Shown: piece after piece, positions 1 to 64,000 of the stretch
Position numbering within the stretch: the stretch's first letter is position 1
How the letters are laid out: each line of letters starts with the position of its first letter
DNA from: a bacterium
GTDB lineage: Bacteria; UBA8248
Length of the DNA: 64,000 nt
Reading direction: 5' to 3'
NCBI GenBank assembly: GCA_965213625.1
Contig: CBDBZU010000004.1
Span: 1,952,001-2,016,000 of the forward strand
Translations under genes and position numbers: made by a program
The notes under the pieces: model-generated
What the model was told of the DNA's origin: nothing
The model's database searches: none
Seen by the model: the letters and a program-made list of their open reading frames with translations, nothing else

Positions 1-120
1 ACTGGCCCGGATGCCTGGATCCCGAAGCACCGAACCACAAAACCTGTAGGTTGCGGCAGCCCCGTTGACGGCGGATGACGGCATGACGATGAAGGCCGTT
101 TTCCGGATCGAGTCCTCGAC

Positions 121-573
121 TCATCCACGGGCTTGGGGTTTCTCTCTTATCGGCGAGCGAGACGGCGTGATAATGTCGCAGGCCGGACCCGTAGCGCGGC
201 CGAGCTTCCGGTCAAGCGTAATCAGCGGAGAGCCCAGCGCCTGGGGACGCGGGATTTCCCCGGATTGCTCCAGGTGGCACAGTATGTTGAACGTCTCGGC
301 CAACACGAATTCAGGGGCGGCCAGGGAACCATCGGCGAGCGTCACGTCCGGTCCGCATCACGCGCATGCAAGATGGTGGCAGGTCGAGCGCGGGCGCCTG
401 ACGCCTCCTTGCGGTCGCGAACGCCTTACAGCCATACCCCAATAGATGGCCGCGCAGCGATTCGCTCCAACTCGCAGGAATTCCTGCATGGATTGACGTT
501 ACGACGCCGCGCGCGCGGCAAGCTCGTCTCGCACATCCTCGGGAACGCCTCTGATGGTGATTTGCACAGACAT
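121..573 (-). pseudogene. Decayed FitA/VapB-like RHH antitoxin plus PIN/VapC toxin fragment
   Basis: ATG at 573 reads MSVQITIRGVPEDVRDELAARAAS*RQSMQEFLR (FitA-like, in-frame TAA at 499-501). ORF 121-345 contains PIN-like pieces APEFVLAETFNIL and ALGSPLITLDRKL. Confidence 0.6.
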
Positions 574-1456
574 GAGATTATTATGCCATCATAAGACAAT
601 GCTAGGTAACGGCGGCAGATAGCCGGATACGATGGGAAACCCGCGGAAAAGACGTCTTCCTTGAAGAACGATTTCGTCCGGGGAGAGCAACTCCCGCTGC
701 GAGTTACGCCATATCAGGCGCATGGGGGTTGAGTCGTTGCGATCTCGGTGTGGAGTCCAGACGTATTATAATAAAGGAGACGACCCCGACCGCGCCAGGG
801 TCTCACCTGGAATCTAGTTGAAATTCATGAATTTTGCAGATTTTCATGAAGACAGACAGAAACTCCATCACGGACATGGGTATGATGCGCATCTTGTTTG
901 CCATGGTGCCTGACAATGGCCGGATATGCGTATTCTTCTGGCGAATCTCTCGCCGGTACGGAACAGAATACCGGGACTCCGATCGCGCAAGCAGCGTAGT
1001 CGGGAAATTAACGGAATGCCCGTTCGATATCCTTACAGTTCTCCCGTTCGGTGAATATCGATTCCTGTATGGGGAATGGGAACCATTATCACCAGGCGGG
1101 GAGAGAAGCCGAACGTATCCAACCGGAGCGTCGCAACTCATCGCCGGGTAAACGCTCTCGGGCGCCGCGCGTCACCGAATCATGCATGGGACGCTTCTAT
1201 CTCGAAAAAAGCCGCCCACGACTTTATATCAGGCCAAACCGTGCAATCGGTGACGGATGCAGGACAACCCGATTCGTCCGCCGATATGGTGCGGGAGAAA
1301 CGGTGCGAGACCCGCAGCGTGGTGCAGGGAGAAACATTACCCGCACTCGGATCAGGTTCGCTCAAAACGGGATTCGACAAGTTGCGCCGCAAGAGTTGCG
1401 CTGACACGCTTTCCTGCTAGAATCGCTCATTCCCCCCGAGAAATACCCCGCCCTGG

Positions 1457-2511
1457 ATGACCCGTAACGAGACGGAAGAATCGATGATGGCGACTGGATA
1501 TACCGGCGAGGCCTGGAACACGAAGGAATTCTTTGAGTGCGCTGGCGCGGCGGATACTCTACGCCGCCTGCAGGACGGAGCCGATGTCAACGCGCGGGAT
1601 GAGAGAGGATGGACGCCTCTTCACAGGGCGGCGGCGTTCGGCAAGACGCCCGGGGTCGTGACCGCCTTGGTCGAAGCCGGGTCCAATCCGAATGCGCGGG
1701 ATGAAGACGGAGCAACTCCCCTGCACGCAGCGGCGCTTGGCGCGACTCCCGGTGTCGTAACGGCTCTGGTTCAGGCCGGGGCCGATCCGAACGCAGGAGA
1801 AAAAACCGGATGGACCCCGCTGCACGCGGTGGCGGCGCGAAGCGCGAGCCCCGGAGTCGTGACGGCCCTGGTGCGGAGCGGGGCCGACCCGGACGCCCGG
1901 TCCATCAAGGGAGAGACGCCCCTGCACGAAGCTGCCGCCAGCTGCAGGACTCCCGGCGTCGTGCTCGCGCTGCTTCGGTCCGGCGCCGACGCGCGCGCAC
2001 GGAATCGGGAGGGAATGACGCCTCTGCACCGCACCGCTGGCTCCGGCGCGATCCCCGGCGTCGTGACGGTTCTGGCGCAGGCGGGCGCCGACGTGAACGA
2101 TTGCTTTGACGGAGTGACCCCCTGCACTGGGCGGCGGCGAACGGCGAAACCCCCGAGATGGCGAAGGCTCTCGTCCGGGCGGGCGCCGACCCAAACGCGC
2201 GCACCGGAGAGGGCGTGACTCCCCTGCGCTCTACGGCGGGCTCCGGCGCAACCCCCCGGATCGTAACGCTCCTCATCGACGCCGGGGCCGAGCCGAACGC
2301 CCGGGACCGGAAAGGGCGCACGCCCCTGCACGTGGCGGCGTGTTTCGGCAAGGCCGTCCCTGCCGTCGCGCAGGCCCTGCTTGCCGCCGGCGCCGAGCCG
2401 GCGACAAGGGAGGAGAACGAGGAAACGCTCCGGGATATCGTAAGGATTCTCCGCACAGGGGAACGGACGTTTTCCGGCGCTTTAAGGATGAACGGCGTCC
2501 ATAGCCGATAG
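1457..2511 (+). pseudogene. Ankyrin-repeat protein split by a 1-bp frameshift (ORFs 1457-2218 and 2158-2511)
   Basis: Repeated G-x-TPLH-x-AA...V-x-AL-x-x-GADPNAR units. Adding one C to the C-run at 2118-2122 restores GVTPLHWAAANGETPEMAKALVRAGADPNAR. Confidence 0.85.
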
Positions 2512-3219
2512 AAATTGCGCGCGCGGCGTCACGCGAGGGGTTACTGTCCTTTTCGACCGCCCTCACCGGTTCCGCCCCTGAAATCGTGCCGAGGCGAGCA
2601 GGGGTGGACGCAGCACTTTCTACTTGTCCTGCCGAATGCGGCATCGGGCGCGCTCCCCCCTTTTATTTTTTCGTTTTCCCGCCAATTACGCGGTGAACAA
2701 CCCGGCGCGTAGCGCGCCCGGCCGCATCACGCAAGAACACGCTCCGGCGCCCAACTTCGAGTAAAATCGCCGCAGACGTCGTACGGACTCAGGTCCTTCA
2801 CGACGGGTCCGGGAAAAAAAAACCCTCCATACTCGAAACCGAATCATGAGCCGCCCCGACCCGCGCGCAAGGGCGAGAAGCTTTTCTTCCGCCGCACAAT
2901 AATTTCCTTTCCGGCCTACAGAACGGCGAATTCACCATCCCTTACTATGGCAATCCTTTGATTTGACGGCTCCAGCGCTCGTTCCCAAGTAAATTTTTCC
3001 AATAGGGCCCCAGTTTTTTGAATAACACCCTTGAGCGATCATGGTGGCAACTTTCCTATTGGGCATTCATGCGCAAAAGCGCAAGATACCTGAATCTTCA
3101 AAAGCATTTATCTCAGAGATGTTCAGATAACTTTATTGCCAAAATACTACCTCATCCTGAAATTTGACCCAATGCTCCACGATTCCCTGGAGACTCCTGA
3201 CTGATTTGTTTGAGCCCTC

Positions 3220-3555
3220 TCAGGTTAGTAGGCGTAGCGCGGTTTCAGGAGCCTTGTCGAGCAACTTCAGCAGGGCTCGCGCCGCGCCGGTCGGATAACG
3301 CTTCCCCTGCTCCCAATTTCGGATGGTCTCATGCGGCACGTCGATACGACGCGCCAGCTCGACTTGAGAGAGCCCCAGACGTCGCCGGACCCGGCGCGCG
3401 TACCGCGCCATGTCCTGCATTGCCTCGGCGTCGTCTTCCTGAATCTGCAAGGCGATCTCCGCCTCGGTAGTGGCGTCAACCACTGCAGGGTCGAACTGCC
3501 CCTTGGGGAAGGTTACCGGGTCGTCAGGATTAATCCTGACCTTTCTTATACTCAT
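3220..3555 (-). CDS. XRE/HTH antitoxin-type transcriptional regulator
   Basis: VRRRLGLSQVELARRIDVPHETIRNWEQGKRYPTGAARALL is a typical HTH_3 motif; its start overlaps the upstream toxin remnant. Confidence 0.85.
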   Translation of the reverse strand: MSIRKVRINPDDPVTFPKGQFDPAVVDATTEAEIALQIQEDDAEAMQDMARYARRVRRRLGLSQVELARRIDVPHETIRNWEQGKRYPTGAARALLKLLDKAPETALRLLT

Positions 3556-3670
3556 AGTCCTCGACCTCCTTCTGGTTGGCCTTGCGGGCCGAAATGATGC
3601 GGATCGCAGAACCCCGGATCGTGTATATGACGACATACGCTCTCCCGTCGATCATGCCGAGCAGCCGAGT
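3530..3670 (-). pseudogene. BrnT-family toxin C-terminal remnant
   Basis: Reads RLLGMIDGRAYVVIYTIRGSAIRIISARKANQKE (BrnT RIISARKA motif); the N-terminal half is missing in this frame. Confidence 0.7.
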
Positions 3671-4036
3671 TCCAGCGGAGCTGTCAACTTGCTGTTTCGA
3701 CAAGCGAATCCGCTGGAATTACGGAGACGTGGCAGAGCGGTTCGGGAAAGCAATCGCCGGAGCCTGACGTGCTCGATATGCGCGGAGCATGAGTAAACCA
3801 GGCAATGATAGACGGCGAAATGGCTGGGCTGATTGGTCCACAGAAGGCTGATTTAATCCGTCGTCCTCTACCGGCTTTCTATTCAAGTGTCCATACAAGT
3901 GCCCCGGTCTCTTGTTTTGATTTAGCGTGATATGCTATCCGCTACATTTGTATTATTTTTAATTCGTCATCGTCAGTCTTGTTACAGCACGAAAAAATGC
4001 AATACGATTGCGAAAGCAATCATTAAATGATACTTT

Positions 4037-4846
4037 ATGTGCATGATAATGAATTCCCGTCGGCTAAACACCAAAGATTATATCAGAAACCTTCTCGCTG
4101 GCGGGCGCCATCACTTTACTTCAAGCGACGCTCGCGAGGCGCTCGGCGTATCAGCAGCAGCCGCCAAACTCGCTCTTTACCGGCTGTCCAGGCAAAACAT
4201 AATCGCCCAGCCCGCTAGAGGCTTCTACGTAATCGTTCCTCCGGAATACCTCTCTCTGGAGTGTCTGCCGGCGGACCAGTTTATCCCGGCGCTGATGGAG
4301 CACCTGGGGCAAACCTACTATTCAGGTTTGCTTTCAGCCGCGCAATACCACGGCGCGGCCCATCACCGGCCCCAGGAATTCCAGGTGCTGCTCGACAAGG
4401 CCCGTCGGCCGATCCGCTGCGGCCGGGTGCGCGTGGTCTTCATCGTCCGCAAGCATCTTCGGAACGTACCCGTACAAACCTTCAACACGCCCCGGGGCAC
4501 GATTCGGGTGTCGACGCCGGAAGCGACGGCCGTCGATCTCGTCGGCTATTATCACCATACAGGTGGACTCGACCAGGTGGCGACCGTTCTCTCAGAACTC
4601 GCAGGGCAGATCGACCCAGAGAAACTGGTGACGGCCGCGCAGACCGCGCCGATCACCTGGGCGCAAAGACTTGGATACCTGCTCACGTTCGTCAATGCCC
4701 GCGAACGGGTCGTCCCTCTGAAGGATTATGTCAGGAGAGAAGCCCGGCGAACGGTTCCGCTTCTCCCCGGCGCATCAAGCGAAGAAGCGCCTCGCGATGC
4801 GGACTGGAAGCTCCTCGTAAACACGGACGTGGAACCGGACCTGTGA
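4037..4846 (+). CDS. abiEi: Type IV TA antitoxin, AbiEi family
   Basis: N-terminal wHTH, ARGFYVIVPPEY, YYSGLLSAAQYHG and VSTPEATAVDL motifs; GTGA overlap with the toxin gene. Confidence 0.88.
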   Translation: MCMIMNSRRLNTKDYIRNLLAGGRHHFTSSDAREALGVSAAAAKLALYRLSRQNIIAQPARGFYVIVPPEYLSLECLPADQFIPALMEHLGQTYYSGLLSAAQYHGAAHHRPQEFQVLLDKARRPIRCGRVRVVFIVRKHLRNVPVQTFNTPRGTIRVSTPEATAVDLVGYYHHTGGLDQVATVLSELAGQIDPEKLVTAAQTAPITWAQRLGYLLTFVNARERVVPLKDYVRREARRTVPLLPGASSEEAPRDADWKLLVNTDVEPDL

Positions 4847-5682
4847 TCCCGCGCGACTATATCACCGAGTGGCGGGCGCAGGCGCCATGGGTGCAGGATT
4901 TCCAGGTCGAGCAAGACCTCGTCATCAGCCGGGCTTTGATAGCGATTTTTACTCACCCGACCCTGGGAGAAGCGCTGGCCTTCCGGGGAGGTACGGCGCT
5001 CTACAAACTCCACATTCATCCCCCGGCCCGCTATTCGGAGGACATCGACCTCGTACAGGTCAGGACCGAGCCGGCCGGGCCGATGATGGGAGCGGTTCGG
5101 GAAGCCCTCGATCCATGGCTCGGGAAACCGCAATACAAACAGACCAAAGGACGCGTGACATTCAATTACCGCTTTCAGTCCGAGGATGCGCCGCCCCTTC
5201 CGCTGCGGCTGAAAGTGGAAATCAATTCACGGGAACACTTTGCGGTCTACGGATTCACCCGGCTGCCCCTTACCGTGTCTTCGCGCTGGTTCGAGGGCAG
5301 TTGCGCGATCACCACGTATACGCTCAAGGAGTTGCTGGCCACCAAGCTGCGCGCCCTCTACCAGCGTCGTAAAGGCCGGGATCTTTTCGATCTTGCGGTC
5401 GCGCTCGAAACAGGGACTCTCGACCCGGATCGGGTCGTCGCCGCGTTTGTGAAGTATATGGAGCGAGACGGCCACGACGTGACGAGAGCCCGGTTTGAGC
5501 AGAACCTCCAGGCGAAACTGCGCGACCCGCGGTTCAACGCCGATATCGGCCCGCTTCTGGCGACCGGATTTTCCTGGGACGCCGATCAAGCTGCGGCAAT
5601 CGTCCGCTCCAGGCTGATTGCGCGATTGCCGGGTGAGCCGTGGCAGGGCGGCAAAGATAGCAAGGGAAACGCGGAGGGGTAA
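4843..5682 (+). CDS. abiEii: Type IV TA nucleotidyltransferase toxin, AbiEii/AbiGii family
   Basis: QVEQDL, FRGGTAL, RYSEDIDL and KLRALYQRRKGRDLFDL motifs; GTG start at 4843 overlaps the abiEi stop. Confidence 0.9.
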   Translation: MIPRDYITEWRAQAPWVQDFQVEQDLVISRALIAIFTHPTLGEALAFRGGTALYKLHIHPPARYSEDIDLVQVRTEPAGPMMGAVREALDPWLGKPQYKQTKGRVTFNYRFQSEDAPPLPLRLKVEINSREHFAVYGFTRLPLTVSSRWFEGSCAITTYTLKELLATKLRALYQRRKGRDLFDLAVALETGTLDPDRVVAAFVKYMERDGHDVTRARFEQNLQAKLRDPRFNADIGPLLATGFSWDADQAAAIVRSRLIARLPGEPWQGGKDSKGNAEG

Positions 5683-6389
5683 AGGAGCGCGCAACCTGCG
5701 AGGATGGCTCGTTACTTTAGTCGGGGATGGGGTGACGGGCCTGTCTGCAAGTACTTGCCCCTCAACGATTTCTTGCCGGCAGCCATTCTTTACTCTCCAA
5801 GCGCCTCATCCTCAAGAATCTTTTCTTGATTCGATGTGTCGACACGCTCTCTTTTCATCGCCCACCAAGTATCGATTTCATTTTATAATCATTCCTGTGA
5901 TTGTGAATCCTGTTCTGAATTCGGCTTCAGGAACATGTGCTCAAGACGGAACGGGAATCGTTAAATTTCCGTATATATCCCGATTAACCTTGGTGAGCAG
6001 AGTGCGCAGCCCTTCCCAAAAGCCGGTTCGCGACAGCTTATCTTCGGGTATGCTACCCGGCCCTCAGAATCCCCTGATGAACATTAGGCCCACGCACTTC
6101 ACGACCCCGGTTTGCACCTGCTGTGCCGTTTACAAAAATGACGATCTTTTTGACTGTTACTGCGACCGTGATCCAAAAAGTGCTGCTCCGCTCCGTCGCG
6201 GACTGGCAACAGAATCGCCGGGGGATTTACTGGAGAGCCTCTTGCAAAACCCCATTGGAGCAGGGGATAAGTTGTGAAGGTTGGAGCGATTCAAGTGGAC
6301 AAGGGGGCGTTCCCTGCTATGTTGTGGTTATGAGCCCTACAACATCCTGAAGCGGAGGGAACGCCCCATGTCCCTGGTATCGAGTTTAA

Positions 6390-6790
6390 GAGAAGCCCGA
6401 ACCCAAAGACGAGAAGGCGAAACGGCCGAGCCGGCTGCAGCGGCAGTTGCGCATGGACCGCGACACGATGCTGGATGAGTTGCCGACGGCCCCGACGGTT
6501 GGCTTGAGGAAAAACGCGAAGGGCTTTCTTGAGACCTGGAGGGGTTACAAGCTGCATGTGGACGCCGCCGACTCCGGGGTTCCCATTAGCTGCCTGTTGA
6601 CCTCGGCCTCCCTGCATGACAGCTAGGCGGCCATCCCCCTGGCGACCCTGAGCACGGAACGGGTGACATACCTCTATGAACTGATGGATGCGGCCTACGA
6701 CAGCAAAGAGATCGGCCGGCACAGCTACCTCTCAGGTCATGTTCCGACCATCGACGTCAACACCCGCCGGGACAAGGAGCGTAAGAAACC
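6390..6790 (+). pseudogene. DDE transposase remnant (IS1182/IS5-like)
   Basis: WRGYKLHVDAADSGVPISCLLTSASLHDS*AAIPLA...LMDAAYDS; in-frame TAG at 6624-6626; truncated on both sides. Confidence 0.8.
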
Positions 6791-7465
6791 GACATCTCCA
6801 ACAGCCGCACCAGCCGGGCGCCCAACCCGACGGGCAACGCCGCGATTTCGTCATCGACTCCAGATACGGTCTCGACCGTCCATTCTACATCTTCCATTTA
6901 TAGCACATATCCGCTATAATATCTCAATCCGGAGCAGAACGCTGCTTGCGGAGTTCCACGCCACAAGAACATGGAGTACTTCCCCATCGCCTCGAAATTG
7001 GAACGACCTCCGGAGAAACAAGTGCGACGGAAATTCTGCCGTATCGGGCAAGAACCGAATCTACATCGAAAAGGGTTCCCGAAAAACCCATGACCCCGGT
7101 CCGTTTTTTTCCGGGGCCATTCAAGTCGGCGGAAGATTGGGTCGCCCGGGGCGCATGAGCGCCACTCAAGATTGATTTTTTCTCGTAAAAATAATCTGCA
7201 TCCGGTCGGCGGTGAGACCCGCTTCGTCGCGGCCCGCCGGCAGACACCGGCGCGACGGGGTGCGCAGAACTTGTAATGAATCCGCTATCTTTATGATTAC
7301 GGGCCTTGAAACACAGAATCCACGCCATCTTGAAACAATAATAATAGGATATATATCAATTAGTTATAAGAATTCAACGCTATTCCAAATGAGTCCTCGA
7401 TCTAAAAAGTCGGAAAGAAATTCACTGAAAATCCCTTTTTCTATGTATTCAGGAGGACTCACTAA

Positions 7466-9220
7466 ATGAAGTTCAGAGAGAAATCGATAAGCAAGCTTTA
7501 CGCTTTTGCCCTGGCGGCGGTCTTCGCGCTGACGCTGGCTGGCTGCGGCGGCGGCGGCGGAACTGCTGCCGTTGAAGAGCCGCCCCCGATGCCTGATCCG
7601 CAGATGGAATGCGTGGATGCGGGCGGCCGCTGGAATGCGGACAACACATGCACCACGGCTGCGCAACTGGAAGCCATGAAACTGACAGATGCACAAGCAG
7701 CAGCGCAGGCTGCTTACAATGCGGCAAAAGCTGCGGTTGACGCAGCGGAGGCGAATCGCGATTCCGACCCTGATTCCTACGATGCCGCTCAGCGGGCTCT
7801 CGGTGCGGCGGAGGCGGCGAACAGCGCTGCCCAGGCCGCCACCATGTCAGGAGCGGCAGAAGCTGCTCAGGCGGATGCGGAAGACGCCAGGGATAACGCT
7901 GTGGCGTATGCCGGCATGGTGAATCAGGCCAAGGCGGATGACGATGCGGTGGCGGCGGCTGCGGCGGCGCAAGCGGCGCATAACAAGATGGTGGAGACGA
8001 AAATAAAAGCCATTTCGAGTGAGGCCGGCTCTGCGGTTCGAGCTGCTGGTCAGCCGTTTGACGACAACGATGAGGGTGATGATAATGACAACTATGCCGT
8101 CAAAATTTCGCACAAGGACGGCTCGGTGTCGATTGAAATAGATGACCCCGAAATGCCTGCGAAAAACGATCCCCAATTCACAATGTCGGACGGCAAATAC
8201 GTTCGCGACAACGGCGGCGGGGTAACGGAAATCATCAGCGTCATGACCGATATCGATGCGCCCGTGGATACGCCGTTCGGCAAGGAGCATAAACTCACGC
8301 TTGGCGATGCCGACGAGGATAGGACTGGCGATCAATTTACCACTTATGCTGTCAAAGATACGGACAATGGCAAAGTTGCGTCGTCTGAATTTCCGTCAAC
8401 ACCGAACACAGAGAGAAGATTTGACGTTAACGAAGACGGTACAGATAAAAACGAAGGCCAGTTCAGAGGCACCTTCGACGGCGCCTCGGGAACGTTTGAG
8501 TGCGTTGCCAGTAGTGGAAATTGTGATGTTACGACAGACGCCAAGGGTAAGTTAGAGGCGTTGACTCCTGGTGACTGGGAGTTCACACCGGACGCCGGCG
8601 AAACGGTCTCAGTCGCGGATAACGACTTCATGCACTATGGCTTCTGGATCAAGAAATCCACCAAGGACGGGGTGACCACTTATGACGAGGTGCAGACCTT
8701 CGCCGGTCATAGTAAGCCTAGGACCACGAATTACGCCCAAGTCGTAGACGGTTCCGCCAAGTACGAAGGCGGCGCACACGGGGTATACACGTACAATACC
8801 TTCAACGCCGACTCTTCTGTTGACGCCAGATCTGCCGGAACGTTCACGGCGGACGTTGCCCTTACGGCGTACTTCGGCGCGCAAAGTTCCGTGGCAGCGG
8901 ATAAGCACAATAAATTGGAAGGCACCGTGTCGAATTTTGAACTATCCGGTGGCGAACCCAACAAATGGGAACTCACATTGAGATCATCGGCAGAAGCCAA
9001 TATTTCAAATTCTGCCAGATTTACTGACGGCGTAGCGTCAGTAAAGGGACAGGCAGATGCCGCATCATGGTCCGCCTCATTCCATGGCGATGGAGCAGCC
9101 GTGGATGGCAATAATACGGGAACTGTAGCGCCGCCCCCGGCTGTGGTGGGTGAGTTCAACGGTAACTTTGCCAACGGAAGCGTGGCCGGCGCATACGGCG
9201 CAACCTACCAGAAGGACTAG
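7466..9220 (+). CDS. Large surface lipoprotein with Ala-rich stalk and TbpB-like C-terminal beta-barrel
   Basis: RBS AGGAGG, lipobox LAGC followed by poly-Gly, Ala-rich helical segment, FMHYGFW, and C-terminal VVGEFNGNFANGSVAGAYGA. Confidence 0.8.
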   Translation: MKFREKSISKLYAFALAAVFALTLAGCGGGGGTAAVEEPPPMPDPQMECVDAGGRWNADNTCTTAAQLEAMKLTDAQAAAQAAYNAAKAAVDAAEANRDSDPDSYDAAQRALGAAEAANSAAQAATMSGAAEAAQADAEDARDNAVAYAGMVNQAKADDDAVAAAAAAQAAHNKMVETKIKAISSEAGSAVRAAGQPFDDNDEGDDNDNYAVKISHKDGSVSIEIDDPEMPAKNDPQFTMSDGKYVRDNGGGVTEIISVMTDIDAPVDTPFGKEHKLTLGDADEDRTGDQFTTYAVKDTDNGKVASSEFPSTPNTERRFDVNEDGTDKNEGQFRGTFDGASGTFECVASSGNCDVTTDAKGKLEALTPGDWEFTPDAGETVSVADNDFMHYGFWIKKSTKDGVTTYDEVQTFAGHSKPRTTNYAQVVDGSAKYEGGAHGVYTYNTFNADSSVDARSAGTFTADVALTAYFGAQSSVAADKHNKLEGTVSNFELSGGEPNKWELTLRSSAEANISNSARFTDGVASVKGQADAASWSASFHGDGAAVDGNNTGTVAPPPAVVGEFNGNFANGSVAGAYGATYQKD

Positions 9221-10051
9221 TAATAAAGCAGGACACCTTGAGTCTCCGGGGCTTCACGGCCCCGGGGCCGGGGCGAGTTGTGAAGGAGAACGAATAGGGG
9301 GGTTGCTCGTTGGTTGCTCTCTCGTGATGGGTAAACTGTACCGCTCCTGGCTATGAGTTTGAGTCCTCGAGCCGGGAACGGGAACAACGAGCAACCCCTG
9401 TTCTTCTTCATGCACCAAGAGAAAAAGGGACTGCCCCCCTCTCCAGGAACAACCCGGGATAGAGAGGGCGGGCGGTCCCTTTCTTATGTGGACATCTTTC
9501 AAGCTATTCGGTGTAGATGCAGGAGTTTTCCGCTCTCGCTTCCGTTCTCCCGTGCCACGTATGTCTTTTCTTATTTGTGTCTGTCTGTCGCAAGAACACC
9601 AGAAAACCCCTGGCGGGTTTTCGCATCCCCCATCTCAAGGGAGCATATCATCGCACCATTTGATCCATGTCTTCGAAGCCTACCTCATGAATCGATTAAT
9701 TTGACTTTAGGAATTTACTGATTCATGTTCCCGCCAGCGCGGAGATGAAGCGGGGAAGCCTGAGGATGTATTCACTGGGAAACCACCTAACCTAGCGCGG
9801 AAAGAGTCTGCTTTCGCCGGGAGGCGACGGCGCATCCTGCGTTCCCGCCCCCTAGGTATCCGGTTCCGGCGGAAGACGCATGCCTTGATCGCATGTCTGA
9901 GCGTGTCTGTCGTAAAACGTCGAAATTCCGTTTTCTATCTGGTTGAAATCCTCATGTTTTCGTATTATATTCGTAATTAAGGACCGACAGGAGCGCGGCG
10001 GGAAATCCCCGCCGCCGCTCCCGCGACACGCATGATGGGGAGAACACTTCT

Positions 10052-10672
10052 TTGGGAATCTGCACACGAGACAGAAACCGCACCGGCTGGAGGGTCTTCC
10101 TCGATCCCGGAATGTGGTTCCGCTCCCTGCTCCTGACGGCTGTCTTCGTCGTTTCCTTGTCGGCGCTGGCCTGCGTAGTGGGGCTTGCGCGTGACACGAC
10201 GGGCCATGACTGGCATGCGAGCGGCAAGCTCTTTTGGGCGGAAACGCTGCTCGCACTCCACTTCGACCGCCGGGCGCCGGTCAGGTACCGGACGAGGAAG
10301 GGCGCGGAAGTAACACTCCCTCGCGGCGAACTCCTGTTCAATGGCGAGGCGCTGCTGGCGCGTGACCGTCTCCTCTACACGGCGAAGCGGTCCGCCGAGT
10401 TGGGCGCCTGGTGCGGCCTGGGCGGCGCGTTGATATGCCTCGCGCTGGTCTGGTGTTATGAGGCCGAACGCGGCGATCGGCGCACGCCGCAGGAGCCCCG
10501 CAGGAGGAGCCCGGGCTCAGCTTCACCGACGCCCGAGGCCATGGCGCCCGTCCCTACACCGACTGGACCGGATGCTCCCCGGCCCCGGAAACAACAGCCT
10601 GCCGGCGCGAACCGCAGGGAAGAAGCGCCTGCGCCCGCACCTCGTAAGCGCAACTACGGCCGCTGGATCTGA
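10052..10672 (+). CDS. Two-TM protein resembling the N-terminal anchor of a TraD/TrwB coupling protein, without ATPase domain
   Basis: Two hydrophobic segments and a Pro-rich tail; no Walker A; its stop overlaps the relaxase ATG. Start uncertain (10052 or 10112). Confidence 0.5.
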   Translation: MGICTRDRNRTGWRVFLDPGMWFRSLLLTAVFVVSLSALACVVGLARDTTGHDWHASGKLFWAETLLALHFDRRAPVRYRTRKGAEVTLPRGELLFNGEALLARDRLLYTAKRSAELGAWCGLGGALICLALVWCYEAERGDRRTPQEPRRRSPGSASPTPEAMAPVPTPTGPDAPRPRKQQPAGANRREEAPAPAPRKRNYGRWI

Positions 10673-13614
10673 TGGTCGCCTCGATCGGAGCGGTGGCGAG
10701 CCCCTCGCAAGGTGCTAATTACTACGAGCGGGATGGCTACTACGCGAAGGACTCGGCAGAGCACCTTGCCTCAAGCGCCTGGGCCGGCAAGGGCGCCGAA
10801 GCCCTGGGGCTCGAGGGACCGGTCGACCCGGACTTGTTCCGGGCGGTGCTCGAGGGCTGTGTGCCCGACGGCTCAGGGCGGCGTCTCGGCCGAAGGACCC
10901 GGGAGGGAGGGATTCACCACCGGCCCGGGCGCGACATCACCTTCTCGGCACCCAAGTCCGTGTCCCTGGTCGCGCTCATCGGCGGGGACGCGCGCGTCGT
11001 CGACGCCCACGACCGCGCCGTCACGAGGGCGCTCGACTGGTTCGAGCGAAACGCCGCCGAGACGAGGATGAAGGACCCTGAGACGGGACGTATAGTCCGG
11101 GCCGGCGGCCAGAAGGCCGTGATCGCGACGTTCCGCCACGAGACGTCGAGAAACCTCGACCCGGCGCTGCATACCCACTCTGTCATCGCCAACATGCTGC
11201 TCGGCGCGGAGGGCAAGTGGAGGACGATGGCGAACGAGCGCCTCTACGCGTCGAAGATGCTGCTGGGCGCGCTCTACCGGAGCGAACTCGCGGGTGAGCT
11301 AATGAGACTCGGGTACCGGATCGAGAAGACCCACGCCGACGGGCGGTTCGAGATCGGGGGCGTCTCGCGCGAAACCATCGAGGCGTTCTCCTCGCGCCGC
11401 ACGGAGATCGAGGCGGCGATGGAAAGCCGGGGCCACGGCGCCACGGCGGAGAACCAGCACCTCGCCCGGCGGGCGGCCCTGATGACCCGCGCGCACAAGC
11501 GCGACGTGGACAAGGAGGCGCTGCGTGGGATCTGGGCCAAACAGGCATCGGAACTCGGTCTTGACGCGAAAGCGCTCGTCGCCTCGGCCACCGAACGGGC
11601 GTTGCACGTCCCTGGGAAAGAGAGGGCACGGGAAGCGGGCAGGGACTTTTCGCCCGGGGCGGACCCCTCGAAGGAGGCCGTCGAGTGGGCGCTCGCCCAC
11701 CTCTCGGAGCGCGATGCGGTGTTCGCGAGGACGGATCTACTCGCCGCAACGCTCGCCCACGGCCCAGGCTCCGCATCCATCGGGGCCATCGAGCGGGTCG
11801 TCGAGGGCCTCAAGCGCGAGGGCCGCCTGTACGATGCGCCGGCGCTCAAGGGAGGCGGCGGGCTGACCACCGATCTGGCCGTGGCCCGCGAGCGCGAGAC
11901 GATCACACTCATGCGAATGGGTGCTGGCCGGGGCAAGGCGGCGATGCGCGGCTGGATGGTGGAGCGGCACCTGCGCAAGGGGCCGCTCACGGACGGTCAG
12001 AAACAGGCGGTGAAACTCATCTTATCGGAGAAGGACCGGACTGTCGGCGTGCAGGGCTACGCCGGTGTTGGCAAGACGCGGATGCTCGATCGCGCGCGAA
12101 CGATTGCCGCGAAGAAGAGCTGGCGCGTCATGGGACTCGCCCCATCGGCGTCCGCGGTACGCACGCTGGAGGCGGAATCGGGGATTAAGAGCGAGACTTT
12201 GCAGCGGTTCCTGGCGAGGAACGCAGGATTGGCCCAAGGCCGCCTCACGAAAGGGGCCGCCAGAAAGATGCACGCCGCCTTCGCGAAGACAGTGCTGGTG
12301 GTCGATGAGGGCTCGCTGGCGTCCACCGCCCAGGCCCGCGACCTGCTTGAAATCGCGAGCGTCCTGCGCATACCGAAGCTGGTACTCGTCGGAGACGCTA
12401 AACAACTCGAAGCCGTAGACGCCGGTAAACCATTCGCCCAGTTCCAGGCCGCGGGTATGAAGACCGCGGTGATGGACGAAATACTGCGCCAGCGCGCCCC
12501 CGATCTCAAGGCTGCGGTCGAGGCCACTCTCGCGGGCGAGATCGGGCGCGCATTTCAAAAACTGGGAGACAACGTCGCAGAAGTAAACCCTAAAAACATC
12601 GCAGGCGCCGTGGCGGCAAGGTGGCTGAAACTCTCCCCCGACATGCGCGAGCGCACCGGGGTGATGTCGCCTGGCCATGAACTGCGCGAGGCGATCAACG
12701 CCCACATCCGTGAACGCCTGGTGCGCGAGGGCCGCATCGCGGGTCCGGCGCTCCTGACGAAGCGGCTGGTGTCTAAGGGCTACACGAACGCCGAGAAGGC
12801 GCTCGCGGCCAACTACGCGCCCGGCGACGTGGTCGCCTTCCACCGATCCTACAAGAGGCTCGGCGTCGAAAAGGGCGAGGAGCGGCGCGTTCTGGGCGTG
12901 GATCGCGAGCGTGGAACCGTCCGGCTCGAAGCCCCTGGCGGCTCGATTGTGGACTGGAAGCCGGCCCGGATCGGCGGAAGGCGGGGCGGGACCGAGGTCT
13001 ACCGCCCCGAAACCATCGAGCTTCGCGCCGGCGACCGGGTGCGCTGGACCCGGAACGACAAGGGTCTGGGACTCGTGAACAGCGCCACAGCGGAGGTTTT
13101 AGGGGTCCGCAACGGGCGGGTGACGTTCACCCTCGAGGAAGGCCGCAAGCTCGTCCTCACCCGGGGCGACCCGCAACTGCGCCATCTCGATCGCGCCTGG
13201 GCCTCGACCGTGCACGCCTTTCAGGGGCGCACGGTGGACAACGTCATCGCCGCGATGGAGGCGAACCACCCCCACCTGACCACGGCGAAAGCGTTTTACG
13301 TCGAGATATCGCGCGCCCGGGACAGGGCCGAACTCGTCACCGACGACGCGAAGGCGCTCAAGGAGCGGCTCGAAACCGTCACCGGCGAGCGCATCTCCGC
13401 ACTCGAAGGCATCGGGGAGACCGTCCAACCGGCACACGGACGTGAGCACGGGAAGGATGGGAAAGCGTCGCCGAGCCTCGTACAGCGGAGCGCGGAGGCA
13501 TCGACGCCACCTTCGCCGGAGAGAGAAATCAAGCCAAAACTCACACGCGACAGGATGCCGGAGCCCGGGCCGTCCGCGCGCGAGAAGCGCATCGATATGG
13601 ATTTGGGGCTCTGA
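10672..13614 (+). CDS. trwC: MOBF relaxase-helicase (TrwC/TraI family)
   Basis: N-terminal YY..DGYY, DITFSAPKSVS, HETSRNLDPALHTH (3H), Walker A QGYAGVGKT, VVDEGS, and HAFQGRT. Confidence 0.96.
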   Translation: MVASIGAVASPSQGANYYERDGYYAKDSAEHLASSAWAGKGAEALGLEGPVDPDLFRAVLEGCVPDGSGRRLGRRTREGGIHHRPGRDITFSAPKSVSLVALIGGDARVVDAHDRAVTRALDWFERNAAETRMKDPETGRIVRAGGQKAVIATFRHETSRNLDPALHTHSVIANMLLGAEGKWRTMANERLYASKMLLGALYRSELAGELMRLGYRIEKTHADGRFEIGGVSRETIEAFSSRRTEIEAAMESRGHGATAENQHLARRAALMTRAHKRDVDKEALRGIWAKQASELGLDAKALVASATERALHVPGKERAREAGRDFSPGADPSKEAVEWALAHLSERDAVFARTDLLAATLAHGPGSASIGAIERVVEGLKREGRLYDAPALKGGGGLTTDLAVARERETITLMRMGAGRGKAAMRGWMVERHLRKGPLTDGQKQAVKLILSEKDRTVGVQGYAGVGKTRMLDRARTIAAKKSWRVMGLAPSASAVRTLEAESGIKSETLQRFLARNAGLAQGRLTKGAARKMHAAFAKTVLVVDEGSLASTAQARDLLEIASVLRIPKLVLVGDAKQLEAVDAGKPFAQFQAAGMKTAVMDEILRQRAPDLKAAVEATLAGEIGRAFQKLGDNVAEVNPKNIAGAVAARWLKLSPDMRERTGVMSPGHELREAINAHIRERLVREGRIAGPALLTKRLVSKGYTNAEKALAANYAPGDVVAFHRSYKRLGVEKGEERRVLGVDRERGTVRLEAPGGSIVDWKPARIGGRRGGTEVYRPETIELRAGDRVRWTRNDKGLGLVNSATAEVLGVRNGRVTFTLEEGRKLVLTRGDPQLRHLDRAWASTVHAFQGRTVDNVIAAMEANHPHLTTAKAFYVEISRARDRAELVTDDAKALKERLETVTGERISALEGIGETVQPAHGREHGKDGKASPSLVQRSAEASTPPSPEREIKPKLTRDRMPEPGPSAREKRIDMDLGL

Positions 13615-13689
13615 GCATGGACATGCTTTGCCGCTGACAGGAGTTCGTAAGCCGGAGCCGCGTAAAAGCCGCTATGGAGGTCGATAGGT

Positions 13690-15033
13690 TCACGAGCGCA
13701 GGCGCCACCGCAACCGTCCGGCCTGGAAGGGCCGGGGTTTCTTTTCCCAGCGCTCCAAGCCGGCCAACCAGTAGCAGGCGTAACTGATCTGGTCGTTCTC
13801 GTCGGTCGTCGGTTCTGCCTTAACGGCGCGTTCGTGGATTCGGGGCCAGTCAGCCACGTATTCCCGAACGAACCAGCCCAGCGCGAGAAGCGCCGCACGC
13901 TCATCCCCGGTCAAATCGCGGAACATGTCCTGAAGGTCCACGTAGGACGGCAATCTGTCATACTCCGCGAGATCTTCAGCCGACCGGAATACAAACCTGT
14001 CGTGCTGATCCTCGGCTTTGTCCGCCTCACGCGCATCGACATCACTCTGCCAAGCCGTATAGGCGTCGTTCAATTTCTCGACCTTCGATCGGGAAATCGC
14101 GGGAGCCGGGTCGCGTCTCGCATCAGTCTCCATGATCCACTTTACGGTCAGCTCTCGTTCTTCGCGCAATCCGTCTAGGTCGTCGTCGTCGGGGCGCGGC
14201 TCCCTTATCGTCAGCGGCCACAACGGATATGGCCAGTGCCGTGCGATGAAACGTGCGTCCGATTCTTCGATGGCGCCGCAATGCTGTGCGAGACGGTTCA
14301 GCGTTTCGGCGATCAGGTGGTGCAATTCCCCGCGATCTGTGTGCGGCTCGGGCGCAAAGTCTCTCCAGACATGAGCGATTTCGGCGAGGCCGTCGGCCGA
14401 AACAGCGCCCGCTCGGGACAAGGATTGGACAAGCATGACACAATCTGACGTCATATATTACGACTGGGAATCGTACGGATTGGCCGGAGCAATCCAGAAG
14501 CACGCGCCTGCGCCGTCGGTCACATCCTGGACATAATCGACATAGAGGTCGCGTTCACGTTTCTCCGAAACCGCGTTCGGGAAGATCGAGTCGATCTCGT
14601 TCGGTCCGTCGAGATACCAAGGGCGGCACTCGCGCTCGACCAAGTCCGAGACTTCACCGAACGATGCGATCCTCGGATATTCGCATGCCATGGCATGGAT
14701 TCGCTTCGCAACATGGCCGTAGAAGCGGTCCAACACCTGCGATCTTTGTCCTGATTTCCTCGAACATCGAACATAGTCGATGAGGATCTGTACCTTTGCG
14801 GCCTCCTCCTCGGCGAAGCCACGCATGACCTCCGAAGCGCGGAACTCCCCGTCCCGGTATAGTCGCTGGGCGATTTCATCGAGGCTCGTCGCATTGTCGA
14901 CGATAAGCGGCATGCCCTCCGACAACGTCTCCAGGAGATCGATGTCGGAAAGCTGCTCCAGATTGCGTATTGCCCGTCTCACTCGATGCCTCCCATCCGA
15001 TACGATTGCGACGCGTATATCTTCTTTTACCAT
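13690..15033 (-). pseudogene. AbiV-family (HEPN) protein with DUF3775-like C-terminus, interrupted by one in-frame TAA
   Basis: FAEEEAAK...FYGHVAK...RERDLYVDY is AbiV-like. ORFs 14458-15045 and 13690-14454 share a frame (TCG TAA TAT ATG). LTGDERAALLALGW is DUF3775-like. Confidence 0.7.
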
Positions 15034-15085
15034 GGCTTGAAGCAATCCCTGACGAAGGGATAGGAGCTTCCGGCGACGGAGTTAC

Positions 15086-15472
15086 TCACGCAGTGCCTTC
15101 GTCCATGGTCTCTGCCATTGTTCTTCGGGCCGCGGCGATGAGGTCCTCGAGCTCTTTCCCGCGCCCGGCGTCGATCAATCGTCCCCGATCCAGGGTCGCC
15201 ATCACGTATACCATGCGGTAGACGGACTCAATGAGGGCGGCATGACCGTGTGACAGGGTGGCCTTTGGAGGCTCGTCGAGCAGTTCCTCGACGACGGCCA
15301 TCGCGCCGTTGCGGACGAGTTCACCGGCCGGGATGCCGTGCAACTCGGCGGCCCGTTGAACCAGACTCCACTCCTTACCGGTGAAGCGAATCGAGTGCGG
15401 CGCTCGCGGATCGCCCGGTTTTTCCGTCGGCTTATTGCCCTTTCGGGGCTGATTCGGATCGTTTCGCGTCAT
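15086..15472 (-). CDS. Ribbon-helix-helix relaxosome accessory protein (MobC/TrwA-like)
   Basis: PHSIRFTGKEWSLVQRAAELHGIPAGELVR RHH pattern; RBS GAGG; next to the oriT candidate. Confidence 0.65.
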   Translation of the reverse strand: MTRNDPNQPRKGNKPTEKPGDPRAPHSIRFTGKEWSLVQRAAELHGIPAGELVRNGAMAVVEELLDEPPKATLSHGHAALIESVYRMVYVMATLDRGRLIDAGRGKELEDLIAAARRTMAETMDEGTA

Positions 15473-15699
15473 CTTTTTCACTTCCTCAGGACAAGATCGG
15501 GTGGCGATACGGACCGCATCGATCGCATAACCGGGCTCTGACACGGTTCGTTTGAGGTGAAAACACGGGCGTATGCGGGGCCGTAGAGGCTTGATTGAAC
15601 GTCCCGCCTTCAGGGTCTTGCAGCCATTCGCGAGGAGTGCTCCGCATAGGTGGTGGCCCTTGCGCAGCGCGAAAAAGCCGGAATCGGGAGCATTCGAAC

Positions 15700-15830
15700 G
15701 CATTGCGCATCGTAATACGTCGTATTACGATGCGCCACCAATTACTACCAAACTGGTATCCATGCACGACATGCGCAGCCATGCGCCCTCGGGGATGAGA
15801 AAGATTGCGTATGCTATGAGCATACATGTT
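15700..15830 (+). other. Candidate oriT
   Basis: Perfect 15-bp inverted repeat GCGCATCGTAATACG-T-CGTATTACGATGCGC (15705-15735); TGCGTATGCTATGAGC (15806-15821) resembles the R388 nic region TGCGTATTGTCT^ATAGC. Confidence 0.55.
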
Positions 15831-16177
15831 ATCCGCCATGCGCCTGGCGCCCCGTGTCGTCCACAGGAGACGGGATAGCAACCAGGTCGTCGTATGCCGG
15901 AGCCTTGCAGCCCGCTGCGTTCCGGTGTGTAACCCGAAGCGCCGAAGGGCGTCAGATGGTCGAGTTCGTGAGAACAGACGATGGGGGAATCTTGCCGGCG
16001 ATAATGGCGAGCGGGAGCCGCCGCGGCGATTGAGCGTTAGGAGCAATGCGGGGAGATGTTCCTGCGGCAAGACCAGCGGAGTCTTCATCGTTGCCGGCGC
16101 AAGCGTTGCTCGACGAGACGCAACGGGCCGCGACGCCACCGGGCGGGGTGGCGACGCGACCGGTCAGGTGCTTCACA

Positions 16178-17131
16178 TCAGGCGGCCACGCGTTGCACGG
16201 GTATGCCGAGGGTTTTAGCCTTGTCGACGAGGTTGTCGGTGATGCCCGAGCCGGGGAACGCGATCACGCCCTTGGGCAGGAGTGCCAGGAGTTCGTCGTT
16301 GCGCCGGAATGGAGCGGCCCGTCCGTGGGCATCCCAATCCGGCTTGCAGACGACCTGGTGGACGCCGTTTCTCTCGGCCCATCCCGCCGCTATCTTCTCC
16401 GCACCGGGGCCGCCGCCGTGGACGAGAACGACGTCGGCGTACTTGGCCTTAACCTTGTCGAGGTGGCCGATGATTTTACCCGCATCGTTCGCCTCCTTGC
16501 CTCCCGCGACGGCGACGAGGGTTCCCTGGGGAAGATGAGCCGTGTTCTCGCGGTCCTTTCTGGCACGCTGGAAGTCGCGCGCCTCGATCACGGCGGAGGT
16601 CAGTTTGCCGGTCTGCGAGACGTGTGATCCTCGCCTCGGCCGCCATACCTCGCCGGTCTCGATGCGGTAGGCCTCTGCGGCCGTGTCGCGCAACCCTTCG
16701 AAGGCGTCGCGGCGTTCCGTGAGGTTGTTGGCCCGGTCGGTCTTGAGTTCGAGTTCGCGGGAGCGGATCTCGGAGCCGTCCTGCTCGCGCTGCAGTTCGC
16801 GGATGCCGGGGATGAGTTTTTCGGCGGCGCGGTCGAGCCTCTGGGTCTGGGCGTCGAGGGTGTTGACGAATCCCCACAGGAGGTTTCTTCGCTCATCGGC
16901 GAGTTGCGTGCCGTCGGGCGCTGCTTCCGCGAGTGCGCCGAAGGCCTTGATGACGGCGGCGGTGGCCTCGCCCTCGTCCCACACGGGGCGGTTGTCGAAC
17001 TCATCCGGCCCAGGTGTTGCGCCGAACAGGGCGGCCTGCTCGCAGACCATGGCGGTGAATGATTCATTCTGCGCTTCGTGTTCCGTGTGCTCGTTCATGT
17101 TCATCTCCTTGTGGTCGTGTATAGCGGTCAT
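16178..17131 (-). CDS. DUF2493 / YspA-like SLOG domain protein
   Basis: VAVAGG, LVHGGGPGAEKIAAGWA, PDWDAHGRAAPFRRND and FPGSGITDNL motifs. Confidence 0.85.
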   Translation of the reverse strand: MTAIHDHKEMNMNEHTEHEAQNESFTAMVCEQAALFGATPGPDEFDNRPVWDEGEATAAVIKAFGALAEAAPDGTQLADERRNLLWGFVNTLDAQTQRLDRAAEKLIPGIRELQREQDGSEIRSRELELKTDRANNLTERRDAFEGLRDTAAEAYRIETGEVWRPRRGSHVSQTGKLTSAVIEARDFQRARKDRENTAHLPQGTLVAVAGGKEANDAGKIIGHLDKVKAKYADVVLVHGGGPGAEKIAAGWAERNGVHQVVCKPDWDAHGRAAPFRRNDELLALLPKGVIAFPGSGITDNLVDKAKTLGIPVQRVAA

Positions 17132-17152
17132 CGTTCGCTCCTTTGGTAGTCC

Positions 17153-17524
17153 TCAAGCGAGGGGATGGTTGAATTCGGGAAGAGCGTAGCCACGCTCGTT
17201 GCGCCCCACTTCCCTGGGCATCTCGTCGAGATACCTTGCTGCCCACTCGGCGGCGCGCGCGAGGACGTCGCCGTGGCACGGGAGGGGATGGCAGTGGCAG
17301 CCGAGCTCGCAGCCCTGGAGGTCGGCGAGTTCGTAGAGGTCCAGTTCCTCCTGTCGGATTTTTCTCCACAGCCATCGCCGGTATTTCTCGATGACGTCGT
17401 CGCGGTCGCCGTCGGTGCCGAGCCGGAAGGGGTTTCCCCACTTCGTCATGCGGTCGATCCTCACCAGCAAGCCACTGCCGTTTTCTGCGACATAGTCGTT
17501 CAGGTTCACCACGGTGGTTTCCAT
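17153..17524 (-). CDS. DUF4326 domain protein
   Basis: RIDRMTKWGNPF...VIEKYRRWL...LGCHCHPLPCHGDVL; RBS AAGGAG. Confidence 0.85.
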   Translation of the reverse strand: METTVVNLNDYVAENGSGLLVRIDRMTKWGNPFRLGTDGDRDDVIEKYRRWLWRKIRQEELDLYELADLQGCELGCHCHPLPCHGDVLARAAEWAARYLDEMPREVGRNERGYALPEFNHPLA

Positions 17525-17561
17525 GCCTTACTCCTTTCCAGAGAGTTAACGGATGCGCTTT

Positions 17562-17750
17562 TTAGCGCCTCATTTTCAGCACGTGCTAGGCGTGGGTGTC
17601 AGGGGCGGTTTTCAGTCTTTTTTTCACCCGGAGGGCGCGTAGCGGAAAAAATCCATGCTTCACCGATTTTTTCTGAAAAAAAGATGCTTTTGCGTTATTT
17701 GCAAAAGCACCCTTGACCCCGCGCCGTTCGTGCTAAAATGAGGACGCTAA
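17562..17750. promoter_or_regulatory. Frpo-like single-stranded DNA promoter hairpin
   Basis: ~45-nt imperfect arms 17562-17606 and 17708-17750 pair; the right arm carries TTGACC (17713) and TGcTAAAAT (17731-17739); three internal stems. Confidence 0.7.
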
Positions 17751-18081
17751 GAGAGAGACATCAGTACCGCCACCGGGACACAAGAGTTTTTGGGTGTTTC
17801 ACGATGAAGGCGAAGCTCATCGGGAAACATCCCTTCATGCTGCGGAAAGGGTCATTCCGGGCCGTTATTCGGCCCGGAATTCCCGCAGCGGGGGGTAGAC
17901 TGAGCCACTGTCTTGAATACGGGATGATTGCAGGCGCAAGTCGATCTTCCGTGAACACGGTTTACCGTTCACGGAATAGGAGATTCTTCAGGAGTTCCCG
18001 GTAGACGAGAGAAGCCTACAGGGCGGGAAAGGCGCGGGAGAGGGTGTTCGGGGCATAATGGGCCTCCTCGGGATCCGGAGC

Positions 18082-18118
18082 AAAAAAGAAGGGGGTCAGC
18101 GCGTGGCGCCGACCCCCC
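18082..18118 (-). terminator. Intrinsic terminator after ssb
   Basis: GGGGGTCGGCGC-CAC-GCGCTGACCCCC followed by TTCTTTTTT on the minus strand. Confidence 0.7.
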
Positions 18119-18125
18119 GAGGTGA

Positions 18126-18566
18126 TCAGAATGGAATCTCCTGCCCGGCTACGCCCGCGCTCACCGCCACGTCGGCCGTCTCGGGGTGTGCGTCGTTACC
18201 GTTGCCATTGCCGTTCATCTTCTCCAAAAACTGCACCCGCCCGCCAGGAGCGATGAGGATCTCGGTCGAGAACCGGTCCGAGTCTTCCTCCTCCTTCTTC
18301 CAGCGGCGGGTCTGGAGCTTGCCCGCGACGTAGACCAGGCGTCCCTTCTTCGCGTGCTTCTCGAACATGTCCACCAGGCCGGGCTGGAAGGTGACGACCC
18401 GGTGCCACTCCGTCTTGTCGATGCGGTCACCGGATTGTCGGTCCACGTAGCCCTCATCGGTCGCAATGGATAGATTCGCGACACGCCCCCCGCTCGCGAG
18501 ATGGTTGATGGTGACGTCGGCGCCGAGACGCCCGATCAGTTCCGCACGGTTCAGTCCGAATGCCAT
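18126..18566 (-). CDS. ssb: Single-stranded DNA-binding protein
   Basis: LNRAELIGRLGAD, TEWHRVV, KGRLVYVAGKLQTRRW and C-terminal EIPF. Confidence 0.95.
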   Translation of the reverse strand: MAFGLNRAELIGRLGADVTINHLASGGRVANLSIATDEGYVDRQSGDRIDKTEWHRVVTFQPGLVDMFEKHAKKGRLVYVAGKLQTRRWKKEEEDSDRFSTEILIAPGGRVQFLEKMNGNGNGNDAHPETADVAVSAGVAGQEIPF

Positions 18567-18643
18567 TGTAGTACTCCTTCGTGGTGAGAGTGTGAAAAAG
18601 TGACGGGAGGTAGAGAGCCTTTCTCTCCACTCCTCCGGTTCGC

Positions 18644-18778
18644 CTACACGCTACAGAACTCCTCCGCCTCGCCTTGCGCCTCGTCGCGCAGCTTGCTGAT
18701 CGTGTACGCGTCGAGTCCGAGTTCTGCGAGCAACTCATCCGCGGTGGGAACGTCGACGTCGTAGTCGTTCTCGTACAT
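18644..18778 (-). CDS. Small acidic protein, 44 aa (not in the ORF track)
   Basis: GAGGAGG RBS then MYENDYDVDVPTADELLAELGLDAYTISKLRDEAQGEAEEFCSV*; co-oriented with ssb. Confidence 0.65.
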   Translation of the reverse strand: MYENDYDVDVPTADELLAELGLDAYTISKLRDEAQGEAEEFCSV

Positions 18779-18980
18779 GGCCGTGCCTCCTCTCGGGTTG
18801 TCGCCGGCGGCGGGAGCTGGAGACCGTCTCCCTCTCCCCTGCCGGGCCTTTGCCCGGCTCCCCGCTTCCCTTTCACTCTCGAGAGGAGGTCCTCACCCGG
18901 CGGGAACCACTTGCGGAGGGCGCTTGCCATTGCCGCGGATTCGTGGCAGACAGCGCGCGGAGGTGAGGAAGGGAGGAGGT

Positions 18981-19430
18981 ATGGAACGACTCAAGCTCTG
19001 GTTGCCGGCGCTGCTGTGGCTGCCGGCGGGGATTATGGCGGAAGAGGTTTTGCGCGCGGGGTCCATGGAGGGTGTGAATACGCCGCTCGCCGTCCTGGAG
19101 TTGCTGCCCGCCGCTCCGTGCGGCATCCCGCTCGCGCTCGCCTGTAAGCGTCTCGCCCTCTCGGGCTATCCGGGTCCCGCCCTGTTGGCGTGGGTCTCGC
19201 TCGGCGCCGTCTCAGTCGCGGGCTTTTTCGGTCCGCTCCCTGTGGGCGTCCAGGCGATCCTGGTCTCTCTGCCGGTCTGGCTGGCGGCCTGGCGCATTGA
19301 GCGAAGGTCCCGCCGCCCGGGACTCGCCTTGCCTCGGGAATGGCGCGGGCGTTCGCCCGGCAGGTTCCTCCTCCGGGCGGTGAATGACCTGGAAGCCCCC
19401 CGCCGAAAACGCTTCCGGCAGACGCCCTGA
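18981..19430 (+). CDS. Hypothetical membrane protein
   Basis: RBS GGAGGAGGT before ATG 18981; several hydrophobic segments. Confidence 0.6.
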   Translation: MERLKLWLPALLWLPAGIMAEEVLRAGSMEGVNTPLAVLELLPAAPCGIPLALACKRLALSGYPGPALLAWVSLGAVSVAGFFGPLPVGVQAILVSLPVWLAAWRIERRSRRPGLALPREWRGRSPGRFLLRAVNDLEAPRRKRFRQTP

Positions 19431-19531
19431 GGTCGACGGGCCGGCGGCGCAGCAGGGCGGCGCCGAACCCTCCCCCCTCCGTCGTCGGCCCGACGGCGGT
19501 ACGTGCCCCGCCGCGATGGCTCAGGCGACGC

Positions 19532-20341
19532 TCACCACCCGGCGAGCCTGGAGATCGCGGGCGCGTCCTCGATGACCTCCACTTCCTCCCGGGAGAGCCT
19601 CTTGAAGGCGAGGCACATCGCCACCTCCTCCCAGGAGTCGAGGGGTCCGTGCTCTGCGCCCGTATTGAGTTCCACCACGGTGAACCGCGCCGGAAAGACC
19701 GGCATCCCCCTGTGCTCGCCGGAGGAGTGGTATGATCGTCGTGCGCACGGTGCGCACCTCGATGCTCCTTGTGTGTCGGATGAGCAGTCCACGCAGATCT
19801 CGCGGGCGCGTCTTTCGCGATAGCGCGCCCGGCTCGCGGCGTTCTTCCGCGGTCGGCGTTTCACGTCCCTTGCGGCGCACGAGGCGCACGTCGAAGCCCC
19901 CGCGAGGACCTCTCCTCCGCATCTTCGGCAAAGTCCCCCGGCGCGCCTTTTTTCATAAAGCTTCTTCTCCGCCGCGCGGCGCGAATCCTTGCAATTTTCG
20001 CAGACGGTGGCGCCCTCGGCGGGTTCTCGTTCGCCGCAAGTCGTGCAGAGCCCGGCTTCGAGACGATCGTCCCGGCGCTTCCTCGCCCTCACACGCGCCA
20101 TGCGGCGGCGGCTCTCTGGAGAGCGTCCTCCGTATCGAGCCCCCTCTCCCCGGGCTTTGGCGTACCGGGCGCGTTCGGCGGCCCGGTTTCTCGCGAGGCA
20201 GGATTCGCAGTGGCTTCGCCCGGGTGCGGGATAATCCCGGCCGCATTTTGGACATAAATTCCGCGCGCGGCGTTCGTCCGCTCTCCGCCTGTGGCGTTTG
20301 CGATCATAAGCGCGTCGCTTCTCCGGGTCCTTATGGGGCAT
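19532..20341 (-). CDS. Arg-rich protein with four CxxC...CxxC zinc-ribbon repeats
   Basis: CPKC..CESC, CTTC..CENC, CRRC..CASC and CVDC..CAPC separated by basic helices; RBS AGGAGG. Confidence 0.75.
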   Translation of the reverse strand: MPHKDPEKRRAYDRKRHRRRADERRARNLCPKCGRDYPAPGRSHCESCLARNRAAERARYAKARGEGARYGGRSPESRRRMARVRARKRRDDRLEAGLCTTCGEREPAEGATVCENCKDSRRAAEKKLYEKRRAGGLCRRCGGEVLAGASTCASCAARDVKRRPRKNAASRARYRERRAREICVDCSSDTQGASRCAPCARRSYHSSGEHRGMPVFPARFTVVELNTGAEHGPLDSWEEVAMCLAFKRLSREEVEVIEDAPAISRLAGW

Positions 20342-20426
20342 GGTTTCCCTCCTTTTGGCGACTGGAGTCCGCACGGACGGCAGTGGCGAGATGTCTTGCG
20401 GGCGGAAATGCTTCCCAGGAGGGACT

Positions 20427-20729
20427 TCATCCCCTGCTCATCATCCGGCCCCAGACGAGGTGTTCGCCCCAGAGCTGCAGTCCGCTCCCGGGGACCTTGA
20501 TCCCCGTACAGACGATGAGCTCGTCACGTGCGGGACGCATCTCCCGGACCGCCCGGCGCGAGGCCGTCACGCGTTTTCTTCTGGGCTTCCCGCTCTCAGG
20601 AGAGGGCGCGGGCCTGATGTCGCCCTCTCCCGTGGCTTTATAGCGCTTGACTTCGTATCGCTCGTCCGCCAGGCCAGGGCCCAGGAGATGGGTGAGAAAG
20701 GTGTTCGCTTCGGGTTTCGGTTTACGCAT
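20427..20729 (-). CDS. Hypothetical protein (100 aa)
   Basis: RBS AAGGAGG before ATG 20729; co-oriented with neighbouring leading-region genes. Confidence 0.5.
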   Translation of the reverse strand: MRKPKPEANTFLTHLLGPGLADERYEVKRYKATGEGDIRPAPSPESGKPRRKRVTASRRAVREMRPARDELIVCTGIKVPGSGLQLWGEHLVWGRMMSRG

Positions 20730-21127
20730 CGCGCCGCCTCCTTGTACGGGTGGGTGATGGCGGCGGAAGTGAACCTCGACCGGGAGAGCCTCCCTCCCGG
20801 ACCTTTCCGCCGCCCCCTCCCGGCCCGGCTCCGCCTCCCGGCGGGGCGGGGCGCGCCTGTGGAGGAAGAGAGGGATGCGGCTCGTATTCGCGCATTTTTT
20901 GTCGAATTTTTTTATCAAACCCCGGCGCGTGGAATGGTGGTCGTGAGCGCGTACGGCGGCAAGGCGCAGGAAATCCGCTACAAAATTTCCTTGCACGCGG
21001 ATTGATTTCGGATAATATGGGCGTCCGTGTAGAGGACCGGACGCCGCGGCGAACAAGCAGGGGGGTAGGCCGGGATACGGGGCGCGTGCCGCCGCATGAG
21101 CGGGAGAGAGCGGAGTTCATCGCGCGC

Positions 21128-21475
21128 TCAGGCGATGGGGCCGTGACCGTAGGGATAATCGTCGTCGTATATCTCGCCCTCCTCAAAATCCCTTCGCCAG
21201 GAGTAACGCCCCGTGCGGGTCTCCCAATCGAAGCGATCCTCGTCTTTCTCGGGGAGGGTGTAGGCGGTGAAGGCGGACCGGTCGCCGCGGTACGCCCGCC
21301 ACAGGGCGCCCGAGAGTGCTGTGAGGAATACCCAGAGCGCGGCGAGGAGCCAGGCCGCGGAGATGAAGCGGACGCCCATCCCGCCGCTTATGGCGATAAG
21401 GGTGAAGAGCAGCGCGAGAGCGGGTCCCGCCAGGACGAACAAGTGCGCCGCAGCGGATGGTTTCGGGTTTTTCAT
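21128..21475 (-). CDS. Hypothetical 2-TM protein with acidic C-terminal tail
   Basis: RBS GGAGG; two hydrophobic helices followed by EEGEIYDDDYPY. Confidence 0.6.
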   Translation of the reverse strand: MKNPKPSAAAHLFVLAGPALALLFTLIAISGGMGVRFISAAWLLAALWVFLTALSGALWRAYRGDRSAFTAYTLPEKDEDRFDWETRTGRYSWRRDFEEGEIYDDDYPYGHGPIA

Positions 21476-21736
21476 GGAAAATCCTCCCGGGTCGTGGGTC
21501 GATGGCGGAGGGGCGCGGCGGCCTCTCTCCACCCCGCGCCCTCGGCCCCGGGCTTCTCTCCCCGGCCTCCACCTCTCGCCGGCGGGCGGCGGGATGACGG
21601 CGACTCGGCGCGGCCTCATCGGGGAGGTTCCGGTGGTTTCGCCCGGCCGGCGGCGTTGTCCGGCGGCGCGGCTCGCAGGCGCGTGATTCGAACCCTCCGG
21701 GGAGAAGCGGGCGAAAATATCGAGAGGAGACGCGGG

Positions 21737-22078
21737 ATGGCGAAACAGGCGAAACGAAAGGAAACGGCGCTACGGGCGGCGATGAAAAAATCCGAACTGC
21801 TGGGTGCACTGTCCGATTCGACGGGGCTTCACAAAAAAGACGTGGCCCTGGTGCTCGATGAACTCGGAACTCTCATTGCGCGTCACCTCAAAAGACGCGC
21901 CGTGGGCGTATTCACGCTTCCGGGCCTTTTGAAGATCGAAGTCGCGCGCAAGCCGGCGAGAAAGGCGCGCCGGATGATCCTGCCCTTCAGCGGCGAGGAG
22001 ATCAGCGTGCCCGCGAAGCCCGCCTCGCGGACGGTCCGCCTCCGGCCGCTCACGGGGCTCAGGCGCATGGCGGAATAG
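21737..22078 (+). CDS. HU-family DNA-binding protein
   Basis: MKKSELLGALSDSTGLHKKDV...FTLPGLLKI..KPARKAR..PFSGEEI..PAKPA. Confidence 0.9.
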   Translation: MAKQAKRKETALRAAMKKSELLGALSDSTGLHKKDVALVLDELGTLIARHLKRRAVGVFTLPGLLKIEVARKPARKARRMILPFSGEEISVPAKPASRTVRLRPLTGLRRMAE

Positions 22079-22269
22079 AGAGCGATTCACCGGCCGGAGG
22101 GCGCCGATGCGCCCTCATCGCTTCCCGGCAAGGTCCGGACGATGGCGGTGGCCGCTCCCGTGCGGGGCGGCGCCCGGGGTTCAGGCGCCATCATTCGGAA
22201 GGAAGGGGAAGATGCGGAAACCGGGCATCCCGGTTGCAATCCGAACGGCGTTGCCGTACATATGGATAC

Positions 22270-22560
22270 ATGATCATTCGTTCTGTTCGTCATCGGGGAC
22301 TGCGTCGCCTGCTTGAAAATGATTCTTCCCGATTCCTGCGTCAGGATTTGGTGGACAGGGCGCGAAACATCATGACGGCGCTGATTCTTGCCGAAGACAT
22401 GGACGGGTTCATCGCCGAAGCGCCTCCCGGTTGGCGCATACACCGGCTTGGGGGAGCGCGTCGGGGCGTGTGGAGCGTTGCGGTGTCCGGCAACTGGCGA
22501 ATCACTTTTTCCGAAGAAGACGGCCGCCTAGACCATCTCAATCTGGAGGATTACCACTGA
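22270..22560 (+). CDS. higB: HigB toxin (RelE-like killer family)
   Basis: IRSVRHRGLRRL...WRIHRL.G.R.GVWSVAVSGNWRITF...LEDYH; toxin-first gene order. Confidence 0.92.
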   Translation: MIIRSVRHRGLRRLLENDSSRFLRQDLVDRARNIMTALILAEDMDGFIAEAPPGWRIHRLGGARRGVWSVAVSGNWRITFSEEDGRLDHLNLEDYH

Positions 22561-22865
22561 TGGCGAGAGACGGTATCGAGGTGCGCATGACCCCGTCGCA
22601 TCCCGGAAGGTTCATACGCACGGAGGTGCTCGAAACGCTGGGCTTGAGCGTGACGAGGAGCGCCGAGATTCTCGGTGTTCGCCGGGCGACGCTTTCGGCC
22701 CTGCTGAACGGCAACGCGTCGCTGTCGCCGGAGATGGCGCTACGTATCGAGCAGGCTTTCGGCGTAAGCATGGACATGTTGTTGCGGATGCAGGCCTGGT
22801 GCGACGCCTCGCGCATGCGGGTGCGGGCGGGCGAGATAAACGTGAAGCGTTATCACCCCGCATAG
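22560..22865 (+). CDS. higA: HigA antitoxin
   Basis: HPGRFIR...LGVRRATLSALLNG...SPEMALRIEQAFG...LRMQ; TGATG overlap with higB. Confidence 0.92.
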   Translation: MARDGIEVRMTPSHPGRFIRTEVLETLGLSVTRSAEILGVRRATLSALLNGNASLSPEMALRIEQAFGVSMDMLLRMQAWCDASRMRVRAGEINVKRYHPA

Positions 22866-23008
22866 CCTGCGGAAGCGCGGGAGTGAATGGTTTTCCGGAC
22901 CCGGTCGCGCATCATGCGGATATGAGAACTGGCGTCGATTCTCCGGGGAGCGAGTGAGCGCGAGAAGCCTTGCGTATCAGGGAGGTCGGAAGGACGCGGC
23001 CCGCGCCG

Positions 23009-24214
23009 CTACGGGGCGTGTTCTGAATCGAGAGCCCGCCTCCAGTCATCCTCCAATATGTCGTCGGCGATGCTCGCGGCGACGCGCTCGGCCGACTCGC
23101 GCACCGACTCGCGCGCGAGGTGCGCGTAGCGCGACGTGGTCTTGATCTGGGAGTGCCCCAGGAGTTTTCCGATCATCGTGAGGCTCTCGCCCAGGGCCAG
23201 GGCGCGCGAGGCGTAGGAATGCCTGAGGTCGTGGATCCGCACGTTCTCAAGACCAGCGCGCGAGCAGACGCTCTTCCAGATATGGTTGATGGAGCCGAGG
23301 TGCTCGCCGGGGTTCCTGGCAGGAAACACCCACGGGCTCCCGGGCGTCCTGGGCAGGGCGGAGAGGAGCTTGAGCGCCGGCGGCGATAAGGATACCACCC
23401 GTGCGCCCGTCTTGGCGTCGGGCAACCTGAATTCACGAGCCTCAAGCGAGACGTTCTCCCAGCGGAGCGAGAGTATCTCGCTCTTCCGGCACCCGGTCAG
23501 CATCAGAAGGCGGATGGCCGCCACCGCTCCCGCCGAACCGCGCCTGTTTTGGGCCTCCTCCAGGATGCGCCCCAGGCGGGTGTACTCCTTATCGGTCAGG
23601 AAGCGTTCGCGCTTGCGGTCGGGATACTTCACGATGGCGCGGCACGGGTTGCATTCCCCGGGGACCATGCCCCAGCCCTCGCCCAGCCTGTACATCAGCT
23701 TCAGGGTGCGGATCACCATGTTCGCCATGCAGGGTGTCCTGCCCAGCCGCTGGTGCAACTCCACGACCTGCGCGCGCTTGAGCGCCGCAAGCGGCGCCCT
23801 GCCCAGGGCCGGGAGGATGTGCTTGTACACCACCGCGCGGGCGAGATCCCCGGTGCTCGGCTTGCAGCGGACCGCCACGTGCTCCTCCATGTAGCGCCTC
23901 GCGAGATCGGCCACCGTGGGGTCTCCCGCGGGCTTCGCCGGTCTGGACGCTACTTCCTCGCCCGCCTTCACCCGCGCGATGACCGAGGCCGCGCGCTTCC
24001 TCGCCTCATCCGCGTTGATCACCCCGTGCCGACCCACCGTCACGCGCCTGGGACCCTTCGGCCCCCGGACCTGGGCGACGTAGACCTTGCTCCCCGTGGG
24101 GTAGACACGCACACCGAAGCCCGTGAGGTCGCGATCCCAGAAAACAGAGTCTTTTTCGACGACAAGCTTCTCCACCATGCGGTTCGAGAGCGTCCCGCCC
24201 TGCAGCTTCGCCAT
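23009..24214 (-). CDS. Tyrosine integrase with arm-binding N-terminal domain (copy 2)
   Basis: FWDRDLTGFGVRVYPTG; TGCRKSEI; HDLRHSYAS; LLGHSQIKTTSRYAH. Confidence 0.95.
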   Translation of the reverse strand: MAKLQGGTLSNRMVEKLVVEKDSVFWDRDLTGFGVRVYPTGSKVYVAQVRGPKGPRRVTVGRHGVINADEARKRAASVIARVKAGEEVASRPAKPAGDPTVADLARRYMEEHVAVRCKPSTGDLARAVVYKHILPALGRAPLAALKRAQVVELHQRLGRTPCMANMVIRTLKLMYRLGEGWGMVPGECNPCRAIVKYPDRKRERFLTDKEYTRLGRILEEAQNRRGSAGAVAAIRLLMLTGCRKSEILSLRWENVSLEAREFRLPDAKTGARVVSLSPPALKLLSALPRTPGSPWVFPARNPGEHLGSINHIWKSVCSRAGLENVRIHDLRHSYASRALALGESLTMIGKLLGHSQIKTTSRYAHLARESVRESAERVAASIADDILEDDWRRALDSEHAP

Positions 24215-24230
24215 CTCCGGTGCCTCCCCG

Positions 24231-25412
24231 TTATTCCGCCCGGGCTTCCGTGGCCCGTGGCTCCAGATGGACCCCAATGCTCTCCCCCACCCGGGCGGCC
24301 GCCGTCTTCTCCGCCTCGCGCATCAGGTGCGCGTAGCGCGCCGTCGTCGATATCCCTGCGTGTCCGAGCAGCTTCGCTATTGTGGGCAGCCCCTCGCCCA
24401 GCGCGAGCGCCCGGCTGGCGTAGGAGTGTCTCAGGTCGTGGACCCTTACGTCTTCGAGTCCCGCGCGCGCCCGCACCCGCCGCCAGACCAGTTCGAAGTA
24501 GGGCTTGTGGCTCCTCCCTTCCCGCCCGGGGAACACGCGGGCTTCCCCCGGCGTGCGCGGGACTTGACCGAGCACCACGAGTGCGGGAACCGTCAGGTGG
24601 ACCATGCGTGGCCCCGACTTCGCGTCCCTGAGCCTGAGCTCCCCCGCCGTGAGGTCCACGTCGTCCCAGCTGAGTTCCAGAATCTCGCATTTCCTGCACC
24701 CGGTCAGCATCACGAGGCGGAGCGCCGCAATCGTGGACGGCCGGGCCGACCCCTCCGCCTCCGCTTCGCGCAGCGCACGGCCCAGGCGGCGGAACTCCTC
24801 GGGCGTCAGAAAACGTTCGCGGGGGCGCCTTCGGTAGCGGCGCACCGCCCGACAAGGATTGCTCCCGGGCGGTATGAGGTCCCACGCCTCGGCCAGCACG
24901 TACATTCTAGAGAGCACGTCGACCGCTATGTCGGCCGCCTTGGGCGTCTCGCGCATGCGGTGGTGCATGGCCATGACGTCGCCTCCCGTGACCTCGCCGA
25001 TCCCCATCTCGCCAAAAGTCGGCAGGACGTGCTTCTCCAGCGTGCCTCCGTACGAAACGGCGGTGATCGGTTTGCAGTGCGCCGATACGTGGACGCGCAT
25101 GAAGCGCTCCGCCAGCCCCGCCACGGTGAGCTCCGCATCTGGTGCGGGGTTCTCCCCCCGCTTGATGCGGTCGATGAGGGCGGCGGCAAGCTTGCGCGCC
25201 TCGTCGCACGATATATCCCCGTGACGGCCCAGCGTCTTGCGATTCAGCCCGCCCGGCCCCCTCGACTGCACCACGTAGACCTTCCGACCCGTGGGATAGA
25301 CGCGCACACCGAAACCGGCCAGATCCCTGTCCCAGAAGACCACGTCCTTCCCCTCGACTTTGAGCGCGTCGACGGCGCGCTTCGTGAGCCTGCTCTTGCT
25401 TCTTTTCGGCAT
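24231..25412 (-). CDS. Tyrosine integrase with arm-binding N-terminal domain (copy 1)
   Basis: FWDRDLAGFGVRVYPTG; TGCRKCEI; HDLRHSYAS; LLGHAGISTTARYAH. Confidence 0.95.
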   Translation of the reverse strand: MPKRSKSRLTKRAVDALKVEGKDVVFWDRDLAGFGVRVYPTGRKVYVVQSRGPGGLNRKTLGRHGDISCDEARKLAAALIDRIKRGENPAPDAELTVAGLAERFMRVHVSAHCKPITAVSYGGTLEKHVLPTFGEMGIGEVTGGDVMAMHHRMRETPKAADIAVDVLSRMYVLAEAWDLIPPGSNPCRAVRRYRRRPRERFLTPEEFRRLGRALREAEAEGSARPSTIAALRLVMLTGCRKCEILELSWDDVDLTAGELRLRDAKSGPRMVHLTVPALVVLGQVPRTPGEARVFPGREGRSHKPYFELVWRRVRARAGLEDVRVHDLRHSYASRALALGEGLPTIAKLLGHAGISTTARYAHLMREAEKTAAARVGESIGVHLEPRATEARAE

Positions 25413-25685
25413 GGTTCCTCCCCTGAAACCGTGATCAAATCGTAAACGCGCGGCATCAAACAGGCGCGTATTGGAGCACACGCCTGACGAGGTTGCAAGC
25501 ACCGGGGAAGGTGGAGATAGAGTTAAACATGAATTAAATCAGTTATTTATCGTATCAGAGCGCGTTCTGTGGGGTGACTGGCGGGGAGAGAAATTTTAAC
25601 GTGTACTTGCCGGCTTTCTCCGAGTAACCTCCTTTCCTTGGCTTTATTTGGGCCGTTAAACCTGGTTGTGTGTTTTCATGGTGGA

Positions 25686-25847
25686 CCGGAGAGCGGGAGC
25701 TTCTCGGGCTCGCCGTCCGGGCCGATTCAAAACACCATTCAGGAGGAGTGCTCTTCAGGTGGGTTTCCCGCCTGTCGGAGGGTGGGTCTTTTTTTTTCCG
25801 CCGTCACCTGGTGGTGACCGCTCCTCGTGAACCGTGTCGCAAACTCG
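25686..25847. ncRNA. Putative structured RNA/ssDNA element, unit B (family unassigned)
   Basis: Homologous to unit A: CCGGA..TCCGG hairpin, long closing stem and AGGTGGG-TTT-CCCGCCT hairpin. Confidence 0.5.
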
Positions 25848-25954
25848 GGTCAATCAAGTATTTCAGCGCAATTGCGCTTCGTCCGGTGCTTCTCCTCTCT
25901 TCTTTTATATATACGGGCAGTGACTTAGCCGTTTTGTGATCGCATTCGGCAGCG

Positions 25955-26126
25955 CCGGAGGGCGAACCCCAGTCGACTCGCAGTCCGGGCTGGTTGCGAC
26001 ACAATCCACGAGGTATAGGTTCTTGAGGTGGGTTCCCGCCTATTTCGCTCCCCCAGGAGGGGACCGTTTTGTATTCAGCGGGCAGCCCGAAGTCGACTGC
26101 ACCTCATGGAGTGTGTCGCAACCTCG
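25955..26126. ncRNA. Putative structured RNA/ssDNA element, unit A (family unassigned)
   Basis: GGTTGCGACAC..TCCACGAGGT pairs with ACCTCATGGA..GTGTCGCAACC; a minus-strand TTGACA (26151-26156) and CAATAT point into it. Confidence 0.55.
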
Positions 26127-26345
26127 ATATTGCTACACCCTTTTGGGTTTTGTCAAGGTGATTTTCTCGCCGTAATCGACCTTTTGTGAAAGGCCGCCTC
26201 GTGGTTGGCGAACAGCCGAAGCCTCATCACCTCGCGGATTGTGTCGCACGAATCCATCTTGGGGGAATTGTGAAGATTTTGTCAAGACGAAGTTTTTGGT
26301 CAGTTCCGACCGGGGAAGGAGGAACTGCGGGCGAGGAGGGGGTTT

Positions 26346-26540
26346 GTAGGGACAGGCCTCCGTGCCTGTCCTCATGGCAACCATCCTGAAAAAGGACAGG
26401 CGCGGAGGCCTCGGACAGGTCGCGACCTGTCCCTACGGATTCGTTTCGCGATGGATTTGCAGGTCGGACATATATTTCCGACATATATGCGGCTCACATG
26501 CCGCAAACCAGACGGGCCGCAAAGATGCGGCCCCTACACG
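26346..26540. repeat. GTAG-type REP cluster downstream of RAYT
   Basis: GTAGGGACAGGCCTCCGTGCCTGTCC, inverted GGACAGGTCGCGACCTGTCCCTAC, GTCGGACATATATTTCCGAC and GGCCGCAAAGATGCGGCCCCTAC. Confidence 0.85.
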
Positions 26541-26565
26541 CGTATGTTGTATGAGGGGGACGTCC

Positions 26566-27099
26566 TTACAGGCGGGTTGCGGTGTTGTACCTGTCGAACG
26601 CCCATTTGAGGGGATTGTTGCGGATGTATTCCCGGATGCGGTTCAGATTTTCTTCGTTGCGGATAATGTGGTCGTAAAACGAGCGTTGCCACCCGAAAGC
26701 GTTCTTGCTCCGGCGTTTTCGCACTTTTCGGGTTACGGATGATTTGAACCCCTGAATGATTTTCGGCAAAACCATTTTCGAGCGGTCGATGTTTTGTCGT
26801 TTCGATTGTAGGGGACGCATATATGCGTCCCGCTCGGGGTTGTTATCCCCAACGATAATCACGATCCCGTGTATATGATTCGGCATCACGACGTAATCAT
26901 CGATGTCCGTATTCGGAAAATGACCGGGGATTGCCAGCCAACATTCTTGCGCAATCATTCCGGTTGCATTCAACTGCATTTTCTCGTCCAAGATCTCGCC
27001 GAAGCAACGGGTGTGATTCCGCGTGCAGATTGTGACGAAATAGTATCCTTGCCGAGAATAATCACGTTCTTGAAGTCTGTTTTCCTTTCTGGATTTCAT
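26566..27099 (-). CDS. REP-associated tyrosine transposase (RAYT/TnpA-REP)
   Basis: RL...DYS..GYYFVTICT, VVMPNHIHGI (HUH) and WQRSFYDHIIRNE...YIRNNP; flanked by REPs. Confidence 0.93.
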   Translation of the reverse strand: MKSRKENRLQERDYSRQGYYFVTICTRNHTRCFGEILDEKMQLNATGMIAQECWLAIPGHFPNTDIDDYVVMPNHIHGIVIIVGDNNPERDAYMRPLQSKRQNIDRSKMVLPKIIQGFKSSVTRKVRKRRSKNAFGWQRSFYDHIIRNEENLNRIREYIRNNPLKWAFDRYNTATRL

Positions 27100-27189
27100 T
27101 TCTCAAAAATAATCCCTTACTGTGAACCCGTTCGGCGGCGCTATTGTTTACATCATATAGAAACCTGGAACCGGACGCATGTATGTGAC

Positions 27190-27435
27190 CGTAGCCGGAC
27201 AGTCCCACGTGCCTGTGCGGCCTCTGCGCCTGTCCCTACGAAAAACCCAAACCCTCATTCATCAATCGGTCTGAATCAATTCCCCCATGGCCGGGATGTC
27301 AATACGCGTGTAGGTCGGACATATATGTCCGACATACATGCGGCCCTGATTATTATGTCCAAGAGGCGGGTCGCATATATGCGACCCCTACACAGGCGTG
27401 GCGATCTTACTATAGGGTCTGACATATATGCGTGG
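27190..27435. repeat. GTAG-type REP cluster upstream of RAYT
   Basis: GTAGGTCGGACATATATGTCCGAC (27310), GGTCGCATATATGCGACCCCTAC and GCCTGTCCCTAC. Confidence 0.8.
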
Positions 27436-27460
27436 GACAATCCAGAGGAGGAATTGTCCC

Positions 27461-28486
27461 CTACGCATCATACGCCCCGTGCACCGCCCGGCTCGCCCCG
27501 TTCCAGCCGGGCATCACCGCGCCGAGCGGCCCGTTGCCGCCCGCGACGATGAGGTGCAAATCTTCCGGCTCGTTCACGGCGCGGATGAAGAAATCGTCGT
27601 TATCCCGCTCCACCGGGTACTCCCACCGCCCGTTCGGCCTGTCCGCCCGCCAGGGGCCGCCGCGCTTGAGCTCGCCCACCTTGCGCCCCGCGTTCTCGCA
27701 AACGTACGCGTGCACGTCCGCGCGCGAATATCCCGCCCGCCCGCAAAGCCGCGCGTGTTCTGGGGACAAGACGAGCACGGTGTCCGACCGCACCCAGATG
27801 GGCCACGAACCCATCGCCGCCATGTTGTCCATGTGGGAGACGAGCAGGCGCTTTGGGTCGCGGTCCACGTCGTTGAAGATGATGTGGGGGTTCTCCACCA
27901 TGACGGCGGTAATGACGTCCTCCTCCGCCCGGTAGCCGCGCGAGACGGCCAGCGACTCCCAGGGGCTCTCCTCCTCGTTCTCCGCCACGCAGAAGGTGAA
28001 GCGCGACGGCTGGCTGTAGATGCTCATGCACGCCACGCGCGCGATTCCGCCCCCCAGGTTCAGCAGCAGGAGCCTGACCGCGCGGCCGATGGTGGCGTTC
28101 GCCCGGAAGCCTGGGCCGAAGCAGCCCTGGCCCCCCGTGACGCCAATCTTCTTCGCATACGGGCCGTTCACGATGAGGAGCGGCGCCACGCTGTGCATGG
28201 TGGCTTGCACCCCGCGCAGGTTGAGCGGTTCCTCGACGATGAGCTCGAGCGCCGCGATGACGACGGGGAGGTATTCCGGCTTGCAGCCCGCCATCACGGC
28301 GTGGGTGGCGACGTCGCGCACCGTGGCGACCGCGTCCAGCGGCGGGACGGGCGTCACCACCGCATCGGGCGAGCGCTTCGTCCCCGCCAGCATGCGCTCG
28401 ATGCGCGCTTCCGTCGGCGTCACGACGGGCAGGCCGTCCGACCAGGGTTTCTCCAGAAAAAATTCGAATTCATCCATCTCGTTCAT
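27461..28486 (-). CDS. Conserved hypothetical protein (WSDGLPVVTPT family), paralog of 55824-56855
   Basis: PWSDGLPVVTPT, AVMAGCKPEYLPV, GPGFRANATIGRA and ENEEESPW motifs. Confidence 0.8.
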   Translation of the reverse strand: MNEMDEFEFFLEKPWSDGLPVVTPTEARIERMLAGTKRSPDAVVTPVPPLDAVATVRDVATHAVMAGCKPEYLPVVIAALELIVEEPLNLRGVQATMHSVAPLLIVNGPYAKKIGVTGGQGCFGPGFRANATIGRAVRLLLLNLGGGIARVACMSIYSQPSRFTFCVAENEEESPWESLAVSRGYRAEEDVITAVMVENPHIIFNDVDRDPKRLLVSHMDNMAAMGSWPIWVRSDTVLVLSPEHARLCGRAGYSRADVHAYVCENAGRKVGELKRGGPWRADRPNGRWEYPVERDNDDFFIRAVNEPEDLHLIVAGGNGPLGAVMPGWNGASRAVHGAYDA

Positions 28487-28583
28487 GGGAGGCTCTCCGG
28501 TGTTGGGTTTATGGCGAAAGGGTCCGGCGGTTTGCGATATTAGGAGCCTATCACGCCGGGCGTTGCCGATCATGGGGCGTGCG

Positions 28584-28683
28584 TAGCGAACAGGCCCTTG
28601 CGCCTGTCCGGCCTCCGTGCCTGTCCGCCGACCTTGTAGCGGACAAGCCCCTGCGCCTGTCCGTGGTCGCGACCTGTGCCTAC
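28584..28683. repeat. GTAG-type REP cluster
   Basis: Two GTAGCG(G/A)ACA..CCC.TGCGCCTGTCC copies plus an inverted half ending CCTAC. Confidence 0.7.
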
Positions 28684-28705
28684 GGAAACAGAAGCCGACC
28701 CCCCA

Positions 28706-29092
28706 TCACTCCGCCTTGTTCTTCTCAATCGCGCTCTTCGCCGCCGCGAGGGCGTGGTTCGTTTTCGGAAAGCCGATGTAGGGCGCGAGCGACACGATGG
28801 CCTCAATCAGCTCCTCGGGACGCAAGCCCTGGTTCAGCACCCCGCGCGAGTGAATCTCCACCTCGCCGTAGAGGTCCTGCGCGGCGGCGGCGGCGACGAT
28901 GAGCATCTCGCGCGTCTTGTTGTCGAGGAGCGGCTGGCTCCAGCAGGTGCCGAAGACGTATTCCACGATGGCGCGCGTGTGCGTGGGCGTGAGTTCGTTC
29001 ATCTCGGTGAACGTGCCCGCGAGGCCGTCCTCCCCGTAGATGCCGAGTTTTTTCCGGATGGCCAGGCCTCGTTCGTAGCGTTCCTCGTTCAT
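28706..29092 (-). CDS. Carboxymuconolactone decarboxylase family protein
   Basis: YERGLAIRK, YVFG..WS...LDNKTREM, and EELIEAI..LAPYIGFP. Confidence 0.9.
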   Translation of the reverse strand: MNEERYERGLAIRKKLGIYGEDGLAGTFTEMNELTPTHTRAIVEYVFGTCWSQPLLDNKTREMLIVAAAAAQDLYGEVEIHSRGVLNQGLRPEELIEAIVSLAPYIGFPKTNHALAAAKSAIEKNKAE

Positions 29093-29245
29093 GTGGTTCT
29101 CCTTTGGATGTGGGAATGCGTACCTTATATAGAGGCGGATGATGAATTGATTTTCAAAACCATTCCCCCTTGAGGGTCATACGCGAGTGAGGTGGGTCTG
29201 TTAAAAAAGACCTTGTTTTCTCCCGATCGGTGACATGATGATTCC

Positions 29246-29630
29246 GTAGGGACAGGCCTCTGTGCCTGTCCGGGGTCCCTAAGCATTACCCCCCCCTACC
29301 CCCCCTTGTCAGGGGTCAAACGCGAGTGAGGAACGAGCGTTTGCAGATTTTCCCAACGAACGAGAGAAGCAATTCATTCCCCCCTTGCGTGTTAAAATCG
29401 ACCGAGTAGAGAAGCGATTCACTCCCCCCTTGAGGGTTCTTGCAAATCAAGCAGATGTGGTTGACTCCCCCCTTTGAGGGGGAGTCAACGCGGCAAGGAC
29501 AATGTCCGCAGTCGCGTTGGTGGGGGGTAGAATGCGTTTTATCGCCACTCCGAGTTATACCCCCCACCGAATCGCTTGCGGGCTTGCGCCCTTAGCTCCT
29601 CGACTCCCCCTCAAGGGGGGAGTGAATTTC
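29246..29630. repeat. Mixed repeat cluster: GTAG-REP plus ACTCCCCCCTTGAGGGGGAGT-type element (copy 1, ~29463-29628)
   Basis: REP at 29246-29271; palindromic ends ACTCCCCCCTTTGAGGGGGAGT and GACTCCCCCTCAAGGGGGGAGTGA. Confidence 0.8.
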
Positions 29631-29677
29631 AAACCCTCCAAAACCCGCAAACCCTCGCTCCTCGCTCGGGTTTGACC

Positions 29678-30067
29678 TCACTCCCCATCCCCCGGAATCG
29701 TCCCCGGCCGCGTCACGATAAAGCACACCACGCACGCGCAAATCGCCGCCAGCAGGACCTTCGCGTATACCGGCGCGCTCATGAGATAAATCGAAGGCCC
29801 CGCGAGGACCGCGATGAACGAGACGGAAATCCACTTCGCCCGGGGGCGGATGACGCCGTGGCGCTGCCAGTTCGTGATGAGCGGCCCGTAGAGCCTGTGG
29901 CCGAGCAGCCACCCGTGGAGGCGTTCCGAGCTTTTGGAGAAGGCGAACGCCGCCACGAGGATGAACGGCGTCGTCGGCAGCACGGGCAGCAGCAGGCCGA
30001 TGAAGCCCAGGCCCAGGCAGACGCAGCCCAGCGCCAGGTAGAATGAACGCGATATCTTTGCCCACAT
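29678..30067 (-). CDS. ybaN: YbaN/DUF454 inner-membrane protein
   Basis: LGFIGLLLPVLPTTPFILVAAFAFSKSSERLHGWLL.H..YGP.I.NW. Confidence 0.9.
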   Translation of the reverse strand: MWAKISRSFYLALGCVCLGLGFIGLLLPVLPTTPFILVAAFAFSKSSERLHGWLLGHRLYGPLITNWQRHGVIRPRAKWISVSFIAVLAGPSIYLMSAPVYAKVLLAAICACVVCFIVTRPGTIPGDGE

Positions 30068-30270
30068 GAACGTCGTTCCCTTATGGGGTCAAACCCGACC
30101 GATGCGGGAGGGATTGTGATTCCTCCCCCTCGCATGAACCCCCCTTATCAGGGGTCAATTCCGACCGGGGAGGGAGGAATTGCAAGCCGATGTGTTCCCC
30201 GCCAATGGCTTTTGCAAACGCTCGTTCCTCACTCGCGTTTGCAGATTATTCCAACGAACGAGAGAGGAAT

Positions 30271-30438
30271 TTCACTCCCCCCTTGAGGGGGAGTCGAGGA
30301 AGCCGAACCGAAAGGTGAAGGCTGACTCGGTGGGGGGTAGAATGCGTTTTATCGCCACTCCGAGTTCTACCCCCCACCGGTTCGGTTTCGGGGGCAAACC
30401 CCCCTTACCTCACCGACTCCCCCTCAAGGGGGGAGTGA
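30271..30438. repeat. Palindromic REPIN/MITE-like element (copy 2)
   Basis: Same terminal palindromes and core GTGGGGGGTAGAATGCGTTTTATCGCCACTCCGAGTT..TACCCCCCACC as copy 1. Confidence 0.85.
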
Positions 30439-30602
30439 TTTTCAAACCTTCTAAAATCGGCGCCCCCTCACTCCCCGGTGCGTGTCCCGCCGATTCTCCC
30501 CCGAAGCGGCGTTTTCCACAACGCGCTCGGGCGTAGGCTTCCGGGGGGCCGTTGTATTAGAATGCGCGCAAGCCACCCGCATACCTCTTATATGGAGCCG
30601 CC

Positions 30603-32330
30603 ATGTCCGTTCAGCAAAAAGTTGACGCCGATTCCCTGTGGAAAAACTTAGGAGAAATCTGCCGCTGGGAGCGCTACACCGGCACGGAGGGTGAGAACGA
30701 AGCCGTGCGCTACGTTGAGGCGGAGCTTGAGCGCCTCGGCATCGACGTGGAAGTCCACAAGTTCTGCTCGCTCATCAGCATACCGGGCGAGACGACGCTC
30801 CGGGTGCTCGGCGAAGGCGGGGAGACGATTCCCGCCATCACGGCCGTCTTCGGCGCATCCACGGGCGAGGCCGGCGTGCGCGGGCAGGCGGTCCACGTGG
30901 GAGAGGCCGGTCCGCCCGCGACGCCCTTCACAGATCCTCATTATCAGGGCGCACCGGAGGCGGCCCCCGTGGCGGGGCGCGTCGTCGTGGCCGAGGGGAT
31001 GCTGAGCCCCGGACGCTTTTATTATTTCGAGCGAAGGGGCGCCATCGCCCAGGTCTACGTCAACAAGGGGAACGCGCACGAGCTGACCGTCTCCACCATC
31101 TGGGGCGCGCCCACGCCCGAGAGCATCGGGCGGTTGCCGACAACGCCCGTCGTCACCCTCTCGCGCGAGCAGGGCGCTGCGCTGCTGGAGCGGCTAAAGC
31201 GCAGGGAGGAGGTCGAACTCCTCATCCATGCCGAGACGGACACCGCCTGGCGCGAGACCCTGATGCCCGTGGCAAGCATAATGCCTCCGAACGGGAGCGA
31301 TGAGTACGTCCTCGTCGGCGGGCACATCGACTCCTGGCACATCGGGGCGAACGACAACGCGGCGGGCGACGCCACGTTGATGGAACTCGCGCGGGTCGCG
31401 CATGAGACGCGGGGGGAACTCACGCGCGGCCTCAAGGTGGCCTGGTGGAACGGGCACTCGCACGGGCGCTTCTCGGGCTCCACCTGGTATGCGGATCACA
31501 AGTTTCACGAGCTGCGCCGGAACTGCGCCGCCTATCTCAACATCGACCAGCCCGGCTGCCGGGGCGCGACGCTCTACCGCCCCTTCTGCACGGCGGACAT
31601 ACGCGACTGGGTGCAGGGCGCCGTCTCGCGCATCGGCGGCCAGCGCACCGAGCCGGACCACCCTCGCAAGATGGCCGATCAGTCCCTCTGGGGCGTGGGC
31701 GTGCCCTCGTTCTCCTTCCTGCCCGTGCTCCCGCCCGGCCACCCGGAGCTTCGGAAGGATCACCCTGCGGACGGCTTTCCCGAGTACTGGCACCACCCCG
31801 CCGACACGCTCGACAAGATGGACAAGGCGCTCCTGGCCGAGCACACCCGCGTCTACGCGGGCGCGCTGCACGAGTTGTGTAGCCTGGAGTGCGTCCCCCT
31901 GAACCCCGCTGCGACGGCAGCCGTCGTGAACGAGGAGATAGACAGGCTCTCGGAATTGGGAGGCGAAGCCGTGGACCTGGGCGACCTGCGCGAGGCAGGC
32001 GCGCGCTTCGCCCGTGCGTGTGCGGCGCTGGATGCGAAGCTGGCCGGCGTCGATGCGGTGGACGCCAACCGCGCGCTTCTCGAAATGAGCCACGCGGTCA
32101 ATCCCGTGCTCTACACCATGGCGGGGCCGTTCGACCACGATCCGGCGAGCGGCGCGTTCCGGATGCCCGGCCTGCAGTGCGTGAGTCATTACGCAGAACG
32201 AGGTGCGCAGAGCGATGCGGGGCGCGTCATCTACACGCGGGTCCTGCGCGAGAAAAACCGGGTCGTCGCAGGCCTGGATGCCGCCAGCGCCATCGCGGAG
32301 GGGTGTAGACCGGCGCAACGGGGTTGTTGA
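30603..32330 (+). CDS. M28 family peptidase with PA domain
   Basis: VLVGGHIDSWHIGANDNAAG, WNGHSHGRFSGSTWY, YLNID and WHHPADTLDK. Confidence 0.88.
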   Translation: MSVQQKVDADSLWKNLGEICRWERYTGTEGENEAVRYVEAELERLGIDVEVHKFCSLISIPGETTLRVLGEGGETIPAITAVFGASTGEAGVRGQAVHVGEAGPPATPFTDPHYQGAPEAAPVAGRVVVAEGMLSPGRFYYFERRGAIAQVYVNKGNAHELTVSTIWGAPTPESIGRLPTTPVVTLSREQGAALLERLKRREEVELLIHAETDTAWRETLMPVASIMPPNGSDEYVLVGGHIDSWHIGANDNAAGDATLMELARVAHETRGELTRGLKVAWWNGHSHGRFSGSTWYADHKFHELRRNCAAYLNIDQPGCRGATLYRPFCTADIRDWVQGAVSRIGGQRTEPDHPRKMADQSLWGVGVPSFSFLPVLPPGHPELRKDHPADGFPEYWHHPADTLDKMDKALLAEHTRVYAGALHELCSLECVPLNPAATAAVVNEEIDRLSELGGEAVDLGDLREAGARFARACAALDAKLAGVDAVDANRALLEMSHAVNPVLYTMAGPFDHDPASGAFRMPGLQCVSHYAERGAQSDAGRVIYTRVLREKNRVVAGLDAASAIAEGCRPAQRGC

Positions 32331-32365
32331 AAAAGTTCTCGAAGCGGTGGTGGTGCGAAGGTATT

Positions 32366-32443
32366 GTAGGGACAGGCCTCCGTGCCTGTCCTGACGAAGG
32401 AGAACCACGGAGGCCTCGGACAGGCACGGAGGCCTGTCCCTAT
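32366..32443. repeat. GTAG-REP inverted doublet between convergent genes
   Basis: GTAGGGACAGGCCTCCGTGCCTGTCC ... GGACAGGCACGGAGGCCTGTCCCTAT. Confidence 0.85.
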
Positions 32444-32473
32444 GGTTCCCCTCTTCGGTCGGGTATGACCCCC

Positions 32474-33442
32474 CTACCGCACCGTGAGGATAATCTTCCC
32501 GCGCACGTGGCCGGCCTTGCTGATCTCCTGTGCCGCCGCGGCGTCTGCCAGCGGCATCTCCTTTATAGAAGGAGGACGCACCGCGCCCGATGCTGCGAGT
32601 TCGACGATTCTCCCCAGATGCGCGCGGTCCCTTCGCACGTTCGGGCGGATGACGCGCACGTCCTCTCTCGGCGGCGTGAACCCGGGCGGCCCCGCCGCGA
32701 TGTGCGCGAGCCGTCCGCCCGGCTTGAGGACGGCGAAGCTGCGCGCGTGCACCTCGCCGCCGATGGTGTCGAACACCACGTCACACGGCGGCGCGGCCTC
32801 GGTGAAATCCTCTTGCCTGTAGTCGATGGCGTGGTGCGCGCCCAGCTCCTTCACGTATTCGTGGTTTGCCGCGCTCGCCGTCGTGTAAACGGTCGCGTCG
32901 ATGTGTCTCGCGTATTGCACCGCGAATCCGCCCACGCCGCCTGCGCCCGCGTGGATCAGGATGGTCTCGCCGGCTCGCAGCTTCGCCTCATCCTCCAGGG
33001 CTCTTAAGGTCGTGAGGCCCGTCATGGCGAGCGCCGAGGCTTCAGCGTGCGAGAGGAAGTCCGGCTTCGGGGCCGCGAGCGCTGCGGGTATGGCGATTGC
33101 CTCCGCGTAGCCGCCCTCGCAGCCTTGCTCGTTGACCGCGAACACGGGGTCGCCGGGCCGGAAATCGGTTACGCCTGCTCCCGTCTCGCGGACGACGCCC
33201 GAGAAATCCCGTCCCAGGATGTGCGGGAACCGCGCCTTCACGTCCCCTTTTCGCAGTCCCTCGCGCACCTTCCAGTCCGCGGGGTTCAGGCTCACCGCGT
33301 GGATATCGACAACGATTTCCCCCGGCGCAGCCTTTGGATCGCGGGTATCCGCGTATTCGAGCACTTCCGGGCCACCATAGCCGCGCATCAGTATGGCTTT
33401 CACCGCGTTCTCCTGCCTTTCTGTAGTGATGTTTCCGCTCAC
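32474..33442 (-). CDS. NADP-dependent MDR/quinone oxidoreductase
   Basis: YGGPEVL, SLNPADWK, ILGRDFSG, LIHAGAGGVG and GHVRGKIIL. Confidence 0.9.
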   Translation of the reverse strand: MSGNITTERQENAVKAILMRGYGGPEVLEYADTRDPKAAPGEIVVDIHAVSLNPADWKVREGLRKGDVKARFPHILGRDFSGVVRETGAGVTDFRPGDPVFAVNEQGCEGGYAEAIAIPAALAAPKPDFLSHAEASALAMTGLTTLRALEDEAKLRAGETILIHAGAGGVGGFAVQYARHIDATVYTTASAANHEYVKELGAHHAIDYRQEDFTEAAPPCDVVFDTIGGEVHARSFAVLKPGGRLAHIAAGPPGFTPPREDVRVIRPNVRRDRAHLGRIVELAASGAVRPPSIKEMPLADAAAAQEISKAGHVRGKIILTVR

Positions 33443-34014
33443 ACGAGGTCTTCAAACGGCCCCGGGTCCGCCTCCAGCCCGAGGTAGTTCGTCCGTATGT
33501 GGTTCCACAGGGCGAGCTTTCCCCAGTCGGCGGTTTCGAGGACGCGGTAGTGCGCGTCGAAAAACGGATTGGGGAGATAGAAGGTCACCATCTGCTCGTC
33601 GCGCCCGTTCAGCAGCGCCAGCGAATAGCTCACCGGCGCATGGCCCGCGACGGGGGGATTCTGATAAATCCGCAGGAGCATCGCTCGCGCGCACCTGCGC
33701 CACTGCGCCAGCTCGGGCGGGCAAGGGTGCTGCGCGTCGCCCAGGTGTTCACCGATGCACAGGTGAAAGTGCCAGTCGCCGAGGTCGACGGTCAGGTAGC
33801 CGTCGAGATAACTGATCCGGCGGGGCGGGGATTTCACCCGGCACTCGAACACGGCTCCCTGGATGCAGGGCCCGAAGGAGAGCGACTCGTAATGGTTTTC
33901 GAACAGGTCGCGCATCAGGGCTTCGAGAAACTCACGCTCCGGGTGGAATTCCCAGACGCACTGCCGACTGCCGTCGGCACCGATTTCCTGTCGATGCAGA
34001 ACATCCACTTTCAT
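33439..34014 (-). CDS. Uncharacterised protein in the B12 uptake operon (WHFHLCIGEH motif)
   Basis: FGPCIQGAVFE, LDGYLT...WHFHLCIGEH and EQMVTFYLPNPF; its stop overlaps the downstream start. Confidence 0.75.
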   Translation of the reverse strand: MKVDVLHRQEIGADGSRQCVWEFHPEREFLEALMRDLFENHYESLSFGPCIQGAVFECRVKSPPRRISYLDGYLTVDLGDWHFHLCIGEHLGDAQHPCPPELAQWRRCARAMLLRIYQNPPVAGHAPVSYSLALLNGRDEQMVTFYLPNPFFDAHYRVLETADWGKLALWNHIRTNYLGLEADPGPFEDLV

Positions 34015-34072
34015 GCCGCTACCCCGTTTATGAATCACGCCGCCCGCCTTGGAGGAACCCGAGCCATTTGGT

Positions 34073-34501
34073 TCAGGGCGAATCGGTCGTATGCAGCAGA
34101 GTATAGCGTATAGTCAGCACGAGTGTCTTACCGAGATGGGGCAGGGGCGCCGCTTTTTGCACCGCCTCCAGTGAGGCGTTATCCAGAAGGGCATTGCCCG
34201 ACGTCTTCTTGATTCTCAATCCCTCGAGCCGCCCGTCCGGCAGGACGCGAAAGCTTACGGTGGCAGCACCCTCGGCACCCGAATCGCGCGCCACTCCCGG
34301 GTAGTGCTGGTGGCGCCTGATGCGGTCGAGTATGGCCTGAAGGCGCGCGTCCGCATCCATCCGCACGCGGCGTTTCCGGAAAGTGAAAGAGGGCGTCTCG
34401 GACGGCGCGGTAACGGACGTCTTTATCTCCTGCGCGAGAAGCGGCGCAGGCGTAGAGAGAATGAAGAGCGCGAGCGCGATGCGGGCGATGGCTGTTCTCA
34501 T
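34073..34501 (-). CDS. Short TonB C-terminal domain protein
   Basis: Hydrophobic N-terminus; YPGVARDSGAEG...F.V.PDGRL...KTSG..LLD.ASLEAV. Confidence 0.85.
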   Translation of the reverse strand: MRTAIARIALALFILSTPAPLLAQEIKTSVTAPSETPSFTFRKRRVRMDADARLQAILDRIRRHQHYPGVARDSGAEGAATVSFRVLPDGRLEGLRIKKTSGNALLDNASLEAVQKAAPLPHLGKTLVLTIRYTLLHTTDSP

Positions 34502-35283
34502 TCGTTCTCCTCCGGCGCGCGCATGATGAAATACCGCTCATCATCGCCGCCTATCGTATGAATCTCGGCATTCACCTGAAACGCCTTTTCGATGAGTCCG
34601 GGCGTCAGGACGCCGCTTGCGTCTCCCTGGGCCAGTATTTCTCCCTCATACAGCAGGATCAGATGGTCGCAATAGTGGTGCGCGAGGTTGAGATCATGCG
34701 CGGAGACGACCACGGTCCGGCCCTCTGAAGCCTGCGCCCGCAGGATCGCCAGGATGTCGAGGCAGTGTCTGACGTCCAGGTTCGCAACAGGCTCATCGAG
34801 CAGCAGGACGGGCGTTTGCGCGGCGAGGGTTCGCGCTATCAGCACGCGCTGCAGTTCCCCGCCCGAGAGTTCGTTGATCGCGCGGTCCGCGAGGCCGGCG
34901 GCGTCCACGTCGCGAAGCGCAGTGGTTACCGCCGCGCGGTCCGCCCCGGTCTCGGGCGCGAGTCTGCCCTGGTGGGGGTATCTCCCCATCATCACCGTCT
35001 CATCCACCCGGAAGGGGAACGCCGGCTCCTGTTTCTGGGCGAGATAGCCGACGCGGCGGGCGGTTTCTTTCCGCTCGAACGAATCGATGGGTTCGCCGTC
35101 CAGCGAAATGCGCCCGCTCTTGATGGGCACGAGACCCGCGAGCGCCCGCAGGAGCGTCGTCTTGCCCGCTCCGTTCGGGCCGATGACGCCCGTGAGCGCG
35201 CCCGGCTGAAAGGAAGCCGACACGCCCTTGAGGGCGTCCCGCTCGCCGAGTTCGACGTTTGCGTTCTCCGCTTTTAGCAGCAT
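34498..35283 (-). CDS. btuD: Cobalamin/iron-chelate ABC ATPase
   Basis: GPNGAGKTT, LSGGELQRV, LLLDEP and HDLNLA. Confidence 0.88.
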   Translation of the reverse strand: MLLKAENANVELGERDALKGVSASFQPGALTGVIGPNGAGKTTLLRALAGLVPIKSGRISLDGEPIDSFERKETARRVGYLAQKQEPAFPFRVDETVMMGRYPHQGRLAPETGADRAAVTTALRDVDAAGLADRAINELSGGELQRVLIARTLAAQTPVLLLDEPVANLDVRHCLDILAILRAQASEGRTVVVSAHDLNLAHHYCDHLILLYEGEILAQGDASGVLTPGLIEKAFQVNAEIHTIGGDDERYFIMRAPEENE

Positions 35284-36317
35284 CAGAAGGTCTCCGCGCG
35301 CGCGCGATTCTTGACGATGAGATACAGGAAAAACGGCCCGCCGATGCTCGCGGACAGTATTCCCAGGCGTATCTCGCCGGCGGGGGAGAGCGTTCGCGCG
35401 AGCAAATCCATCCCCATCACGAAGACGGCGCCCGCCATCATGCTCAAGGGCAGCAGCCTGCGGTGGTCCGGCCCGGTCAGCATCCGCACGATGTGGGGGA
35501 CGAGCAGGCCCACGAAGCCGATAACGCCCGATACGGCGACAGACGCTCCCGCCGCCGCCGCGGCGATGACGAGAATCCACGCCTTCGTCCGCGCCGTGTT
35601 CACGCCGAGCGCCATGGCGGATTCCTCCCCGGACATCATGAGGTTCAGTTCGCGCCCGAAAAAGGCGGCGGCTATACCTGAGGCGGCGAAGAAGGGCGCG
35701 ATGAGGATCACGTGCTCCCAGGTGCGGTTCGTGAGGCTCCCCATGAGCCAGAAGAGAATCTGGCGCGCGATCTCGAAATCGCTCACGCTATAGCTGAGCA
35801 CGAGCGTCGTCATAGCGCCCGCAATGGAGTTCATCGCCATGCCGCAGAGGATGAGCGCGCCCAGCGGCGTGTGTCCCTTGTGCGACGCCACGAGTGAGAC
35901 GAGCAGCACCGTCAGCAGCGCGCCGGCGAACGCGAATGCGGGAACGGCCCAGATCGAGGCGGCCCCTAATCCTAAGGCGATGGCGCTCGTCGCGCCCAGC
36001 GCGCCCCCCGTGCTGACCCCGACGACGACGGGGCTCGCCATCGGGTTCCTGAACAGGCCCTGGAGCATCACGCCCGAGAGTGCGAGCGAGGCGCCGACGA
36101 AAGCGCCCGTGAGCGTGCGGGGAAGCCGGATGTGCCAGACGATGGCGCGCTCATGCTGAGAGACGCCCATCCCCTCGGTAGAGATGAGGCCCAGTTCGCT
36201 CATAATGACCTTGAGAATTTTCCCGGAATCGACCTCCGCCACGCCCAGGCGGACGCTGAGTGCGGCGAGGAGCAGGGCGGCGGCGAAAAGCCCCGCCGTG
36301 AGGGCGTATTTCCTCAC
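35283..36317 (-). CDS. btuC: Cobalamin/iron-chelate ABC permease (FecCD)
   Basis: IRLPR, QGLFRNPMASP, GEESAMALGVN and IGFVGLLVPH. Confidence 0.88.
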   Translation of the reverse strand: MRKYALTAGLFAAALLLAALSVRLGVAEVDSGKILKVIMSELGLISTEGMGVSQHERAIVWHIRLPRTLTGAFVGASLALSGVMLQGLFRNPMASPVVVGVSTGGALGATSAIALGLGAASIWAVPAFAFAGALLTVLLVSLVASHKGHTPLGALILCGMAMNSIAGAMTTLVLSYSVSDFEIARQILFWLMGSLTNRTWEHVILIAPFFAASGIAAAFFGRELNLMMSGEESAMALGVNTARTKAWILVIAAAAAGASVAVSGVIGFVGLLVPHIVRMLTGPDHRRLLPLSMMAGAVFVMGMDLLARTLSPAGEIRLGILSASIGGPFFLYLIVKNRARAETF

Positions 36318-37174
36318 CGGTAGAGCCCTCGCACCAGATCATCGAGTCCATCGACGATGAATTGGGATACGCTCGAAAAACGCGGGTAGGGGATCTCTAA
36401 AATCTTCTTGGTCCGCAGGGGGGCGTAGACCCCGTTCGCGCGGATGACGTCCTTCATGCTCGCGCCCGATTCTGGGTGCATTCCCACCATGATGACGTCG
36501 GGGTTCCAGGCGATGATCCGCTCCGCCGACACCCTCTGTGCGCCCCGAATTCCCTTTTCAGCGGCCACGTTCTCCCCGCCCGCGAGGCGGATGAGCGCAT
36601 CGTGCGAGGTGCCTCCGCCCGTCACCCAGCCGCCCCGCACCAGCGTGAGAATACGCGGAGGCTTGGCGGTTTTCGGGATGCGCGCGCGTATGGCGCGGAT
36701 TCTCTCTCTCGCGTCTTCGATGAGTTGCTGCGCCTTGTCTTCTTCCCCGATCAGGCGGCCCATCTGCTCGATGCTCGTGAAAACGTCCGCAACGCCGCTG
36801 AAGGCGGAGAATTTGGAGACGGGGACTTTGGCGGCGCGCAGGTGGTTCAGGAACGCGGCGCTCGAATAGGAAGCCACGAACACCATGTCCGGCCTTAAGC
36901 TGATGATGCGCTCGGGCGTGCTGTCGATGAGCGGGATGCCCCGCGCTTGCACGGCGACGTTGGAATAGCCCGGATGTCCGGCCAGCTTGTGCAGGCCGAC
37001 GATTCTTTCCCTTGGCGCGAGTGCGAGGAGCATCTCCGCGGTGGCGAGCGTCATGGCGATCAGGCGCTCGGGCTTCCTGGCGGCGCGGGCGGGTGCGGGC
37101 CCCTCCGGAACCGGGGAGACCGCAGCCCATAATAGAGCCGCCGCCAGGAAGCAGGTTTTGAGCCTTCCGCGCAT
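36314..37174 (-). CDS. btuF: Periplasmic cobalamin-binding protein
   Basis: PERLIAM...AEMLLAL, ERIISLRPD and ERIIAWNPDVI; in the riboswitch-led operon. Confidence 0.82.
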   Translation of the reverse strand: MRGRLKTCFLAAALLWAAVSPVPEGPAPARAARKPERLIAMTLATAEMLLALAPRERIVGLHKLAGHPGYSNVAVQARGIPLIDSTPERIISLRPDMVFVASYSSAAFLNHLRAAKVPVSKFSAFSGVADVFTSIEQMGRLIGEEDKAQQLIEDARERIRAIRARIPKTAKPPRILTLVRGGWVTGGGTSHDALIRLAGGENVAAEKGIRGAQRVSAERIIAWNPDVIMVGMHPESGASMKDVIRANGVYAPLRTKKILEIPYPRFSSVSQFIVDGLDDLVRGLYR

Positions 37175-37216
37175 CGTGTGTCCTTAACGCAAGCCCCTAC
37201 GCTGCGAGGGGTCTCG

Positions 37217-39268
37217 CTAGAAGATAGCCCTTACGCCCGCGAACCACTGGATGCCGGGCGCGCTGAAGCCGTATATGGCGTCGTATTCCTCATCGAGCGC
37301 GTTGTTCACCTTGAGCTCAACCGCGAGTTCCTGAAACGCCGATTTCCTCGTCTTGTCGAATATCGAAATACGGCCCTTTACGACGTCCAGGGAGAACGCC
37401 AGGTCCACCCGCGTGAAGCCTGTGTTCACCACCCTCGGGTAGGGCCAGGGCTGAGAGTCGTCGATGTCCCACCTGTCGCTCACCGTATTCACCCGCAGAC
37501 TCGCCCGCAGGCGATCCGGGTGGTAGCTGATCGAAGCGCTCCACCACCAGTCCGGGCGCCTTAAGAGTTCTTCTCCCTCCACATAGTTCGGCGCGCCGAG
37601 TCCTTCGGTTTCGAGCGCGACCGTATCCATGGTGTTGAAGCTCGCGTGGGCTGTGAAATCGTGGAAATCAAGCAGCGAGAAGGTGAGTTCCGCGCCCTTG
37701 ACCCGCGCCTTCTGGATGTTCTCGTAGTTCGTGCCGTTCTCGAATGGTGAGAACGAATAGGCGATCAGGTCGTCGATCTCGTTGACGTAATAGGTGGCGC
37801 TGAACTTGAGCTTTTTTCCGGCGAAAAACTGATCGAAGCCCGCCTCCCAGCTGTGTTGCCTTTCGCTCTTCAGGTTCGGGTTGCCGGGACCGTAAACGTC
37901 GAGCAGCTCGGCGAAGGAGGGCCGCTTGATTCCCTCGCCCACGGCGCCTCGAATCCGCGCGCCAGTTCCGGGGATTTTATAGGAAGCGGAGAACTTGCCG
38001 GTCGTCTCGTCCTCTCCGACGTCGAAATCATCGGTCCGCACCCCGCCCGCGAGGGTGAGGCCTCCTAGTAACTGGAACTGTTGCTGCGCGTAAAAAGAAG
38101 TCGCACGCCTGTCGCTGTCGTACTTGTTTTCGCCGGAGCCGAAGTCGTTCTCATAGGCGCTCTCGATCGAGATGTCCTCCGTCTCCCATTCGACGCCGAG
38201 CGTGGAGATGGAGCGGCGAAGCGCGCTCAAGCCCAGTTGCTTCCCTGAGAACCTCACGTTGATCTGGTTGTCGAAATGGAGCCTCGTCCCGCTCGTATCC
38301 GTTTTGTCGGAGCCGGGGTTGATCGCGTCCGGCTTGTTCTCGAATAGCGTGTCGCGTAGGTACAAGGAGACGCGCGGGACGTATTCGAGCCACGCGAAGG
38401 GTTTGAGATGCGCGCGCGCGCCGATGAGTTGTTCGGTGTTACGCCCGTATTTGTTGGGTTCGGTGTGGCCTGCATGGTCCGGCCCGGGTATATCGTAGCG
38501 GTTCTGGTTGGCGTGGTAGAGAAAGCGTACCTTCGAGTTGTCTGAGAAGAAATGATCCAGCGCCACCGTCCCCACGGTACGTTGATAGCCGTCGTTCGGC
38601 AGATGCCCCTCCGTATCGAGACGGCTCAGGCTGGCGGCGTATCCGCTCTTGGCCGTTCCACCCTTGAACTTGAACGCCTCCTCGAACGTCTCGTGGCTGC
38701 CGCCCCTGGCGCGCACGGTGAAGATGGGTGTTTCACCCGGTTTGCCGACCTCGGGCAGAAAGTTCATGACACCGGACGCCGCGTCCGATCCGTATAGCGG
38801 GCTTTGCGGACCCTTGAGAATTTCGGCTGCGCCTACCCATTCCGGTGATAAGTGCCCGAAGTCATACGCGCTCCCGTCCGGGAAGGTGAGCTTGAAGCCG
38901 TCGATCATCACGCTGGTGAAGTTGCTCTCGCTCCCCCTCAGGAAAAGGCTCGCCTGCCCGCCCCTGCCACTCGTCTGCGGGAGGATGACGCCCGCCCCCT
39001 CGCTCAGGAAAACGAGCGCGTCGCCGGGCAGAAGGCTCTCGATCCGCTCCGGGCCGAACACTTCCACAGAATCGGCCACGTCGCTCAGACGCTCCGGCGT
39101 TCGTGTGGCCGTAACGGTGATGGGGTCGAGGTAGAGTTCCTCCTCGGCGCTTTGCGCGTGGACAAGCCCCGCCCCGCCCAACAGGATGAGTGCGGCGAGC
39201 CACGCAGCGAACAGGCCCCCTTTGAAGCGGATGGATGATCGGGTGGGTTTTCCTGAAATGCCTTGCAT
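37217..39268 (-). CDS. btuB: TonB-dependent cobalamin receptor
   Basis: TonB box ITVTATR, plug LRGS..N...MIDG, KGPQSPLYGSDA, C-terminal F; directly behind a cobalamin riboswitch. Confidence 0.9.
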   Translation of the reverse strand: MQGISGKPTRSSIRFKGGLFAAWLAALILLGGAGLVHAQSAEEELYLDPITVTATRTPERLSDVADSVEVFGPERIESLLPGDALVFLSEGAGVILPQTSGRGGQASLFLRGSESNFTSVMIDGFKLTFPDGSAYDFGHLSPEWVGAAEILKGPQSPLYGSDAASGVMNFLPEVGKPGETPIFTVRARGGSHETFEEAFKFKGGTAKSGYAASLSRLDTEGHLPNDGYQRTVGTVALDHFFSDNSKVRFLYHANQNRYDIPGPDHAGHTEPNKYGRNTEQLIGARAHLKPFAWLEYVPRVSLYLRDTLFENKPDAINPGSDKTDTSGTRLHFDNQINVRFSGKQLGLSALRRSISTLGVEWETEDISIESAYENDFGSGENKYDSDRRATSFYAQQQFQLLGGLTLAGGVRTDDFDVGEDETTGKFSASYKIPGTGARIRGAVGEGIKRPSFAELLDVYGPGNPNLKSERQHSWEAGFDQFFAGKKLKFSATYYVNEIDDLIAYSFSPFENGTNYENIQKARVKGAELTFSLLDFHDFTAHASFNTMDTVALETEGLGAPNYVEGEELLRRPDWWWSASISYHPDRLRASLRVNTVSDRWDIDDSQPWPYPRVVNTGFTRVDLAFSLDVVKGRISIFDKTRKSAFQELAVELKVNNALDEEYDAIYGFSAPGIQWFAGVRAIF

Positions 39269-39336
39269 GATTTGACGCCTCCTTGAGCGGCCCAAGCGCT
39301 CGAAACGGACCCCTCGTGGGGTCGCAGGGAGATGCC

Positions 39337-39475
39337 GGCAGGCCGGTCTTCTGGCTCGCGCCGATGGCCGCCTTTCATTCCTTCCCGGGAAAATCCCAGT
39401 GGTTGCATGAAAGGCGCGTCGCTCACAGCTGCTGGGCAGCTCCGGTCTTACACCGGATTCCCGAACACCTGACGG
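39337..39475 (-). promoter_or_regulatory. Cobalamin riboswitch (proximal)
   Basis: AGGT..GGGAATCCGGTGTAAGACCGGAGCTGCCC..CTGT...CCACTGGG..CCGGGAAGG...GAGCCAGAAGACCGGCC (B12 box). Confidence 0.92.
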
Positions 39476-39510
39476 CAGTTTCAGCGGCGGTTTGCTCCGC
39501 CGCTCCTATG

Positions 39511-39725
39511 GCTGTTGAAAAAGCCTTTGGCAAGGGAGGAACCCCCCAACCCCCCTTGTCAGGGGGGCTTTTTTTCTTGCCCCCCTTGCCGGAAGGCATC
39601 GCTTTTTACCCCCCTGCCAAGGGAGGCTTTTTTTCTTACCCCCCTGCCAAGGGGGGTAGGGGGGGTTGTTTTTCCAGTTGCGAGGGGCGTCCCCTCTACC
39701 CCCAAAAAAGGGGACTTTTCAACAC
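39511..39725. repeat. MITE-like insertion containing CCCCCTGCCAAGGGGGG palindromes
   Basis: Ends TGTTGAAAAAG and CTTTTCAACA are inverted; four related C/G palindromes inside. Confidence 0.6.
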
Positions 39726-39861
39726 AATCCCCGCTTATGGCGAAACTTTATCGCTGCGCGTGCGCAATGCCCGCGTGTGCGATGATTCTCTCGTCTTGGG
39801 GTGTGATGATGCGCAAGATACCACCCACCTCCTGCTCCGCGAGGACGTGACGGGTCATAAG

Positions 39862-40025
39862 GTTGCCGCGGGTCGGTCTCCTGGCTCCCGGATCTCCCTA
39901 CTCACGGCCCCTTCCCGGCGGCATCCGCCAGTGGTTTCGGCCGCTTTCGTCCCCGGTCACAGTGGCGGGTCCGCGCCGGATTCTCACCGGCTTCCCGGGC
40001 TTTCACTCAGAAAGCCCACCTGCGA
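39862..40025 (-). promoter_or_regulatory. Cobalamin riboswitch (distal)
   Basis: AGGT...GGGAAGCCGGTGAGAATCCGGCGCGGACCCGCCACTGT...CCACTGG..GGGAAGG...GAGCCAGGAGACCGACC. Confidence 0.93.
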
Positions 40026-40085
40026 CAGGTCGGAAAAACGATGCTGCTCGAACAATCAGCGTGCTACATACGAATCGGGGCGGTA

Positions 40086-40589
40086 TTACACCGCCTCGTA
40101 CTTGTCGCGCGTGATGGTGTCCAGATCGATGCCTTCGATGCGCACGAGGCGCGTCTCTCCCTCGCGCTTGGGCGAGTGGAATTCGCCTACGTCGTAGGCC
40201 TTGGACAAGCCCGGCGTGAGGTCGTAGCTGCGCACGGCGCGCACCTTGCCCGGCGCTGCGCCGTTGGGCCGTTCGACGAGATCATAGTCCGTCATCGTGG
40301 TGGTGCCCACCGCCTGGCCGTAGATGGCCCACGACTGGCCGTGGTCGTGCGGGGAGCTTCCGGTCACGCCCTTGTGTACATGTGCGAAGATGCAAAAGCC
40401 GAGCTCGGGGTCCTTGTAAAGGATCTTGCGGGGGGAGTCGTTGTCCGGCCCCAGGTGTTCCTGCACGAACTCCTCTTGCACCAGGACTTTCTCCAGGGCG
40501 TCGCTCACCTTCTGGAGGCCCGCCTTGCTCGAATCGGCTTTCAGGATGTCGTGACATTCGGCTGCGAATTTATCGAGGATTTCACCCAT
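40086..40589 (-). CDS. Cysteine-dioxygenase-like cupin
   Basis: LYKDPELGFCI, SSPHDHGQSWAIYG and GEFHS. Confidence 0.8.
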   Translation of the reverse strand: MGEILDKFAAECHDILKADSSKAGLQKVSDALEKVLVQEEFVQEHLGPDNDSPRKILYKDPELGFCIFAHVHKGVTGSSPHDHGQSWAIYGQAVGTTTMTDYDLVERPNGAAPGKVRAVRSYDLTPGLSKAYDVGEFHSPKREGETRLVRIEGIDLDTITRDKYEAV

Positions 40590-40758
40590 TGTTCGCTCTC
40601 CTTGTTTTTGAGAGGTTGATTTTCACTCATTCTAACGGCAGCCCGCGTATTTTGTAAAACGATTGAGAGGAGAGCGTGTTTTTCCCGGTTTCGGTGTATG
40701 ATTCTCGGATACTTCATTTGATGCGCATGCACGGCGAACTCCCATAAGGGGGCTTTAG

Positions 40759-41535
40759 ATGGATACGTCGAAGCAGCGAAACATCGAGACTTTCACGCGG
40801 ATGGCCGAGACCTACGGCGGTTATTACAGCGACGCGGAACAGGCGCGCTTGGGCGCGATGGCCGAGCGGGTCGGCTTTGGCGCAGGGAGCCTGCTCGTCG
40901 ATTTTGGGATGGGCACGGGTACATCCGCGCGGCCTTTTCTGGTGGCGGGCGGGAACGTCGTGGGGCTGGATCTCACTCCCGCGATGGCCAAAAGCGGGCG
41001 CGAGCGCCTGCGCGAATGGGGGCTCGAGGCGAACGCCCGCTACGTCATGGCGAACGCTCACGACGCTCCTCTGGCGACAGAAACCGCCGATGCCGCCATC
41101 TGCCGCCACACGTTTCATCATCTGGATAATCCCAAAAAAGTTTTTGGGGAGATGGCGCGCGCGGTTCGCCCGGGCGGCCATGTCTTCTTGATCGACTTTC
41201 ACTATCCCGACGAGGAAGAAGAGCGCGAGAAGATAGAAGAACTCGACCGGGTGCGCGAGCCGACCATCACGCGGCATCTGTCCGGAAAAGAGATGGAAGA
41301 TCTTTTTCGGGAAGAAGGAATCCGGATCGAGGAGACCGTCGTCGACAGGACCGACACACTCTTCGATGAGTGGATGGACATCGCCAAGACCTCGCCCGAG
41401 GTGTTCCCGAAGCTGAGAGCCGCCTTCGAGGCCCTGCGCGATCAGGGCGGAAGCTGGTATGAGGAAAAAGGCGAGGGCGCGGAATTTTCCGTCATCAGAA
41501 AACGCTTGACCATCCTGGGCCAAAAACCGGCCTGA
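40759..41535 (+). CDS. Class I SAM-dependent methyltransferase
   Basis: VDFGMGTG, VVGLDLTPAM and FHHLDNP...EMARAVRPGG. Confidence 0.9.
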   Translation: MDTSKQRNIETFTRMAETYGGYYSDAEQARLGAMAERVGFGAGSLLVDFGMGTGTSARPFLVAGGNVVGLDLTPAMAKSGRERLREWGLEANARYVMANAHDAPLATETADAAICRHTFHHLDNPKKVFGEMARAVRPGGHVFLIDFHYPDEEEEREKIEELDRVREPTITRHLSGKEMEDLFREEGIRIEETVVDRTDTLFDEWMDIAKTSPEVFPKLRAAFEALRDQGGSWYEEKGEGAEFSVIRKRLTILGQKPA

Positions 41536-41759
41536 GTTTCCCTCACAGCTCCTGCGGCGGCGCGCCGCCATAACCTCGCATTGTGTGGCCCGCCCTATTC
41601 TCTTAACCTTGAGGAGCCCTCCACATTCCCCCTCACCTAGTTGCTTTCCCCTTCACCCTGAGTTTCTGCGAAGCAGCGTATCGAAGGTCAAACGCGATTG
41701 ATAAGGGGTTGTTGTGCAACCCTCGGAAACGATTTTGGATTGTGCGCAAGCTTTTGAAG

Positions 41760-41924
41760 TTCACTCCCCCCTTGAGGGGGAGTCGAAGAGCTGAGGGCGT
41801 AAGCCCGAAAGCGATTCGGTGGGGGGTATAATTCGGAATGGCAATAAAACGTATTTTACTCCCCACCGGTACGGTTTCGGGGAAAAACCCCCTTACCTCA
41901 CCGACTCCCCCTCAAGGGGGGAGT
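41760..41924. repeat. Palindromic REPIN/MITE-like element (copy 3)
   Basis: Same terminal palindromes as copies 1 and 2; core in the opposite orientation. Confidence 0.85.
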
Positions 41925-42103
41925 AGTTATCTTCTCTCTCGTCGATTGGCAAAGTTGTTCAAGGGCAATGCACGCAGCCGCGCCGGTGAGCTGAATTTCG
42001 AGAGAGAAAAATTTTTCAACAACACCTCCCCGATTGGGTTCGTGCCCTCGATACAGCGTGCAAGTGCGCCTACTCGGGATGAGGGGGTTGTTAGTTGTTC
42101 TCC

Positions 42104-43798
42104 TCAAAGCTCCTGGGGCGGCGCGCCGCCCAGAGGGGTGGGCTTCACGACCGCGTCGATGAGGTAGGGTTTATCGCCCCGTGCGGCTTCTGCAAGGCAC
42201 GCTTCCAACTCATCCGGCGCATGGACGCGCGCCGCCTCCACGCCCATCGATTCCGCCAGCTTGATGAAGTCGAGGTCCGGTTCCGTCAGGTCCATGCCGA
42301 CGAAGCGGTGAAACTCCTTCGCCTTGCCGTCCAGGGCCAGCACGCGCCCTTTCAGGATGTGGTAGGCACCGTTGTTGGCAATGAGGAAAACGACGCCCAC
42401 ATTGTATTTCGCCGCCGTCCAGAGCGTCTGGTTCGAGTACATGGCCGAGCCGTCTCCCGAGAGGCAGATGACGGGGCGGTCCGGCGTCGCTATTTTCGCG
42501 CCCAGCGCCATGGGCAGGCCGTTCCCGATGCCCCCTCCTTTTCTCCCGAAAATCTGGGACGCATTGCGCCCCACCGCGCGCCGAAATCCGGGGCCTGCGG
42601 AGGTAAGCGCCTCATCCACCCACACGGCGCCATCGGGCGCGCCCGCGCCGAGCGCCCGGTGAAAGACAGGAAGCGGCATGCCTTCCGAATAATCGCTTTG
42701 CTCTGCCGGAGGCGATGCGGCCTCGCGCGCACTCTGGTTCTCTTTCGCAATCCGCTCCCCGCGCGCTTTCGCTCGTGCGGCCTCATCCGCCGTCTGCGCT
42801 TTCGCCACGGTTTCCGTCAGGACGGGGAGGGTGGTTTTCGGGTCCCCGTAGAGTGAAGCGTCCAAACCGAAGTTCTTGCCCATCTCCCATGCGTTCAGGT
42901 CCAGGTGCACGACCCGGCAGCTTTCGGGCAGTGGACGCACGTCGGCTGGGTATGAGAACAGGAACACTTCCGTACCGACGAGGAACACCAGGTCGTATTC
43001 CGCGAGGCGCTCCCTCAAGGGTCTTGCGAGGATGGGGAGTTTGCCCGAGTAGAGCGGGTGCGCGAAGGGATAAGAGATCATGTTGGCGAAATTCTCTTCA
43101 TACGCCTTGGCGCCGATTTGCTCGGCGAAGCGCGCCGCCTCCTCCAGCGCGCTCGATTTTGCGACGCCCGCGCCTGCGACGACGCAGGGCCGCTCGGCTT
43201 TCGCTATGAGCGCGGCCGCCGCCTCGATGGACTCGGCCGATGCGGCGAAACGCGTGTGGATACGCGTGGGCTTTTCCTGCAAGTCCGAGGCTGCGGCCAA
43301 CATGACGTCTCCGGGTAGAGAGAGGAACACGGGCCCCGTCGGCGGCGTGAGAGATACCTTGACGGCGCGGCGCACGGCCTGCTCCAGGTCTTCAACGCGG
43401 CGCACCTCGTAGGACCACTTCACGAGGGGCTCGGCCATGCGCGCGAGGTCGTCGTAGAGGATGATTTCCTGAAAGTGTCCGCTCTGGGGCTGGTTCCCGG
43501 CGGTGACGAGCATGGGCGCGCCCGAGCGTTTCGCGTTGTAGAGAAGCCCCATCGCGTTGCCGAGGCCGGGCGCCACGTGGAGGTTCACCGCGGCGGGCCT
43601 TCCGGTGCTCAGGCCGTATCCCTCGGCTGCGGAGATGGCCACGCCCTCGTGCAGCGTAAGGATGAACTTGAGCCGCTCTTCGTTCACCAGCGCGTCCATC
43701 AGGGGAAGCTCCGTCGTGCCCGGATTTCCGAACAGGTGCGTCACTCCCTCGTCGAGCAGGGTTTCGAGCAGCAAGCCTGCGCCGTTTACGTTTCTCAT
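42104..43798 (-). CDS. ThDP-dependent enzyme, benzoylformate decarboxylase-like
   Basis: FGNPGTTELP, LHEGVA, NLHVAPGLGNAMG and the ThDP motif GDGSAMY...ANNGAY. Confidence 0.9.
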   Translation of the reverse strand: MRNVNGAGLLLETLLDEGVTHLFGNPGTTELPLMDALVNEERLKFILTLHEGVAISAAEGYGLSTGRPAAVNLHVAPGLGNAMGLLYNAKRSGAPMLVTAGNQPQSGHFQEIILYDDLARMAEPLVKWSYEVRRVEDLEQAVRRAVKVSLTPPTGPVFLSLPGDVMLAAASDLQEKPTRIHTRFAASAESIEAAAALIAKAERPCVVAGAGVAKSSALEEAARFAEQIGAKAYEENFANMISYPFAHPLYSGKLPILARPLRERLAEYDLVFLVGTEVFLFSYPADVRPLPESCRVVHLDLNAWEMGKNFGLDASLYGDPKTTLPVLTETVAKAQTADEAARAKARGERIAKENQSAREAASPPAEQSDYSEGMPLPVFHRALGAGAPDGAVWVDEALTSAGPGFRRAVGRNASQIFGRKGGGIGNGLPMALGAKIATPDRPVICLSGDGSAMYSNQTLWTAAKYNVGVVFLIANNGAYHILKGRVLALDGKAKEFHRFVGMDLTEPDLDFIKLAESMGVEAARVHAPDELEACLAEAARGDKPYLIDAVVKPTPLGGAPPQEL

Positions 43799-43835
43799 CT
43801 ATCTGGCCTCTGGGTATTGGTGGATACGATATGGA

Positions 43836-44603
43836 TTAGTGGAAATAATTGCCGCCGTTCACGAGAAGGGTCTGGCCCGTGACGAAGGCGTTTCGGATCA
43901 TCATCATGACGGCGTCGACCGTCTCCTCCACCGTCCCGAAGCGCTCCATCGGCGTGTTCGGCGTGGAGGTGCGCAGGTCCTGCGTCGTCATGTCGGTGTC
44001 GATGAGGGCGGGCGCCACGCTGTTCACCGTGACGCCTTCTTTCACCAGGGCCGCGGCATATCCGTGGGTGAGTCCGTGCATGCCCGCCTTGGACGCCGCG
44101 TAGTGCGGGCCGACGCGCCCGCCCGTGAAGGCGGCGTTCGATGAGACGTTGACGATCCTGCCCCACCGCGCCTCCCGCATGTCGGGCAATACGGCCTGCG
44201 TGAGCAGGAACGCGGATTTGAGATTCACGCTGAGCGTGGCGTCCCAATCGGCTTCGGTGAGTTCGTCAAATGGTTTCATGATGGCGATACCTGCGTTGTT
44301 CACGAGAATCGAGACGGGGCCGAAGCGCTCCCTCGTCTCATCCACGAGGCGGCGCACATCGCCGGCGACCGATACGTCCGCCTGGATGACGAAGGCCTCC
44401 CCGCCCGCCTTTTCTATCTCGCGGCGGGTCTCCTCCGCCTCGTCCGCGCGCTCGCGGTAGTTCACCGCTACGCGGCAGCCTGCACTCCCCAGCGCGAGCG
44501 CGCATCCGCGCCCGATGCCCCGGCTCGCGCCGGTGACGATGCAGGTTTTCCCCTTAATACTTTCTGGCGACAACGCCGCGCCTCCCGGGAGTGTGAAAGG
44601 CAT
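43836..44603 (-). CDS. SDR oxidoreductase (FabG-like)
   Basis: TGASRGIG, LVNNAG and YAASK. Confidence 0.92.
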   Translation of the reverse strand: MPFTLPGGAALSPESIKGKTCIVTGASRGIGRGCALALGSAGCRVAVNYRERADEAEETRREIEKAGGEAFVIQADVSVAGDVRRLVDETRERFGPVSILVNNAGIAIMKPFDELTEADWDATLSVNLKSAFLLTQAVLPDMREARWGRIVNVSSNAAFTGGRVGPHYAASKAGMHGLTHGYAAALVKEGVTVNSVAPALIDTDMTTQDLRTSTPNTPMERFGTVEETVDAVMMMIRNAFVTGQTLLVNGGNYFH

Positions 44604-44685
44604 ATCCTAATCCATCCGCCGCGAGTTGGGCAGTCATGATGAGGGAATTTTATCGTTTGGGGATCGCGGTGGTATATTGCCCGGC

Positions 44686-45702
44686 ATGAGTGGAGAAAAC
44701 ATTCGCGCAGCTTGTGTCGGGCTGGGCCGATGGGCCGGCGTGCTGGCGGAGGGAGTCCGGAAAACGCCGGGGCTCGAGATCACCGCATGCCATACGAGAT
44801 CGGGCGAGCGCAAAGAAGCGTTCGCGCAGAATTTCGGATGCAAGCCTTATCCGGATTATGGGGCCATTCTCGAAGACCCGCAGGTCGACGCCGTCATCCT
44901 CACCACTCCCCACAGCGCGCATAAAGAGCAGGTCTGCTCGGCGGCCCGGTCCGGGAAGCATGTGTTCGTCGAAAAGCCGATCGCCGTCACTCTCAAAGAC
45001 GCCCGCGCCTGCGTGGAAGCGTGTGAGCGAGCGGGCGTCATCTTGATGGTAGGGCATTGCTGGCGCTGGGTGGCCTCTGTCCAGAAGGCGAAAGCGCTAC
45101 TCGATGCGGGCGCGCTCGGGGAGGTGACGCAGGCGGCGGGGCATTTCGGCAACCCGCGCGCGCAGAATTTCGGCAGGGAAATCTGGCGAGACGATCCCGC
45201 AGAATCGCCTCTCGGGCCGTTCACGGGGCCGGGTTTTCATCTTCTCGACATCCTGAAGTACCTTCTGGGTCCCGTCGGAGAAGCCTTTGCCATGCTGGAG
45301 CGGAAGATGTCTGCGGGACGAATTCCCGATACCGCCTCGGGCGCGCTCAGATTTGTCTCAGGCGTGACCGCCCTGGTGAGTTCGAGCTTCGTGACGCAGC
45401 GCCGCTACCAGCTTTCCCTGTTTGGAACCGAGGCGAATCTCTACGTGAACGCAGACCCGGGGGGCGGAACGCTCGCCGCGCCCGACCTCGTCATCCACAG
45501 GCAGGGTGGGGGGGCGCCCGAGGTCGTCGCGGTCGAGAAAACCGACATGATCGCCCGCCACATGTCTTCTTTCGCGGAGAGCATACGCGGCGATACGCAC
45601 CCTTTCACCGACGGGCGCGAAGGAGCCGCCCTGGTCGCGCTGCTCTCGGCCATGCTCGACTCATCGAAGTCAGGTGGATGGGCGCGCGTGGAATCACCCT
45701 GA
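44686..45702 (+). CDS. Gfo/Idh/MocA oxidoreductase
   Basis: VGLGRW, VDAVILTTPH and GKHVFVEKP. Confidence 0.92.
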   Translation: MSGENIRAACVGLGRWAGVLAEGVRKTPGLEITACHTRSGERKEAFAQNFGCKPYPDYGAILEDPQVDAVILTTPHSAHKEQVCSAARSGKHVFVEKPIAVTLKDARACVEACERAGVILMVGHCWRWVASVQKAKALLDAGALGEVTQAAGHFGNPRAQNFGREIWRDDPAESPLGPFTGPGFHLLDILKYLLGPVGEAFAMLERKMSAGRIPDTASGALRFVSGVTALVSSSFVTQRRYQLSLFGTEANLYVNADPGGGTLAAPDLVIHRQGGGAPEVVAVEKTDMIARHMSSFAESIRGDTHPFTDGREGAALVALLSAMLDSSKSGGWARVESP

Positions 45703-45749
45703 AATGGTCGACCGAGAATAATTCGCCTCATCTGCAGGAACCTGAAAAT

Positions 45750-46634
45750 TCACTTGCCCCATACGACGGCCCATGCGCCCAGGACCGAGCAGGCCCCGCC
45801 GATGATGACCTGCGCGCTCACGCGCTCTTGTTTCCTGAAGAACAGCCACGAGAAGAGGATAACGATCAAAATCGAGAGCCGGTTGATGGGAACCACCTGG
45901 ATGACCTCGCCGTCCTTGATCGCCCACCAGAAGAAGAACGCGGCCAGAAAATTGCACGCAGCGCCCAGCGCCGTGATGAGGAGCGAATATCGCGTGAAGG
46001 GGCTGCTCTTCATTTGGATCGTCGGGAAGAAAAAGGCGCTGGCGAGCAGGAGCGTGAGCGTCGTCATGTTCGAGACGCCCATTCCCAGCGTGACCGATGG
46101 GATGTGGACGAAGCCGTATTTGCGCACGATGTGGGAGATGCTCGCAAAGGCCGCTCCCGCCACCGGTATGAGGTAGTAGGTGAGGGGAACCCGTCTCTGG
46201 GTGGCTTTCTTGTCGTATAAGAGCAGCACGCCGCCCGCCATGATGCCCAGCGTCCCCATCGTTACCATAGGGGTGAGTGTCTCGCCCAAAAGAATGACTG
46301 CGAGGCCCGAGGACCAGATGAGGCCCGTTTGCGTCAGGATGGGCGTGCGGGCCAAACCTATCAGCTTGATGGAAATCATCCCCATGTAGCGACCGCCCAG
46401 TCCGCCGACGGTCCCCACGAGGACGAACCACAGGACCCCGTAGAGCGGCCAGTGGTCGAGTCCCTCGCCCATCGCGTAGAGGCCGAGCGCGAAGATGGTG
46501 GTGATGATCGTCGCGATCACCGTCGTCACGAGCGGGCTCAGGCTCATGAGCGCGCCCCGGTAGAGCGTCCTGGCGACGGAGATGAAAAACGCCGAGAGAA
46601 GCGCCATCACGTTGGGATGAAAGGATTCGAGCAA
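45750..46634 (-). CDS. DMT/EamA transporter
   Basis: About 10 hydrophobic helices in two repeats (ILLGETLT / LFFRKQERVS); start uncertain. Confidence 0.85.
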   Translation of the reverse strand: MLESFHPNVMALLSAFFISVARTLYRGALMSLSPLVTTVIATIITTIFALGLYAMGEGLDHWPLYGVLWFVLVGTVGGLGGRYMGMISIKLIGLARTPILTQTGLIWSSGLAVILLGETLTPMVTMGTLGIMAGGVLLLYDKKATQRRVPLTYYLIPVAGAAFASISHIVRKYGFVHIPSVTLGMGVSNMTTLTLLLASAFFFPTIQMKSSPFTRYSLLITALGAACNFLAAFFFWWAIKDGEVIQVVPINRLSILIVILFSWLFFRKQERVSAQVIIGGACSVLGAWAVVWGK

Positions 46635-46756
46635 GTGGAAAACTCAAGATGTAAGAGAAAACGCCATTATCCACCGGTGGAGGGAGCAGGGCAAGGCGGG
46701 TCAACCTCGCCTGAGGAAGAAGAGGGTGCCCGACGGATGAGAGGAATGTTCCGCCC

Positions 46757-46780
46757 GTAGGGACAGGTCGTGACCTGTCC
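46757..46780 (+). repeat. GTAG-REP
   Basis: GTAGGGACAGGTCGTGACCTGTCC. Confidence 0.75.
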
Positions 46781-46785
46781 GGCTA

Positions 46786-47508
46786 CTACAAAGTGTGTTG
46801 CGCGGAAGAGGCTATCGCTGCACCGTTCGTTGCCTGATTATGGCCGTTCGCAGGAGCGCGCATCATCCGCTTGAGTGTCAAGACGGCACTCTCGGGGCTG
46901 CTGAGCACACTCGCATCCACGCGGCGGGATACCGCATCCAGCGCCCGCGCCATGGAGAACTGGGCGAGGAGGACGACATCGGCGTGGGCCGCGTTTGCGG
47001 CAGCTTCCGCGATGAGCGCGTCGTGTGTTTGCGGATCGCCCGCCTGAAGCGCGTCTGAGGCGTCTGCGACGTAAGACGCCTCGATTTTAAGCGCAATCTT
47101 TTTTTGCGCCGCCAGGGCTTCCAACTCTTTTCGTATCGATGGGCCAGAGGGCCTGAATGTGGAAAGCACGTGGATGCGCGTCCCGAGCCGGAGCGCTTCT
47201 TCGAGCATCGCCTGGTTCGGCTTGAATACGGGTATCGGGAGCCTCGACTGGACGGCCTCTATCGCCGGGCCGAAGGCCGAGCATGAGTAGAGGATCGCCT
47301 CTGCGCCCCCCCGGTGCGCGAACTCGGCAAGACTGTCCACGCGCCCGAATAGCGCAGGCGTGAGGTGGCCGACCGCTTCCAGGTCGCGCGAGAGGGATTC
47401 GTCGATGAGCTGTACGACCTCGGCTTCGGGCCAATGGCTTTCGAACGCGGCTTCGATGGGCGATACCGCGACGCGGATCGCATGAATGACGCCGATGCGG
47501 GCGGACAT
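46786..47508 (-). CDS. Asp/Glu/hydantoin racemase-family protein
   Basis: IGVIHA, ILYSCSAFGPAIE and VLLAQFSMARA. Confidence 0.8.
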   Translation of the reverse strand: MSARIGVIHAIRVAVSPIEAAFESHWPEAEVVQLIDESLSRDLEAVGHLTPALFGRVDSLAEFAHRGGAEAILYSCSAFGPAIEAVQSRLPIPVFKPNQAMLEEALRLGTRIHVLSTFRPSGPSIRKELEALAAQKKIALKIEASYVADASDALQAGDPQTHDALIAEAAANAAHADVVLLAQFSMARALDAVSRRVDASVLSSPESAVLTLKRMMRAPANGHNQATNGAAIASSAQHTL

Positions 47509-47623
47509 GGTTCCGAATAAATCCTTTCCAAAACAAAGAAGTATAAAAACGAACGCGGAATTTTAGGCGAAAACGCGGATTTTTGGCAAGGGTGGGGGCG
47601 GGCATCCACACATGAGGATGAAC

Positions 47624-49024
47624 CTATGAATTTGAATGATTCTGGAAGCGGAAGGTCTCTTCGGTTTGCTGGCGCGTGAGCTGCAAGGACACAAATGCTG
47701 TGCGATGAGGAACAAAAAACTTGTCGATGTCCTCGTGCCGGATGCGAATGCCTCCGATGTCTTCATCGGCGAGGGTCTTGAAGCCGACCGGTGTTCGCTC
47801 GCTGATCTCGGGGTAGGCGGTGACGCTTACACTCAAGAACTCACCGACCTTGTCGACGATGTCGCGCAGCCGCGTACAGTCGACGTATACGCTTCGATAG
47901 GACGCGTCGTCGGAGTATTTGTGGATTCCTTGTATGGCCGATGTATGGAATGTTTCAGCGACGATTTCCTTATCGTCATCTTTTTCATAGAACTCGAGAA
48001 GATAATCATCGATCCCGACTCCGTATTGGTCCTCAACATGAAAGACGGTGTTTTGAAAGCCGTGTTTCTTGCTGTTACTCGTTACGGTCTTGGGCAACAG
48101 CGCATCGTTGCGTATTGCCAGTGAATCGCGCCACGCGCCGAACTCATCGTCTTCGATAGTCAACGCTTTAACGATATCTGCAAACAAACCGCCGTCGCGC
48201 TTGGCTCTCTCGACCTGTCGCAGGGAACTGGAACTGCGGTGGAACAGCTTGATCGAGCTATGATCATGGCCGTCCATCACGCCGAACGCCGTTGTTCCCG
48301 AAGAAGCTTCCATATCGTAGGTTACGTCGTGCCCGGCTTCGTCTGGATTTGTTGGAAATACCGCCTTGATTCGCACGCAGTTCATGTTGGCTGTGGAGGT
48401 GCGTACCGTACCGTCCGAGCCGACTTCGTTAGCGATGACGCGGATTCCTCGATAACCGAAGTTGCCGACCAGCACCGTGCACAGCACGTTGCCGGGCTGA
48501 TACATCTCGCCGCCGCGACCGAAGCGGTCGCGGTCGGCCAGTCGCCAGGTGTATGGACTCGCGAGCTCTAGACCCTTGAGAATTTGGGTCCCGGTCTCGA
48601 AAGGTTCGCCCGCGGGTTGTTTTGTGATGAAGCCTTTCCAGACGCGACCGAGAAACGATCGTCCCTTGTGGGCAAGCGGCGAGCCGAAATTCGCCGGGGC
48701 GAGCATGAGCAGATGCTTGATGGGGGCACGTCCGGGCGTGTAGTTGCGCTGAAGCCAGTCGCGAATCACCAGAGCGCCGGTGCTGTGCACGATGGCGTCT
48801 ACGCTGCCTTTTTTCTTCGGCAGGTCGTGTCTCTCCCAGGCTGTCTGCATCGCCGTCACGACATCGTCGAATCGAACTTCATCTTCCATGCTGATGTAGT
48901 CGGCCAGCGAGATAATCGTGACGTTTTGTCCTTGCAGCTTCTTTTGCAGAAGTCTTGCGAGTGGCTCGAAGCTCTCAGATGTATCGTTCCAACCGTGCAG
49001 GATGACAATCTGGCGTTCAGGCAT
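47624..49024 (-). CDS. Alpha/beta hydrolase with C-terminal extension
   Basis: ILHGWND, VHSTG nucleophile elbow, APANFGSPLA, GSDGTVR; RBS GGAGG. Confidence 0.82.
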   Translation of the reverse strand: MPERQIVILHGWNDTSESFEPLARLLQKKLQGQNVTIISLADYISMEDEVRFDDVVTAMQTAWERHDLPKKKGSVDAIVHSTGALVIRDWLQRNYTPGRAPIKHLLMLAPANFGSPLAHKGRSFLGRVWKGFITKQPAGEPFETGTQILKGLELASPYTWRLADRDRFGRGGEMYQPGNVLCTVLVGNFGYRGIRVIANEVGSDGTVRTSTANMNCVRIKAVFPTNPDEAGHDVTYDMEASSGTTAFGVMDGHDHSSIKLFHRSSSSLRQVERAKRDGGLFADIVKALTIEDDEFGAWRDSLAIRNDALLPKTVTSNSKKHGFQNTVFHVEDQYGVGIDDYLLEFYEKDDDKEIVAETFHTSAIQGIHKYSDDASYRSVYVDCTRLRDIVDKVGEFLSVSVTAYPEISERTPVGFKTLADEDIGGIRIRHEDIDKFFVPHRTAFVSLQLTRQQTEETFRFQNHSNS

Positions 49025-49316
49025 TGAGTCCTCCGATGTGGCATCTCTGAATTGCCCAAGTGGAATGTATCCAATGAAGAAAAATGTCCGATTAATACGA
49101 CACAAATCCTTCCGGTGCCGGGCAGGAATTCGATTACGGCCGACAGACGGTAAAACCGTGATGAAGTGGTTGTTTCCAGCCGATCATGCACTTGAAATTT
49201 CTCAAGAATGTCATATAATGTCAACGACATTATAATAATGTTGCAGAAATTCCAGTTTTACGCACGCGCGACTGCTCGGCCCTGATGAAACGCGCTCCAA
49301 GGGAGGACCCCCGGGT

Positions 49317-49592
49317 ATGCGTAATCGATTCTTAAAAAACATTCGAACGGTGCAGTTCGTGATGTGCGCAACTGCACTCTTCATTTCGATAGGCATCTTG
49401 TTCGGTAGCGCTTCTATTCCCCGCACCCAGTCGGCGGAAGCACCTAAAAAGTCTAAGTCCGGCATGATCGTGCTGGAAAGAAATGTGAAATCCCTGATGA
49501 GAATAAGAAGCAATGGGAAGAGCCTGAAGAGTGGGCTTGGGGAGAATGATGAGAAGGACGAAGTGCGGATTTCATCAGTTGCTGGCGGGTAA
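49317..49592 (+). CDS. Small hypothetical exported protein (possibly truncated)
   Basis: RBS GGAGG; basic N-terminus and hydrophobic helix. Confidence 0.4.
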   Translation: MRNRFLKNIRTVQFVMCATALFISIGILFGSASIPRTQSAEAPKKSKSGMIVLERNVKSLMRIRSNGKSLKSGLGENDEKDEVRISSVAGG

Positions 49593-49834
49593 AGAAACTC
49601 AATCCAGGAGCGCGTTACAAATGACCAGATTATGAGTATTGGAAGGAGAACTCGAAAACATCGACTCCTAAAAACTGTGTGACCAAGTTGGAAGCCTATA
49701 TGGTGAGTAGATGTAAGGCCTGGACTCTCCAGCACCAGAAAACAACCGCCCATATAAGGTTAGGTGGGTTTTATGCATTACGTCTAGGCAGGATGTCACA
49801 TTTGGAATTCTCACTAACATAGGAGGTAGTTGAA

Positions 49835-50410
49835 ATGAGCGATATTGACTCCACCCCTAGAAATCCGAATGCATCGGCGCATGATCACCCAAAAGTAAAG
49901 TTTCTGAACACTCGTGAAGTTATCTTGTTGGGTGCAATAGGTGGAATTATTACAAATCTAATCGCGCACCCTGGTATTGTTGTTCTAGAATTATCAGAAC
50001 TAAGTTTTACAGACCTATTTGATTTCGTGGGCAGTGCAATAATAGGTGCGTTCCTTGGAGGAATATGGGCTTTTGTCAATATGCCCGAGTATGATCGTAA
50101 GCGTGCTTTACAATTCGGGATGATTGCCCCTGCAGTTTTTGTATCTTTTACATTTGGAAAAGAAAGCATAAAAGAGCAACAGATAAATTCGAAGGAAGAG
50201 AAACCAACTAAACAGACCCAAAAGGAGGATGAGAAAAAGAAACCAACTAAACTGATTCAGAAGGAGGATACGGGAAGCCGTTTCACAATCTTTGAGAACG
50301 CTTACGCTGCAACTCAGCCGTTTTTGCAAGAAGATTTGCACGCCATTATTGAGATAGCATCTAAAAAGAAGAAGAGAAAAAGACCTTGGTGGATAAGGAT
50401 TTTTCGTTAA
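49835..50410 (+). CDS. Hypothetical 3-TM protein with charged tail, AT-rich
   Basis: RBS AGGAGG; LLGAIGG, IIGAFLGGIWAF and ALQFGMIAPAVF helices. Confidence 0.7.
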   Translation: MSDIDSTPRNPNASAHDHPKVKFLNTREVILLGAIGGIITNLIAHPGIVVLELSELSFTDLFDFVGSAIIGAFLGGIWAFVNMPEYDRKRALQFGMIAPAVFVSFTFGKESIKEQQINSKEEKPTKQTQKEDEKKKPTKLIQKEDTGSRFTIFENAYAATQPFLQEDLHAIIEIASKKKKRKRPWWIRIFR

Positions 50411-50575
50411 GAAGTCTAAATCGGATGCAGACGCCTCGGATGTGCAGTCAGGATATTTTCACAAATTTTCTACGAAGCAAGGCAGGCTCGCTGCTTATCA
50501 TTTAATGAAATCATAGCTTCTGCCTGAGGTCATCGTCATTCTGGTGTGATTTTCGACCTGAGAGCAACGGCGTAT

Positions 50576-50603
50576 GTAGGGGCAGACCTGTGTCCGCCCC
50601 TAC
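50576..50603. repeat. GTAG-REP-like palindrome
   Basis: GTAGGGGCAGACCTGTGTCCGCCCCTAC. Confidence 0.7.
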
Positions 50604-50657
50604 AAGAGCGTTCTTCCATTACGAACACCTCGCGGTTTCCTCCTCGGAAAAGGCCGC

Positions 50658-52433
50658 TTACTTCTCAGGCACCACGGGCAGCATGATGTAGGACGCGTGC
50701 TCGGGCCCGCAGTGGAGCGTCACGTTCTTCCCGAAAATCTCCTCGGGCCTGTCCACCGGGTCGTCGTGCAAAAACGGCCCGCAGCCGCGGAACACGTTCT
50801 TCATGTTCGAGAGCTTGTGCGTGGTGACGCAGCTGTATTCGTAGTCCTTGCCGCGCACGCTCAAGGCCAGCCGGTAGCCGGGGGGCACCACTATGCAGGT
50901 GGGCCAGACCTCGATGTCGAGCTCGTATATCTCGCCGGGGTTCAGGTATTGCTTCTCGTCATGCGCCTGGTATGGCTTCCACTCCGTAGATAGCTCGGGC
51001 ACGAGCTTTCGGTGTGAAGCCCTCAGCCAGCCCTGTGCGATGGGCGTGTTCGGATCGAGCGTGCCCTGGAAGGTAATCTCCTTCATGTCGGGCGTGAACA
51101 GGCGGAGCACTAGGAACAAGTCCGCATCCTGGGTTTCGGATGAGACGAAGAGTTTCGAAGCAATGGGGCCGGTTATCTCCGTCTCCTCATCGAATGGCGG
51201 CAGCATGAACGTCACGCCGTCGCTCATTCCTCCGTAGGTGATGGTCTGCTCGGTGTCGAGCGGCGCGGAACCCAGGTTCATGTGGGCCGGGTCCAGATAA
51301 AACTTCGTCCACTGCGTCCGCGCGAGGGGCCATTCGTTCTCGCCGCGCTCGACGAATTTCTCGCCCACGTGCCGCACCTTGAGCATGACGGGCGGCTTCT
51401 CCATCCAGCCGGTGTTCTCGCCCTTCAGGTAATGGCCGAAGAACTGCTTCTGGAGCTTCTCCCCGTAGGGCGTGTAGAACTCCGTCCAGTGCTCGAAGCC
51501 GTGGACTTCCAACCATTTCTCCGTTGAGGCCGCCCGCATGAAGCCCTCGTAATTCCCCCTCGGGTGCAAGCCCTGCCCGCCCCAGCTCGCCGCCGAGATG
51601 AAAGGCGTCTTTATCTTGTCCCAGTGGGCTGAGCGATCCTGATACCACTCGCCGTCCAGCGGACGCTCGAGAATGTCGCCCCCGTAGTCCGAGCGGTTTT
51701 TCGCCATCTCCTCCTCGCTCAGGGTCTCGGGTCCGCAGGCCAGACCGCCGTGGACGCGGCTTTTGGGGCCGTTCTCCCCCAGGCCGTACTGTACGCTTTT
51801 GACCTGCATGTCGTACCAGTTGGCCAGGAACGTCGTGAGAATGCCGCCCTGGTGGCTCATGTCGCGGTAGAAATCGGCCGCGCCCTCCCAGACGCACATG
51901 GCTTCCAGGTACTTGGGCTGCAGGCCCGCTACGTGCCACTGGTTGATGGCGTAATACGAGATACCCGTGAGGCCCACCTTGCCGTTGCACCAGGGCTGTT
52001 CACCCGCCCATTCGATGCAGATGGCGAAATCCTTGGTCTCGCGCGGGGAGAAGTGGTCGATGTAGCCCGGCGAGCGGCCGGCGCCGCGTGAATCCACGCG
52101 CACGCAGATGTAGCCGTCGGGCACCCATTTCTCCGGGTCCACGACTTCCCAGCTCTGGTGGATGTTCGAGGAATCCGCGATAGCGTCGGGATGCGCGGTG
52201 GCGAAAAGCTCCCACGCCGTCTCGTAGCCGTCCTGCCATGCCAGGTCTTTCGCATAGGGGCCGTAGCTCAAGATGACCGGGTATTCGCCGTCGTCATCGG
52301 GCCGGTAGACGTTCGCCCGCAGCACGAGGCCGTCTTCCATCCGGATGGGAACGTCCCATTCAATCAGAAAGCCGTGCATTTGTTCGGTTCGGTATTGAGG
52401 GTCCGTACTCAGGTCTATATCGCTCATGGTCAC
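50658..52433 (-). CDS. CocE/NonD family hydrolase (copy 2)
   Basis: YPVILSYGPYAK, DSRGAGRSPG, GISYY and GWLRASHR. Confidence 0.93.
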   Translation of the reverse strand: MTMSDIDLSTDPQYRTEQMHGFLIEWDVPIRMEDGLVLRANVYRPDDDGEYPVILSYGPYAKDLAWQDGYETAWELFATAHPDAIADSSNIHQSWEVVDPEKWVPDGYICVRVDSRGAGRSPGYIDHFSPRETKDFAICIEWAGEQPWCNGKVGLTGISYYAINQWHVAGLQPKYLEAMCVWEGAADFYRDMSHQGGILTTFLANWYDMQVKSVQYGLGENGPKSRVHGGLACGPETLSEEEMAKNRSDYGGDILERPLDGEWYQDRSAHWDKIKTPFISAASWGGQGLHPRGNYEGFMRAASTEKWLEVHGFEHWTEFYTPYGEKLQKQFFGHYLKGENTGWMEKPPVMLKVRHVGEKFVERGENEWPLARTQWTKFYLDPAHMNLGSAPLDTEQTITYGGMSDGVTFMLPPFDEETEITGPIASKLFVSSETQDADLFLVLRLFTPDMKEITFQGTLDPNTPIAQGWLRASHRKLVPELSTEWKPYQAHDEKQYLNPGEIYELDIEVWPTCIVVPPGYRLALSVRGKDYEYSCVTTHKLSNMKNVFRGCGPFLHDDPVDRPEEIFGKNVTLHCGPEHASYIMLPVVPEK

Positions 52434-52467
52434 CTCATCTCGTCAGGGGGAAGTTTCATCTTCCGCT

Positions 52468-54219
52468 CTATTTCTCGGGGATCACAGGCAGCATCACGTA
52501 GGCCTCATGCTCACCGCCGCAGTGGAGCGTCACGTTTTTGCCGAACACGTCGGGTGGCCTGTCCTTGGGGTCGTTGTGAATGAAGCATCCGCAGCCGGTG
52601 AACTCGTTTTTCATGTTGGAGAGTCCGCCGCCCGATCCGCCGGGGTACACATAATCCTTGCCGCGCACCGTGAATGCGACCCGGTAGCCCTCGGGAATCA
52701 CGATGCAGGTCGGCCACACCTCGATGTCGAGTTCATAGACCTCGCCAGGTGTTAAGGGCTGTTCCTCATCGTGGGTGTGGTAGGGCCTGTAGGGCAGGGT
52801 TTTCTCGGGATCCAGTTTTCTGTGCGATGCCCGGAGCCAGCCCTGCGCAATGGGCGTGTGCGGGTCGAGCGCGCCCTGGAAGACGACTTCTTCCACGTCC
52901 GGCGTGAACACGCGCACGACCAGGAACATATCCGCATCCTTCGTCTCGGATGAGACGAAAAGCTTGGCCGCGATGGGGCCGGTGACTTCCGTTTCTTCCG
53001 ATATGGGCGGCGTGATGAAGGTGACGCCCTCGCTGAAGCCCGCATAGGTGGTGGTCGCCGCTTCGGTTACGGGAGCGTCTTCGAGCGAATGCGTTTTCGC
53101 GTTCAGGTAGTATTTTGTCCACTGCGTGCGCGCCAGCGGCCATTCGCTCTCGTGCCGCTCGACGAAGCGCTCGCCGGGGTGTCTCACCTGGAGCAGCACG
53201 CGTGGCTGATCCGGCCAGCCGGTGTCTTCGCCTTTCAGGTAATGGCCGAAGAATTTCTTCTGCATGTTGACGCCATAGTCGGTGTAAAACTCCGTCCAGT
53301 GCTCGATGCCGTGGACTTCGAGCCATTTTTCCTCACACCCGGTTTCGAGATAGCCCTCGAAGTTCCCGCGCGGGTGCAGCCCCTGTCCGCCCCAGTTGGC
53401 CGAAGATAGGAGCGGGACCTGGATTTTGCTGAAATCGGGCATACGCGACTGCCAGTATTCGTCGGTGTCGAGCTTGTGGGAAAAGCAATCCTCGCCGAAA
53501 TCGTTGCGGTTCGCACCGAGTTCCTCCTCGGTGAGGGTGATGGGGCCGGAGACCCAGTCGCCCGTGAAGCGGCTCTTGAAGCCGCGCTCGCCGAGGCCAT
53601 GCTGGACGGTGTAGACCTGCATCTCGGACCAGTTGCGCGCAAAACCGTTGCAGAAGATGCCGCCGTGGTGGGCCATTTCCCGGTAATAATCGGCGGCTCC
53701 CTCCCAGACGCACATTGCGCTCAGATGCGGAGGTTGGAGCGAGCCCACCTGCCACTGGTTCATGCCGTAATACGAGATGCCGTTCAGACCTATCTTGCCC
53801 GTGCTCCAGGGTTGGACCGCCGCCCATTCGATGCACTCGTACAAATCCTGCGCCTCGCGCGCCGACCAGATGTCAATAACGCCCGGCGAACGGCCGGCGC
53901 CGCGCGAATCCACGCGAATGCAGATGTAGCCGTCGGGCACCCATTTTTCGGGGTCCACGACTTCCCAGTTCTGGTACTTGTTGGTGGAGCCTGCGGGCAC
54001 GTCGGGATGTTGCTCGACCATGCGCGTCCAGCAGGTCTCATACAAGTCCTCGAAGTGTAGATACTTTCCATACGGGCCGTACGTCAGGATGACGGGGTAT
54101 TTCCCATCGTCCTGCGGGCGGTAGACGTCGCACCGCAAAACGACGCCGTCTTCCATGGGGATCGGCGCATCCCAGTCGATGCGCATCCCGTCTCTGTCTT
54201 CGGTTTTGTAATCGTTCAT
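52468..54219 (-). CDS. CocE/NonD family hydrolase (copy 1)
   Basis: YPVILTYGPYGK, DSRGAGRSPG, GISYY and GWLRASHR. Confidence 0.93.
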   Translation of the reverse strand: MNDYKTEDRDGMRIDWDAPIPMEDGVVLRCDVYRPQDDGKYPVILTYGPYGKYLHFEDLYETCWTRMVEQHPDVPAGSTNKYQNWEVVDPEKWVPDGYICIRVDSRGAGRSPGVIDIWSAREAQDLYECIEWAAVQPWSTGKIGLNGISYYGMNQWQVGSLQPPHLSAMCVWEGAADYYREMAHHGGIFCNGFARNWSEMQVYTVQHGLGERGFKSRFTGDWVSGPITLTEEELGANRNDFGEDCFSHKLDTDEYWQSRMPDFSKIQVPLLSSANWGGQGLHPRGNFEGYLETGCEEKWLEVHGIEHWTEFYTDYGVNMQKKFFGHYLKGEDTGWPDQPRVLLQVRHPGERFVERHESEWPLARTQWTKYYLNAKTHSLEDAPVTEAATTTYAGFSEGVTFITPPISEETEVTGPIAAKLFVSSETKDADMFLVVRVFTPDVEEVVFQGALDPHTPIAQGWLRASHRKLDPEKTLPYRPYHTHDEEQPLTPGEVYELDIEVWPTCIVIPEGYRVAFTVRGKDYVYPGGSGGGLSNMKNEFTGCGCFIHNDPKDRPPDVFGKNVTLHCGGEHEAYVMLPVIPEK

Positions 54220-54434
54220 TCAGTCTTTCTCCTCAGCTCATCGAAGATGTTTAAGTGCAGGTAGTTCGTACGGCTACCCTGAAAATTTTAATTGTCGTAT
54301 CGGTGAACGCGGCGATTATAGCCGCCTTGCGCTACGTGATCCAGATAGGGGGGTGGTTTTCTCGAGGATCGATGGCCTCTTCGTGCGCGCCATATTACCG
54401 GGTCGTCATGCGGCAGCACCATCTCCCAGTTCCG

Positions 54435-55751
54435 TCATCCGGTGAAGTGCTCCATCGCGGCGAATCCGATACCCATCAGCGCTGCAACGCCCAGGGTTTT
54501 CATGAGAGACTGGTGCCGCCACAGGAGCATTATCGCGCTCACGCCGCCGATGAGAAGAACCCGCCAGTCCAGGGAGTGCCATACCGGCGTCAGGAGTTTC
54601 ACCGGGCCGATTTGCACAGACGGCAGTTCAGTGAACAGGACGTGCAGACTGAACCAGATGGAGAGGTTGAGAATAACGCCCACCACCGCCGCCGTAATCG
54701 CCTCCAGGGCGCCCTTCAGCCGCGGCTGGGCTGTGAGCTGCTCGATATAGGGCGCACCGGCGAATATCCACAGGAAACAGGGCGCAAACGTGACCCAGAG
54801 CGTGACCAGCGCGCCGGCGATCCCCATGCTCACCCCGCCCGCACGGTATCCTGCGACATAGCCGACGAACTCCGTGACCAGGATGAGCGGCCCCGGGGTG
54901 GTTTCCGCTAGTCCCAGGCCATCCAGCATTTCGCCTGCGCTCAACCAGCCTTTATGGGTCACCACGTCCTGCGCCAGGTAGGCGAGCACCGCGTAGGCTC
55001 CGCCGAACGTGACTACCGCGAGGCGGGAGAAGAAATTGGCTATTTGCACCAGGACCTCGTAGCCGCCCACAAGCGCCAGCAGCAGCACCGGCGTCCACCA
55101 GACGATTATCCACAAGGCAACCGTCCTCACCGTGCCGGTCACCGACCAGCCATCCCGCTCGATCTCTCGGGTGTCCTGTCCGCCCAGGAGGAAAAATCCG
55201 GCCAGGGCGGATATCAGGATTAGAATAGGGAACGGGACCGACAGAAAGAAAATGGCCACGAAGGCCAGTCCGGCGATAGTCCAGTGCACGGCTGAATGCA
55301 GCGCTCTTTTCGCCACCCTCAGCAAAGCTTCCATCACGATGATCAGGACCGCGCCCTTGATCCCCAGAAACAGCGCGGCCATTACCGGCAGGTGGCCGAC
55401 GGCCATGTACAACATCGCCAGTCCGAGCACCACCAGAGCGCCTGGAACCACGAACAAGAGGCCCGCCAGCAGCCCGCCGGGCACACCGCGAAGTTGCCAC
55501 CCCGCGTAGGTGGCGAGTTGCATGGCTTCGGGGCCGGGCAGCAGCATGCAGAAGCTGAGCGCGCCCAGGAACCTTTCCTCATCGAGCAACTCTTCCTCTT
55601 CGACCAGGATTCGGTGCATGACCGCTATCTGCGCCGCCGGTCCGCCGAATGACAGGATCCCGATGCGCCAGAAAACGGCGAGCATCCGTCGCCAGGTGAA
55701 GTCTGATTCCAGGTGTGCGTCACTGCCGGCGGAGTCTTCGGCGCCCATCAT
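54435..55751 (-). CDS. chrA: Chromate efflux transporter (long-chain CHR)
   Basis: GILSFGGPAAQIAVMH, LLPGPEAMQL, TFGGAYAVL and AETTPGPLI. Confidence 0.93.
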   Translation of the reverse strand: MMGAEDSAGSDAHLESDFTWRRMLAVFWRIGILSFGGPAAQIAVMHRILVEEEELLDEERFLGALSFCMLLPGPEAMQLATYAGWQLRGVPGGLLAGLLFVVPGALVVLGLAMLYMAVGHLPVMAALFLGIKGAVLIIVMEALLRVAKRALHSAVHWTIAGLAFVAIFFLSVPFPILILISALAGFFLLGGQDTREIERDGWSVTGTVRTVALWIIVWWTPVLLLALVGGYEVLVQIANFFSRLAVVTFGGAYAVLAYLAQDVVTHKGWLSAGEMLDGLGLAETTPGPLILVTEFVGYVAGYRAGGVSMGIAGALVTLWVTFAPCFLWIFAGAPYIEQLTAQPRLKGALEAITAAVVGVILNLSIWFSLHVLFTELPSVQIGPVKLLTPVWHSLDWRVLLIGGVSAIMLLWRHQSLMKTLGVAALMGIGFAAMEHFTG

Positions 55752-55823
55752 TGTTCTCCCACATCAGACGGAATTAACACCGCAATGATGGTGTTCGTTT
55801 ATATCCGAGAAGAAAAACGCCGC

Positions 55824-56855
55824 TCAATCCGTTCGGTAGGCTTGCGTGATGGCCTGGCTCGAAGTGTTCCAGCCCGGTATGACGAGGCAGGACGGGCCGG
55901 GGATGCCGCCTGCGACGATCAGGAGGATGTCTTCTGGTTCGTGCACCATGGGGACGGGAGAATCATCGTCGTCGTGGTCCACCCAGTCCGGCCAGCGCGA
56001 GAGCTCGGCCCCCCGGTAGCGCCCGCCTTTTTTGAGGACGCCCACGGGCATTCTCGCCCGCTCGCAGAGTTCTCCTTTCACGTCCTCGCGGTTAAGACCA
56101 CCTCTCGCGAGGATGTCGGCATGATCGGGCGCGACCACGATCACCCAGTTCGTCTGTGTGTAGGCCGTCGTGGCGCCCATCGCGCACATGGTGTTCGAGA
56201 GCGTGGTGAGGACGCCTTCGGGCTTTGCGCTCACGTCGTCCATCGCCATGCGAGGCGCCTCGGCGTTGCAGACGGTGAGGACGTCGGCATCCGCCCCGAA
56301 GCCGAAATCGCCCGGCATCGGCTCCCAGGGGCTTTGTTCCTCGTTCTCGCGGACGCAGTAGGTGAACTTGGATGGGCTGCCGAAGGTGCTCATGTCAGAG
56401 ACGCCCGGTATGCCGCCGCCCAGGTTCATCAAGATGAGCCTTATCGCGCGGCCGATGGTGGCGTTCGCCCGGAAGCCGGGGCCGAAGCATCCAGACCCCC
56501 CGTGGACGCCGATCTCCTTTGCATAGGGGCCGTTCAGTATCAACAAGGGTCCACCGGTGAACATGGTGGCCTGAATGCCCACGAGGTTGAAGCGCTCGAT
56601 CAACATCGCCTCGACCGCCCCCAGTACAACGGGCAGGTATTCAGGTCTGCAGCCCGCCATCAAGGCGTGCAAAGCGACGCTCTCCACCGTCGCCGCATTC
56701 AGCGAGGGCGGAACGTCTCCTAAAACTTCGCCTGCGTCTCTGCTCGTGCCGGCCAGCATCCAGGCGAGACGCTCGGGCGTGGGCGTCACCACGGGCAGCC
56801 CGTCCGACCAGGGCATCTCTAAGAAATACTCAAAGGGGTCTTGCGTCTCGTTCAT
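55824..56855 (-). CDS. Conserved hypothetical protein (WSDGLPVVTPT family), paralog of 27461-28486
   Basis: PWSDGLPVVTPT, MAGCRPEYLPV, GPGFRANATIGRA and ENEEQSPW. Confidence 0.8.
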   Translation of the reverse strand: MNETQDPFEYFLEMPWSDGLPVVTPTPERLAWMLAGTSRDAGEVLGDVPPSLNAATVESVALHALMAGCRPEYLPVVLGAVEAMLIERFNLVGIQATMFTGGPLLILNGPYAKEIGVHGGSGCFGPGFRANATIGRAIRLILMNLGGGIPGVSDMSTFGSPSKFTYCVRENEEQSPWEPMPGDFGFGADADVLTVCNAEAPRMAMDDVSAKPEGVLTTLSNTMCAMGATTAYTQTNWVIVVAPDHADILARGGLNREDVKGELCERARMPVGVLKKGGRYRGAELSRWPDWVDHDDDDSPVPMVHEPEDILLIVAGGIPGPSCLVIPGWNTSSQAITQAYRTD

Positions 56856-56864
56856 CGTGTGTCC

Positions 56865-57758
56865 TTACAGGGTGAGATTGTAGAACTTTCTCGCATTCTC
56901 GAACGATACCTTGCGGATCGCCTCCTCCGATAACCCTGCGTTTCGCATGGCGCGCAGCGTCTTGGGAACCGAGAGGATGTCGATGGGCCGGTAGCCCAGA
57001 TGGTCGGAATTGATCATGATCCGGTCCGGCCCGAACCTCTCCACCCACTCGATGACCTGGGCGGGATGTAGGGGCCTGAGCGCGCTGCCGATGCTGATGG
57101 CGCACATGGCGCGCGTGTGCTCGTGGATGTGTTCGACCGTAGTGGCGTCGGTGTGATCGACGGCCACTTTGGCTTCATCGAAGCCGGTCTTCCGGATGAT
57201 TTCCAGGTCTTTTTGCATGTAGTGGAGCCGGATCTGCTCGGGCGGCACGTCCGCCTGCACGGCGACTTTTCCGAGGAAATCCTTGCTCTTTTTGGGTGTC
57301 GGCGTATGGAGGATAATGGGTTTATTGTACTTTTTCGCCATATCCGCCTGCGCTTCGAGACACGCGGCCTGTTCTTCCATCGGCCAGGTGAGGGAGAAAT
57401 ACTGCGTGGGGTCGAGGCCGATCTCACCCAGGGCTACGACGTTTTCGTCTTCAAGAAAACCGGGCATCTTCTCGAGCAGTTTTTCCCAGTCGGTCACCCG
57501 CGTCATCGAGCTGATGCCGACCGCGCAGCTGATTTGGATGAAGTGCTGCGCCTCGAGGGCCCGGACCATCTCGAGGGGGCCTTCCCAGAAGCGCATAATG
57601 TCGTCATAACCGGGCGCTTCGTCCCACACCTCGCGGTAGAGGTGGGGGTTGCCGCAGGAGAGCACCGCCGCACGCATGCCCGTCGTGCCGAGCAGTTCCC
57701 ACTCGTCCCAGTTCAGGGCGTGCATGTGGTTGTGGCTGTCGATGTATTCGCCGAACAC
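56865..57758 (-). CDS. TatD-like amidohydrolase
   Basis: YIDSHNH, VALGEIGLD, IILHTP, VDH, INSD and ENARKFY. Confidence 0.85.
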   Translation of the reverse strand: MFGEYIDSHNHMHALNWDEWELLGTTGMRAAVLSCGNPHLYREVWDEAPGYDDIMRFWEGPLEMVRALEAQHFIQISCAVGISSMTRVTDWEKLLEKMPGFLEDENVVALGEIGLDPTQYFSLTWPMEEQAACLEAQADMAKKYNKPIILHTPTPKKSKDFLGKVAVQADVPPEQIRLHYMQKDLEIIRKTGFDEAKVAVDHTDATTVEHIHEHTRAMCAISIGSALRPLHPAQVIEWVERFGPDRIMINSDHLGYRPIDILSVPKTLRAMRNAGLSEEAIRKVSFENARKFYNLTL

Positions 57759-57913
57759 CGGAACCTCTCCGCTAAGTTTCGCGCTTTGAGGCTCAACCTA
57801 TCCGCATGGCCCCCGGCGGTCAAGGGGGAATTGTCCATCGGGCGGAATGTAGGAGAAGACTTTGCTCGCTCCAGCGGTCGGCTCGCCTATGCGCGGGAAG
57901 CCGACTTGCGTGC

Positions 57914-58504
57914 CTACTCGAAGTGGCCGTTTGTATGCGCGAGATTCGCTTCCAGCTCTTCGATGCGCCTGTTCTTCTCGTCCAGCGCTTTCTTGTACCG
58001 GTTGACAGCCAGTTTCGATCGCTTCAGTTCGCCACGCAGGTTTTTCTCACTGGATTCGAGTTCGTTCACCCGCGCCCGGAGTTGCTCGAATTCCTCGCGA
58101 GTGGGAACTTTCGGCTTCTTGAGTGGAGTGGGAGCCTTCTTGATGCACGTTTTTTCTTTCTCCGGGGATTGGAAGTCTGTGAATCTCAGTACGGATGAAA
58201 CGGCAGCAAGCGCCTGGGTCATCGTGGGAAAATTGAGTACGCGCGACAGTTCAACGCCTGCTAGGGCCATGCACCGGCTCGCCCTCGTGTAGCTGATTCC
58301 GACGCTTTGGAGCCAGTCCATCCATTGTCCGTGCGCTTGTTTCTTTCTCACTTCCAGTAGTGCACGTCCACACCTCCAGGCGGCTTCGATCGTTGATTTG
58401 TACGACGCCTGGAATTTCCGATCCCAGAAGATCGCTTTTCCCTCCGGCGTCCGGGCGGCGGCAGTCCCGTTCGATTCGACAAGCTCGGCATTCTTCATTT
58501 TCAT
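57914..58504 (-). CDS. DUF3102-like phage-type protein with coiled-coil tail
   Basis: GRALLEVRKKQAHGQWMDWL...ISYTRASRCM; RBS GGAGG. Confidence 0.65.
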   Translation of the reverse strand: MKMKNAELVESNGTAAARTPEGKAIFWDRKFQASYKSTIEAAWRCGRALLEVRKKQAHGQWMDWLQSVGISYTRASRCMALAGVELSRVLNFPTMTQALAAVSSVLRFTDFQSPEKEKTCIKKAPTPLKKPKVPTREEFEQLRARVNELESSEKNLRGELKRSKLAVNRYKKALDEKNRRIEELEANLAHTNGHFE

Positions 58505-58739
58505 TCCTCCTCGAACAAAACCGACCCCGTATTTTAGCACCGCCGCCCGCTCAAGCCAAAAAAAATCGTTCGGGGAAAAGATGCCGGTTTGGTGGTTTTC
58601 TGCATCGGCGAACTGCATCTGTCGAAAAGGGAGAAGGAAGGAAATCCTCAATGCGATAGGGCTTGCAATATGCAGTCTAACCTATTGAATAAATTGATTA
58701 TAACTGTATTGAGGAGTGGCGAGAGGGAATAATAAACAT

Positions 58740-58815
58740 TGGTGCGCGTGGCAGGAGTCGAACCTGCGACTTCCTGCTCCGGAGGCAGGCGCTCTATCCT
58801 CTGAGCTACACGCGC
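58740..58815 (-). tRNA. tRNA-Arg(CCG)
   Basis: 76-nt cloverleaf GCGCGTG...CCTGC-CTCCGGA-GCAGG...GGTTCGACTCC...CACGCGC-ACCA. Confidence 0.97.
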
Positions 58816-58845
58816 ATATTCATCAACCGCTTTTGAGCCTAACCC

Positions 58846-59085
58846 CTATAGCATGGAGTGCGTGCCGTCGCACATGGGCGCGTTGCCCGTCTGCTTGCAT
58901 CCGCAAAAGGCGCAAGGTTTTCCCGCCTGTACGTCGAGGACGATGGGGCGGAACTCCGATCCCTTGTGCGAGCCGTCGCAGAAAGGCTGCGATTTACTCA
59001 GGCCGCAGGCGCACCAGGCGACTTTCTCGTCCTTTTCCGGTTTGTAGATATAGGGTGCTTTCTGGGCCACATGAGGGTCGGCCAT
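58846..59085 (-). CDS. CDGSH iron-sulfur domain protein (two domains)
   Basis: WCACGLSKSQPFCDGSH and FCGCKQTGNAPMCDGTH. Confidence 0.93.
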   Translation of the reverse strand: MADPHVAQKAPYIYKPEKDEKVAWCACGLSKSQPFCDGSHKGSEFRPIVLDVQAGKPCAFCGCKQTGNAPMCDGTHSML

Positions 59086-59221
59086 CAGTACAGTCTCCTT
59101 TGTCTTGACGCTGTAGGCGATATGAATCAGGTTCGCTATTCTAGTCCGAATCACCGCCCTTGAAAAGAACCGCCCAGTTAGGAGGGCGAAACGCCCCGCT
59201 TGCAAGCGAAAAGGAATCCAG

Positions 59222-59860
59222 TTGCCCGCATCCACGCCCGCGCGTCTTCTTCGCATACTAGAGCAGACCTACCCCGACGCGCGCTGCGCGCTTCATTACC
59301 GAAACCCGCTCGAACTGCTGGTGGCGACGATGCTCTCCGCCCAGTGCACGGATGAGCGGGTGAACATGGTGACCCCCGCCCTTTTCGCCCGCTATCCCGA
59401 CGCCGCCTCGTATGCGGAGGCCGCGCCCGCTGAACTCGAGGAGTTGATTCACTCCTGCGGATTCTACCGCCAGAAGGCGAAGTCCATCCGTGCGTGCTGC
59501 CGCCGCCTCGTGAATGAATATGGCGGCGAGGTGCCGGACGATATGGAAGATCTGGTGACCCTGCCCGGCGTGGGGCGCAAGACGGCCAACGTCGTCTTGA
59601 ACGAGGCATACGGTGAGCCCGCAATCGCGGTGGATACGCACGTTCTGCGCACCGGGAACCGGCTGGGCTGGATATCAACGCGCGACCCGGTGAAGGCCGA
59701 ATTTCAGCTATTGGACGCCGTGCCGAAAAAATGGTGGGGCCGCGTCACGCTTCTCCTGATTCATCACGGAAGAAATTGCTGCTCGGCGAGAAAGCCGCTT
59801 TGCACGGATTGTCCGATCCTGAAAAGCTGTCCACATGGACAGGAGGTGGTTTCCTCCTGA
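59222..59860 (+). CDS. nth: Endonuclease III
   Basis: LLVATMLSAQCTDERVN, HhH LPGVGRKTANVV, VDTHV and the C-terminal 4Fe-4S Cys motif. Confidence 0.95.
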   Translation: MPASTPARLLRILEQTYPDARCALHYRNPLELLVATMLSAQCTDERVNMVTPALFARYPDAASYAEAAPAELEELIHSCGFYRQKAKSIRACCRRLVNEYGGEVPDDMEDLVTLPGVGRKTANVVLNEAYGEPAIAVDTHVLRTGNRLGWISTRDPVKAEFQLLDAVPKKWWGRVTLLLIHHGRNCCSARKPLCTDCPILKSCPHGQEVVSS

Positions 59861-59971
59861 AAATTTTCGGGGATTTCCGCGTTCGACTGGACAATTCAAT
59901 TTCTCTGTTCTTATAATCGGGCATCTGATGATTCGTCCCGAGAAGTCGAACTTGTAACCCGGAGGTTATCC

Positions 59972-60970
59972 ATGGCCACTGGCGCAGCCGTCGGCACCGA
60001 CACAATCCTGGAACTGAGAGACCTGCACACCTACTTCCATACCCCCGAGGGCACGGTGCGCGCCGTGGACGGCGTGAGCTACAGCCTGAAAGCAGGCGAG
60101 ACGCTCGGCGTAGTGGGCGAGTCGGGGTGCGGCAAGACGGTGACGGCGCTTTCGGTGCTTCGCCTCATCCCCGAGCCGCCGGGCGAGATATTCGGCGACG
60201 GCATCTTCTTCGAGGGCCGCGACCTGACGAAACTCGATACGAAGGAGTTGCGCGAGATAAGGGGCAACCACATCTCGATGATTTTCCAGGAACCGATGAC
60301 GAGTTTGAACCCCGTGTTCACCGTCGGTTTCCAGATTGCGGAAGCCGTCATGCTCCACCAGGGCATGACGAAAAAAGACGCGATGGACAAGGCCGCCGAG
60401 ATGCTCGACCTGGTCGGAATCCCCCTGCCGCGCCAACGCGTGCGGGAATACCCACACCAGCTCTCAGGCGGCATGCGGCAGCGCGCGATGATCGCCATGG
60501 CGCTCTCGTGCAACCCGAAAATCCTCCTGGCCGATGAGCCGACCACGGCGCTCGACGTGACCATCCAGGCGCAGATACTCGACCTCATGGTCAAGCTGCA
60601 GGAAGAGCTCGGCACGGCGGTCATCCTCATCACGCACGACTTGGGCCTCGTGGCCGAGACGTGCAAGCGCGTCGTCGTCATGTATGCCGGCAAGGTGGTC
60701 GAGGAGGCGCCGACGGAAGAGATTTTCGGCAACCCGCTTCACCCCTATACCCGGGGGTTGCTCAACTCGATACCGAAGATCAACACCACGAAGCCGGGCG
60801 AGAAGATTCGTCTGGAGGAGATCAAGGGCATCGTGCCCAGTCTGAACCGCCTGCCGACGGGCTGCAGCTTCAACCCGAGGTGCCCGGAAGTGAAGGCGAT
60901 GTGCCTGGAGCACGAACCCGAACTCAAAGAGGTTTCCCCCGGACACTTCGTCCGCTGCCTCCTGTATTAG
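59972..60970 (+). CDS. oppD: Oligopeptide/dipeptide ABC ATPase (OppD/DppD)
   Basis: [31 protein letters not shown] and a C-terminal Cys motif. Confidence 0.9.
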
Positions 60971-61203
60971 AGCCGGATTTCCCGCCACTAGGCCGCCCGG
61001 AATCATTTTGTCTCCTCCTCTTGGAGAAAATGTGGATTTTGGGATATAGTCGCCTTTCTGTGGACGTAAGCGTTCGCACCGATTGACCTGAAATTAAATC
61101 CGCACATGCGTGGCCTGCGGCGAGAAATCCGACCGGTGGACCCGACTTCGGGTCCGCTTCTCGAGGCCGTAGCCACTGCAAAGGCAGGAAAGGAAACGCA
61201 TAT

Positions 61204-62349
61204 ATGTCGCCGATTCGCATCGCCATCGCCGGCGTGGGGAACTGCGCAAGTTCCCTGCTCCAGGGCATCGAGTATTACCGCCACCATCCCGAAGAGGAAT
61301 TGGGTCTCATGCACCGGGACCTGGGCGGCTACGAGCCGGAGGACATCGAGGTCGTGGCGGCTTTCGACATCGACGTCCGTAAGGTGGGGCAGCCGCTTCA
61401 TGTAGCGGCCTTCGCCAAGCCCAACTGCACGAAAACCATCTGGGAGAACCTGCCCGACTATGGCGTGAACGTGCGGATGGGGCCCATCCTGGACGGTGTG
61501 GCGTCACACATGGCGGAATACGCATCCGATCGCTCTTTTCTGCCCGCTGAGGCCGAACCCTGCGACGTGGCCGCGGAGCTTCGCGAGAGCGGGGCGGAAA
61601 TTTTATTGAACTTCATGCCGGTGGGTTCGGAGCAGGCGGCGCGCCATTACGCGGAAGCGGCGCTCGCGGCGGGCGTTTCCTTCATCAACTGCATGCCGGT
61701 CTTCATCGTCTCGGACCCAGAATGGGCGGGCCGCTTCACCGATGCGGGCATACCCGTGGTGGGAGACGACGTGAAGGCCCAGCTCGGCGCCACAATACTC
61801 CACCGCACGCTCGCCAGGCTTTGCGCGGACAGGGGCGTGAAGCTCAAGCGCACCTATCAGTTGAACACGGGCGGCAACACTGATTTTCTGAACATGCTGG
61901 AGCGCTCACGCCTGAAATCCAAGAAAATCTCGAAGACAGACGCCGTTCAGAGCCAGCTTCCCGAACCTCTCGATTCGGACGACATCCACATCGGGCCGTC
62001 TGACTACGTGCCATGGCAGGACGACAACAAGATATGCTTCCTGAGAATCGAGGCGGAAGGCTTCGGCGGCGTGCCGCTCGAAATCGAGGCGCGCCTCTCG
62101 GTTGAGGATTCCCCCAACTCAGGCGGCGTCGTCATCGACGCGATTCGCCTGGCGCGCATCGCGCGTGACAGGGGCGAGGCGGGGCCGCTCTACCCGGTGA
62201 GCGCTTACCTGATGAAACATCCCCCGGTTCAGGTGCCCGATTCCGTCTCGCATCAGATGATCGACGAGTTCATCGCGGGCGACCTTCGCGCAAGCGACCA
62301 GGTCGAGTTCAACGGCAACGGACTGCCTGCGCGCTACGACCACAAATAA
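61204..62349 (+). CDS. ino1: myo-Inositol-1-phosphate synthase
   Basis: GVGNCASSL, PVGSEQA, GDDVKAQLGATI, YQLNTGGNTDFLNM and DSPNSGG. Confidence 0.95.
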   Translation: MSPIRIAIAGVGNCASSLLQGIEYYRHHPEEELGLMHRDLGGYEPEDIEVVAAFDIDVRKVGQPLHVAAFAKPNCTKTIWENLPDYGVNVRMGPILDGVASHMAEYASDRSFLPAEAEPCDVAAELRESGAEILLNFMPVGSEQAARHYAEAALAAGVSFINCMPVFIVSDPEWAGRFTDAGIPVVGDDVKAQLGATILHRTLARLCADRGVKLKRTYQLNTGGNTDFLNMLERSRLKSKKISKTDAVQSQLPEPLDSDDIHIGPSDYVPWQDDNKICFLRIEAEGFGGVPLEIEARLSVEDSPNSGGVVIDAIRLARIARDRGEAGPLYPVSAYLMKHPPVQVPDSVSHQMIDEFIAGDLRASDQVEFNGNGLPARYDHK

Positions 62350-62370
62350 CGACTACGCTTCGGAACATGT

Positions 62371-62406
62371 AACCCCCGGGTTTGACGCCCGGGGGTTTTT
62401 GTTTTG
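62371..62406 (+). terminator. Intrinsic terminator after ino1
   Basis: AACCCCCGGG-loop-CCCGGGGGTT followed by a T-run. Confidence 0.8.
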
Positions 62407-62426
62407 CTCGGAAGGGGGAGGGCGCT

Positions 62427-62837
62427 TCAACCGCCGCCGTAGGTCTCTCCCGCGCGTTCTGAAAGCTCTATCCGCACGTCCTCGGGTCCCCGGATGTAGG
62501 CCGTCGTTCTCCCGCCCATGCCCGAGGGCGAGGGGTCACGGATGAAGTCCGCGCCCGCTTCTTTCATCTGCGCAGCGAGGCTGTGAATGTCGTCCACGGC
62601 GAAGGAGAAATGGTCGAGCCCCATCACGGCGTCTTGGTGGTTCTCCCCGATGCTCTCGCCCGGCCGCACGCCTCTCAGGAAAAGCCTGCCCTCGCCGACA
62701 CGGATGACGGCGTTGGGCGCGCCATGAAAGTTTTCTTCCTGGTAGATGACCTCGCCACCGAATATTTTTTCGAAAAAGGCGACCATCGCCTCCAAATCTT
62801 TGCAGATGATGTGCACATGATCGAACGATAAGTCCAT
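62427..62837 (-). CDS. VOC/glyoxalase family protein
   Basis: FDHVHI, GLDHFSFAVDD and YIRGPEDVRIEL. Confidence 0.9.
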   Translation of the reverse strand: MDLSFDHVHIICKDLEAMVAFFEKIFGGEVIYQEENFHGAPNAVIRVGEGRLFLRGVRPGESIGENHQDAVMGLDHFSFAVDDIHSLAAQMKEAGADFIRDPSPSGMGGRTTAYIRGPEDVRIELSERAGETYGGG

Positions 62838-62971
62838 GGACGACTCCTTTATATGACGGTTGGAACCCCTCGTTTTGATGAGGGCTAATGTCGCCCGTTC
62901 GGGGGCGTGTGGTCAATCGCTCCCATCGTGTAGAATGGCGAATCTCGAAAGAAGCGTAGGAGGGTATCCGA

Positions 62972-63865
62972 ATGGAGAAAATTCCCAGAAGCTGGAAGAC
63001 GGGGCTTCAGCGGATGGCCCCGGGTGTTTACGCCTACATTCAGGCGGGTGGGCTGAACGTCTCGAACGCGGGGCTCATCGTAGGGGATAGTGAGGCCTTG
63101 GTCATCGATTCTCTGTATGTACGGCCCATGACGCAGGCGTTTCAGGAGGCTATCCGCAATGCGACCCGAAAGCCGGTGCGCAAGATCGTCTGCACCCACC
63201 ACCATGCGGATCACACCCTGGGGCTAACATGGTTTGATAAGGAGATACCCGTCATCGCGCATCGCTACATGCGCGAGCGGATGATCGAGACAGGGCTCGA
63301 CCTCGCGCACTACCGGGGCGTGAACCCCGAATACGCAGGCGAACTCAAAAGGCTGAAGCCACGCTTTCCCGACGTCACCTACGAGGGCGGCATGACGCTT
63401 CGCCTGGGCAAGCGCGTCTTGGAACTCCACCACCTGGGCCATGCGCATTCCAAAGGCGACACCATCGTCTATCTGCCCGAAGAACGCGTTCTCTTCACGG
63501 GCGATATCTGCTTTCATTATGTGACGCCCGCCACCTTCGACGCCCACATCGGCGGGTGGATACGGATAGCGGACAGGATTCTCAAAACCTTCCCCATCGA
63601 GAGGGTCGTACCGGGGCACGGGCCGCCAGGGGATAAGAGAGCGCTCGAGAAAACATTGGGCTACCTCCGGCTCGTACGCAGGGAGGCGAAAAAACGCTTC
63701 GAAAAAGGAATCCCCGCCAAACGCGCCGCGCGCGAGATTCCGCTGGGCAGGTATACGGAGTGGATGAAGCCCGACCGCGTGGAGCAGGCCGTGATGAAGC
63801 TCTACAACGAGTTTAAAGGCCGTGGCGAGCAGGGGATATCGCTCCACGACGCCCGGGGCGGGTGA
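62972..63865 (+). CDS. MBL-fold metallo-hydrolase (cyclase-like)
   Basis: SNAGLIVG, THHHADH, AHSKGD, LFTGD and VPGHG. Confidence 0.92.
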   Translation: MEKIPRSWKTGLQRMAPGVYAYIQAGGLNVSNAGLIVGDSEALVIDSLYVRPMTQAFQEAIRNATRKPVRKIVCTHHHADHTLGLTWFDKEIPVIAHRYMRERMIETGLDLAHYRGVNPEYAGELKRLKPRFPDVTYEGGMTLRLGKRVLELHHLGHAHSKGDTIVYLPEERVLFTGDICFHYVTPATFDAHIGGWIRIADRILKTFPIERVVPGHGPPGDKRALEKTLGYLRLVRREAKKRFEKGIPAKRAAREIPLGRYTEWMKPDRVEQAVMKLYNEFKGRGEQGISLHDARGG

Positions 63866-63875
63866 GGAGGACGCG

Positions 63876-64000
63876 ATGCCCGAGAACTACGATCAAAGGC
63901 GCAGCCGCTGCATGCTCGATCAGTCATCGAACACGCAAAACCCCGTCCATCTCATCCTGAGAAGTCCCTATGTGCTGATGACGGGATATGCGAAAGAACA
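63876..64000 (+). CDS. Partial CDS running off the window end
   Basis: RBS GAGGAGG, ATG at 63876, open to the end of the window. Confidence 0.5.
   Translation, partial: MPENYDQRRSRCMLDQSSNTQNPVHLILRSPYVLMTGYAKE

Follow-up and report, generated by a model that had tools for sequence, protein, structure and literature searches.

Organisation of the locus

The window, the whole stretch of 64,000 nt that was analysed, carries two tandem integrase genes and, upstream of these on the same strand, a series of structured elements. Integrase 1 (24231..25412, minus strand) encodes 393 aa from an ATG at 25412, has the ribosome-binding site GGGGAGGAA at its start codon and matches the Pfam domains Arm-DNA-bind_3 and Phage_integrase; integrase 2 (23009..24277, minus strand) has the same pair of domains and is about 52% identical to integrase 1 by tblastn. 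Both genes lie at one end of an integrative mobilisable element of about 26.5 kb, delimited by its Pfam content and by the junctions observed at loci L040 and L137, which occupies positions 1..25609 and runs about 880 nt past the left end of the window. Its other genes, as assigned by Pfam, encode a TrwC relaxase-helicase (10672-13614), SSB, AbiEii, AbiV, an MqsA-like HTH protein, an ankyrin protein, an HU-like protein and an XRE regulator.

Between the element and position 26285 lie three units, here called C, A and B in their order on the minus strand. Units A and B are homologous structured elements, as the initial annotation had proposed: a repeat search recovered their shared blocks (D1, D2, D5 and D7), and alignment, folding and covariance-model scores agree with it. 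Unit A (25978..26125, minus strand) is a canonical family member, supported by covariation and by scores of 162.3 and 138.6 bits against the two covariance models described below (R1 and R2, respectively). Its closing stem, P1, was found by the repeat search as two arms of 23 nt (25992-26014 and 26101-26123) which are 91% complementary and separated by 86 nt. P1 encloses a helix P2, a variable hairpin P3 and the conserved junctions GAAUACAAAACG and GAAAUAGGCGGGAACCCAC, and a pseudoknot can form between CGGGCUG (26089-26083) and CAGCCCG (25992-25986). A further hairpin, P4, follows at 25950..25992 (minus strand); in the minimum-free-energy (MFE) fold its stem is CCGGA...UCCGG (25955-25988), and an extension of this stem (CAGC:GCUG) is possible which would swallow the 3' strand of the pseudoknot. 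The sequence CCGGCGCUG within P4 is kept in relatives.

Unit B (25710..25846, minus strand) is a divergent member, recognised by its fold and by 69 bits against R1 and 57.8 bits against R2. It retains P1, GGGAAACCCACCU, the tail and P4 (25686-25721), and lacks the canonical P2 and junction; the sequence UCCUCCUGAAU lies within its 3' arm. The closing stems of the two units differ in a compensatory manner, with CUCCAUGAGGU/ACCUCGUGGAU in A where the alignment has GUUCACGAGGAG/CUCCUCCUGAAU in B, so that the paired changes noted in the initial annotation are borne out, together with its picture of a conserved scaffold whose interior hairpins vary. Compared with 200 shuffled sequences, the fold of unit A has a z-score of -5.4 for the minus strand and -4.7 for the plus strand, and that of unit B one of -3.6 for either strand.

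The repeat search also returned a third copy of the arm, at 26229-26248, whose 20 nt show 95% complementarity to the 3' arm of A. We therefore recognise a third, partial unit C (26130..26249, minus strand), which matches R1 over 26130-26247 (26.6 bits) and is kept in relatives. It consists of a 5' arm (26229-26248) with P2 and P3-like hairpins; a separate 3' arm is missing, and at its 3' end the unit extends into the promoter of unit A. The similarity among the three units is far beyond chance, with a model built from 13 copies scoring A at 162, B at 69 and C at 27 bits. On the integrase side, the conserved leader ends in a GGAAAGGAGG box and a small hairpin (25610..25637, minus strand), as judged from a four-way alignment of attB-like, attL and attR sequences and from the limits of the conserved block.

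A multi-copy RNA family in Nitrospinota

When the 583-nt block containing the three units was used as a BLAST query against 60 relatives, the entire block was recovered at about 76-80% identity in eight genomes of the same genus, along with many dispersed matches of 100-130 nt. Covariance model R1 was built from 13 copies and model R2 from 94 matches; together they describe a multi-copy RNA of about 135-150 nt. R1 finds five copies in the window's own genome: unit A (162 bits), a copy at C4:791676-791816 (138 bits), unit B (69 bits), a copy 485-631 nt to the left of the window (about 38 bits) and unit C (27 bits). Among the 51 Nitrospinota genomes sampled, 24 have R1 matches, including 20 of the 22 genomes of the window's genus; R2 recovers exactly these 24, giving a total of 186 matches at E<=1e-4 and as many as 17 in a single genome. 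Tandem arrays are common. Outside the genus we found single copies in three other genera, two in another family (96, 83 and 63 bits), and an exact-pattern scan of 185,579 species genomes returned 25 stretches, all of which come from Nitrospinota, Nitrospinaceae or MAG records named only 'bacterium'.

None of the 4227 models of Rfam 15 fits the family, among them those for 6S, C4, tmRNA, SRP, known riboswitches, STAXI and int-alpA. At gathering thresholds, the window yielded only two cobalamin riboswitches and one tRNA, all of them elsewhere; over 25300-26600 at E<=10, the best matches were to unrelated lncRNA and sRNA models and fell far under threshold; and at eight other loci searched at relaxed E-values, no match coincided with a family copy. 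With E allowed up to 5-10, neither the units nor five other copies matched any family. The initial annotation had been unable to assign the elements to tRNA, tmRNA, SRP or a riboswitch, and this stands after the Rfam search that it called for; its candidates 6S and C4 are contradicted by the same search. A full-text literature search, within the text that it returned, gave no relevant paper on this family or on RNA-based regulation in Nitrospinota. We take the trio C, A and B to be tandem copies of a pseudoknotted RNA not described before, most likely transcribed from the minus strand.

Covariation supports a pseudoknotted core

In the canonical architecture, P1 encloses P2 and the variable P3, flanked by the near-invariant junctions GAAUACAAGACG and GAAAUAGGCGGGAACCCAC; GGGCUG on the 5' side of the core and CAGCCC in the 3' tail form the pseudoknot, and the P4 hairpin comes after it. 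The nested helices, together with the pseudoknot, which was proposed from the sequences themselves, were counted over 90 distinct copies. We found that 91.5% of cells pair, as against 77.4% in shuffled alignments (none of 500 shuffles was as high) and at most 43.4% when the partners are slid out of register. Changes on both sides are seen at 33 of the 35 pairs, a count which, for the nested helices, was made on a model-fitted alignment that favours them. The pseudoknot helix was absent from the search model and is therefore free of this bias; it is 90.4% paired, and five of its seven pairs covary. Its pair 58-208, for example, is UA in 40 copies, CG in 29 and UG in 13, and at the level of the whole helix GGGCUG with CAGCCC alternates with GGGUCG and either CGACCC or CGGCCC. 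An aptamer-like fold with covariation support, as would be expected of a riboswitch, is thus found here both in the 33 covarying pairs and in a pseudoknot that does not depend on the model.

For each of the 91 copies, folding predicts a second partner for the tail among the downstream bases, with which it would form part of P4. As it takes part in both structures, the pseudoknot and the extended P4 would be alternatives to each other.

These data bear on the idea that the copies are MITE-like miniature transposable elements, the terminal inverted repeats of which mimic an RNA stem. The family is indeed multi-copy with a unit of about 140 nt, its ends are inverted repeats of 15-23 nt, and transposases are frequent in the flanks. 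On the other hand, the terminal repeats are not conserved in sequence, the arms changing yet staying complementary, G-U pairs included; copies within one genome are not near-identical but have diverged (37 to 162 bits), and copies are syntenic across species; the interior junctions are the best-conserved part, the opposite of what a MITE would show; and the repeat is preceded by a promoter outside it, at a constant distance (see below). We give this explanation almost no weight.

Promoters, strand and expression

Reading of the sequence identifies a putative promoter ahead of unit C (26256..26285, minus strand), with a -35 hexamer TTGACA at 26285-26280, an 18-nt spacer and a -10 hexamer CAAGAT at 26261-26256, from which transcription would be expected to start near 26249. 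The corresponding promoter of unit A (26127..26156, minus strand) has TTGACA at 26156-26151, a spacer of 18 nt and CAATAT at 26132-26127, and its expected start near 26120 falls at the first pairs of P1. The latter is the minus-strand TTGACA-18-CAATAT of the initial annotation; it is present, and alignment shows that both promoters (TTGACA-N18-CAAGAT/CAATAT) keep their position in eight loci from genomes of the same genus. Neither was listed by a consensus promoter scan, because their -10 hexamers match the consensus at only three of six positions. The same scan listed terminator-like hairpins on the plus strand inside units B and A, which we read as the complement of the A-rich junction.

Across the family, TTGAC occurs 29-32 nt before the model start in 58 of the 91 distinct copies (30 nt in 33 copies, 31 nt in 17, 29 nt in seven and 32 nt in one), with an xAxxAT hexamer about 17 nt later, while the spacer sequence varies between subfamilies of the RNA. 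Given this fixed distance, transcription would begin at the first pairs of P1. Canonical members would accordingly each have a sigma-70-type promoter of their own, with a predicted start at the closing stem. As to strand, many of the pairs counted in the 90 distinct copies are G-U, which would read A-C on the opposite strand, and units A, B and C are most likely all read on the minus strand.

There is a weak hint that the region of units A and C is expressed. Runs labelled as sponge or marine metatranscriptomes contain shares of 0.05-0.11 of the stretch, and contigs of 228, 267 and 172 nt from runs filed as RNA are confined to 25936-26210, a segment with unit A and parts of C. It is no more than a hint because the contigs carry neither strand nor ends; the uncovered parts are not evidence in either direction, and one of the runs was only guessed to be RNA.

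Integrases probably adjoin the leader through insertion of a mobilisable element

The far junction of the mobilisable element, together with the displaced lipoprotein gene, is found in L040 and L137. A putative crossover core, AGAAAGCCGG, lies at 25619-25610 in the window, and homology with island-free relatives ends just downstream of it. In alignment, the attB-like sites of L018 and L021 are divided precisely at AGAAAG(C/T)CGG, one part being found at the window junction and the other at the L040 junction: the integrase-side junction retains the left half of the island-free site and the lipoprotein-side junction its right half, the core differing by one base between the two. The same insertion at the same point is present in genome G020. 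A site-specific element is expected to have an integrase near one of its ends, a short core shared by its junctions and an island-free allele in relatives. All three are seen here, and from these alignments the mobilisable element is judged to have integrated at AGAAAG(C/U)CGG, separating the leader from the lipoprotein gene that belongs to it. At its far end are half a unit C, a unit A promoter and a divergent family member, A', which now stands before the lipoprotein gene; the element thus appears to have brought its own divergent member of the family to that gene.

Elsewhere, family copies are rarely found near integrases. Only one of the 11 block-bearing loci of the same genus has an integrase (L025), and a tblastn search of 135 loci with both integrases places them near a family copy only at the window's own locus and at L025/L069, L052 and L056. 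At L056, the integrase gene is 5.4 kb away on the opposite strand; at L052, the RNA points away from the integrases and an IS1595 transposase lies between. Since integrases accompany so few copies, we interpret their adjacency in the window as a consequence of where a mobile element landed.

The initial annotation had linked the units to the tandem integrases, suggested co-occurrence as a check and named homologues unlinked to integrases as an outcome that would speak against it. Such unlinked homologues are what we found, and in seven relatives the block leads straight to the lipoprotein gene. That the RNAs, or folded DNA, serve the integrases as guides, regulators or recombination sites is consistent with the position of the trio about 200-300 nt upstream of the integrases and on the same strand in both the own genome and G020, with the second homologous integrase pair near another copy (L052), and with the junction alignment, from which A' would again precede the integrases in an excised circle. 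Against these points stand the near absence of integrase genes around roughly 90 distinct copies, the presence of the family in 20 of the 22 genomes of the genus, and the arrangement at L052. Nor do homologues lie consistently beside a recombinase gene, as they would in a bridge-RNA-type (IS110) system. The folded single-stranded recombination site that the initial annotation also considered fits poorly with the G-U pairs, the covariation of the pseudoknot and the fixed promoter, and the same holds for an arm-site interpretation. As for control of the integrase by unit B, the duplex of this unit with the integrase ribosome-binding site ranks only 19/51 and 17/51 when compared with other copies, which is the level of the controls and leaves such control without support. 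An integrase-related function therefore seems to us highly improbable.

Family members often precede genes for exported and surface proteins

In seven relatives (L018-L024), a lipoprotein gene starts 147-155 nt beyond the C-A-B block, and its product begins M(M/K/T)FREK...LAGCGGGGG. This gene (583 aa) is also present in the own genome, at a distance of about 26.5 kb. To describe the neighbourhoods of other copies, we used 40 further loci, comprising all the non-trio matches listed for four genomes (with clusters merged) and six loci from genomes that have few copies or lie outside the genus, and judged by eye whether the first co-oriented gene encodes a lipobox or a signal-peptide-like N-terminus. 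This was so at 28 of the 40 loci, 13 of which have a C-GGGG lipoprotein. The 12 loci outside this pattern comprise three with a small cytoplasmic-looking protein, one with a hybrid histidine kinase, two in which a sugar transferase lies beyond 400 nt, four carrying the most conserved copy type (L038 type) with no gene nearby, and two at which the first downstream gene is ambiguous. Many of the 40 loci, as of the family copies in general, are orthologous and the counts are not independent; they are therefore descriptive and do not amount to a statistical test.

Pfam matches among the downstream genes include TbpB_B_D with FHBP_C, followed by a Slam (SlipAM) gene; others are OMP_b-brl, CsgG, 17-kDa antigen, four fn3 domains, ankyrin repeats and DUF4875. 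The own genome has one Slam gene and several TbpB_B_D matches, and both of its loci lie upstream of lipoproteins of the C-GGGG type. Downstream of the second of these copies (L038 type), a 349-aa TbpB_B_D lipoprotein with CGGGGG begins at a distance of 1,373 nt; it has no homologue at the other L038-type loci fetched. The 583-aa lipoprotein has no match in Pfam or among PDB sequences, and a BLASTP comparison with the TbpB-like protein found at L044 shows no significant similarity. Its neighbours in the ESM Atlas that carry TbpB_B_D, FHBP_C or HpuA score 0.86-0.89, and we treat these as a lead only to its identity.

A co-oriented open reading frame with a ribosome-binding site follows at +30 to +330 nt in 52 of the 91 copies, in many cases at +30 to +70. 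The family thus occupies the co-oriented 5' UTR position in which a riboswitch would be found, with the four conserved gene-less loci as exceptions. The same figure argues against the units being genes of trans-acting sibling small RNAs that lie upstream of other genes by chance, as do the terminator-like U-run that follows only one of the 91 copies and the match of some arms to the ribosome-binding site of their own gene (see below). A separate promoter for each canonical copy, the frequency of tandem arrays, the restriction of short RNA-library contigs to units A and C and the occurrence of gene-less copies would all fit such small RNAs. On balance we regard them as unlikely, though less so than either the transposon-like or the integrase-related explanation.

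A predicted relay of competing helices

We propose, with a probability of roughly 60%, that the family is a new cis-acting leader RNA of genes for exported and surface proteins, which resembles a riboswitch aptamer, which would be organised at this locus as a relay, and to which the integrases are external. The proposal is drawn from comparative sequence data, and how the leader would work is inferred.

In this proposal, the family would act in cis as the 5' leader of the genes that follow it, and units C, A and B would form a relay in which helices compete. Three partners would be available to the 3' arm of A, namely the 5' arms of C, A itself and B. If P1 of A is formed, P1 of B could close as well, leaving the lipoprotein gene with an accessible ribosome-binding site. 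If it is not, the 3' arm of A would take the 5' arm of B, and the 3' arm of B (UCCUCCUGAAU) would then be free to cover that ribosome-binding site (AUUCAGGAGGA). P4 may also capture the tail in place of the pseudoknot.

Several observations are in keeping with this scheme. The repeat search shows the 3' arm of A to be complementary to the 5' arms of C (I3), A (I1) and B (I5). In the relatives, the duplex of the 3' arm of A with the 5' arm of B, as read from the alignment, pairs at 20 of 20 positions including two G-U pairs, and UCCUCCUGAAU in the 3' arm of B is perfectly complementary to the lipoprotein ribosome-binding region AUUCAGGAGGA. In L018, the latter duplex has a calculated energy of -28.7 kcal/mol, a value not exceeded by any of 28 cross-controls (rank 0/28) or of 100 shuffles (0/100); it ranks 1/28, or second best, in L022 and L024 and is unremarkable in L019-L021. 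The arm complementarities and the duplex energy suggest a relay in which closure of P1 in A would free the ribosome-binding site.

Two modes of action were also considered for the family as a whole. Occlusion of the ribosome-binding site by the element gave a mixed result: its pairing ranks 3 or better among cross-controls in 11 of 36 copies (8 of 24 groups), and many copies do no better than shuffled sequences. P4 has little support as an intrinsic terminator, a U-run following it in only one of the 91 copies.

The latter scarcity of terminator-type platforms is also among the points in favour of a leader that binds a protein or RNA polymerase, as the target of a lineage-specific regulator or as a processive antiterminator, with the gene-less L038-type copy serving as a titrating decoy. 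In 58 of the 91 copies, the element has a fixed place right at the start of the predicted transcript; some leaders are long, with up to 1.37 kb before the gene; and one highly conserved copy type has no gene nearby at any of the four loci fetched. Against this, no candidate protein was found and CsrA was not detected in the own genome, and the family has about 25 near-invariant unpaired bases in addition to its pseudoknot. Unpaired bases of this kind together with a pseudoknot are more typical of ligand pockets. We consider a protein-binding leader the strongest of the competing explanations, though a rather unlikely one.

The family is most likely a structured cis-regulatory leader RNA and a candidate riboswitch. 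A bolder form of our proposal would have it as a new riboswitch class, with a ligand, perhaps host-derived or a second messenger, that switches much of the surface and secreted proteome together (Slam-type lipoproteins, outer-membrane proteins, ankyrin and fibronectin-type proteins), with tandem relays, and with mobile elements that use the leader to integrate and supply a replacement copy by which the target gene is rewired. We advance this version tentatively and think it rather doubtful at present.

Comparison with known systems

Orphan riboswitch candidates, listed in Rfam under 'Cis-reg', share with this family a covarying and pseudoknotted core, invariant junctions, a position at the 5' end of mRNAs and tandem occurrence, as well as alternative pairings of the tail and the ribosome-binding site, which in the present case are predicted. 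The family differs from them in matching nothing in Rfam 15, in lacking a uniform expression platform and in the unusually fixed distance to its promoter.

Riboswitches of the c-di-GMP-I and -II classes occur in many copies per genome, also in tandem, upstream of genes for surface, adhesion and signalling functions. The present family resembles them in its many copies, its tandem arrays and its neighbourhoods of surface or secreted protein, sugar transferase and histidine kinase genes. The RF01786 covariance model gave no match to it; RF01051 also gave none, but as the control for this model matched in no genome the result is uninformative. With RF01786 absent and a single GGDEF match in the own genome, we do not identify the family as a c-di-GMP riboswitch, and the likeness stays a loose analogy.

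Elements with P4-type integrases use the 3' ends of genes for tRNA, tmRNA or small RNAs as integration sites. The mobilisable element described here is similar in that its integrase gene lies directly downstream of a conserved RNA locus and is co-oriented with it, in that a short core is present at both junctions, and in that it carries a substitute copy of the displaced part. It differs in its target, which is the 3' part of an mRNA leader and not a stable RNA gene, in having two tandem integrases, and in that its core is a predicted one.

Loh and co-workers are said to have described, in 2013, an RNA thermosensor in the 5' UTR of Neisseria fHbp. The likeness in that case lies in a leader RNA which masks, here by prediction, the ribosome-binding site ahead of a Slam-dependent type of surface lipoprotein; the thermosensor is a simple hairpin which has no homology to the present RNA, no pseudoknotted core and no multi-copy family.

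Implications for Nitrospinota

With about 186 detectable copies and strong covariation that extends to a pseudoknot, the family is worth pursuing. The set of genes that it precedes is coherent, consisting of genes for surface lipoproteins that have a Slam partner, for proteins of the outer membrane and for proteins with ankyrin and fn3 domains of eukaryotic type, and the RNA provides a testable handle on the control of the cell surface in an uncultured lineage. The locus itself appears to show a mobile element entering an mRNA leader and bringing a substitute leader of its own. Should a ligand be found, the family would add a class to the known riboswitches.

Mobile-element boundaries and cargo

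The island of about 26.5 kb that carries two integrases has its far end to the left of the window in the same genome (L040 1501-1740, equivalent to G000:C4:1951369-1951608). This end bears half of a unit C, the unit A promoter and a divergent member of the leader RNA family, A', which scores 38 bits with the first covariance model (R1) and 52 bits with the second (R2). With the lipoprotein gene displaced, A' is now the copy situated 305 nt upstream of it. The cargo of the element includes an ankyrin-repeat protein (window 1457-2218, plus strand); another ankyrin-repeat protein (L134 1335-2471), with a signal-peptide-like N-terminus, is encoded downstream of a family copy.

A second TrwC relaxase and AAA_30 helicase survive as pieces spread across several short ORFs on the far side of the lipoprotein gene, downstream of it (L137 2599-4055, G000:C4), and are probably the leftover of another mobile element. 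A second tandem integrase pair (L052 1478-3810), 52-65% identical to the integrases of the window, has as neighbours an IS1595 transposase and a further copy of the RNA family, the latter oriented away from the integrases.

Repeats and structured RNAs

A gene for a REP-associated tyrosine transposase and adjoining nested GTAGGGACAGG...CCTGTCCCTAC palindromes are found on the minus strand of the window (26346-26436 and 26566-27099). The protein matches Pfam Y1_Tnp and NCBIfam REP_Tyr_transpos (E = 8e-18, under the model's cut-off). The palindromes are matched by numerous short contigs from RNA-labelled runs and are therefore a dispersed repeat. Two tandem cobalamin riboswitch aptamers, separated by about 370 nt, are also present on the minus strand (39324-39487 and 39854-40038; 89 and 115 bits).

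Within the divergent unit B, a terminator-like hairpin on the plus strand (window 25767-25796) is followed by T9, which on the minus strand is an A9 run in place of the conserved junction of canonical members. Behind the second own-genome family copy, a stretch of about 1.37 kb (L138 2304-3676) extends to a TbpB_B_D lipoprotein gene; it opens with a repeat of the 3' arm of the closing stem P1, joined to GGAGG and AUG (GGGAGGAUUGUAUGGG), and contains no convincing ORF on the coding strand. A leader of unusual length, or else an additional RNA, may account for this stretch.
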